A DNA stretch of 64,000 bases from positions 104,284,001 to 104,348,000 of the forward strand of contig NW_026262734.1 in assembly GCF_021869535.1 (NCBI RefSeq), in the 5' to 3' direction. The position numbers and the translations under genes were made by a program. Positions 1-64,000 of the stretch are shown piece by piece. Under the pieces are notes generated by a model. It did not search any database. It was not told where the DNA came from and saw only the letters and a list, made by a program, of their open reading frames with translations. This DNA comes from Mytilus californianus (lineage: Eukaryota). Position 1 is the first letter of the stretch, and each line of letters begins with the position of its first letter.

Positions 1-1057
1 TGCATTGCTATACGACGTGTCTCGGTATTTTATACATCCAACATTCATGTATTTATTTTTGAAGTTTCTGTTGTGGTTTCGGTTGGATAATGTGTTATGT
101 CTTATCGGTTGTAGTCCACATAATTATAAAATAGCCTTTCAATACCGTCATTGTCATGATAATTGTTTGGACAGGTATTGTGAAAATAATTGTATGTAGT
201 TCAAGATTACATATTCGTTACATAAGTGCGTCACTGTTTGTGATGTCCTGTGCTGTCAGTCGTTGATGGGAGATGATTGTTGTTGTTCTGCAGTTTGCAT
301 GTTGTGTCGACTATTATATTATTTGTTTGTGCGTTTCTCTGTGATGAGTGTTCTTGCGTGTGTTTATGCTGTATTTCTGTCACGTAGTGTTGTCATTTTA
401 GCGATGTTTTTTTAACAATGCCATATAAGCGGGAGGTTTGGCTAGCCATAAAACCAGGTTCAACCCACCATTTTTTTTTAAATGTCATGTACCAAGTCAG
501 GAATATGGCAGTTGTTATCAAATAGTTCGTTTCTATGTATGTTAGCGTTTGTTTTTGTTGCACTCAGTGTTCCTGTTGTTCCTTTGTTTTCCTCCTATAG
601 TTGATGTGTTTCCCTCGGTTTTAGTTTGTAACCCGGATTTGTTTTCTCTCAATCGATTTATGACTTTTGAACAGCGGTATACTAATGTTCCCTTTATGCT
701 ACCTATCTGGGTTGAGATTTTCATTCAAAAAGACGCAATTGAGGAATATTCAGACATCTTAATGTTAGAGATAAGTAGAAAGCTGAAACAATTTGTTTGT
801 AACCTTCTGTATGGCTAATTTCTGATTTTATCTAATACGTTCTTTCTTTTTGTGTGAAATTACATAAGTCACTTCTTTTCAAATCCTTCGTTTTATTTTT
901 TAGTTGCTTGTTTCTGTCCTAATATCGATTGAATAATTGCTACTGGACTTCAGTAACCAATAATTCGGTGTTATGATTTAATGAAAGAAAATCACATCTT
1001 TTTTAGATGAAATAACAAACAAAAACTCATTAAAGATTCTAGGCTTTTAATTTTGTA

Positions 1058-1100
1058 AGCCAGACTCGCGTTTCATCTACAAAAGACTCACCAATGACGC
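1058..1100 (-). ncRNA. Degenerate hammerhead motif, second copy of the same repeat
   Basis: gcgtca-TTGGTGA-GTCTTTTGTAGAT-GAAAC-GCGA-GTC-TGGC; core mutated. Confidence 0.5.
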
Positions 1101-2419
1101 TCGAGAAAAAAAAAAAAGTTAAAAGGCCAAATAAAATACGAAATTGAAGAGCATGTAGAAATAAAATGTGTCAAGAGTATTAATTAGAGACAAGGCAACA
1201 GTAGTTTGCTGATGTTGAATCTAATTTATCCATTTGGAATATACAAATGAAGGTAAAACCAAAAACTGAAGGAATCGAATGAACACCAAAGGAGTGAGTC
1301 CGAGTGCGTCTACAATGTAAGCGTCTTTAACATACAATGCCTACCATACGTTTCCACCAGTTTTAATCCACCATTTTCTACATAAAAAAATGCCTGTACA
1401 AAGTAAGAAATATCACAGTTGTTATCCATTCGTTTGATGTGTTTGAGCTTTTGATTTTGCCATTTAATAAGGGACTTTCCGTTAAGAATTTTCCTTGGAG
1501 TTCGGTATTTTTGTTATTTTACTTTTTTCCACACTAAGGCAAACTGTCAAGATCGGGAAAGGATTGAACACACAAACAGACAAGACGACTATTATGGTAT
1601 CTAAAGATTAAAAAGTGACAACATGTCGCTGATTTATTCAGACATAGAAAAGTTCCCTTTAAACTCTTATGAACAATATATATATAAAACAATAAACGTC
1701 TATTAAGTAAATTAATATAATACCATTTCAACAGTAATTAAGATAACATAATTGACGTGGTTATAATACATGTTTTGAAACATATTGAGAATACTTTTTT
1801 TGAGTCGGGTTGTTAAGATTCTGATAAAATTTTTATTAGATTACAATTTTATAATCCAATTGCTTCGATTTTTATTTGTCGATTTATTCTTTTAAACGAA
1901 TTTAACAGATCATGCATGTATTACATAAATATATCATTTGTACTTTATTTGTAAATGTAAAATAATTATGTATTATTATTAATGTTTAACAGTCGGGTAA
2001 CTGTATGAGTTTTCACACTTTAAAATTAATCATTTATATCCCATGTTGCACTTTCTAATGAATATTTTAAATTCCTTATTAAAAGAGTATGAAATAATAA
2101 TTAGCGAGATATCTATGAATCTAGTCCAAGGAACAAGGGTGTGAGCAAAGACGGGTCATCGCATGCCTTCAACAACAAATAAAAAAATAAAGGAGAATAT
2201 CTCTGAGGACACGAATGCCCCCGCTAAAGCTCGCTTATATGTGATAATACTTTTGGGACAAACAGAAAGACGAATGGAAGAATGGACGGAAGGACGGATC
2301 GTCTAGGGTAAAACCTAAGGATTACCTTAGACTTGTTTGGCCAAATGTTTAGGAATTGTGGGTCCTCAATGCTCTTCAACTTCGTACTTTATTTAGCCTT
2401 TTTAACTTTGTTGATTCGA

Positions 2420-2463
2420 ATGGCACTGATGAGTCTTTTGTAGACGAATCGCGCGTCTGGCGT
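2420..2463 (+). ncRNA. Degenerate minimal type-I hammerhead ribozyme motif within a dispersed repeat
   Basis: CTGATGA-GTC-TTTTGTA-GAC-GAAT(C)-GCGC-GTC-TGGCGT; the conserved GAAA is mutated to GAAT. Confidence 0.65.
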
Positions 2464-4611
2464 ACAGAATTTTAATCCTTGTACATGTACCTATGATGGG
2501 TTTAATTATTACCCCCTTTGCCTAGCGGCCTGGTGGTAACAAATACTGTTGTTTAATAAATATAATTTATGAATGGCTCCTGAAGGCCTGTTTGAATTAA
2601 AACTAGATTCTGTATCTTGATTAATACAACATTTTGTTGTAGGTCTTATGCAATCAAAGTGATGGAAATCACTAATGGAAAGATTGGAAGAGTAGTTTGA
2701 ATAATTTCAAATCATATTTAGGTATGATGTGGACAAAAAAGAACATTAATAAAGCACTATTGCTGAAAATTGCATTAACTGTAGGTCTTTAGACGGATAG
2801 GCACTTTTTCAGTAGATGAAATGAGCTAAATGTGAATCAAGTTGAATGATTAATTTGCACAACAATTTCAATTTAAATTGCAGTTTATATCTCAACCAAA
2901 TAATGTTCCCTGTTACATGTTTCACCTTATAATTTTATCTTTTGAAACAAATGAAATTACAAAACAAAGATTCATCTAATAAAGTTTATCAATTATACTT
3001 GTAAGACATAGGACCAACAGATAAACTTGAAGCTAAGAACTTTTTTGTGTCAAAAAGTTAATCTAAAAATGTTGTTTTTTGGCATTTTGTAAGTTGAAAC
3101 ATAGGTATACTATTTTTCTCCTCGGAGAATTGCTTATTGATTTTGAAAACAATTATCATGATCATATGACACTGAAGATTAAAAGTTGTAGAGTGTATTT
3201 TAATCAATTTATGATTTAGATATTTTTCAGGAAAGGGCATTGAAAATGTACTTTTTCAACATAAACAAATTAAAAAACTTTTTTGATTGAAATGGGGATT
3301 CTTTCTTGATTGCAAAAGTATATATACACTTCTTATATTCAAATGACTAAAATTGTTAACAGACATTTGATGGGGAATAAGTTAAAGAAATATGGGTTTG
3401 CTCTAATTAAGAGTTTTAAAATTTTACTAACTGTTTCAAGCCAATCACTGATTATTATTGATTAATCACAGATGATTATTGCAGATTTATCAAGTAAATC
3501 ATAGGCCTTACTTGAATACCTTTTATATATCTATATTTAAATTTCATTTTTTTTAAGATCTTATTAATCCTTAATTAATCATTTATCTTTCAGACATAAT
3601 TTACAGAATCACCTTATGTAGTGTAGATCAAAAGTAATAGACAATGAATAAATCTATCATCTCTATATATCAAATATCTAATATATACATTTGTGCATTC
3701 AATTATGAGGTCAAATATTTGTGTATTGAGAGTGAATTGAGATGTATATTGAAGGGTCTGCATATGTACACAGACATTAGAATTATAGGGAACTATACTT
3801 TAGTGTGTATACATTTTTGTAGATTTAGTAGCTAACCTGTGCTACTTATTGTTAGAGAGGCCGGTGCTTTAGGAAAGATATAGAACAAGTTCCAATCTTT
3901 CCAAAAACTATGAAAGAAATAGGCGTGTCTGGAAAAATTTTTATTTGGTATATACCCAGGTCAAATGCTTGGGAAAGCCAAACACATAAAATGAATGAAA
4001 CCACGGAAACAAATAGGACCAAAACAAAACCCAATATCAATAATGATAAAATTAATAATAATTATAATTTTTCTGTAGTATTTGGTACCTAACAAAGAGA
4101 ACAACACTCATAGTAGTAAAAGACGTACAGTTTTTACCAAACCGGATATAGATATGAGTTATGCCGCTTTACCCGACGAATATCACTGTAAACCACTTAA
4201 ACTGACGAAAAAGGTAAAATAATCCCCCACCCAACCCAAACATTTCTTAGCAAAATGTATAGGACTGTTTGAATATTTTACAAAATTTATCCTGAACAGT
4301 GCTTCTCTTTGTGAGCTACATAGGAAAGCACACCTAAATCGGAAAAGAATTATAAAAGGGATATTCAAACTCATAAGTCAAAGGAAAACTAACAACGCCA
4401 TGGCAAAGAAAAACCGTTACATTACGAAAAGACAACCAACAGTGTACAAAATACGGCATAGGAGACTGAGCGCCACGAACACAACCGAAATCCGAATTAC
4501 AGGCCCACATGGAGCACCCGTCGTGTTGCGCATGGAAGTACGAATTCGATAATCACGTCTAATTCTGTGATGTTCTATACAGAATAATCCATCTGTTTCA
4601 TTTACATAAAA

Positions 4612-5366
4612 TAAACTAGAGGCTCTAAGGAGCCTGTGTCGCTCACCTAGGTTATGTGCATAATCAACAATGGACTCTCTCCAACATTGCAGACAAGAAT
4701 AGAATTCATGACCAAAATTTGTTTTTTTCTTGTATTGCTGATCATTTTTTCTGTTTAATGTCTTTCTATCTTCTTATGTTTTTGCTCAAAACAAAACAAG
4801 AGGATAAAGAAAATCCTCATTTAAGGGCAATCACTTCAATGAAGAGTGACAGTCTAGTAACTATATCGGCAAATTTTTACTTGTTTGTTGGTGTTGCCTT
4901 GCTTATCATTTTTGTTATTTAAAGTTTCTGTTTATCTACATGTATTAAAATTTTTATCATACAAGGCAAAACGCATAAAAAATGGTAAAAATCGCCATTA
5001 AATAGCATTAACTCCAATAAGGAGTCGTCGGAAAATTTTCTTTCTATTGTCTTAAATGTAGATCTTGTCAAGCTGATCATGCTTTCTTGTTTAAGTTTCT
5101 ATCTATCTATTATCATGTCAATATAGTTTTTAAGATATGAGGCAAAAACGCAAAAAAATGGTAAAAATCGTCATCAAAGGGCAATAACTCTAATTTGAAG
5201 TCACTGACGATTTGGACGATACATACTTATTTGTAGATCTTGTCTTGCTGATTTTTTTTTGCATCAAAAAGTTTCTCTCTATCTGTTTTAGTTTTCAAGA
5301 TAAAAGGCAAAAGTGAAAAACATTGTAAAATTTGTCATGTAAGGGCAATACCTCCTGTAAAAAGTC
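4612..5366 (+). mobile_element. Helentron-associated-like element with degenerate tandem units
   Basis: Starts aaaactagaggctctaaggagcc (palindrome); repeated tgtagatcttgtc...aagggcaataactc units. Confidence 0.55.
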
Positions 5367-6667
5367 GTTTGACGGGTTCGTAATGTGCAGAGAGCGTGGC
5401 ACTCTCTTTAAACGAGGCATCGGATTCAACGTCCCCATTCTGACCGGACGTTGCTGCACACTTTTACATCCCGCACAACCAAACGAACACCCCACTTTGG
5501 CAATGGTTTTACTGCCGGTCGAAAGAAGACCAAGACTGACCACATTTCTGTTCCCCGGTCAACCTATGGGGTTCAACCAAAGAATTACACAGCATGGATG
5601 TTAACAAGTTTATGTTAGCGTACGGCCTTACATAATTAGCAAAACCAATTAGTAAGCACCATAGTATGTGAAATCAGTTTGAGTGCTACAAATCATTAAA
5701 GTATAAACCAAAAAAATAATATTTTGAACTGCGTTATTTATTGTGAAGAGTGTCGATGCCTATTCTAACTCGATATGTTTTGATAAGAAATTGTTAATTT
5801 ATTTTTAAGAATTCATTGCTGTTTTTTATATTTTTTTTTCGTTCATTGTTTTGTACATGGATCAGGCCATTAAATATCTCGTGTGAATTGTTTTACACTT
5901 TCGGGGCCTTATATAGTTAAAATATTCGGTATGGGTTTTGCTCATTCTTGAAGTCCGTACGGTGACATATAGTTGCATTGTTCTACGTCGTTTGGTCTCT
6001 GGTGGAGAGTTGTCTCATCGGCAATCATACATGAACCACATCGTCCTATTTATATAATGATAGTAATTTGCAGGTAATGAAATAAATACGTAGGTCTTAA
6101 TAGCAACTGGTTAGCTCTTCTATATATCATTCTAAGCATTACAATTTCAACACCAAAGGACTTGGTCTTGTCACGTGTTTAAAATTTGTAACTCAGAAAG
6201 ATGGACTTGAATAGCACATGAATCACAAAACAGATCTTAACCAGAGAAACCTATTTGGCACTTTGTTTGATGATCAAGAAAAGCATGACGAAACAGTTAT
6301 AAAAAGATATAATAGCAATTTAAAAAGATTTGCAAATTGAAATATCAATAGTTGCCACGCATATGACGTTTTTGGGAATGTAATAAGATTTCAATTTTCA
6401 ATTTTCGTACAAAAATAACTGTATTAAAATAAGTTTGTTAGTGTCGTTAGGTCGTTCGCTTATTAACGTGTACTCTTAATTTCCATTTAATATAACCAAC
6501 GAATTTTTAAATTGGTATACTAAACATTCATTACCATGAAAACCATGTTTAAAAGTAGGATTCTAATTTACCTTGTCTGCATATATTTTTTTTCTCATTG
6601 GAAATTAATTTTCAAAATTATAACACCGGTAAAAGTCTACAATCGTTTTTAATCCTTTATTTATTTT

Positions 6668-6936
6668 TCAAGGTTCATGCCCTAGAGGATATTCACAGAT
6701 TGCAGGCGCATGAATTGTACAGCTTCTGCGGTCCCAGTAATATCCGTTATCCGAGTCCCCGGATTCAGCCTTTCCAATGCTAGCGCAATGTTCGCCATCA
6801 GGTTTGGTTTGATCATGTGATCCAGGTCTCCAATGAGAGTACGTTTGTCTCCGTAATATATCACCTGTGCTCCTCCAGTGCCATGGGCCGCTGAAACTTG
6901 ACGAGTTCCTATAAGCATCTAGCCAGTAACGATTAG
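6668..6936 (-). CDS. Gene B terminal exon: CTL part 3 (NRYWLDAYR...WRPGSHDQTKPDGEHCASIG...YWDRRSCTIHAPAICEYPLGHEP*)
   Basis: ORF 6668-6949; ttccag acceptor; AATAAA directly after the stop codon; 269 nt, as in the paralog. Confidence 0.92.
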
Positions 6937-9900
6937 CTGGAAGATACAAATTTATAGGTATGAATTAAAGACGATGCGGTGTACACATCAATGAGACAGC
7001 AAACTAATGACACTTATAGCCAAAAGGATATCTAGAAGTCAGAATAGTCTTCAACGATACACGTGTGTCTAATATGCCGAACCCTAAATGGTCATTAGTC
7101 TAAAAAGTTGTGAGTGAATTAAGCAAAAACGTACAAAAGTTATACCATGAATACGAAGATATCCTTCCAACTGACGAAACAATAAAAAAATGAAATAAGA
7201 TAAGCAATGACGACAGTCCTAAGTATATGCATGAAATGATTGATATTAATTAATCAAAAAAACCTAAATAAAGTTGAAAATACAATAATGTGAAGTGCTA
7301 AAGGCACTGAATTTCTCAAAAAAGACATGAACCATGATTGTGAATTTATTTTACTTGTTTAATTCATGACTAACAATTTCATAATCGCAAAAAAAAACAT
7401 AAATTTCAGCTATATTTCACCATGAAATGTTTGAATCAAGTCTTTCTTTCTTCACAATGACCCAAAAAAATGGATTACATCATATTCACATTTAGATATA
7501 GGGTACGTTTGGTGAAAATGTCAATCTGCCTGATGTTGTTATGATATCCAAGGGACAACATTTAAAGTTATATATATACTACATGGGGGATCTATTTACA
7601 TTTTTGGGTTTTTTAAAAGAGATTAATGATTGTTCATGTCAATCTTATTAAAATACAGATACTGTGTCCACGCTTCTCCACGCTTCGATTATAAAGATCT
7701 GTCTACAGTCCGTTCTAGTTTCTGTTTATAATACACCCCTTGGGATCTTCTTGTTTTGTCTTTTTATTACACCCTTTTGGGATCCTCTTATTTTGTCTTT
7801 ATAATACACCCTTTATGGATCCTCTTGTTTTGTCTTTATAATACACCCTTTTTGGATCCTCTTATTTCGTCTTTGTAATACACCCTTTATGGATCCTCTT
7901 GTTTTGTCTTTATAATACACCCTTTTTTGGATCCTCTTATTTCGTCTTTGTAATACACCCTTTATGGATCCTCTTGTTTTGTCTTTATAATACACCCTTT
8001 TAGGATCCTCTTGTTTTGTCTTTATAATAGTCTTTAAAATACACGTTTTGGGATCCTCTTGTTTTGTCTTTATAATACACCCTTATGGGATCCTCTTGTT
8101 TTGTCTTTATAATACACCCTTTTGGGATCCTCTTGTTTTGTCTTTATAATACACCTTTTGAGATCCTCTTGTTTTGTCTTTATAATACACCCTTTTGGGA
8201 GTCTCTTGTTTTGTCTTTATAATACACCTTTTTGGGAGTCTCTTGTTTTGTCTTTATCATACACCCTTTTGGGAACCTCTTGTTTTGTCTTTATGATACA
8301 CACCTTAAGGAATCTTAAGGTTGAAAGTTCATTTGCTGATGTAAAAATTACCAGAACAGAAGTTAGCATTGAGTGCTGTCAGATCCTTGTAAGCGATGCA
8401 TGGACACTATACATTCTTACTATATATTCTTTTGATAAAGGAAACAATTAGAATTCATCCAAATCTGACCTTATTTTATAAAAATAATAATAGTGCTGAA
8501 CAGTTTATTACCCTGATGTCGCTGTTGACTTAAGAGTTGGGATATTGCCAAATTTTCCCTTTTGCTGCTAATAATAACGAGTCTCGTACAAAAATATTTA
8601 CACACATTCTAAAAAAAAAATGAAATACAGCAATCATAACTCCAGAATTTTACATGGTGACATAGCGTTGGTGACACCTGTTGTTTTTTATTCACATGTT
8701 TCAACAGGAAAACATAATGAAATTATCTTTGATGGAACATGTAATTGCATATTACAAAGGAGTTTATGCCTATAAACTATGGCTGCATTCCGTCTACCAA
8801 ACTATTTTTTAGACGATGTTCAGTGTCGAATATTTCGAGTTGTTATACATGCTACATGGCTTGGCGTCTCGGGCGTAATTAATGAAGGTTTTCGGGAAAT
8901 ACCTGTCATACTTGATCCGTGTAAACTCATCGAACCTTTAAACAAACTTATTAATAAAGGTTATCTTATCAATATTGTAATTAGATCTTTGAATATTGTT
9001 TATATTGGCACAAATATCGATTTTGTTATCAACAAATTAAAATATAACTAAATTTGTATTCTTTTCAAATGTTTTTTGGGATGTATAAATACACATCCAC
9101 GAAATTACTTTATCTATATATAACATTATACATATTTATTAAAAGGTTAAATCCTAACTATCCTACTGCCTGTCGATACTTTTATCTTTGGCATTGCACA
9201 AGTCAATGTTTTTTTGACTGTCCATGACGTTAAAACACTAAATCCCTCGGATGTGTTTTAGATGAGTTTAGTCTCTAATGAATTCTTTTTTTTTTTTTTT
9301 GGTTATTAATTGTTTTTGGCTTTTAACTAGCTTTCAGTAACTGCGAGTACTCTCAAATCGTACTTTCGTGTTAATTTGACCTGTTGATACAATTTGTAAT
9401 GCATTTTTGTTATTTAATGTTTACTTATTTTGTGTTATATCTCGTCTCACTATTTTTAATATATACCCCCTTTGATAAGTATTTAGTACAACGATAAATT
9501 TTCACTTCTGTTCACGTTCTATGAACAACAAATTTATTTATTTCGTAAAAAATATTTCCGTACTCCATGTACTGCATACAACAAAATTATTTGTATTTAC
9601 CTGTGTACGTTATTTTATTAAACGGCATTTTGTCCAAGGTTATAGTTGTCTTTCTTATATTGTTTTACATCTCATCCCTTTTTTTATTAATTTTGTATTT
9701 TACATTGTGTCATAGATGAAATTTATTCGTTCAGTGTATGTTGAATTGTTTTTGTGAATATGTCTTTTGATTGGGTTAAGCCATTTCAATTGATATTTTA
9801 TCGTGAGTCTTTCTGTGTTGTGATGTTACACTATTATTTCAGGTTAGGGTGAAGATTGGCGCCTGTTAAAACGTTTAAACCCGCTGCATTTGTTTGCGCC

Positions 9901-12900
9901 TGTCCTAAGTCAGGAACCTGTTGTTCAGTTGTTGTCGTTCGTTGATGTGGTTCATACGTGTTTCTCGTTTCTCGTTTTTTATATAGATTAGACCGTTGGT
10001 TTTCCTGTTTGAATGGTTTTACACTTATCATTTTTGGGGCCCTTTATAGCTTGCGGATCGGTGTGAGCCAAGGGTCTGTGTTGAAGGCCGTACTTTGACC
10101 CATAATGGTTTACTTTAATTTAAAAAATGTGACTTGTGTGGAGAGTTGTCTCAATGGCACTCATACCACATCTTCTTATTATATATAACATGTATAATTA
10201 GGGAACGCTGTGGGGTTCTTTTATTTTCATATTTTTACAGTGCAATGACTATTAAACTATTAAATCCAATTGATTTTGAAAGAAGACCAACCCTATAACA
10301 CATATTTTTAATTAAAAACCGACAAAACATCATATGATAATCGTCCGTGCTATTTTGTTTAATTGTAAAATAATCCCTGATAAAATTAACTTGGATTTGA
10401 TTTTCATGACAAAAATGATTTTATATTTATAAATATTTTTTTGTTAACCTTCACCTTTCATCAATCTTCTCGGCTGTTTGGGAATCTCGAATTGATTTCA
10501 ATCATTAAAAAAACGCAAACATGGGTATATGTATCTTCAAATGAAATATGGCCAAATTAAAAGATTTGCCTATATATTTTTTTCATTATTTCTATCCTCA
10601 CTGATATTATTAATACAGTTTAATTTCTTGGACAGATATTTTACATGTGACTCAAATTATATAAGTAGTTTAATTTCGTTTATGCTTCGTTGATAAACTG
10701 TTTAGAAATATTCTTTAACAATGTACATGGTACTACTGACACTTATGATATAGTAAAAATACATACCCTTGCGTCATGCATTGTTCTTGCGTGTTGACCA
10801 AAGAAGTAGCAGCTTTGTCCTTTTCGGATAAATCTCAGTGGGCATTCATGTTCAAAACTAGGTTTACAACCTAAAACAATTTAATAAAAACAGGTGACGT
10901 GTTGTAGATCAAAATGAATGATGGTTATAACAAACAAAAAACGTATATCGATAAAGAGACGATCAGACTCACGTGATAAAGCAAAACAAATAAACAGAAG
11001 AAAACAAATATTACACAACTCAAATTACTCAACGAATCGAGGAGTGCAATTTTTACTGTAAAGTTTATCAGAATTGCAGATAAACTAAACAAACCCAAAT
11101 CCTAACAACGCATTATAACATAGCATTAAAATAAAATAGTGAACCTTAAGCAAAAGAAATAATAACCCCTTTAAAACAAAAAATGGATAAACTCATGTAT
11201 CCCGTAATAGTGAGCAGTTCCCGCTGCCTTAGTGGTATCCGCCTGTGTCATTTCAAGTGATAATTCGTCGATACATCGCATTCGGTAATGTCACAATCGA
11301 AATAAAAAGGAGGATATTGTAGCTCCATCACATGGAACATATTGTTAGTCATCAGATACGCAGAGACGTGTAATATCTTATCACAATTAACCTCAATTGA
11401 CTTTTAATCATGGAGAAAAACTGAAATATAACTTTTGCATTCAAAATAATGGACAGCAATGGAAATGTTCTTGTACATCAGACTGAATGGCTGTCCCGTT
11501 TACCTATATACGTCTATGATTCTATTATCTATACATATTATGACCAATTTGCAATCAGTTATATGTCAAAGAGATTGAAAAACAGGATATAAACTGTTTT
11601 TTATATGTGCATCCTCCGCCCAACCCATACGCATACCACCTCGCAGTCCACAGAAAACGTATGCTAAGTACTTCAGGATGGTCATTTGTTTTTTTTTAAA
11701 TTAGATATAACTTCTCATTCTATATATTGTGACATACATTTACACATTGGCATTTTCTTTTTCAAATCAAACCATTTCAGAATATGTTCATACATATTTA
11801 AGTATCAGAGTACTAAAATAAAAACTTTACATGACTTTTTGTATGTTAATCAACATTGTGTACATCATTTATATCCTTTTTTTATGATTAAAACATTCCA
11901 AAAAATTGATATAACCAGATCCACAGTTCATGTTTCTGATACATGTTGTAACTCTGCTTTGAAAAATTTAAGAGACTTATAAATTTCCAACAAAAAGATA
12001 ATTACCTTCTTGAGATACAATGTAGATGTACCTTATGTACCTTTTGTAAAAAAATCTAAAAGAAACACCTAGACTAGAATTGTCACTTATTAAAACATGG
12101 AGACCTTCAAAATACTGAGCTTGGTGAAAAATGTTTTCTGAGTTTATTATTTAGCTCAAGATTATATATTCTTACGCAAACTTGTCGTAACTACAAGCCC
12201 GTCTCCTTTTCCCCGAATGTGACTTACCAAATTAGACTTATCACCAGGTTTGTACTTACACGAGTAACACGACGGTATCCACATGTGGAGCAGGATCGGC
12301 TTACACTTCCGGAGCACCGGAGATCACCTCCGGTTTTTGGCGCGGTTCGTGTTACTCAGTCTTTGGTTTTCTATGTTTTGTTTTGTGTACTGTGGTTTGT
12401 CTGTTTGTCTTTTTTTTCTTTTTTTTTCCAATGGCGTTGTCAGTTTATTTTCGACTTATGAGTTTGAATGTCCCTTGTGTATCTTTCGCCTCTCTCTTGG
12501 TATGGATAATGAGATGATAGTTTTAGCTTGCTCAAACTTTTTTTTAATATCAGAAATCAAAACAGTATATAGTTCAACAAATTCTGGTAGCGCTTTTCCG
12601 ATGAGACTAGAAGTACAAATGATGGTTTTCCTCATTTGACCAGCATAGATCACATTTCATAAGTTTATTTTTCAATAAACAGTTCATAATATGTCTCTTC
12701 ACTGATTTGAGGTAACTTAGTTAAAGCGAAATATAATTTTGGGTCTCCTGTAATGAATATAGACTTACCAATAATTGTTCTTTTTTTTTTAAATCTATTT
12801 GTAAGTTTAAATTGTCGAGTTTTGTACACATTGATATCATAAAATATCAGCATTGAAAACCAATAATTTCGGAAACTGTGCAAAAACGGTTAATAATACC

Positions 12901-21900: not shown

Positions 21901-24117
21901 TGGGATTTGGAACAGCACCATACAAATCCTTGCATACCTATCAGAATAAAAAATGTTAATAAAAATTCAGTCAAAAAATAGAACAATATGAGTACTTCAG
22001 TCGTTTAATATCTTTTTGAAATATTCGAAACATGGCCATACTATATATGTTGTCTAGTAGAAAACTGCATGACACATATGGAAGAGGGTGGTAAAGGGTT
22101 ATTTTCGTGCAACGTGTTTTGCCATTTTTATTTCACGTGCAGCCGTGCAAAAGGTTCGTTATTCATCGTGAAATCGGTAAAAAAATCAACGTGCGAGAAA
22201 TTTTTAATTGTTCGTTCATCGTGAAATGGCAATTTTATTTCGCGTTCTTCCGTGCAGATACCCCCACCCCCCTTTACGCCCCTCATGAAAGCTTATATCT
22301 GTACATGAAAAAAGTGTGGTTTCACATATGTGTTTGAGCATAAATAACAATTCAAGCAATATCTGAATGAAAAATCTATGGTGTGTTTTTCTTTCATAAG
22401 GGACATAATAACGGTGGAGTTTAATTCCGTGTGAAGCTTAAATATGTGAATTCACATTACATTGTAACACGTCTTAAAATGAACTTTTTGTATAGGGTTT
22501 AAGGCTAACAAATATTTAAAAATACTTGAACTGGAATAATGTACAGAGAAGAAATGGTATTTCCCTTCATGATTTTGGTCAGTTATATTTGTAAAGAAGA
22601 GACTGTGACAGGGGACTTTGATAAAACATTTACAGTTTTGTTAGATACTTGCCATATTATCTACACATCCAAGCTGAAACTTTTTCTCAAGAGATGCTGT
22701 TACTGTTTGGCTTGCAATACAGGACTTAAAATAATGACATATGAAAATTATAATGTAATAATGGAAACAATTGACATAGTATAAAGCATTGAGAAAATTT
22801 AAAAGTAAACATCAAGATGGTTAGGAGAAAGAAGAGTAAAAAGCGGATACATATTTTTGAAATGTTCTTGTAAAAATGCAACAGATAAAAGATGTAAGAA
22901 CGCAACACAGAAACAGTAATTTAAAATTTCTTGAGATAATTATTTTCTATATAACAGATTAAAGCTATTGAAATTTTAACGGTATAATGTAAATGTTTTT
23001 CCATCGTTAATTAATTGCTAAATTATATTTATACTTTCGCTAGAAGGATAATGGTCTTCAGTACTTCTTTACCTTCTGTCCGCCTGTCTGTCTGTCTATC
23101 CGTCCAATGATATTTCTTTACATTTTTTCATTGGAACTATAAATAAATCAGAGCTTTCTGAGATTTGTATCGAGCTTCCATAAGCATGCTCGAAGTAATT
23201 ACGTATTTTACATTAGTGTTTCAGTAGTGTTATGTTACCACATATTTATCGCGGTGTATCATTGTGAATGATGTGTTAGCCACAACTCACAATACATCTT
23301 GTTTCTCTTACTTCCTCTTACTAAGCAGTTGGAGAATGGTTAATCTCATAGTTAACACTTACCATGGACAAATTACTGCAGTGAACTATGTGTAGACAAT
23401 CTGAAGGATGATCTACATGTTCACACGAATAACATTTCAAAGCTGAAATAAAGGAACATACAGGCAAATTTCATTCTGTACAAGAACATGGGTGTTATTA
23501 CTTTAACATTTTAGAATATTATTGTTATAACTTTAACATTTTAGAATAATATTTCAAATCAAAGAGACCATATGTGGACTCTTCTTTGGAACACGATACA
23601 AAATAGCTAATAAATATAGAATATGACGAATCTATAAGTGAAATAAGAAACTAAAATAAACATTCACAAATGAACATGCAGTCAGGCATATTACAAATAA
23701 TTCAGGAAAATTTAACAAAATTTCACAGATAAGCTGGTTGTCATCATGACAGACTATATATAATCTAAAAACGAATGAATATACACACTACACAATCCAC
23801 GGGTCCTAGGACATAGTGTTGGAACACAGTTGTGCTTACGCATGACTTGTCTTATGGCTGCTAGTCTTTAACATCATTCAATACTTACGACACAGTCCAC
23901 AGGTCCTAGGATAGAGAGTTGCCATACAGTTGTCCTGACACATATCTTGTTTTATGGCAGCTAGTCTTTGGCATCGTTTAATACTTACGACACAATCCAC
24001 AGGTCCTAGGACAGAGAGTTGCCATACAGTTGTCCTGACACATATCTTGTTTTATGGCAGCTAGTCTTTGGCATCCTCTAACGCTACGATCTTCACAGTT
24101 GTTTGCACCACACATAA
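6668..24117 (-). CDS. Gene B (spliced, 5' end unresolved): ShKT-LU-ShKT-LU-Ser/Thr linker-C-type lectin mosaic protein. Exons 24117-23989, 23442-23363, 22724-22653, 21937-21790, 20910-20770, 20153-20077, 16505-16431, 15347-15191, 10870-10767, 8608-8512, 6936-6668
   Basis: Each exon was read by hand with an AG acceptor and a GT donor (one GC). Phases chain without conflict over 1349 nt with no internal stop. Two complete 10-Cys LU patterns ending CCxxxxCN, two CPxTCGxC ShKT motifs and a long-form CTL Cys pattern are present. Confidence 0.88.
7720..8300. repeat. ~38-bp minisatellite, about 15 copies, intronic
   Basis: Unit tgtctttataatacaccctttatggatcctcttgttt. Confidence 0.95.
8512..8608 (-). 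CDS. Gene B exon: CTL part 2 (NVCKYFCTRLVIISSKRENLAISQLLSQQRHQ)
   Basis: T-rich ttttag acceptor, gtaata donor, phase 0-1; C...L.II.S..EN helix motif. Confidence 0.88.
8690..10190 (+). mobile_element. 3' part of the same Penelope-like family (RT C-terminus plus long 3' region)
   Basis: ORF end LIEPLNKLINKGY...IDFVINKLKYN* matches 44760-44900 at the nucleotide level; continues into the common repeat tail ...gagagttgtctcaatggcactcataccacatcttc. Confidence 0.7.
10767..10870 (-). CDS. Gene B exon: CTL part 1 (CKPSFEHECPLRFIRKGQSCYFFGQHARTMHDAR)
   Basis: gttttag acceptor, gtatgt donor, 104 nt (same length as paralog exon 61092-61195); CP...SCYxF motif. Confidence 0.9.
12966..13885 (+). mobile_element. 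Helentron-associated-like (HINE/pearl-type) element with ~161-bp internal tandem repeats
   Basis: About 3.6 copies of a ~161-bp unit; (acggaatg)n microsatellite; 3' hairpin atggccccgacaac-ttt-gttgcggggccat; A-tract end. Confidence 0.72.
13963..14989. mobile_element. Non-autonomous hAT-like DNA transposon (1027 bp)
   Basis: TIRs CAGGGTTGGCAAA / TTTGCCAACCCTG; subterminal CCCGGG and CCCAG repeats; 8-bp TSD accaccag/accaccat. Confidence 0.85.
15191..15347 (-). CDS. Gene B exon: LU domain 2, part c plus Ser/Thr/Pro linker (NCKDLLAMHIEGVCCDSNFCNGNYVPSTTLIQPTSTVVPTT...)
   Basis: atgcag acceptor, gtaagc donor, phase 0-1; paralogous to 62136-62334. Confidence 0.9.
15660..15930 (-). mobile_element. 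Tc1/mariner transposase C-terminal remnant
   Basis: LSPALYQEWQRLQQQLIQGFNHGMRKRLASVIRVNRGATSY resembles the Tc1 C-terminus; degenerate SPDLNPIEH-like motif upstream. Confidence 0.7.
16431..16505 (-). CDS. Gene B exon: LU domain 2, part b (ESCIAVESHIFNFKEGYKLGCVAKQ)
   Basis: tttttacag acceptor, CAG|gttaga donor, 75 nt, phase 0-0. Confidence 0.86.
16660..17790. repeat. 30-bp minisatellite, about 37 copies, intronic
   Basis: Unit gacgaagtggaagacaaaacagtccaatccaat with variants; explains the long low-complexity ORFs in several frames. Confidence 0.97.
17977..19471 (-). mobile_element. 5'-truncated, 5'-inverted L1/Tx1-type non-LTR retrotransposon
   Basis: zf-RVT ORF on minus (18241-18891, CTFRKEEPESIEHLLWGC); upstream RT C-terminus on plus (FIWDGKPDKV...GGLKMI); T21 tail at 17976-17996; TSD AATTGACAGCTTTAT at 17962-17976 and 19472-19486. 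Confidence 0.92.
20077..20153 (-). CDS. Gene B exon: LU domain 2, part a (LTCYECASIDMPEHCRDRVMCDGHK)
   Basis: Seen inside ORF 20029-20217; AAG|gtaagc donor, phase 1-0. Confidence 0.88.
20770..20910 (-). CDS. Gene B exon: ShKT-like domain 2 (QPSGKTDGVSAACSEMDTEVCRYLSENNGCDQTCVASLCPQTCGKC)
   Basis: tttttaaag acceptor, gtaagt donor, 141 nt, phase 1-1, CPQTCGKC motif. Confidence 0.88.
21790..21937 (-). CDS. Gene B exon: LU domain 1, part c (VCKDLYGAVPNPTQSKVRRDVDLIGGCCSSDLCNKYNEPDKIPAPTINP)
   Basis: ctgatag acceptor, G|gtatgt donor, 148 nt, phase 0-1, CCSSDLCN motif. Confidence 0.88.
22084..22284. mobile_element. Small MITE in a gene B intron
   Basis: Imperfect TIR gagggtggtaaaggg / ccctttacgcccctc; internal repeated cgtg motifs. 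Confidence 0.55.
22653..22724 (-). CDS. Gene B exon: LU domain 1, part b (SCIASQTVTASLEKKFQLGCVDNM), GC donor
   Basis: ttttaag acceptor, ATG|gcaagt donor, 72 nt, phase 0-0; homologous to the LU2 part-b exon (SCI...LGCV). Confidence 0.82.
23363..23442 (-). CDS. Gene B exon: LU domain 1, part a (LKCYSCEHVDHPSDCLHIVHCSNLSM)
   Basis: tttatttcag acceptor, gtaagt donor, phase 1-0, LxCYxC LU start. Confidence 0.88.
23791..24080. repeat. 100-bp tandem repeat x3 derived from the ShKT1 exon 3' end and its donor
   Basis: Unit starts at 23791, 23891 and 23991; each translates to a ...C..TL(C/Y)PRT(C/R)GLC motif on the minus strand. Confidence 0.92.
23989..24117 (-). CDS. Gene B exon: ShKT-like domain 1 (MCGANNCEDRSVRGCQRLAAIKQDMCQDNCMATLCPRTCGLC)
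   Basis: ttctag acceptor, C|gtaagt donor, 129 nt, phase 1-1, CPRTCGLC motif. Confidence 0.85.
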
Positions 24118-25529
24118 CTAGAACTTAAGTTTAGCAGGAGTAAGTAATACAGAACGAAAAGAAAATTATATGCACAATGATAATTGTTTAAATACATTTT
24201 ACAGTAATTATAGTTTTCGGTATTATTTTATATATGAAACACCGCTTGATGTAATAAATGTCAACTTCACCTTATAAAAGAAGTACATGGGTCAATGAGT
24301 AAATCAATATAAAAAAAGATGATAAAACTGAAAAACAGTTTAATGTAAGGGTGTTATAATAATATACCTTCCGATAATATCACAAATACATTCATTTAAA
24401 CGTAGTATCCAGTTCTATACATTTTTTTGTACATTGACGATGAAGACAAAAATTATTCATTATTGAATTTTATATCGTTTTGTGAAATGTTCATCGAAAT
24501 GGCATGAATAACCATAGTGAGTAAATTTCTACATGACACTAAATTATGTATTACTTTCACATCAATTACATTGTAAAATACTGATTTATGAAGAAAAAAA
24601 CCCGCATAAAATATTCATCAAAATTAGAGTTATGAACTATTCACAAGCGGTTAATTTTTATTTAATTATAAACAAAAGTACTACAAATTTTCATTATAAC
24701 GTATATGTATGTAGATGTAACACTTTGTTATAAGTTGAAATAAAAAAATAAACGAAAGAATTGTGAAATGATACCAGTGAGTTCGACCTAACTTCTAATT
24801 TGTTTAGTGTTACATCTTAATCTATCATCCCGTGACAAATTGTACTATATCAAGGTAAGTATACCATAACATTACACATACACTAGTTACTGCGATCCCG
24901 AGTCTTACTGCAACAAAGACATCTACATATATTACCAAATTCAAACAACGTTGAAAAAAAATATGTTCAGCCAATCTTCCATGACTGTTTCATCATACCT
25001 AATGTGCTTAGCGTAATTCCATATGCCAATGACATGACTCTACTTAACCATTAAATTCCACTTGTGTACATGTACTTATCGTGGACCAACTTACACATGT
25101 AGATACTATATTTGCGTAATCATTGATATGACTTTCATTCAATTGTAAGGCGTAACTAATTTTAAACCGTTACAGTAATATTGTTTTAATCCCTTTTGAA
25201 ACAAACTGCAAATTATTTTTTAAAAATATATAACGACAAAAATGTTTGAATGGTAAACAGCAGTAAATCTCGTATCAAAGAATTCAGTAATCTGTTATTA
25301 GATATATAAGATATTGGATATGTCAATGCGTCAATGAGACAGAGACCGAACAATAAAAACAAAGAAAGACAACGACAGGTAAACATAGGGTCTTAGACAG
25401 ACGACAAATGTATAAACCATATTATTTCAATACTTTAATGGCACTGGGTCTAGACATGATGGGATTAATAAAACAGAAACTACCTGTGGAGATCTGAAAT
25501 CTTTTGATACTTTATCCGTACAAAATGAA

Positions 25530-25875
25530 GAAGGATGGGTGGGTGTTAAACGTCAAGTAGCAAATTTAACATGCAAATCAGTACGAGACCATGTTGATGA
25601 GATATGATAATAAACCCTGCTTTGTACTAGACCTACACTCGAAGCATGATTTTAACGTGCTTATCAGTATGGTAACAGTCCAAAGTAGGATATGTAACCC
25701 TTCCCGAACACATTATTTGGAATACGAGCCGACCAGATGATACTCTTACGCCTGAATGCCTCGTCCTTCGAGGATAAGCAATAAATACCAGGTCCCAATT
25801 ATTTAGTTTGAACTTGCAGGAGATCGAACTCACAATCTCCGGCACAGGTACACAAGGCGACCACGCTACCACATT
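25530..25875 (-). mobile_element. tRNA-derived SINE
   Basis: A box GTGGTAGCGTGG and B box GAGTTCGATCTCC on the minus strand, followed by a body homologous to the SINE at 59490. Confidence 0.7.
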
Positions 25876-28800
25876 CCAATATATCACCGAGCCGGTTTCA
25901 ATATGAAGACATAAACAGGGAATACAATTGACCAAGTTTCTAGCTATAACTGGCATCTATGACTTAAGATTGGTTCTAAACTCTCAAGATTCATCTTTGA
26001 TTCTTTGGTTATCATACATGTGGCTCTGTCCATGTCACAAATACCAACACGTCTTTATATTCTCAAAACTTGTGATATCCTGTCATAGAATTAAATGCCT
26101 TTGTGAAGTCAGAAAGCACTGTCAATAGTATTTGTTATTTCTTGTTGTTATCGTTAGGATTACGGCACAGCATAGATCCCCTTTATGTTTATTTCATAAT
26201 TGGGTTATGTTGACAGATCTTCAGTAGTTCCAGTTGTATTTATGCCTAGTTTTAGTATCAAGCGACTAAGTCCATACCCTATGGGTGTCTTCAACTTATG
26301 CCATTATTTGAAAATATATATTCAACCTATGCCAGCAAACAAAGTACAATAGATGTTGTTATAACAATTAACAATTACTTTCCGGTAAAATTTTAAGAAA
26401 TAAAATTTAAGAATTAAAATTTACTATTAAAATATGCAAACACAATAGCAAATTTGTGTTGTAGTTAATAAGAAATTACACAAAAATAGACATATTTACA
26501 AAACAAGTGAGTATTAAAGTAAAGAGAATTGAGTTATGATCTTGTTCTAGTCGAGAATCCGTGACCTTACAAAATAATGTTATCTTCGATCTATCACTTA
26601 TGTTTAAATCAATTTTAAAATAAACATTCGCCATAGTATTACCTTGATCTTGCGTCGTCACGAGACAGTTCAAACGACGAAAAGCTAGTCAAACGAAAGT
26701 TATGGAAACTTATATGTTTCAAAGGTAGAAAACAAAATCAAATAAAATCTGTTTTAAGTATAAGAAATATAAAATTTAAGTATTTAACAGGGAGCGGAGA
26801 TAAAGAATAGAAGGGATATAGATCATTAGTCGAAGACAGACTAACAACACCATACATAAAACAAAAAAGCCGTACAGACAAAAACAAATCGCATACAATT
26901 ACACAAAAAATAACGGTTAAACAAATTAAACTCCATCGAATACCGGGAATGAACCATAGGACTTCGGAAGGATCAGAAGTTATTGCTCCGCTTGCAGGAT
27001 TATCCTGTTAAGTTATGTTGATGAAATATATCCGATGTTCAGGTGAAGAAACTCTTACCTAACCCCCACAATTATCAAATTTATAAACCATCGGTATATG
27101 TGAATAACCAAACCCTAATACAAGTATTTCTGGATTCACAAGATAGGAAAGAAAAGAATGTTACGGTTATTTAACAATATGAGCAGATGTCATTGAAATA
27201 TTCAAAGCTTCATGTATGAGTCGAGTAGCTTTATTTTTAGCTGCAAAGCTAGACTCTTTGGTATGTATATAAAAAGTTCAACTTTTTTGTCGACATTTAA
27301 TCTAAATAAAAAGAAAAAAGGTTCAGTTACTAAGTGTATTACACTGTTTTTGGTGATTTATTAACAAATACTACTGTACCAATAGTTGTTATCATATCAT
27401 TGTCTACTCTAATATAAAAACAAAAAGGAACCTGCTTTTTTGTTATCTTCTTTGATGTATGAATTTGAATAAATGTGAGATACTTTTTACGTGAGTGTCT
27501 TAGACATTGAGTAACATGACTGCGTTATAACCAATTTTATCATACACTTATACATTTCAGAGACCCCAATAATTTTCATATCTATGTACACGCCGAGCCC
27601 GTTCCAAACATGCCTGGTGGTTTGGTTTTTTTCCCATTTGCTGTCTACAATTGCCGTCCTTCCTTTTTATCGATGCCCTTTGCAGACCTATCTATCGCAT
27701 TTATTCGGTTTTGTCCACTATCAAAACTTGTCCACTATGATATTTAGCCAAATTAATGCCGCTGAAAGTGGCAATAAACACAATCAACAAACAAAAAATC
27801 AAACCGGAAATTCAAATTAAAATTAACTTTTTTAAATGTTTGTAGGGGGGGGGGGGGGATTATATGTAATTTGATATCATATTAATTTGTTGAGGAACAC
27901 TACACTTTAACACCCGTGATTTGGATTCAACATGAACTATGCATAAACTGATCTGTCATAAACTGATCCAGTCAACATTTTTATCTTTTTTTCCTATTTT
28001 CTTATTTTAGTAACATCGTTTATATTGGTATAGAATTTTGGTCAATAAATTTAATATTAATTTGAAAAGGTGAAGGCGAGTTTGTAAGAACCCTTTCTGT
28101 GATTTTTGACGGCATTTTTGTCTACTTTTAACAACTGTTGTTGTCCAATTTGATTGTTATGTGGTTCTAAAACCTAAACTCTGATAAACTCCTTGGTAAC
28201 GAATTTGTGATAACGATTTCTCAAATTCGTGATAACAAACGCAATCCGTAGATAAAGGCAACAGCTAGTAGTATACTGCTGTTCAATAGTCATAAATCGC
28301 TTTAGCGAATACAAATCTGGGTCACAACGTAACCACAAAATGTAGTAATATGCGATAACTAATTTCCTCAGATTCGTTATTACATTTTTTTACAATTTGT
28401 GATAACAATTTAAATCGAATTTAAATTATACTGTTGGGGATTCCTAAATTAGCCTCATGACAAACTGAAAAGAGTATATGGATTTCTTAAGGTATAGTGT
28501 TCTAATCTTGTATGGGAACATAAGAAATATTTTCAAAAGTACAAATAAATGTGACAGAAAGATTATGTAAAATGTCAATTCCTTCATATAAAAAAAGTAA
28601 TTTACGTCAATCTACCTAATAAAAGTGAATGAATCCTCGAGAAACTATTGTTTTTCTTTTGACATTGTACGTACATTTTCATGTATAATTATCCATGCCT
28701 TATTCATACCGAACTCGGCTTTTAAAGTATGTTGAATGACTGTTGTGTAAATTAGTTTTGAAAAATGTCAACCAGTATAAGTCATCCGGATGTGTGATGC

Positions 28801-31800
28801 CATTTATTTCAAAGCAAATGAAATTTATTGAATACCGTTCAAGTAGTGCTGTTTAACACTTAAAAAAGGTGTATACAGATAAAACTCAAGCAATTGTTCA
28901 ATGCTATTTACAAATTTTACGCTATAACGTGGTAAATCAATGAAATAAGCAATTCCGACATTGTTGTTTACGCGAAAGGCGATACAATATATGCACACAA
29001 AAAAACCGTCTTTATGTGCTTGTTACAGTCAGAAGTCTATGATACAGAGGTTGTCATTGGTCGCTTTATTCATTTTTGTTTTTCGTTTATTGTTGTAAAC
29101 ATAAATCAGGCTGTTAGTCTTTTTTCCGTTTGAATTGTATAATATATGTCATTTCGAGGATTTTTATAGTTTACTACATGATTTTTATCATTGTTGAAGG
29201 ACGTACGATGACCTTTAGTTTCTTACATCTACGTCATTACGTCTCTAGTGAATAGTTCTCTGATTTCGATTATACCACCACAACCTCTTATTTTTATTTC
29301 GATCTAATTCTAAAAATTAATAAAATATTTGTTTGCCAAGGGCTCGTTTATAATTAACATATTTATTACAAAAAAGTAACCCGAGCTGATAGCAAGAGAT
29401 GTCCAATACCCATACTTTATGAAACCTATAAATATATGTCTAAATATTTGTGCAACGATGCCGATGAAAAAATAAGATGAGGGAATAATATCGACAAATA
29501 TTTCGTCAACAAATACTGAATTACAGGCTCCTGCCTTGTGAGAGAGAGGCACATGCATGTGGCAGGGGTATAAACATGTTCGTGACCGCTTAATCCTTCC
29601 ACAGTACCTTAGACCGTGGTGTAACAGCACAAAACAAGATTGAACTGTACAAATCAGTATGAAATTGATTGACTCGTTAGATTGGCACGAAATGCATCGG
29701 ATGCTGATTAACACCCAGTCTTTGATAGAACCATGCAAAAGGCTTATAAGTGGGTCCACATGACATGTCAACCAAATGTAATGAAATTTTGCACATATGT
29801 TGATAGTCAAGAGAAAAAAAGTTCTAACTTTAAAATTTGATTTAAGGCTATTTTTAGATTTTGCAGCGCAATCTATTGGAAAAGGCTTAATTTCCCAAAA
29901 TTTCCACAAAAATGTCACAATTTTGTTACTCTGAATATGCTAGATATGGGTATGTTTAGCTGATATTTGAGTTGATTTTTATAAAGAGCATCATTCGTCC
30001 TTCGAAACTTGACAAAATGCGTTTGCTTGAGTATAGCTATATTTTGGGGCTGACCGGTCTAAAAAGGGCATTTTGGACATTTTTTTATACTTCCTAAAAA
30101 GATAAAAAAAAAAAGACAGGAAATCTTGTAAAGTACAATGCATTTTTTAATGTTTTAAATATTTCTATAAAGGTTAACATGTGTGCTACAAGTTTTATGA
30201 TTTTTGAGCTGGGGTCTCCTACACCTTTACCAATGCAACGGAATAAAAATGAGTAATTTTCACATATTTTTCACCATAATCCGTGTATTTAATCATGAAA
30301 GCTTATTATATTTTGACAATGGCTTATATTTGGCATGAAGGTGTATTACAACAAGACAGTGAATCTCATAAAAATTAATACCATCAAATGACCTTGACCG
30401 TTGACCTCAAGGTCAAAATATTTGATTTTGTTTTTAACATTTTCTTATCTGGAGCACGCTTTTTCCTCTCTCTTGACAAAGTCTTTTAATACTTAACACA
30501 CAAGTGCAGCACCTCAATATCATGTATTGCGTACCATGGATGATGACCTTGATCTTTGACCTTTAAGGTCAAATATTTAATTTCATATGTCACCCTAAAA
30601 CCAAACATATTCTTTCTTGCCATGTCAATATAAAATGAAGAGATGTGGACTGATTGCTTATGAGACAACTATCCACGTCAGTTAAAATGAAGTGGTAGTA
30701 AGCAATTTATAGGCCACAGAACGTGCAAGACCTTTTCAGTGCAGCTAAGGGTTTGTCCTTGGGGGTCATGTCCCGTCCCTCATAAAATAATGTTGTTATT
30801 TAAATGTATCTAAAATAGGGTTCAGAACTCCATCCTTAACCCATATTAAATCTTAATTGCCTTTCTAGTTCATCATGAGTGACATGCCCTGCCCCTACAT
30901 ACCATTGATGGTAAAATAGCTTGAAATATGTTCATATCCCTACCTCTAAATCATATATATATTCTCAATCAGCAAGACAACACCTTTGAGTACACCATAT
31001 ATGTTTTTGCTGTGGTTCGTGCCCCTTATATATCTGTTCAGATACTCACCCCTAAACCATTTACTCTAATAAATATATATCATGACTAGACCAATTAAGT
31101 GTAACATATATTTTGTCCCTCATGCCCTATCCCCTCGTTTCATAAATTGGTAAATACATATATTGAAAACAGTACATATTTCAACGCATTAACCATATAT
31201 TCTTACTTGCAATGACAATCTTGTTTTTCCCAGAATGACTTCGACACGGGAGACATTAGTTTTAATTCACTAAAACGGTTCTACCTAGTTGTAATTAAAT
31301 TCAAAGACAATTTGGTAGATTTCTGACTTCATGCAGAAAAATTTGAAATACTGTGAATTCAGAACGTAATGTGCGTAATATTATTATTGCATATTTATGG
31401 TGACCGTCAAAAATGTGAGATTAATTAAAGCAAATTTTAAATGATATTGAAAATTGTACAAAAAATAAAATGTAACTTAGGTCATGTCACAGTCTGGGCC
31501 ATACAGGGCTAACTACATGGTGTGGGTTTTCCTGTTTGTTGCAGATCGTGTGGCGACCTCTGGGTGTACATTTTTGGTTAGTTAACTTCTGAGATGAAAT
31601 ATTGTCTCCTTGACATATACCCCATAAATGAACTTGTTGTCCACCTCAGCATCACATTGCGGCCGGGAATATATAAACGCTGTTCGTTCGTCTGTCCGTC
31701 CGAGCATTGGTCCTGATTGTTAACTTTCTAGCATAATTAATCGTTATCTAATTTGGCTAAAATGTGTGCAGTAGATTTCTATAGACAACCGGTCATGTTT

Positions 31801-32299
31801 GAAAATGAGCGTTGTACAAAAATTTAGTAAACGAGTAACATTGAAAATCTTTTGTCTTATTGATATTGCGATACTTTTTAACTTTACAGAAATATATTTT
31901 GAAAGTTTCGATCAGAAAAGAAAACAAACGAATTGGTGGACAATTCTAATAAAGTGGAAACAATTGATGAAGCATATGTAGGACATGATTCAGACTTCAT
32001 TGAAGTACTACTGTCATATATTGAATATATTGAACTCAAGATCAGTTGAGGACATTATAACGAGAAATTATTGCTTCTTCTTCTGTCTAATATATGTGTT
32101 TATATATCAGAAATATTTGTGAAGGTATCATGACATGCATCTGTTGCATCACAGTTTGGTAGTAAAATGATTTTCTTGAGTGTTTGGTCCTTGAATGATG
32201 ATAATCTTCCAGCATGAACTGTACATTCAAATCTGGCAGTTGGATTCTTAAGTTTGACTACATTTTGACATTCTAAGAATCATTTCTATATAAAAATAA

Positions 32300-33030
32300 G
32301 GAGATGTGGTAATATATGAAACAATTCAATTGAAAAAACTTACGGCCTAATTTATAACAAAACAGTTTACGACAAACAAATATGATAGACATGAACCAAC
32401 GACAACCACTGAACTACAGGTTACTGACTTGGGACAGGCACATAAAGAATGTGGCGGCGTTAAACATGTTGGTGAGCGCTCAAGCCTCCCCTTACCTGGG
32501 ACAGTGGTGTAACAGTACAACATAAGATCAAACTATAAAAATCAGTTGAAAAAGGCTTAACTCATCAGATGGATGCAAATAGAAATACATCTAACAAAAA
32601 CACAAAGTAGACGTGGACGGGTACTTATACATCCCATAAACAAAACGACACTAAGTACAGATCTGAGAGTACTCATATATACTGACAGCTAGTTCAAAGC
32701 CAATAACAACTGATGAAAAAAATCATTTATCTAAGACTAAAATATCAATCAGTACACATCCAATGGATTTAGTGTAAATACGTCATTAACAGTCAGAGAA
32801 AAAACATGACCTTGTGAAATGCCAAACTATAAGTATCGACAGGTTGTAGTACCGTGAAAATACATATGTGTAATATTTAGTATGGTTTTAATTTACTGAT
32901 AACAAAATCAATATTTACACCAATAAAAACAATATTCAAAGATTTAATTACAGTGTTGAATAGGTAACCTTTTTGAATAAGTTTATTTAAAGAATTGATA
33001 AGTTTACCCTAGTTATTTTTGTAAACATCT
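32300..33030 (-). mobile_element. Penelope-like 3' fragment, reverse orientation
   Basis: Reverse complement matches 8930-10190 (RT end, gagtactctc block, cctgtcccaagtcag block). Confidence 0.65.
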
Positions 33031-36000
33031 AATGGAACAGATTGCCCAGCTATAAAAATACAGTCTCTGAAATTATTTTCAAAGTACAATTTAAGAACAA
33101 AGGGCCAGTGCGAGCTTTTCCTATCAATTGGCGTCAATCGTCCGTTGTGGTCGTCTGTTAAATTTTACAAAATCTTCTCCTCTGAAATTATTGGGCTAAA
33201 TTTAATCAGATTTGGCCACAATCAACATTGGAGTATAGAGTTTTAGAAATTTTAAAAACCACCAACTTTTTTCCAACCAACATGTCCGACAAGGCTAAAA
33301 ATAGAACTTAGGGGGTAAAATGCAAGTTTTGTCTATTATCTTGAAAACTGCTATAGACAGAGAAAATCTGACAGGGGCAGGAATTTTCAAAATGTTGAGA
33401 TTTCCCTACCATCTATTTACGTCAAAACTGTCAGACGAGCTTGTGTTGGAGTTTTTGCCCTTAAATAAGATAATGTTGCCTATTATTTTAAACTCTGCAA
33501 TAGATAGATACTTTACAATACAAAATTCCTAAGGGGTTCCTCGGATTCTTGTGTCTCGCCCTTGATTGCTGCTGTCAGTGTTAAAGTATAATGTTGATCT
33601 AAAAAGTGAGTCCATTTATCAGTAAATACTAAATTGAAAAAAAATCATTTTTTTTAGATGCTATTTCTTGATCTTGAAGATTAGCGTCTGTCCAAGTTTC
33701 ATAGCAATCCATGAAGGTTTACAAATTTATCATGTCAAATAAATTCAATCCCAGATTGTCTGTAAATGTTAACTGTAAAAAACTATGTCCATCTCTCAGA
33801 AAAATACTGAAATGAAAAAAAAATATATTTTCAAAAGTTTGCTTCAGACATTATCTCTTAATCATAAAAAAGCTTCTGCCAAAGTTTTATAAAATTGTAT
33901 GAAGGTTTGCCAAAGTAATTGACGTGTAACAAATTTTAATCCCAGACTATAACTACTTGTTAACTGTAAAAAGAACTATGTCCATTTATCAGTAAAATAC
34001 GTAAAATGAAAATAAATATTTAATTAATGAAGATTTTTTACAATTTTTTGCACTTTTGTTTAGAAACTTGAAAACTACAATCTATAGATAGAAACTTTAA
34101 AAAGCAAGAAAAAATAGATTTACAATTATTTCGTAGATAGAAACAATTGAATACATGAGATGAGTTTAATTTTGACTCTAGTAAAAATATGACAGCACAA
34201 ATTATTTTAGAAGTCTGTTTTTATAATTAGATTTCTTTGTATTATCCCCTTGGTTATATCAAAAATCAATGCTATGGTGACTGTAATTTGTTAGATATTT
34301 ACACCTTGTTCGATTATTGCTCTTTTTTAAAAAAAAAACACTTTAAAACAGCATGGATATATAAATTGATATTTTAAATTTTTCAGAAATTGCAAATTTT
34401 TACATTTTTCAACAGAATCATAGAAAAAAATCACAATCAGTTTTTTGGTCTAAACATTCTCTTATTACACCTTGGTATACTTTGTTTTATATTTTACTTT
34501 ATGAAAAGAAATGTTAAATGTTATAGTGCTTTTGAAAAAGAAACACTTACATTTCCAAAATTATCTACAGAATACCTTTCTTAAACTCATTGATTTATTG
34601 CGAGAAAATGTAAATTTAGGCATTTTTAGAGTAGAATTCTAGAATGTACTACAATGAGACCCCAGCAAGTTTACTAGCTAAAATGTATAATTAAGTATTT
34701 AAATTAATTTAAACATAGGAAGTTATCTTTATATTTTTAATGGACCAAAGGCTAGATAATTTTAAAAATATGTACCTCTTATGATTTTCTGAAAATACAT
34801 TTTTTACTGGATTATCTCCCTTGGAATAATCCACAAACTGTTTTATTTTTTAAATTCAAGTAATGATGAGTTACTAAAGCTTCAACACTTGATTGTTCAA
34901 TAACTCATCGTTCTTTATCGCGTTGTTTTCTGCATTCATAAATTTCAGGGTGTTGAAATTGGTCATTTTCATAGAAAAATATCGCCTTCAACATGGGGAA
35001 ACTGGTTCCCGGTACACTACAGCATCTCCTAACTGAAAAGCATAGGAACCACCTGAAATATTTGTTTTGATGGACTTCTTTCATAATGTTGTTTAGGAAT
35101 ACAAAGTTTCAATTAAATCTGATGACCCCCCTTGTGGACTGTTTTGCATGGTTTTATGGTAGACTGGGTGTTAAGTATAACATTACCAGTTCAGTTACTT
35201 CAACTTACCATTTGCTATTAATATTAGCTTAAATGATATATATTTGATATCCTTTAGCAAGTCTGGTTGTTGACCAACGTTCGGTCATACATTGCAAGCA
35301 CTGTTACTACAAGTACTATCTTTAAAAAAGATATCTGACGCATTCAGATGTGAGCATCAAGTTTAAAACAAACCATGTATCTTTATCAGGTAAAAAATTA
35401 CACGACTAAAGCCTGACGATTCTGAGAGTTATGCATATGCGATTTTCACTAAAGAATGAAAATATATACTGCTATCTAACTAAATATATATACAGATACG
35501 TTTTTCAGATATAACAAAGTATATAGCTGTGAAAAAAACATAAACATAAGACATTATTACGTTTCAATCTGTAATGCATAACAAACTTAAATAGTTTAGA
35601 ACCATGAAGAAATGTCAATTATAACTATATGTCAAAAACAACTTTAACAATTAGAGATACAACCTATTTTTCCTGATTGCACCTTGCATGATGTAAACCC
35701 CATACACCGCTGTCGATACTATATTACCAACATGCATCTAACATCATTACACCAATAACACTATATACTAGTAGTACATTTGTTGGTAGCTTACATGATT
35801 CATGGGTTGTAATTTATCACATAACTTTAATAGCAATGCTGAATGTTATACAGGGGCTTTGTTTTCGAAAGTATCTTATGACTAAGTCACGTCGTGCGAA
35901 GGTCTTAGGACAGGTCATAGTCGTAAGATATGTTTCTGAAAGGTCACAAGTTACGATGTGTCGTAAATGTATTCGTAAACTCAAGACACCTCGCGACATG

Positions 36001-36594
36001 ACTTATGATGGTCTTATTATTATCAAAACGTTATATCTCTTCTACTGTTCTGATGTGATCAGTGTCATTAATGCATTTTTTTTGCACTTGTAGCCTCCAA
36101 TTTAAAAATAAGGAGATGTGGTATGCTTACAAATGAGACAACTATCCACCAAAGTTCAACTTAATTGGCTCATATCAATTATGAGTAGCCGTAAGGCTTT
36201 CAATATTGAGAAAAACCCATACCGTATATTCGGCTGTAAAAGGTCCCGACATAAAAAATATGACACAATTCAAATAAGAAAATTGGTATCTTTTTGGTAC
36301 TGGTTGTTCATGTGTTGCCCAGTCTGCTTAATAGACATAAATTTTGTACTCCTTTTCTTACTCATTTCTATGTATGATAAATATATATGTTATGACAGTC
36401 CTTATGTAGTATTTTATTATCGTTCTTGCACGGGCATTTCGTCAAGCGGGTACTCGATGTACCAATATTTTAAAAAGTTTTCACAATCAACATGATCAAA
36501 TAACACTGCACGAATAAAAATATATGAACGCGAAGTTCTCGAATTTTATTATGTATATACAAACTCAACTCAATTTAAACAAATTATGAACTCA

Positions 36595-36679
36595 GTTTGC
36601 GTAAAAGGTCACCAGTGCTCATCCAGTGCCCCGGGCCACTGGAACATGACGATTTTCTATAGGCGTCAAGCCAATAACG
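36595..36679 (-). pseudogene. 5' half of a CTL terminal exon (RYWLDAYRKSSCSSGPGHWMSTGDLLRK)
   Basis: Hand translation; no acceptor; truncated after LLRK. Confidence 0.88.
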
Positions 36680-37974
36680 GTATGAAGATATGAGTGTCAA
36701 GCAGTCATTGAGCTTTCTATTCTTACTGTGACGTATTAATATAAGCATTGCAACATAGTAATGGAAAAGAAAGTGGACGCATACGCAAGTCGTCTATTGA
36801 GCGTCCATTATAAAATAATATATGCAACTTTACTGTTGTACAAAAACCCTCGAACATTTAGAAATCGTTTCAGTTGTTCATGATATTTACCAATTTGTAA
36901 ACCCAATATAACCCCACTGCAACCTTATTAACAAGAACGTAGGTGATTTTAATTTTCCAGATAATAGGTATTTACAATAGGTTATTATTTTCCTTATCTA
37001 GGGCCATCTCGAAAGTTTACGGCGCCTTCATACTGAATCTGTTGGACATGTACTGATTGCTACTTAAGTCTGAGAGAACATGACTTATTTGTTTGTTGTT
37101 ATTCAATTTGAAGTAGTTTTCAGTAACTGTGAGTACTCTTACATGTACATCGGTACTTTGTGTATTTTGTTTTTATGTTAGTTGTCCATGTTGTTATGTT
37201 TGTGCTAAACTTATAAGTTAAGCAATTTCTAACTACAATGTTTACAGTTTGTTCTTATATGGTGCTGGTATAACACTGTCGAACGTTAAGGGGTGGTTGA
37301 GCTTACAAACATGGTTGACCACGCCACATTCTATATGTGCCTGTCCCAAGTAAGGAGCTTGTTATTCAGTGGTTGACGTTGGTTGCTGTCTGTGTTCACT
37401 TTTTTCATTAATTGGTTTGTCAACAACAAGGTCGTCGGTTTTTCTTTTGAATTGTTTCATATTTTGTCATTAGGTGACATATCTATCTATTGTCTCCCAA
37501 AGCGTTGTGATCTGTTGACGATCATGTCAGTTTTAACAAATTCATGATGTCATTGTGAAATCGCAGGTGACTTTTCTTCACAAAAGTTTTACTTTTTTTG
37601 TAATTTCATTGGTAAAATAACTTAAAAAACATGAAAAATATATAAAACTAAAAGGTTAAAAAATTATCACGAATCTTAAATTTACGTCAAATAATTGCTA
37701 CAACGAGTTATCTATATCAGTTTTGCTTAAACTAAGGTAAGGCTGAACATTCAAAATACTCAATCTACTTACTTTCGTTTATTGAATATTTTTACCTACT
37801 ACTACATTTGCTCATAAGGTTTATCTGCAAACATTATACAATCACTTTATTTTACACGGACGCTATTTAAATGAATTATTCTTTATTTCACTGAAATTGT
37901 AAATTTAAGAGTAGCAATTATAGTGTTATTTTAAATTCTAAACGGTATTCGAATCAAGTTTTGCAAAACGTTAG

Positions 37975-39608
37975 CTATTTGCAATTGTATATTTGCACCA
38001 AGCCAGTGATATTTGTTACAGCAAATTTGGTGAAGCTCTCATTAAACGCAACAGCGAATGGAGTTTTAATCCTCATCACTACATCATGCTCTCGCCCATC
38101 TGGTAATACACGTTGTATCTCGCTTTTATAGCATTCACTCACGTACACATTTCCTTGTGTGTCAACAGCTATACCTGCTTCTCCTGCCACTGCATGACTA
38201 TATACAAGAGTTCCGTCTAAATGAATACGATTAATCAGTCCCATTGTTCTATTAATTATGCTGCCATCATTAAGAATGTAGTGTAGGAAACTAATATACT
38301 TAGACAAATCGCCTATCACAATGATCCTGATGCATTCTCCGTTGGATTTCAATATGTTGATTTCTGTCTTTTTACCGACTGCAATATAATCCCCAGCGGT
38401 AGTAATACCATAGCAACTTTAACCTACTCTGATGGTTTTATCCCGTTTCAAAGTTGTTGTATTGATAAATTGAACAAACTTCTTTTTTGGTAATGTAACA
38501 ATTGCTTTGTCGGTTCCAGTTAATACAGAAATGCCATATGGAGCACCGGGAAGACTTAACGTAGTTTTATATGTAAGGTTTGGTGGATTGATTTTGAAGA
38601 CATATAAGTTATCCCGTGTTTGCTGGAAGTCACATAAGAATAATGAATTGTCTTCAGTAATAGCTACATCTGTGATAAGCTTTCCATATTGGAACTTTTC
38701 TAATATTTCCAACTTGAAAGCGAACATGGATTCAACTCTTGCAGGCGGAACCTCAGTTGGCTTGGGTCTTACTAGACTGTTTTGAATACCACATGCTTTA
38801 CTGACCTCTTCTATTGATCCAATACATTTTATATTGCCTTTGTTCTTAAATTTCAAATCAGCCTTTTTGTATGACAGTGTCATATCCTGCGCCCGTTTAA
38901 AAATATCCTGCACTCCTTTTCCTTGTTCCCGAAGAGTAAGGTACAACTGATTATTTGATCCATGTTCCTTGAGAAATTCTAGTACCTGCGTTCTCTCCTA
39001 CACAAAATCACACAATTCCGATATTTCCGAATTTTCTTTTCTTAATAGATCTACGGTTTTCTCCTTGATATTTGAGAGGTCTGTCTTCATTTTTTTTTCT
39101 GAAGTTCTGATTTTTGAAATTAATTGATTTTTCCATTTGCTGATATCTTCTAAAATGGCGGTTTCTACCGAGTCTAATTCATTTATATTTTCATTTCGAG
39201 CCGTTCTTAAATGATCCAAAGTTGTACCAATATTTTGCCATTCACGTAATGTATCTCCAAATAGAGAAGATTTGTTTATGTTTTTTGAAGCGACCTCTAA
39301 CGGAAGGACGTCTTTGCAAGACTGATGATAACTAGATATGCATATTTTACAACATACTGTGCCGTGATGCGTACAGTACAAATCTAGCGGTACATCTTGA
39401 TGAACCTTGCAAAGACGTCTTCTATTGGTATTTTCGATCTCGAAATTGACGTCAAGCTCATCAAACAGTGTCTCCTGGTGGCTCTAAATACCTTATGGTG
39501 ATCTACACAATCTTCACAAAGACACTCTTTGCAATCTAAACAAAACTTTATTGCCTCTATCGATTTTCCATCTTCGGAACAAGGGCCACAATACCAATTG
39601 GAAGACAT
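37975..39608 (-). pseudogene. Second RING-less TRIM-like B-box/beta-propeller copy, pseudogene
   Basis: Four ORF pieces collinear with 45398-47049: a 1-bp frameshift near 39415, an in-frame TAG at 38998 and an in-frame TAA at 38419. Confidence 0.9.
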
Positions 39609-39821
39609 CGTATAACTAGAAGATAAAAATTCCTTTTAGTGATCGATTGTATCGGGTATGATCATTTTTGTAATCAGCACAAGATCCCATAATTATGTAA
39701 ATAGACATCGATGTAATAAATTGACGAAAACTTTCTCATTATTCCCCAAGTTTTCCTGGCTTCAAAAACTTATTGCCTAGGGACGTAAATTGTCTGTTAC
39801 ATTTAGCATACATTTCATGTT

Positions 39822-39913
39822 ATTCAGGTCTCAGACATGATATATAATGTTACATTCGGATATAAACCCTAAGCCGGGAATGTCACATTATATACCCTGT
39901 CTGAAACCTGAAT
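39822..39913. repeat. Fold-back inverted repeat with ~36-bp arms
   Basis: attcaggtctcagacatgatatataatgttacattc vs the reverse complement of gaatgtcacattatataccctgtctgaaacctgaat. Confidence 0.85.
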
Positions 39914-41803
39914 TACACATATATTACGGATTACCCCTGCCTTAATGTTTTTTCACGTACCAGATATTTGTTTAACATTCACAATGCAGTATATATATTT
40001 TCCGTATACCGTGAGGGATTTTGTAATTTTGGCTGTGAAAACAATACTATCGTGTATGCATTAATTTGTAATAAAAGAGGGACGAAAGATACCAGAGGGA
40101 CAGTCAAACTCATAATAACACTCTAAGACAAGACATTTATTAAGTATTTGATGTGTAAATTACGTGATTTTAAATCAAAAACGTATTATTGACAGATACA
40201 CGTCATTTTATTCCCTCTGTGAGCCTCTGACGTTCTTTAAGTGTTCTTTATAGCCTAAGACTACGTCACATAGTAATGTTCGTTATGATGACGTTGTTGA
40301 GGTTCCAATTGGGATAAAAAAAGTGGTATAAACCCCCGGCTGTTTCCTAAATATATACCGACATCTCTTTGTTGTTATCCAAACACAAGACTTGACACAT
40401 TTATAATCCGTAATATATTTCAAAATCTATAGGCAAAATAAACTGCTCAGGATTTGAATCTCCCTTTGACCGAATAAAAAGCTTCATATCTTTTACTGTA
40501 ATGTTGTAACATTCTAACGTAGTATTTTTACTTAAACGAAATTGTACTTTTGCATTTGCTTGTTTGTCCTTGGTCCTTTCAAAATGTATCATAGATATTT
40601 TTAACCAAGATATACCACAGACTATACATTAATGATAATCATAGCAATACTAGATCTTACCGAATAAATATTATCGTACCTGTCCACAGTGTACCTGTTT
40701 AAGTTTTAGTCACATGGTGATTTGATGAGATAATTTGCATAGTAGCTTAACAAGGACATTTGATTGATTTACCTGTTGAAAATTGATACAATAAAAATTT
40801 AATACCTCGTGTTTTTATTTCATTTGCTATTACCACAGTTTGTACTGTATAGTAATGATAATCATAGCAATACTAGATCTTACCCAAAAATAGTGTTGTA
40901 CCTGTCCACAGTGTAACTGTTGAACGTTTTAATAGTCGCATGCTGATTTGATAAAGATATTTTGTATGGTAGCCTAACAAGAACATATGATCGCTTTACC
41001 TATTAAGAATTCATACCATAAGAACTATTACATTATGTGATTTTTTCATTTGCTATTACCAGTTATTTTTCCTCTTCGTCTCGTATAGAATATGAGTAGA
41101 CATATAACCCAATACGGCTACTTTGTGTGAGCTCGTATTGGCCATTGTTATGTAATCTTGTGTCAATCTTGTTTGTATATTCTTAGTCAGCCTCTATTCA
41201 TTAATCAAAGTTCTTTTTATTACAACCAGGTGTGAATGAGTCGAACTTCTTTAGAAAGTATATTCAGTTCTGATGACTTTTCGAAATAGCCGAGATTTAT
41301 ATTTAAGGTAAGCAACATTTAATAGAAAAGAGTTGTTGTATAATAATGACCACATCAACCTCAATTTATTATAGTTATACGCTTAAAACGTATCCTGCAA
41401 AACCTTTCCAATGTAAAATTGTATAATAATAATTATGTCATAGGTTTTATTGAAAATTTACACTATTCAAGGACTATCATTTCTCACAGAACTTAAATTT
41501 CAATGTTGGATGTTCTGCAGATTCACTTTAGAGATCACACATATGTGGATTTTTTGTTCCTTTAAAAATGAAATGATTTTCTGAATAAAAGTAATCATAT
41601 TTTTGATATGCTTTGAATACATTTGTACATCAATATACAAAAAAAAACAACAGTTGTTTCTATTTCCTAGACAAAATGTAATTACAAAATTACTAAACTC
41701 CAAGGTTAATTTAATAAGGTGACACCAAACGCTTGACTATATCAACCAACAAAAAACCCATCAAGTTCAACAGAAATCAAATTTATCAAATTATTTTATC
41801 ATT

Positions 41804-41999
41804 TCAGGGTGCATGTTGTAAGGGATTCTCACAAAGCGCAGGCGCATGATATTTTCAGCTTCTATGGTCCCAAAATTATCCATTTCCTGGATCGTTTGAA
41901 TCGACCTTTCCTATGCAAGTACAGTGTTTGCCATCAGGTTTTATATGTTTTTGTGATTTATTCCTCCAATGTGAGTACATATGTTTGCGTAAAAGATCA
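41804..41999 (-). pseudogene. 3' half of a CTL terminal exon (DLLRKHMYSHWRNKSQKHIKPDGKHCTCIGKVDSNDPGNG*FWDHRS*KYHAPALCENPLQHAP*)
   Basis: Hand translation homologous to the A/B terminal exons; two premature stops; 5' part missing. Confidence 0.9.
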
Positions 42000-43139
42000 A
42001 ATAAAGTATATAAGTACATATGCGACATCAGTTAGACAATTAAACGAAAGCATTCCGAGAATAGATGGTATGTAATAAAAACACCCAATAGATATCAATA
42101 TTATAAGAGGTGCTGGATACTTCTTTTTGAATCATTATAGAATTCAATGTACATGTATAACTAATTATGGCGAAAAAACAAGTATTCATATCATTGTCCA
42201 AATTAAGTAATACAATTGGGACTGTAAAGATATTTGAATTACTAGTATTTAAAAACGGTTTTCGCTACTTTGATTTGTATTTCTTGTTTCTTGTAAAACT
42301 CACTCATAGGCATCTAATAAAGAGAGACGGAAGACACCAAACAGTTATTCAAACTCATAAGTCGAAGACAATCCGAAACTGCTATGGCAACAAAACCCGA
42401 TTAACGGCAAGTTTATGACGTCATGTTGACTTCACAAGTCACCTTTATGCACGAAAATTTTACTATTTTTGAAATGTGATGGGTAAAATAATGGCTCTAT
42501 TTATACATCCTCCTTTCACGTAAATGGCCATCTGTATTTTCTATATATGCATCAAGACAGATATTAAATGCCAATTCATTACTGGAAGATGAATAGAAAT
42601 AAAAAGGTATAACATTATCATGAATCTTTACGTTAAATAATCGTTGCAACATAAGCTAATGTAATGCAAATTGTTAATCCTTGCTGGACATGTCAAAATA
42701 TCAGTTTACTGCATTTAAACTGTAGTTTGACCGATCGCGAGTTAACTCGTTCTGGTTGGTTTTTGCAGGCAGGCTGGATCGTTAATGACAGAGCAACATA
42801 TTTCCTGAACACAAATAATCATCATATTATACTTCATTTTCTATGTACATAGATCATATTTTGTATTGTTAATTACCAATACTGTGTGGTTTACAGTCGT
42901 TCACTTTATGTTGGGCCTACTGAGTCGTTAAATGTAGTTTGTCCAATGCGAAGCATAGTTATTGGGTATTATCAAAAATTCATTACAAACCCGTTTTCAA
43001 TTTAAACACCGCAGTTTGCCGATCAAGTACGAATTTTGCACACAACGCAGTTCTTTATTTATCAATTTTATTGGGAACGACTTTGTTATGGGGGATGAGG
43101 AATATTTGACATCATTTTAAAGAAAATAAATATTTTGTT

Positions 43140-44900
43140 CTATCTATGATATATAAAAAGTATCAACATGTGGTTATCTAAACTTTTATCGTACGTCAAG
43201 CAAAACGACATGTATTGAGGGGGCGTCCGTAAAGATGTGTTCCGTGTATTTAAACGCATCCATGCCGTCCGATCGAATTGAGGACCGTGAGAAAATAGAA
43301 CCAGTTGATAGACTGGTGTTTGCAGAACGTCCAAAGACAAATAGATCACACATATCTTCTGTTAGATCTAGTTTCTTCTTTGGAAACTGTCAGCCTCCCT
43401 GTACTCAACAAAAGCTTGAAGGTGAGTACATTACCTATTGCAAGTCTAAAGTCAAACCTTTATCAAACTGTCCTTTTAAACTGTAGTCTAAATTTTCTTC
43501 TTTTTTTTTGCATTCGGTCGACCGACTTTGCAGAACGTTTCTGTTTGATATAATGTTTAACTTGTTCTCTTCACAATAGTGTATGTAATATTTATCAAGG
43601 AACTGTCGTTATGCAAACACCAGTCATGTAACCCTCTTTAAATAAAGAAGTATTATTATTATTTTTTATTTAGTCAATTGGTATACTATTCTAGATATGG
43701 TAAACAACATACCATTGGTTAATTAAATGTGGAAAGTTACATTACCAATGCAAATGTCTTCAATCTATGAAAGATAATACTGTAAATGAAAGCCAAACCG
43801 AAAAAAATCTTATCAAACAAAAGTTTTTCTATTTAATTGAATGGTCGTTTGATAATTCTGATTGCAAATTTATTTTCTGCAATTCATATAAAGCATTATT
43901 CTCTAATGAGAAAGGTAAATATGCTAGATATACTTGTTGGAAGTGTGATAAGATGATTCATGCTGTAAATTTTCTCCTTAACAACATGTATGTACATTTT
44001 TGCAAAACCATTTTTCGACAGTTTGCAGATTTTCCGATGGGTACCAATTGTTCCCCTTTAATAGCAGACTTGTTTTTAGTTTAAACAATATTTTATTCAG
44101 ATAGTTCATCACAAAAAACGATATGATACAATTGAAATAAATATTAAGGATTCAGAAACAAGCAAATTTGCTTTTACAAATCTGTCTCCTAAATCGTGTT
44201 TTTGTACTGTAATGAATCACAGTTTAGGGCCAAACTCAGAAAAAAAAACCCGTCTAAATTGCATTTAATTGATAATTTCAACAACATTTACCGTGATCTT
44301 GATAACATTTTTCGTTAAATAATAAATAATATTCTAAATATACTGCCGAAATTTTCCAACATCAAATATGAACGTTAATAACTGTCCTTTACAAGATTTT
44401 TATATTCAGTTCTACACGGGAAGATCTATAAACAATTTTACCACAAAATAGACGATTTTTCAGTCCCTATTGTTAATGTTCCTTTTTTTGACGGCGATAT
44501 TCCTTTGGCACATCTTACGGTGTTTATATAAATAACAACTCGTTCGCCAAGTCCGTGTCAGTAGTGACGTTTTGGATTTCAATGAACGTAATCTATATAC
44601 TACTGGTACAAAATTGAGTCAAGGATTTCGTTGCTACAATTCACTTAAAATTTTACTAAATTCTTCCATAGATAGAAAGATTTGTTTTGGGAGTTTGGTT
44701 GTACCTGTAGAAAACTAATTAAAAACGGGTGTTGTTGTTTATCGAGCCCGTTGATTTAGAAAAGATCCGTTTATCTTTCCTTTAAATAAACTTATTCCAA
44801 ATGATTACAAATTCAACACTGAAATTAGATCTTTGAACATTGCTATTATAATTGTATAAATATTGATTTTGTTATCAGTCAATTAAAACAAATCTAAATA
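43140..44900 (+). mobile_element. Degenerate Penelope-like (Naiad-type) reverse-transcriptase element
   Basis: PMGTNCSPLIADLFL motif in ORF 43767-44084; downstream PIVNVPF.DGDIPL and thumb remnants; many frameshifts. Confidence 0.8.
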
Positions 44901-45397
44901 TTAGTGTTAAAATTAACGGTTCCACCTAAACAGAGCCAATAAAGTAGCAAATCATTCAAAATAAAAGTTTTATACAGTAATTAAAATGAAATAAATTTTT
45001 AAAAAATATTATAAATGCCTGTAGTAGTTGTAAACATTGAGAAGACCCCTTCTCAAAACGTTGACCTGTTGGCATTTGAAACCATTGTTTATCTATAAAT
45101 ATCATTCACATATGTATACGTATGTTTCACGCTATAAAATTCTTTACATGTTCCTGTTTCTTATTAAAGTTCTACTAATCAACAAAACCACACCCCCACG
45201 TTTTTTTTAGAAAGTGCAATATTAAGATCGGTCAATTCTCAACTACTAAGCAGAGCTATATGCAGTCACTTTTTTTAGAAGAACACTATTAAATTGAATT
45301 ATTGTTCATTTTACTGAAATGTTTAATGTAAGAGTAGCAATTATAATGCAATTCAAAATACTTAAGAGTATTCAAATCAAGTTTAACATAAAGCTAG

Positions 45398-47049
45398 CTA
45401 TTTGCAATTGTAGATCTGCACCAAGCCATTGATACTTGTAACAACAAATTTGGTAAATCTCTCATTAAACGCAATAGCGAATGGATCTTTAATTCCATCC
45501 TTATAAGTCATCACTACATCACGGACTCGTCCATCTGGTAATAAACGTTGAATCTCACTTCGATCAAATTCACACACGTACACCTGTCCTTGTGTATCAA
45601 CAGCTAAACCTGCTTCTCCTGACAACACATACCTATATGATATTGTTCCGTCAAACTGAATACGACTAATCAGTCCCATTTTTCTATAAATTATGCTGCC
45701 ATCATTATGATTGTAGTGCAGAGAACTAACATACTTAGAATCATCTAATAAATCGCTTAACACAATGTTCCTGATGTTTTCTCCTTTTGATTTGAATATT
45801 TTGATTTCTCTTATTTTACCGACTGCAATATAATCCCCAGTGGTCGTAATACCAAAGCAGTCTCGACCTACTTTGATGGTTTTATCCAGCGTCAAAGTGT
45901 TTGTATCGATAAATTGTACATAAGACTTGTATGGCAATGTAACAATTACTTTGTCGGTTCCAGTTAATTTAGAAATTCCATATGGACCACTGGGGACACT
46001 TAATGTTGTGTTGTATGCTAGGTTTTGTTGATTTATTTTGAAAACATATATGTTATATCGTTCTTTCTGAAAGTCACACAAGAGTAATTTATTGTCTTCA
46101 GTAACAACTACATCTGTGATGAGCTTCCCTAAATATAACTGTTCTGTTATTTCCTTTTTGAAGGTTAGCATTGATTCAACTTTTACTGGCTGAACCTGAG
46201 CTTGCTGTAGTTTTACTGGACTATACTGAATGACACGTGCCGTCCTAACTTCTTCTATCGATCCAATACATTTTATATCAGTATCACTGTTTTTCTTAAA
46301 TTTTAAATCTGTCTTTTTGTATGACAGTGTCATATCCTGCACCCGTTTAATAACTTCCTGAACTCCTTTTCCTTGTTCTCCAAGAGTAAGGTACAACTGA
46401 TTATTTGATCCATGTTCCTTGAGTTCTGTTTTCTCTCCTGCACAACATCATACAGTTCTGATATTTCAGAATCACCTTTTCCATATAAATCTAAGATTTT
46501 CTTCTTGGCATTTGAGAGGTCTGTCTTCAGTTTTTCTTCTAAAGTGTTGATTTGTTGAATTAAATATTTTTTCCATTTGTTGATCTCTACTAATATGGCT
46601 GTTTCTACTGTTTCTAATTCATCTGCATAACCATGTCGATCCTTTTTTAAATGATCCAAAGTTTTAACAATGTTTTGCCATTCACTTAATGTGTCTTCAT
46701 ATAACGAAGATTGTTTTATGTGTTTGGAAGCGATCTCTAGCGGAATGACATCCTTGCAGGATTGATGAGAAGATGGCATACATACTCTACAACATACTGT
46801 ATCGTGTTGTGTGCAGTAAAAATCTAGCGGTACATCTGGATGAACATTGCAAAAGCTCTTGGCAATCGGTATTTTCGATCTCAAAATTGATGTTAAGTCC
46901 ATCAAATGGTGGGACTTGGTGGCTTTAAATTTCTTATGGTATTCTACGCAATCTTTACAAAGACGCTCTTCGCAATCTGAACAAAACCTTATTGCCGCTA
47001 TTGATTTTCCTTCTTCTGAACAAGGGTCACAATACGAATTGGAAGCCAT
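45398..47049 (-). pseudogene. RING-less TRIM-like gene (B-box1, B-box2, coiled-coil, beta-propeller/NHL-like), single coding exon, frameshifted by a net 10-bp deletion near 46424-46430
   Basis: ORFs 46330-47049 (CDPC..C..C...LC..C...H; C..H....YC..H...CC..C...H) and 45398-46396 overlap out of frame. Alignment to the paralog shows 7 nt where the paralog has 17. Splice acceptor 7 nt before the ATG. Confidence 0.85.
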
Positions 47050-48559
47050 CGTTTAACTAGAAAAAAAATTTCCATTTAAATGATTTGGTGATGTCGTCAG
47101 CTCAAAAACCGATATTTATGTATATACAGATTGCAGTTATATAATACAATCATCTAGTTGTTTAATTGATTCTTTATGGCTCTCATATTAGAATAAACGA
47201 ATATTTGAGACCGAATCATGATGTGTACATAATGAACATGAATAGGCTGTCTATCATTTTTGCAAGTTTACCAATTCAATTCAATATTTTATTTACGTCT
47301 CACCTTATGCATACAATTACCCAATACAATTATAAAAAGATACAGTTTTTATACATAAGCCAATCTGTACAGATTTATGAGAGACGATAACAACTAAAAC
47401 AACATGTATATACATTAATAAATATTAAACATGAATGATAAAAATATACAGCATAATTATTTATTTATTATTTATAATTTTACCAAATTTACTGTTGATC
47501 AATTGCTAAAAACAACTTTGAAAAGGAAATACTTTTTAGCAACAACAACAAAAAAGAATCAAAGTTATGGTTTACTTCAAAACACGGCACATTTAACTGT
47601 TCAGAGTTTGTTTTAAAATATTTTTTACTTTGTGACAGGTTCAGCTTTCTGTAATTTACTTTTAAAAGATTGTCCCATTTACTGAGCTTAAGCAATATGA
47701 ATTTTAATATGTATACACGTATGATATAAATGCCTATTTATTTCTCATGATTCTGATAACTTTGACTAAATTACTCTTCATATCTTTTACTTTAATGTAG
47801 CAACATGCTAACGTAGATATCTTACTAATTCGTCAAATGAAAATGTACTTTCGTTTTTGCTTGTGTGTCACTTGTTCTTCTACAATCTTTAATATACATC
47901 TTTTGAATGCTTCAATACTTAAATTGGTAATATAATAATCAGCTATTAATATGAAAAAATTACTACCGATTACATTTTTACAATAAAATCATAACAATAG
48001 ATCTTACCGAATGAATATTGTTCTACCTGTCAGACGTTTTAATAGTCACATGCTGAGTTGATAAGATATTTTGTATGGTAGCCTAACAAGGACATATGAT
48101 CGATATACCTATTGCAAATTAATACATGTAAAATTGAATACATTATGCATGTGATTATTTTGTTTGCTAGTACCAGTTATTTTTTCCTATCTGATTCGTA
48201 GATAGTATGAGTAGACAAATAACCCGATACGGTTACTTTTGTGTTTACTCGTTTTGACCATCGTTCTTTAATCTTTAATTGATCTTAACTAATTTTAGTC
48301 ACCCTGTTCTTGCAGTTCGAAGTTCATTTTTTATACAGCCAGGTTTTTATCTTTAATTTATGAAACTATTCAAACCTCTTTAGAAAGTATATTTCGTTCT
48401 AATGACTCTCAAAATAGCCGAGATAGATACTTACGGTAAAAAAAAATAATAAAAAAAGAGTTCCTTTATTATTTATGACCGCAACATCTATTATTCTAAT
48501 ACACAAAAATGCGTATGCTCCAAAACTTTTTTAAAGTTAAAATTGTATACCATAGTCTG

Positions 48560-49430
48560 TCGAAATCTGCCGATATCTGTATCTTTGCATTGCACAAGGT
48601 CATGTTTTACTCTGACTGTTAATGACATCTTTCCGCTAAATCCATTGGATGTGTACTGATTGATACTTTAGTCTTAGATGCATTTTTTTTATATTATTAG
48701 TTGTTATTGACTCTGGACTAGCTGTTAATAACTGTGAGTACTCTCAGATCTGTACTTAGTGTCTTTTTGATGTGGGGATGTTTAAGTACCCTGCCACGTC
48801 CACTCTGTGTTTTTTTTAAATGTCTTTCTGCTTTGTATTTATATGATGAGTTATGCCCTTCACTGGTTTTTATAGTTTTTTCTTATGTTGTACCGTTACA
48901 CAGCTATCCCAGGTTAGGGGAGGGTTGGCGCCTTCAAACTAGTTTAACTCCGCCACATTCTAAATGTGCCTGTCCCAAGTCAGGAGCCTGTAGTTGAGTG
49001 GTGGTTGTTGTTTGTTGCTGTTTATATATTTGTTTTCGTTTATTGTTTTGTATGGTGTTTTTTTGTGTTGTGCTGTTGTACCACTGTCCCAGGTTAGGGG
49101 GAGGGTTTGGCTCCATCTAACTAGCTTCACCCCATCCTGTATGTGCCTCTCCCAAGAGAGGAGCCTGCATTTCAGTGGTTGTCGTTTGTTGCTGTATATC
49201 ATATTTGTTTTTCGTTCATTATTTTGTTCATAAATCAGGCAGTTAGTTTTCTCGTTTGAATTGTTTTACATTTGTTTGTCATTTAAGGGCCTTCTATAGC
49301 TGACTATGTGGTATGAGTTTTACTCATTGTTGAAGCATGTACGGTGACCTATAATTGTTGATTTCTGTGTCATTTGGTCTCTTGTGGAGAGTTGTCTCAT
49401 TGGCAATCATACCACATCTTCTTATTTTTA
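48560..49430 (+). mobile_element. Penelope-like 3' fragment with an internal ~180-bp tandem duplication
   Basis: Same blocks as 9170-10190; the cccaggttaggggagggtt block occurs at ~48908 and ~49088. Confidence 0.6.
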
Positions 49431-49630
49431 TATCAATATGAATATGATGTCATTTTCTATAAATGACGATGTAAACCTCTCCAATGTACGTAAAAAACTC
49501 TTTATAACAAAATATAGTTATTGAAAAAAAGCAAGTGTATGTTTCTAAGAATTTATATCCAAGGTACAGTTACATAATTATGGAATATGCATATCTTTAA
49601 TGTGTTTTTACTTAGATAAAATTTAAGTTG

Positions 49631-49882
49631 TTATGTTAGGGAATTACGAATTTCACCTCTATATGAAATATTAAGTCAAAACAAGAAATGCTGACACAGC
49701 ACTACACTATGTTTCAAACTTATAGGCTACGTTTCACAGCGTTGATAGCATTTTGCTTATGTTAGGGAATTACAAATTCCACCTCTATATGAAATATTAA
49801 GTCAAAACAAGAAATGCTGACACAGCACTACACTATGTTTCAAACTTATAGGCTACGTATCACAGCGTTGATAGCATGTTGC
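49631..49882. repeat. 126-bp direct tandem duplication
   Basis: ttatgttagggaattac...gttgatagcat at 49631 and 49757. Confidence 0.9.
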
Positions 49883-52189
49883 GCTACTTAATAGAGCATT
49901 CAATACAAATTAAAACGTTATTGACATCTGGCCTTAGGGTCCTACAAATGGAGTACGATTATCGTACTCAAACTCAGAAATTAACCAATCAAAATACTGG
50001 ATTCGGTATTTCGAGCACATAATTTGTAGTCCGAGTACTGAGATAAGTTTAATTACTGAAGGGACTAGTGCCATACAGAAACCCATGCAATCCGTTGCTA
50101 TGTTCTGAATATAAAACTTCTAGTGAGGTGAAGATTTTCTTACGTGTTGATGGCTTCATCCTTACTTTAATTGGACTTTTTTTTTTAGTAGTGATTTTAC
50201 GTCATGAATTAAAGCACTATATATGCCCATTCTTTTCTATACTGAAGATGTTGTGTTTTTATAAAAGAGCAATATGTAAAGCCATATTCCTCTGTATCCT
50301 GTTTCAATTAAGAAAATATGTACAAAGTTGAATTAAAGACAGTAAATGGAGTAACACAACAGAGATAATTAGTCATGACCGACTTTTAAGTGAATTCTTC
50401 ATTGCTCATTGTTCAATGCCGTCCGGTGACATATACTTTCAAACTTCTACGTTATTTAGTCTCTGGTGGATAGTTGTCTCATTGGCAATCATATACCACA
50501 TTTTCTTATTTTATAGCTATATTGTTTTGTTGGTCATATTATCATTTATAATCATGTAATAAAATATCACCTTTTTCAACTATAAGACATTTCAGTGGAT
50601 GAAAGCAGGTATTTTTTTTATCTTTCCTCACATCACACTATAATAGCTAAATTCCGAAAGGCGAAGAGTTCCCTAAAACTGGGTGATGTCCACGAATAAT
50701 TTGTTTTAAATTGTGTTAAACATTGGTAGTTCCAGAAACCAAATCTTGTCCTTTCCTTGCTGATGAGAAATGTTATATTCACTATACTCATCAGAAACGT
50801 ATCATAGTTATTTATACCATTTCACTTACTGTGACAGTTGCCTCTGAAGACATATGTCTTGGGATGGGATTGAATGCACATCTATTTAATTTTTTTGTCT
50901 ATTTACCATGTCATTAAGGACCATTCATGTATGTACTTCTCGTCTAATTTCTTTCCCTTGAAATTGCAAATATGAAACTTTTGCAATAACGAGGAACAAA
51001 AAAAAATTTAGTAACTAGTACACAAAAACATTAAATTTCTCAAATTCTTATCGTTTGCATCTGTACAATTATTAAAAGTCAATTAATTATCGATACAAAA
51101 GTTATGTATCGATAAATCATAGATAAAGGTACAGCAACAGAAATGTGTCTCTCTTTTGCGAACAACACTTACATGTATCAGAGTTTGGTCAGTCGGACTG
51201 ATTTAACATTGTATCTAAGACCACGTTAATTTGGATTTGAAAATTTTCTAAATTAACGATTATATCTCGTTAATAATTGCACTTTATTTATAGACCTGAA
51301 AAGCGCTGTTCTAGAATGTGATAACCCTGGAAAGGGTTTTTTTACCGTATTTGTCAGAATATCAGTGTAAAGATGATGTATAACAAATCCTATAATGATA
51401 ACAACATACGATATTTTCTATGAACTCTATCTATACATTTAGATAAGACTTGATCGAACAAAAAGGACTTTTATTTTACCAAAATAAATGTAGCTTACAT
51501 TTCAATAAAAGAACGTTTTTACCGTTTGATCATTGATGAAAAATGGGCTAATAATTTTTTTTCTAAATTATCACCGTAGAATAATTGAATGATCAAAAGA
51601 AAGTATATACATAATTAAAATTCATTGAAATCATACAATAACAATTCTATCAACATGAAATGTCAACCTAGATTGATTATTGTTCAACGTCTTGCGGCAA
51701 ATAATGATACATGTATTCAGAAAAGGGAGATATGATTAATCATATACTTAGTACTTCGAAGTAAATACAAGTAGATTGTAGGTGTCATACGATCAACCAC
51801 CATCGTGCAGTATCAGATATCCGTGATGATATCGAAATTAGTCACGGTTGCAAATGTTTTATCAAACCCCTAGTCTGTATGACGTCTTGTCATCGATATC
51901 AGTCACGTGAAAAACTTTATTTTTAGGTTTATTGTCGACTATAAATGATATGGTATGGTTTTTCAATATACCGCACCGTATCAACCTTGAACTAATATAG
52001 TTCCTCGATCATGAAATCCCTTGAAATATGTCACAAGAGATTTTTTTGACTCCTGAAAAAAAAATTTCTAACCCCAAAACCTAACTAAACTTATAAATCA
52101 GTTGTTTTGTCTGGATGTGCAACATATCATGATACACAAGACCTAACCTAAGGTAACAACATAGATATATATTCAAATATTTTATTATT

Positions 52190-52458
52190 TCAGGGTTTAT
52201 GTCCTACTGGATATTCACAGAGCGCAGGCGAGTGAACTTTACAGCTTCTATGGTCCCAAAAGTACCCATTTTCTGGGTCACTTGATTCTGCCTTTCCTAT
52301 GCTAGCACAGTGTTCGCCATCAGGTTTTATGTGACTATGTGATCCAGGCCTCCAATGTGAGTACACATGTTTACCTAAAAGTTCACCAGTGCTCATCCAG
52401 TGCCACGGTCCGCTGAAACTTGACGAATTCCTATAAGCGTCAAGCCAATAACGATTCG
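52190..52458 (-). CDS. Gene A terminal exon: CTL part 3
   Basis: ORF 52190-52531; ttacag acceptor; 68/89 aa identical to the gene B terminal exon by hand count. Confidence 0.92.
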
Positions 52459-55400
52459 CTGTAATAAACCAAACAATTAAATGAAGGAATTCCGTGTGAA
52501 AATGAGAAAAAAAACTGGTATACGAACACAATTAAATTTCATGTTATAAAAAAAAATTATCAATATAATCAGAGGTGATGGATACTTATGTTTGAATTAT
52601 TATTGATTTTAATGTATAGTTGTTAGTTATGGCGAAAAATCAAGTAATTATATCATTGTATAATTAATTTATACATACTATTGGAAATGTTCAGTTTATT
52701 TGAATTATTTCAAATGTAAATTTTAATTTGATTTTTATTTCCTGAAACTGACTATTAGGCACATAAAAAAAGAGAGACGAAAAATGTCAAAGGTATTCAA
52801 ACTCATACGTCGAAGACAAACTGAAAAGGCCATGGAAAAAACAAACTACTAAAAAAAAACATAAAACCACGAAAAGACAAACAACAGTCTACAAAGTACA
52901 ACATAGAAAATCAAAGACTCAGAAACACGAGCCCAGACAAAATTGATAAACTATTGTCTTTATAAAAAAATGTTTGAGAAACAAAAGTTAAAGATAATTA
53001 AAACCAGGAATTCGATATATTGGTTAATAATTTTTCTGATGATTATTAGAAATGTATATTCAGTTTTTTTGTTTTATTAGGAAAAGATTAAAAGTATCAG
53101 ACGTTTGTTGTAAATAGTGTATGCAACTTTACTGCGAAGTTGAAATTTGGTTAGATTGTTGTAGTGAAGGAAACAAAAAACATTAAGATTTGGTAATTTC
53201 AGTGGATCATTGTTATTATTAATTTGTATATCAAATATAGTCAGTGCCAACTTTTTCACATGAAAGTTAGTCATCTCACTTTGCAAAGGAAAGGGTATTT
53301 AAAATTGACTCTTTCCCCCTATATCCAAGTCTATCTTGGTTGTTTATCAAACTGTTAATAAATCGGTTGGATGTGTACTGATTGATATTTTAGCCTGAGA
53401 GAAAATGACTTATTTATTAGTTGTTATGAAATTGGAAGCAGCTTTCAGAAACTGTGAGTTCTCTTAGATCGGTAATTTGTGTCTTTTGTTTTTATGTCAT
53501 AATTTTTTTTACCGTAAAGAAACACGCTTTACATCACCAAGTTCTACATATTTGTCTGTCCTAAGTCAGGAGCCTGTAATTCAGTGGTTTTCGATGGTTG
53601 CTGACTGTTATATTTGTTTTTTTTTTGTTTTTTTGTTTATCTGTTTATCATCAATTCGCCCTTTGGTTTTTTGTTTGAATTGTTTCATATTTTGCCATAT
53701 CTTGTATAGCTGAATACACTGTACTCATTGTTAGAGACCGTACGATGACTAATTGAAATTAAATCCATAACATTTGAATTCTGGTTGATAGTCTTATCAT
53801 TGGCAATCATACCACATCGCCGCATTTTTATAATTAGGCACCATTTATGGCCCCTTGACTTTATGAATTGTAAAGTATTACTAATCTACCAAATAATATC
53901 CTTTAGGTACTCATTAGATATTAGTCTGACCGTTACCAGTATTCAATGTTTAAAATTTTGTCTTATATATTAAAGTTAAGGCTTAACCCTCTTGCTGCTG
54001 CTAATTTTATATGGTTGCATTTCGTGTGCCAGAAAAAACGACACCTGGACGTCTATGACGTCACATGCCCACAAATGACGTAATTTGATATATATATAAC
54101 GTCACGCCCTAGTTTTTATTTGAAAGAGATACAGCAATGATTAAAAGCTTGCATAATTAAACAAATGGACATATATAGAATAACGACATTTTTGATTTTG
54201 ATATTAACTTTATCAGTCAGAATATCAAGCGAGCCCGCTATGGCTAGCTGATATTCGAGCTGATGAAGTCAGTATCAAAAAATAAAATGTCATTATTTTT
54301 TTTATCGGCAATTTGTGTTAACTGTATGTTTTTTGGGTGGAGAATATGAAGTAAAATGAAATAGTAAGTAAAACTACTTTTACGCGTACAAAACGTTGGG
54401 ATAGTTGTTCGGTTGAATGAATGAAGTAGTATACATGTGATGAATTGATGCGGATGGACTTGATCACGTGACGTTGCTGCACTGATAAATGACGTCATTG
54501 CCCAATATTTTCGAGTATCAAGTCCTGTCCATGATCTTAAAAAATATAAGGCAGTAGGATCAAAGGGAAAATGTACAAATTGCCGATAAATTTGTCTCCC
54601 CGGCACAGCTGGTGGCGTGAACACATTTGTCCCTCTGGCAGCAATAGGGTTTAAACTGCATAACTGCAAAACTGTCAAAATAGCTCTTATTTAAAATTTC
54701 GTCATTAATATTTAGATATGAGTCATGGCATTACCGCCAAAAAGATATATTGTTATAAAATGTTAATGTGTGTAAAATATCTATTGTCTACCAATACTAT
54801 GTTATAAATTGCCACTGTAGTCCAGAGTGTCAGTTTCAACATGCTTATGACGTCATTTTGACATCACAAGAGACCCTTTCTGTAAGTTTTACCATTTTTG
54901 TAAATTAACGGCTCTTTTCATTCACCCTCTTTTTCCGAAAAAAAAAACCGGCTTTATTTCCTATGCATCAAGACAGATGATAAAAAACACAACAAGACTG
55001 GAAATGATATAAATAACAAAAGAGTAAAATGTTCATTATTCTTTATGTTAAGTTAAGTTAAATAATCATTGTAACGTGTAATCTTTATCAGTTTGTGTTA
55101 AGTAATGCATGGCAAATGTGCTAGCTCTGGCTGAACATGCCAAAATTCCCAATCTATATACTTCCTTTTATTGTTTTATGTTTAACTAAGTTAAACTCTT
55201 ATCCTACATTTGCTTTTATTACTTTGGCTACATGTGGTAATCAGCGCATAGTTGATCAATTTGCTACACATGTATATAATGTATAATGTATTACCCGTAT
55301 GTGGTTGCTGGTGCTGGTTTAGGAGCTGGGTTATCATAAGATTTTCATTTTGGCTACTAATTATGGCTAGTCTGCTACACAATCCTAAACACTCTTTCTG

Positions 55401-58400
55401 TACAAAAAGATGAGAAACGGAAAGATTATTCTATAAACAGAAAAGAAGACATAGCGTTCTGTCACACGAGTACTTTTGCCATATAAATGTTACTAACCAT
55501 GAATGACATTCAAGGATCTAATATATAAAGGGGGTACATGTAAATCTAACAGATTCTGACTCGGTGTAATATTTGAGATATGGCGAGAGTTCAAATTCTA
55601 AAGCCACTAACACAAGGCTCTGTATTATACGTATCGAGATGGAAAACCACAAAACATTTCCAGTATTTCAGTTTTATTATTCTTATTAGACGATTGCATT
55701 GTAATTGGAACCATTTAATCCTCGGCTTCGTTTACATTTTGCTTTACTCTTACAAATGAAGCAATAGGTAAACTAACTAAGTAAAATTCACACAAGGTCT
55801 ATAACAAAAAAAAAGAATAAACAGGCGAAATCCCGGACTTTTCAAGTAAGCTTCCACTATAAAGATAATTTTACCATTTATGTTTCATAACAAGTTTAAA
55901 TATAATCTAACTAAATTTCTGAACCTAAATCCAAAAGACTGCTTCACACCTAGATTCACTGTTATCAAGAGACACGTAAGGACTTAAACGCACAAAATTA
56001 AGTTCCTGACGAATGTGATGATCTTTTTGTCTTCAAAACAGTAGCAGAAGACCTGAGTCACATATGTATTGCGAATATATATAACGGTGACTTTGTTTTT
56101 CAAGACTTTTCACCGATTTTAGTGACTTTATTTGAGAGAACGCAATGATTGACACACAAACTGCTCAGTCAAGCTTATCTGCTTAGGCAGGGCTATCTAC
56201 TCATTCAAGGTTATCTCCTCGGTCAAAGTTTTCTCCTTCGTAAATATTATCTGCTGAGTCAATAATATATTCTCATTCAAGCTTATCTGCTAAGTCAATG
56301 GTATCTGCTCATTGAAGCTTATCTGCTAGGGGTAAATGTTAGCTGCTCATTCCAGCTTATTTGCTCAGTACATGTTATCTGCTCAGTAAATGTTATCTGT
56401 GCAGTCAATGTTTTCTGCTCAGTAAATGTTATCTGCCCAGTTAATGTTATTTGCTCAGTAAATGTTATCTGCTCATTGAGTTTATCTGCTCAGTCAATGT
56501 TATCTACTCCTTCAAGGTAATGTGCTCATTCAAGTTTATCTGCTCATGCAAGCTTATCTGCTCAGTCAATGGAATATGATCATTCAAGCTTATCTGCTCA
56601 GCCAATGGTATCTGCTCAGTCAATGTTATTTGCTCAATCAATGTTATCTACTTCTTCAAGGTAATGTGGTCATTCAAGTTTATCTGCTCATGCAAGCCTA
56701 TCTGCTCAGTCAATGGAATCTGATCATTCAAGCTTATTTGCTCAGTCAATGTTATCTACTCAGTGAATGTTATCTACTCAGTAAACGGTATTTGTTCATT
56801 AAAGCTTATCTTCTCAGTCAATTTTATCTGCTCATTCCAGCTTATCTGCTCATTCCAGCTTATCTGCTCAGTCAATGTTATCTGCTCAGTCAATGTTAGC
56901 TGATCAGTCAATGTTTTCTGCTCAGTAAATGTTATCTGCCCAGTTAATGTTATTTGCTCAGTAAATGTTATCTGCTCATTGAGTTTATCTGCTCAGTCAA
57001 TGTTATCTACTCCTTCAAGGCAATGTGCTCATTCAAGTTTATCTGCTCATGCAAGCTTATCTGCTCAGTCAATGGAATATGATCATTCAAGCTTATCTGC
57101 TCAGCCAATGGTATCTGCTCAGTCAATGTTATTTGCTCAATCAATGTTATCTACTTCTTCAAGGTAATGTGGTCATTCAAGTTTATCTGCTCATGCAAGC
57201 CTATCTGCTCAGTCAATGGAATCTGATCATTCAAGCTTATTTGCTCAGTCAATGTTATCTACTCAGTGAATGTTATCTACTCAGTAAACGGTATTTGTTC
57301 ATTAAAGCTTATCTTCTCAGTCAATTTTATCTGCTCATTCAAGCTTGTCTGCTCATTCAAGCTTGTCTGCTCATTCAAGCTTATCTGCCCAGTCAATGTT
57401 GTCTGATCAGTCAATGGTATTTGATCATCCAAGCTTATTTGATCAGTCAAACTTATCTACTCAGTCAATGTTATCTACTCAGTAAATGGTATCTGTTCAT
57501 TCAAGCTTATCTGCTAAGTCAATGTTATCTACTCAGTCAAGGTAATCTGCTTATGCAAGCTTATCTGCTTAGTCAATGGTATCTGATCATTCAAGCTTAT
57601 TTGCTCAGTCAAAATTATCTACTCAGTCAATGTTATCTACTCAGTAAATGGTATCTGCTCATTCAAGCTTATCTTCTCAGTCAATGTTATCTGCTCATTC
57701 AAGCTTATCTGCTCATTCAAGCTTATCTCCTCAGTCAATGTTATCTATTCATTCGATGTAGTTATCTGCTCAGTTAATGGTATATGCTCAGTAAATGGTA
57801 TCTGTTCAGTAAATGATATCTGCTCAGTCAATGCTATCTACTCAGTCAAGGTTATCTGCTCATTCAAGCTTATCTGCTTTTTCTAGCTTATCTGCTTATT
57901 CAAGCTTATCTGCTCATTCAAGCTTATCTACTCAGTCAAGGTAATCTGCTCATTCAAGCTTATCTGCTTATTCAAGCTTATCTCCTCAGTCAATTGTATC
58001 TGCTCATTCAAGCTTATCTGCTCATTCAAGCTTATCTCCTCAGTCAATGTTATTTACTCATTCAATGTAGTTATCTGCTCAGTCAATGGTATATGCTCAG
58101 TAAATGGTATTTGTTCAGTAAATGATATCTGCTCAGTCAATATTATCTACTCAGTCAATGGTATCTACTCAGTCAACGTTATCTACTCAGTCAATGTAGT
58201 TATCTGCTCAGTAAATGATATCTGCTCAGTCAATGTTATCTACTCAGTCATGGTTATCTGCTCATTCAAGCTTATCTGCTCATTCAAGCTTTTTTGCTCA
58301 GTAAATGTTATCTGTTTATTCAAGCTTATCCGCTCAGTAAATGTTATCTGCTCATTCAAGCTCAGTCAATGTTATATTAAATTTATATTTAATCCATAAC

Positions 58401-61400
58401 TACAAATGTTAAACAATTAATAATTGCTCTTTCTTCATAGACATGGAAAGGTACTATAATAAATTCACTGTCTTCTTACATGGACAGTTTTTTAATCGTA
58501 TTTGTAAGATCTGAATATCAACATAAAGATGATACTTAAGGATGTTCGCTCCTCTTGTTTTTGAATTTTTGCCAGATATTCGGAATCCTCTGGTTTAATC
58601 CATGTACTGCCATTAAAAAAAATTCCCCGCTAACCCCTACTTTTCTTTTCATAATTTTATTACATATAGTTTAAAAAGCCATATTTAAAAATGCTATAAA
58701 ATCCTTGTTATTTTTTTCATAATTTTTTAAAGAAAAAGGGTGCCAATGTTAAATGTATGAAAAGTCTAGAGAGAATTATTTCCCGCCAAATTTTCAATGG
58801 TTTATATATCGAAAACAGGCACACGGACCCTTCATTTTTTTCTGCTTTTTTAGTTCCTTTATTTATATACTATCAATTTACAACAGTCTTTTAAAAAGCT
58901 TGTTATTTTGAAACAGAGTAGCGAACATCCTTAACAAATGTTCTACTGTCGAGTTAGAAGTTCTCAATATTTCATAACAGTTTTTAGTGATGCATTCGAT
59001 TATTAGATATGTAGTCCAGATTCACATTAAAAAAAAATATGTAGTGTTTTTGTCGAAATAAGTCAGTTTCAATAGAATAACATTTTGCTCGTTCGATCAT
59101 AGATGAAGCAACTGACAAATTTAAACAATCACTATTAATTAAAATTTAAAAAAGTGCAAATTACATCCACTTCATATTTTACATGTCACATTATAACACA
59201 TTATATGTTTTACTTTGGTGGATAGATATCTCATTGGCAATCATACCACATCTCCTTATTTTTATAATGTTGAACAAAAAGTAATGCGAGGTAAACGTTT
59301 AAAAAATATTAACCCAACAACACACAAAAATTAAAAAAAACCAATAGGGGTCAACATATTGTCATTCACAAGAGCCAGTGTCAACACTGATTATATTATG
59401 TTAATGTTAATACGAAAATACTCTAATCAATAGTTTTAGTTATCGATTGTTTATAATTTTCTGTGAATGCTTAATGATTTAGCAAGTAGGATGGTGGATG
59501 GATGTATTGGTGTTAAGCGTTCATGGGCACATATCACATGCATACCAGGCCGACAGCATGTTAAAATGATATACATATGGACCCTGCTTTTTATGAAACA
59601 TACAAACTGGGAAGGAGGTAACAGTACACAAGAAGACATGGCATGTTGTAAAGACACCGTGATTATTCAGACTCCGAGCTTACTAGTCATAAGTTTGGTC
59701 TTATTCGTATCCGCTATATCCTGTTGAAATGTGCCTCAGGTGGAAAACAGTTTGTACCGTTAATTTGTTAGTTAAAAAGCAGCAAACAAAAATTTGCAGA
59801 TCCTTGGTCTAACCCATTGTGAGTCGAACCCTTGACCAACCGCATCCGAGAGCGAGCAAAAACCATCTAAACAATGGAGGCGGTACAAACTGAGAATCAT
59901 ACACTGTTATACTTTGTATGATAGAATTGCAATGAGCGAATTAATTATTTCTCGATACACGTAGAATGAACGAAAGTACGAGTAAACTGTGCGTCTCAAT
60001 TGATCGACATCCTTAGGTTTCGCCAATGATATTATGTCTGTATTGTGAAGATATTCCTTAACGTACCTTGTGACACTATAGTTATATGTTGTGTAATAAA
60101 ATGAAATAGTTAAGATGATAAAAGTTTCATTTCATCACTTTTTTAACCGCTTTTGCTGCTTCATAATCAGATATTCAGTTTTAATGAGGACAATTTAATT
60201 TATTCATTTATTTATCTATGAATGCTTTATATTTAAAAATAATGAGATGTGGTATGATTGCCAATGAGACACATCTCCACCAGAGACCAAATGACATGTA
60301 AGTTAACAACTATAGGTCAATGTACGGCCTTCAACAATGATTAAAACACATAGTGCATAGTCATAACACATATATAATAAGGAGATGTGGTATGTTTGCC
60401 AATAGACAGCTATTCAGAGACCCAAAGCAGCCGAATCAATACGATTGTTTCCGATTGCTATTAAAAGCAGTTGTATTTGCTATCGCGTACAGGAGAATTT
60501 TGTTTGCGTTTCCGCTTGCTATGGCTATACAATGGATTCCATAATCATGTGCAGTAAGTTTTGATAAGATTGCCCTATAATTGCATCTGTCGTACCGATA
60601 GCCAGTCATAGATTGATGTAAATATTCAGCAAACATGACAAATAAATGATTACATATGTATGTTTCATAAGAATCAGTTCTTGCATTGGCTGGCAATAAT
60701 CGAGAGGCATTCCAAATTTAGACTTTATTTCCCAATAAAATGCAGCATTCCTTACACACCACGTGCTTCCCGTGACAACGTCACAAAACGTTATTTCATG
60801 GTATAAGAACTGAATACTTCTTTTAGTAATTTTAAAGGGTTGTTAAAGCGTTGATCGTGCGCGCCATTTTCATACAAATTGTGCTTCGGTCAACGTTTTT
60901 TTAAACACCAAAATAAACAAATCAAAAAGAGGTATTCCTAAACAATTTTTTAACTTATGATATAGAAGAAATTCATACACTTGCATCTTCCGCGCTTTAT
61001 ACAAAATGCTTTTACATCCCAATAAAATTACAGAAAGAAGCATTGAATTCTCAAAAAACCTTTGAACTTGTGATATAGATAAAACACATACACTTGCATC
61101 TTCCATTGTTCTTCCGTGACGACCAAAATAGTAACAGCTTTCTCCTATACGTGTAAATTGGTACGGACAGGTGTATTCAAGGTTAGGTGTACAGTCTAAA
61201 AAATAAAAAGAATGAAGAGATTCAGAGTCAGCATATACATGTATAATGATCATTATAACATATATATAAATAATAAATTAATAGTATACACGTCAATAAG
61301 ACAGCAGCCTAACAGAAAGTGTTCTTGAGGGCAATATACAGTAAAATAAGACAGGCGTCTAAACAACATGACAAGTCCTAAATCGTCCCTACTAATTGAA

Positions 61401-62334
61401 AGCCATATAACAACATTACATAATTGTTTCATTACAATCCATAATTTGTTTGACTTACAACAACTGCGTGGCAATCCAATTTCGCATTTTATTTCCGTGT
61501 AAAAAAAACAGCTATATGACTGCACTTGCTATCCGTGACAATGTTAAAATAACCGTTATTGAAAAACAAACGAAAAGCTTGATAAAACTCGTACTTTCAC
61601 GGTTGTAGCACGATTTTTTTTTTTAAATATAAGAATTGAATGCTGCTTTTATAATTTTAAATTTGTAGGAATATGAAAGCGTTGATTGTTCGCAAATTTT
61701 TAATATGAAGCGCTTTAGCGCTTCCAATTTAATGTGCTTCATGGAATGCTTTTACACCCCAATAAAATTATAAAAAGAAGCATTCAATTCTTAAATAACA
61801 TGTAGGGACTGTGCAAATTATTGATTCATACTACGGCCTATATTTTCTTACATATAGTTGTTTGGTTTTTTTTGGTCTCGGATGGAAAGTTGTCTCACTG
61901 GCATTTGTACCACCTCTCAACGGGTAGTTCACTATGTCTTTACCTTTGGGTACATACGGCCAATGCTAAACACAACAAAATTATATAAATATGCAAAGTT
62001 GTTTGCTGTCATAATGACGCATATCCCACATTTCTTTAAGTTGATATTTGAAAACAATATGTCCAATGATATTCTTAATTGTGGTGAAAAGGTTCTGGAA
62101 TATTTGAAGAGCTCATTAATGTGTACTTCACATACCTGTTGGGAGACCAAGATGATTATGTGCATGTACTGATGCAGTTGTTCTGTGTACAGTTGTACTT
62201 GATAGACTTGGAGTTGTTGACGGGACCTGTGTTGTTGATGGAATAAGAGTTGTCGGTGGAACATGATTCCCGTTGCAAAAATCGCTATCGCAGCACACTC
62301 CATCTAATTTCATTGCTAGTAAATTCCTGCAATT
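52190..62334 (-). CDS. Gene A (5' part lies beyond the window): paralogous LU C-terminal half, S/T linker and C-type lectin. Exons 62334-62136, 61195-61092, 55397-55295, 52458-52190
   Basis: Same exon phases (0-1, 1-0, 0-1, 1-stop) and clear protein homology to gene B; canonical splice sites; no stops. Confidence 0.88.
53987..54649. mobile_element. piggyBac-like MITE
   Basis: TTAA|CCCTCTTGCTGC ... GCAGCAATAGGG(T)|TTAA. Confidence 0.7.
55295..55397 (-). CDS. Gene A exon: CTL part 2 (KECLGLCSRLAIISSQNENLMITQLLNQHQQPHT)
   Basis: tttgtacag acceptor, gtaata donor, 103 nt. Confidence 0.88.
56155..58375. repeat. 18-bp two-variant minisatellite (~2.2 kb) with a higher-order 503-bp duplication
   Basis: Units tctgctcagtcaatgtta and tctgctcattcaagctta; identical ORF starts at 56522 and 57025. 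Confidence 0.95.
58540..58930. mobile_element. Kolobok-like MITE (391 bp)
   Basis: TTAA TSD on both sides; TIR GGATGTTCGCT / AGCGAACATCC; GG termini. Confidence 0.8.
59490..59885 (-). mobile_element. tRNA-derived SINE
   Basis: B box GGGTTCGACTC; tRNA-like head ACCGCCTCCATTGTTTAGATGG. Confidence 0.65.
61092..61195 (-). CDS. Gene A exon: CTL part 1 (CTPNLEYTCPYQFTRIGESCYYFGRHGRTMEDAS)
   Basis: ttttttag acceptor, gtatgt donor, 104 nt. Confidence 0.9.
62136..62334 (-). CDS. Gene A exon: LU part c plus S/T linker (NCRNLLAMKLDGVCCDSDFCNGNHVPPTTL...)
   Basis: atgcag acceptor, gtatgt donor, 199 nt. Confidence 0.88.
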
Positions 62335-62615
62335 CTGCATTAATAAAATGTGAAATATACTAAAGTTGAAATATTTAATAACAAGTGTTCTCTTTTTACT
62401 ACCATTCATATATACATTTATAGTAAATAAATTCCTGATTTAGTTCTAAGTTGTTCCTCTACGTATATCGCAACCACACCTGATTCTTTACTATCATGAT
62501 ACCCATCAATTGTTCTGACTGCTTGCTATATATATTTTCATCAATACTGTTTCCAGAACAACTTTTAAATCTCATAACGAATATCAAGTATATAATGTAT
62601 TACGCCAGAAGCGCT

Positions 62616-63606
62616 TTTTGTCGAGCCTTCGACTTTAGTCGAAAAAGCTAGACATAGCGATCCTACATTCCGTCGGCGTCCACAAATATTCACTCTGTGG
62701 TTAAAGTTTTTGAAATTTTAATAACTTTCTTAAACTATCCTGGATTTCTACCAAACTTGGACAGAAGCTTGATCATAAGATAGTATCCAGAAGTAAATTT
62801 TGTAAAAATAAAATTCAATTTTTTTCGTATTTTACTTATAAATGGACTTAGTTTTTCTGCCGGGAAATATTACATTCACTCTGTGCTTAAAGTTTTTAAA
62901 ATTTTAATAACTTTCTTAAACTATCCTGGGTTTCTACCGAACTTGGATAGAAGCTTGTTTATGATCATAAGATAGTATCCAGAAGTAGATTTTGTTAAAA
63001 AAAAATCCGTTTTTTCCTTATTTTACTTTTAAATTGACTTAGATTTTCTGCCAGGAAACAACACATTCACTCTGTGGTTAAAGTTTTTAAAATTTTAATA
63101 ACTTTCTTATACTATTTTAGATTTGTACCAAACTTGGACAGAAGCTTGTTTATGATCAAAAGCTAGTATCTAGAAGGAAATTTTGTAAAAAAATAAATCC
63201 ATTTTTTCCTTATTTTACTTTTAAATGGACTTAGATTTTCTGCCAGGAAACAACACATTCACTCTGTGGTTAAAGTTTTTAAAATTTTAATAATTTTCTT
63301 ATACTATTTTGGATTTGTACCAAACTTTAACAGAAGCTTGTTTATGATCAGATGCTAGTATCTAGAAGGAAATTTTGTTTTCTTCCAGTTAACATTACAT
63401 TCAGTCTGCAGTTAAAGTTTTTAAACATTTATTAGATTCATAAACTATCCTGGATTTTTACCAAACTTGGACAGAAGCTTCTTACAATCAAAAGATAGTA
63501 TCAAGAGGAATATTTTTATTGATTTACTTCCTCATTTTTGTTGAGTCTGCGATTAACAGAAAAAGTAGGCGAGACACTGGGTTCCGCGGAACCCTTACGA
63601 ATTTTT
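62616..63606. mobile_element. Helentron-associated-like element with ~190-bp tandem repeats
   Basis: 4-5 copies of a cattcactctgtggttaaagtttt unit; terminal palindromes gtcgagccttcgac and gggttccgcggaaccc. Confidence 0.7.
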
Positions 63607-64000
63607 ATTATTTACTATTCATCAACGGCGCTCGAAACAAAACTTTCCAAAAACAAAACCAGTTAAGAGGTTAAAAAGCATTTGAAACATAATTTCTAGA
63701 CGCAGTTTATCATATATTGTGCTGTTACTCCACTGAACTAGGTTCAGGGAAGGATTGAGTGTTCAAGAAATGGTTCTCTCTTCCTTTTCCTGTTAGTGTC
63801 TTCCCCATATCACGAACCTGTAATTCATAGGTTGTAGGTGTGTGCTGTCTGCCATATTATTCGTTTTTCGTTTTGTTTAGCATATTAAATCAAGCATTTG
63901 TTTTTCTCTATGAATTGTTTCTTATTTTGTCGGGTCTTTGGTAAAGTATAACTTACTTTACGGTATGGGTTTTGCTCATTGTTGAAGGCCAGACGGTGAT

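Follow-up and report, generated by a model that had tools for sequence, protein, structure and literature searches.

The window analyzed here, a 64,000-nucleotide stretch of the Mytilus californianus genome (contig NW_026262734.1, positions 104,284,001 to 104,348,000), contains an expressed 12-exon gene on the minus strand (gene 1, 25035-6668), part of a paralog (gene 2), and the decayed last CTLD exon of a fourth copy (Table 1). The exons of gene 1 were derived from segments free of stops, from comparison with the paralog, and from the phases of the splice sites. Its full product comprises 463 aa in the order signal peptide, ShKT, LU, ShKT, LU, Ser/Thr/Pro stalk, and CTLD, the mature part containing 42 Cys.

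Gene model and transcript support

A first-pass annotation of this DNA had proposed 11 exons between 6668 and 24117 with a 448-aa stop-free frame. Independent splicing reproduced this structure on the minus strand (24117 to 6668, Met at 24115 to the stop codon at 6668-6670), in agreement with RNA contigs, cDNA, and the RefSeq protein. The extent was correct for these 11 exons but lacked both exon 1 (25035-24999) and the first 6 nt of exon 2. The Met at 24115 was rejected as start codon in favor of an exon 2 acceptor located 6 nt upstream (24123) and the signal-peptide exon; exon 1 placement and start correction were based on ortholog N-termini, the DNA reading, and the cDNA alignment. The orthologs show V-L-V ahead of the exon-2 Met/Val, in line with the upstream acceptor. 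The 5'UTR extends to at least 25092, with nt 3-93 of cDNA contig L014 aligning to 25092-24999, and two overlapping AATAAA signals are found at the 3' end (6656-6665).

Table 1. Features of gene 1 and its relatives in the window
Feature	Position	Strand	Content	Intron phase	Support or remark
Gene 1, exon 1 (coding part)	24999..25035	-	ATG + 12 signal-peptide codons	phase-1 donor G|GTATGA	
Gene 1, exon 2	23989..24123	-	signal-peptide end + ShKT-1 (7 Cys)	1-1	L014 aligns to 24125-23989
Gene 1, exon 3	23363..23442	-	LU-1 first third (Cys 1-4)	1-0	Pfam Toxin_TOLIP 4.7e-4; L014
Gene 1, exon 4	22653..22724	-	LU-1 middle (Cys 5-6)	0-0	followed by GC-AG intron, donor GCAAGT
Gene 1, exon 5	21790..21937	-	LU-1 last third (Cys 7-10, CCxxxxCN) + short linker	0-1	L014
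Gene 1, exon 6	20770..20910	-	ShKT-2 (7 Cys)	1-1	XP_052074810.1 begins at Met within this exon
Gene 1, exon 7	20077..20153	-	LU-2 first third	1-0	RefSeq protein, L014
Gene 1, exon 8	16431..16505	-	LU-2 middle	0-0	RNA joint 15347|16431
Gene 1, exon 9	15191..15347	-	LU-2 last third + Ser/Thr/Pro-rich stalk	0-1	RNA joint to CTLD exon
Gene 1, exon 10	10767..10870	-	CTLD first part	1-0	RNA, RefSeq protein, L014
Gene 1, exon 11	8512..8608	-	CTLD middle	0-1	tblastx vs paralog, RefSeq protein, L014
Gene 1, exon 12	6668..6936	-	CTLD last part + stop 6668-6670		Pfam Lectin_C 2.5e-6; L014
Decayed fourth CTLD last exon	36596..41998	-	two pieces: 41807-41998 and 36596-36679		two in-frame stops in 41807-41998
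Gene 2, part within window	52190..62334	-	LU2c + stalk 62136-62334; CTLD exons 61092-61195, 55295-55397, 52190-52458		

Splice sites were canonical with consistent phases, the exception being the GC-AG intron after exon 4; its GC donor is kept in all three paralogs, and the junction is crossed by L014. All domain boundaries coincide with phase-1 introns, a layout that permits exon shuffling.

In a 100-bp tandem repeat of 2.9 copies (23790..24075, minus strand), the unit corresponds to the ShKT-1 exon without its 5' third, together with the donor. Copies 2 and 3 lie within the intron and have degenerated, showing a Cys-to-Tyr change followed by stops. Gene 2 contains the same extra ShKT-1 exon copy at 76267-76172.

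Spliced RNA with joints at the predicted positions was identified in raw M. californianus reads as well as in contigs of three studies, the single run of this species giving approximately 1x depth over the exons and only 2 junction reads. The joint 15347|16431, present in X21 (2 reads) and contigs X1, X3, and X4, matches the predicted 1083-nt intron. The joint 10870|15191, present in X1, X3, and X4, matches the predicted 4320-nt intron that leads from LU-2/stalk to the CTLD; this LU-to-CTLD junction, found in RNA contigs of three studies, decides between a single gene and separate genes. The loose end of X4 at 10769 runs on into exon 11. A congener cDNA (L014, 1,485 nt) was collinear with all 12 exons, and RefSeq protein XP_052074810.1 (LOC127712414) was identical, letter for letter, to the last 290 aa of our model. 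This RefSeq model is 5'-truncated, lacking the N-terminal 173 residues, and exons 1-5 are linked to exons 6-12 only via the congener cDNA and orthologous RefSeq models. The transcript was present in all 14 runs listed as putative RNA for one organism (five studies).

An annotation artefact (a pseudogene, or different genes for the ShKT/LU exons and the CTLD exons) would fit the missing 5' half of XP_052074810.1 and the earlier M. galloprovincialis model VDI33877.1 (P0002), which fuses the CTLD exons to a B-box/RRM protein, the ShKT part being a separate model (P0055). This explanation is refuted by the RNA joints, the RefSeq protein identity, and the cDNA contig covering all exons; newer RefSeq models of three species are full length, and frames are intact in all three paralogs at dN/dS values well below 1, leaving it a negligible probability. 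LU and CTLD exons are joined in RNA and RefSeq, so gene 1 is one gene, not two.

Modules of the encoded protein

The two 10-Cys LU domains, two ShKT-like modules, mucin-like linker, and C-terminal CTL read from the DNA in the first-pass annotation were all recovered in the rebuilt model. The Pfam ShK profile (PF01549) matched the ShKT-1 exon over positions 1-37 of 37 (E=0.0015) with 19.5 bits, just under the gathering cut-off of 20.9, and most full-length orthologs also scored below this cut-off. Searching the PDB with the family ShKT profile gave 7l2g, a 'ShTK domain protein', as sole match at E<=1 (E=0.012), and relatives are named 'ShKT domain-containing' in UniProt. Six Cys columns with the terminal C-x3-C-x2-C spacing were invariant in 21 sequences, and a seventh Cys was present in at least 90%. 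The Lys-Tyr dyad, the residues by which ShK blocks K+ channels, or an equivalent between Cys3 and Cys4 was absent from both ShKT modules and from every family member examined. The extra Cys residues of the two modules were either both present or both absent, the joint absence counting as one independent case (P0024). Judged from this pattern, the two ShKT-LU pairs may be stapled by one extra Cys per ShKT; the 6-Cys ShKT of the single-unit relative P0008 is consistent with such a disulfide staple.

Each LU module is split over three exons and contains ten Cys with an LxCxxC start and a CCxxxxCN end, all invariant across the family. Toxin_TOLIP scored 21.7 bits (cut-off 21.2) on the database copy of the gene 1 protein (P0034) and 30.2 bits on the relative P0021, which also matched UPAR_LY6 (25.3 bits, cut-off 24.8). 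With an AF2 model of the N-terminal half (moderate confidence, pLDDT 69, pTM 0.52) as Foldseek query, only LU/three-finger-fold proteins were among the top 50 matches listed. The best-ranked were uPAR, PSCA, CD59, and GPIHBP1, ahead of snake toxins; Lynx1 was also among the matches. The following stalk of 32 aa consists of 47% Ser/Thr/Pro and is probably O-glycosylated.

For the CTLD, Lectin_C (PF00059) scored 46 bits on P0034 (cut-off 22.6) and 28.6 bits when only the last exon was used. The AF2 model (pLDDT 80.8, pTM 0.81) matched solved CRDs, including DC-SIGN, mincle, and CD23, with a Foldseek probability of 1.0 and TM scores of 0.7-0.84. The CTLD profile matched PLA2R, FcRY, and DEC-205 with whole-chain E values of 7e-41 to 4e-29, which are partly inflated because they are summed over several CTLDs per chain; the best single domain gave approximately 2e-8. 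The predicted CTLD fold of gene 1 is clear. At the aligned CTLD positions of gene 1 and its relatives, canonical EPN/QPD with cis-Pro and WND were absent. In gene 1, these Ca2+ site 2/sugar motifs are replaced by S-H-D and W-D-R, and in E-H-C only the Glu is kept; the relatives have S-H-x and W-D-H at the EPN and WND positions. His residues thus lie at or beside Ca2+-ligand positions (S-H-x, E-H-C, W-D-H), and the loops of gene 3 are very His-rich. With the canonical Ca2+/carbohydrate ligands missing, the initial assignment as a pattern-recognition lectin is not established.

Small residues occupy positions -3/-1 of the hydrophobic N-terminus, the Cys count of the mature part is even (42), and the CTLD stops 7 residues past the last Cys with no hydrophobic tail. 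The absence of a TM or GPI tail, as originally described, was therefore borne out, and so was the secreted type: from the predicted signal peptide and the lack of a membrane anchor or hydrophobic C-terminal tail, the product is predicted to be secreted.

Paralogs, orthologs, and selection

The suspected tandem family indeed consists of three intact genes and the decayed CTLD relic. The intact paralogs have common exon sizes of 129(+6)/80/72/148/141/77/75 and the GC donor. The paralog that had been noticed to enter at 62334 is gene 2, of which this position starts the LU2c + stalk exon (62334-62136); its remaining 8 exons lie past the window end, up to approximately 78206 in window coordinates. 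XP_052074809.1 (P0039) is identical to the last 298 aa of gene 2, whose RefSeq model is likewise 5'-truncated; neither XP_052074810 (290 aa) nor XP_052074809 (298 aa) includes the signal peptide, ShKT-1, and LU-1.

Phylogenetic analysis assigned 1:1:1 orthologs in other Mytilus species to the three paralogs. XP_063397148/9 (M. trossulus, LOC134681447), XP_071178660 (M. edulis), VDI81804 and XP_076108511 (M. galloprovincialis), and CAC5404344 (M. coruscus) have the same order from signal peptide to CTLD, are uncharacterized, and share 82-86% full-length identity with the three genes here; a fragmentary M. edulis model (P0001) shows 97% identity over the last CTLD exon. The module order is also shared by oyster proteins (Ostrea edulis LOC125675523 and LOC125676689, Saccostrea cucullata LOC134229266, Crassostrea virginica LOC111101415), which have the 7-Cys ShKT and 10-Cys LU in common with gene 1 but are only approximately 30% identical to it, their Thr-rich linkers being longer and their CTLD more diverged. 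Orthologs from the four Mytilus species and oysters already have database entries, under the names 'uncharacterized protein' or 'C-type lectin domain-containing protein'. Protein searches covering 1.8 and 5.8 billion sequences, with a reach restricted by the word prefilter, retrieved only Mytilus, oyster, and unnamed Logan transcript sequences, and the Atlas clusters of the family were 100% Mollusca.

The dN/dS ratio was 0.14 for gene 1 versus its ortholog and 0.15-0.25 between paralogs. By domain, it ranged from 0.06 to 0.2, the linkers being more relaxed. Every domain is under purifying, not diversifying, selection.

In the literature searched, no paper describing the ShKT-LU-CTLD architecture was found, in accordance with the initial view that it is not a characterized family. 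As a group of uncharacterized multidomain CTLD proteins, the gene 1 family resembles the bivalve 'category C' CTLDcps, which have no orthologs outside bivalves (Saco et al. 2023, PMC10140915); the parts of that article's text and supplements considered here make no mention of LU, snake-toxin, or ShK domains.

Proposed function and comparison with known systems

The best explanation, and on balance a probable one, is that gene 1 encodes a 463-aa secreted glycoprotein that would function extracellularly, in soluble form, as a multivalent binder or bridge. The CTLD would form a head on a flexible glycosylated stalk and bind its ligand by a rebuilt His-rich site instead of the classical Ca2+/sugar site, and the two ShKT-LU pairs, possibly held together by the extra Cys of each ShKT, would provide further protein-binding surfaces. 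In the mussel, the most likely setting would be humoral or mucosal recognition.

Among the alternatives, a neutralizing or inhibitory serum-type factor against phospholipases, proteases, or algal or bacterial toxins, whether exogenous or endogenous, appears unlikely. In snake blood, the PLA2 inhibitor PLI-alpha uses a CTLD and PLI-gamma two LU domains. The loss of the canonical sugar site and the two tandem LU domains of gene 1 would suit such a role, as would the PLA2 receptor and its mannose-receptor-family relatives as nearest solved CTLDs by profile; the top PDB scores are partly inflated by the many CTLDs per receptor chain.

Slightly less probable is a role in the matrix of shell, byssus, or mucus, as a structural or metal-binding protein whose His-rich CTLD loops would bind transition metals or mineral in the manner of perlucin-type CTLDs in nacre. 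The His residues around the former Ca2+ ligands and in the gene 3 loops, and the RefSeq name 'perlucin-like' of one fragmentary relative, point in this direction; however, this name is automatic, gene 1 itself has W-D-R and not W-D-H, and no proteome evidence was found in the literature searched.

The effector half of the first-pass interpretation fared worse. Sea-anemone ShK and snake three-finger toxins are the models for a toxin-like or anti-predator effector, in which the ShKT modules would block K+ channels, the three-finger modules would act on nicotinic receptors, and the CTLD would provide targeting. The folds are known toxin scaffolds and the protein is predicted to be secreted, but neither ShKT of any family member has the Lys-Tyr dyad between Cys3 and Cys4, the modules reside in a multidomain protein of approximately 49 kDa and are not released peptides, all domains are under purifying selection, and the LU modules belong to the 10-Cys Ly6/uPAR class, with uPAR, PSCA, CD59, and GPIHBP1 matching ahead of snake toxins. 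This reading is not supported and is very unlikely. More improbable still is a gamete-recognition protein, for which only the coincidence of domain types speaks (CTLD lysins, Ly6/uPAR proteins, and CRISP-type ShKT-like domains have fertilization roles in other animals), whereas mussel lysins usually evolve rapidly and the family shows a dN/dS of 0.14, stable 1:1:1 orthology, and transcripts in all 14 runs of the five studies.

The soluble binding protein could, as a speculative extension of low probability, belong to a combinatorial secreted recognition system that unites a transition-metal- or pH-sensitive His-based CTLD site, Cys-stapled ShKT-LU units, and hybrid splicing between paralogs. 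The 5' cassette of one paralog would be spliced into the 3' exons of the next, which is conceivable because module boundaries are phase-1 introns and the paralogs are arranged head-to-tail. RefSeq isoform X2 of M. trossulus, which is gene-2-like through exon LU2a and from there on does not differ from the gene-1-like isoform X1, suggests such hybrid splicing.

The analysis provides a checked model covering the whole length of a gene that RefSeq annotates in this genome without its N-terminal 173 residues, next to a similarly truncated neighbor, and defines a small, old family of mussels and oysters uniting three disulfide-rich binding folds in a combination not reported in the literature searched. 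Lineage-specific lectin repertoires of bivalves are very large and their functions mostly undefined. The family alone opens no long-standing question, but it is a tractable case with three genes that have clear orthologs, a CTLD with a visibly replaced sugar site, and an exon layout that shows mosaic assembly.

Each module has well-studied counterparts. The ShKT modules share the C-x3-C-x2-C end, the P-R-T-C-G-x-C signature, and a predicted two-helix core with ShK toxin and 7l2g, but differ by the seventh Cys between Cys3 and Cys4, the missing Lys-Tyr dyad, and a Pfam score slightly under the cut-off. The LU modules have the 10-Cys three-finger fold with LxCxxC and CCxxxxCN of uPAR, C4.4A, CD59, PSCA, GPIHBP1, and Lynx1, two of which, uPAR and C4.4A, likewise contain LU domains in tandem; in contrast to Ly6/uPAR proteins, the LU domains of gene 1 lack a GPI anchor and occupy internal positions, alternating with ShKT and preceding a CTLD. 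With CTLDs of the mannose-receptor family (PLA2R 7qsr, FcRY 9wyt, DEC-205 7jpt) and the CRDs of DC-SIGN, mincle, and CD23, the CTLD of gene 1 shares the long-form fold, a WIGL-like core, and the Cys framework, whereas EPN/QPD is changed to S-H-x and WND to W-D-R/H, and two extra Cys are present. Compared with the mannose-receptor family, gene 1 has one CTLD and no FnII or ricin domains.

Exon structure and transcripts of gene 1

The window is AT-rich eukaryotic DNA (G+C approximately 32%) that contains no N runs. On the minus strand from 24124 to 6668, stop-free segments carried ShK-like cysteine patterns, the two halves of LU (Ly6/uPAR three-finger) domains (LxCYxC and CCxxxxCN), and the C-terminal half of a C-type lectin-like domain (CTLD). 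In single-exon Pfam searches, ShK matched over profile positions 1-37 of 37 (E = 0.0015), and Toxin_TOLIP/UPAR_LY6 and Lectin_C matched as well. Each LU domain and the CTLD also has a short middle exon; these were located by tblastx, comparing the two LU introns with each other and with the paralog. Exons were assembled by reading the DNA at every boundary followed by scripted joining. This independent assembly gave 11 exons and a 448-aa frame, in agreement with the exon count of the first-pass annotation. With one exception, splice sites were canonical AG/GT; the intron that follows the middle exon of LU-1 has GC as its sole possible donor (exon/intron, ATG/GCAAGT). A block at 9303-9371 that appeared conserved in intron blastn analysis was rejected as a repeat and is no exon.

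RNA was mapped to 10650-16560 (5,911 nt), the interval that shows whether the LU and CTLD exons form one gene. Contigs from three sister-species runs of three studies contained a minus-strand GT..AG junction from 15191 to 10870, skipping 4,320 nt and connecting the exon for the last third of LU-2 plus the stalk with the first CTLD exon. A second junction, from 16431 to 15347 (1,083 nt skipped), was present in the same runs and in two raw M. californianus RNA reads; both intron lengths equal those of the model. One 1,003-nt RNA contig holds both exons and continues into the following CTLD exon, in reverse complement, and mate orientation was consistent with minus-strand RNA. The M. californianus RNA came from one run, with a depth of only ~1x over the stretch. 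The spliced contigs thus place LU and CTLD in a single gene, as had been proposed. A separate-gene reading derives from the chimeric M. galloprovincialis model P0002 (VDI33877.1), which combines B-box/RRM with a CTLD and was judged a mis-join.

A tblastx comparison of the paralogs' upstream regions gave no clear signal for the signal-peptide exon, which was recognised only once orthologue N-termini were known. Exon 1 codes for M-S-L-A-Y-G-I-T-L-S-T-L plus one base (donor G/GTATGA), and exon 2 begins at 24123, 6 nt upstream of the earlier boundary, placing V-L-V before the formerly assigned Met. The first-pass annotation had missed the first exon and these 6 nt. With the same guide, no signal-peptide exon was found in gene 3. 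A congener cDNA contig (L014 from Logan, 1,485 nt, ORF of 473 aa) was collinear with 12 of 12 exons, exon 1 and the GC-AG intron included. The full product comprises 463 aa, with predicted signal-peptide cleavage likely near residue 19. The mature protein contains 42 Cys (7+10+7+10+8), a 32-aa stalk (47% Ser/Thr/Pro), and two N-glycosylation sequons, and it lacks a hydrophobic C-terminus. Phase-1 introns mark all five boundaries between modules, and introns within modules are of phase 0 or 1.

Coordinates of genes and further elements (window coordinates)
Feature	Position	Strand	Observation
Gene 1 (LOC127712414)	25035-6668	minus	
Gene 2	78206-52190		
Gene 3	about 155290-134673		
Exon 1 of gene 1	25035-24999	minus	
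ShKT-1 exon repeat	23790-24075		100-bp tandem repeat of the 3' two-thirds of the ShKT-1 exon plus GTAAGT donor
Gene 2 equivalent	76172-76267		
Alternative acceptor	20154-20179		L014 acceptor ~21 nt upstream of exon 7; seven more residues between ShKT-2 and LU-2 in this cDNA
ORF of 216 aa	18241-18891	minus	Weak zf-RVT match, inside LU-2 intron; probably a retroelement fragment
Minisatellite	16662-17781		33 bp, 34 copies, 92% matches, within LU-2 intron
Tandem repeat	13026-13817		160 bp, 3.7 copies, in LU-to-CTLD intron
Linked places	11276-11689		Connected on opposite strands by 44 RNA reads
B-box/NHL ORFs	45398-47049	minus	Two overlapping long ORFs with B-box zinc-finger and NHL-repeat matches

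Paralogs, orthologues, and selection

Analysis of flanking DNA and tblastn searches identified three genes arranged head-to-tail on the same chromosome, which bears out the tandem family proposed initially. Their frames are intact, the first seven domain exons are equal in size, and the GC donor is kept in all three. A decayed relic of the final CTLD exon lies between genes 1 and 2. In a maximum-likelihood tree, genes 1-3 were orthologous 1:1:1 with proteins of other Mytilus species, indicating that the triplication predates these species; oyster proteins fell outside. The module order recurs in proteins from Ostrea edulis, Saccostrea cucullata, and Crassostrea virginica, a 319-aa transcript relative has a single ShKT-LU unit ahead of its CTLD, and in the ESM Atlas two mollusc-only clusters (70 and 57 members) pair LU with Lectin_C. 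A second family locus (P0004 and P0025 types) is known from M. galloprovincialis, M. edulis, and M. trossulus; in the first two it lies on a different chromosome. In the M. californianus genome no match to it closer than genes 1-3 was found; it is absent or was missed, and presence/absence may vary between species.

With the last exon as query, 1.8 billion cluster representatives yielded only 10 relatives, with records from Mytilus species. The C-terminal 290 aa of the gene 1 model are reproduced exactly by the M. californianus RefSeq protein XP_052074810.1 (290 aa), which starts at a Met within the ShKT-2 exon, and XP_052074809.1 represents the end of gene 2. The annotators thus likewise join LU-2, stalk, and CTLD, in models of both genes that lack the 5' half. 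Full-length orthologues are known from M. trossulus, M. edulis, and M. galloprovincialis (464-485 aa), and the M. coruscus model has 426 aa; their titles read 'uncharacterized protein' or similar. Gene 1 is already in databases, as an uncharacterised and, in M. californianus, truncated model. The single-unit relative (P0008) used as query matched nothing besides itself.

Nei-Gojobori dN/dS values for gene 1 were 0.14 versus the cDNA orthologue, 0.25 versus gene 2, and 0.15 versus gene 3. Folded domains ranged from 0.06 to 0.32, with the exception of ShKT-1 (0.71 for genes 1 and 2, where dS is only 0.10), and linkers, mostly above the domains, from 0.11 to 0.47. Between genes 1 and 2, dS was 0.10 and 0.18 in the ShKT exons (20770-24123 region) and 0.5-1.05 elsewhere, a difference that hints at gene conversion. 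The M. trossulus LOC134681447 isoform X2 is gene-2-like from the signal peptide through the exon for the first third of LU-2, and from the next exon on is 100% identical to the gene-1-like isoform X1; this reflects either inter-paralog splicing or an annotation artefact.

Repeats and neighbouring elements

The extra copies of the ShKT-1 exon repeat are intronic and decaying; splicing at the second donor would lengthen the exon by 100 nt and change the reading frame. The M. galloprovincialis model P0054 reads through into a repeat of this type, so the structure is common to both species. Several frames of the minisatellite are open, and it is the source of the longest 'ORFs' of the window. The 160-bp repeat was covered 19-28x by M. 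californianus RNA, on one strand only, and heavily by sister-species contigs, and looks like a transcribed repeat family. The places linked by RNA reads, with fixed differences at 11286 and 11703, look like an inverted-repeat element transcribed from elsewhere in the genome. By their domain matches, the B-box/NHL ORFs are assigned to a TRIM-like gene that lies between genes 1 and 2 and adjoins the CTLD relic; this gene may explain the chimeric model VDI33877.1.

Module folds and putative function

Among solved CTLDs, the family profile matched FcRY, PLA2R, and DEC-205 best. The AF2 model of the gene 1 CTLD (pLDDT 80.8) matched DC-SIGN, SIGN-R1, mincle, and CD23 at TM 0.7-0.84. The AF2 model of an orthologue's N-terminal half (pLDDT 69) placed two short helices in each ShKT and β-strands in each LU, and the matches listed for it were LU-fold structures only. 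The Pfam score of ShKT was slightly under the cut-off; a profile from 21 family ShKT modules had 'ShTK domain protein' (7l2g) as sole PDB match, and two fragmentary relatives bear the UniProt title 'ShKT domain-containing'.

In HMM alignments, the canonical CTLD motifs EPN/QPx, E-D-C, and WND are replaced in gene 1 by S-H-D, E-H-C, and W-D-R; most relatives have S-H-x and W-D-H at the aligned sites. The single-unit relative retains S-P-D, E-D-C, and W-N-D; hence, judging from these alignments, loss of the classical site and its replacement by histidines seem to have occurred within the two-unit family. Two-unit proteins carry a seventh Cys in each of their ShKT modules, compared with six Cys in the ShKT of the single-unit protein. 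As both extra Cys are jointly absent from one divergent member, this pattern weakly suggests that they pair with each other. The first-pass annotation had proposed recognition-plus-effector proteins. A toxin reading is unlikely, since both ShKT modules lack a Lys-Tyr pair in the interval from Cys3 to Cys4. Together with the replaced CTLD site and the extra Cys, this points to a multivalent binding protein, secreted and headed by a non-classical CTLD. The initial observation was thus confirmed and extended, and its interpretation partly supported.

Literature searches by architecture, Pfam names, and accession or run numbers returned no description of LU or ShK combined with a CTLD, nor is this combination present in the bivalve C-type lectin papers PMC10140915 (with supplements) and PMC12842671. 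To the extent of these searches, this agrees with the earlier view that the architecture is not known as a characterised family. According to PMC10140915, multidomain CTLD proteins specific to bivalves respond to stimuli, which by analogy makes a putative immune or mucosal role plausible for the gene 1 product.
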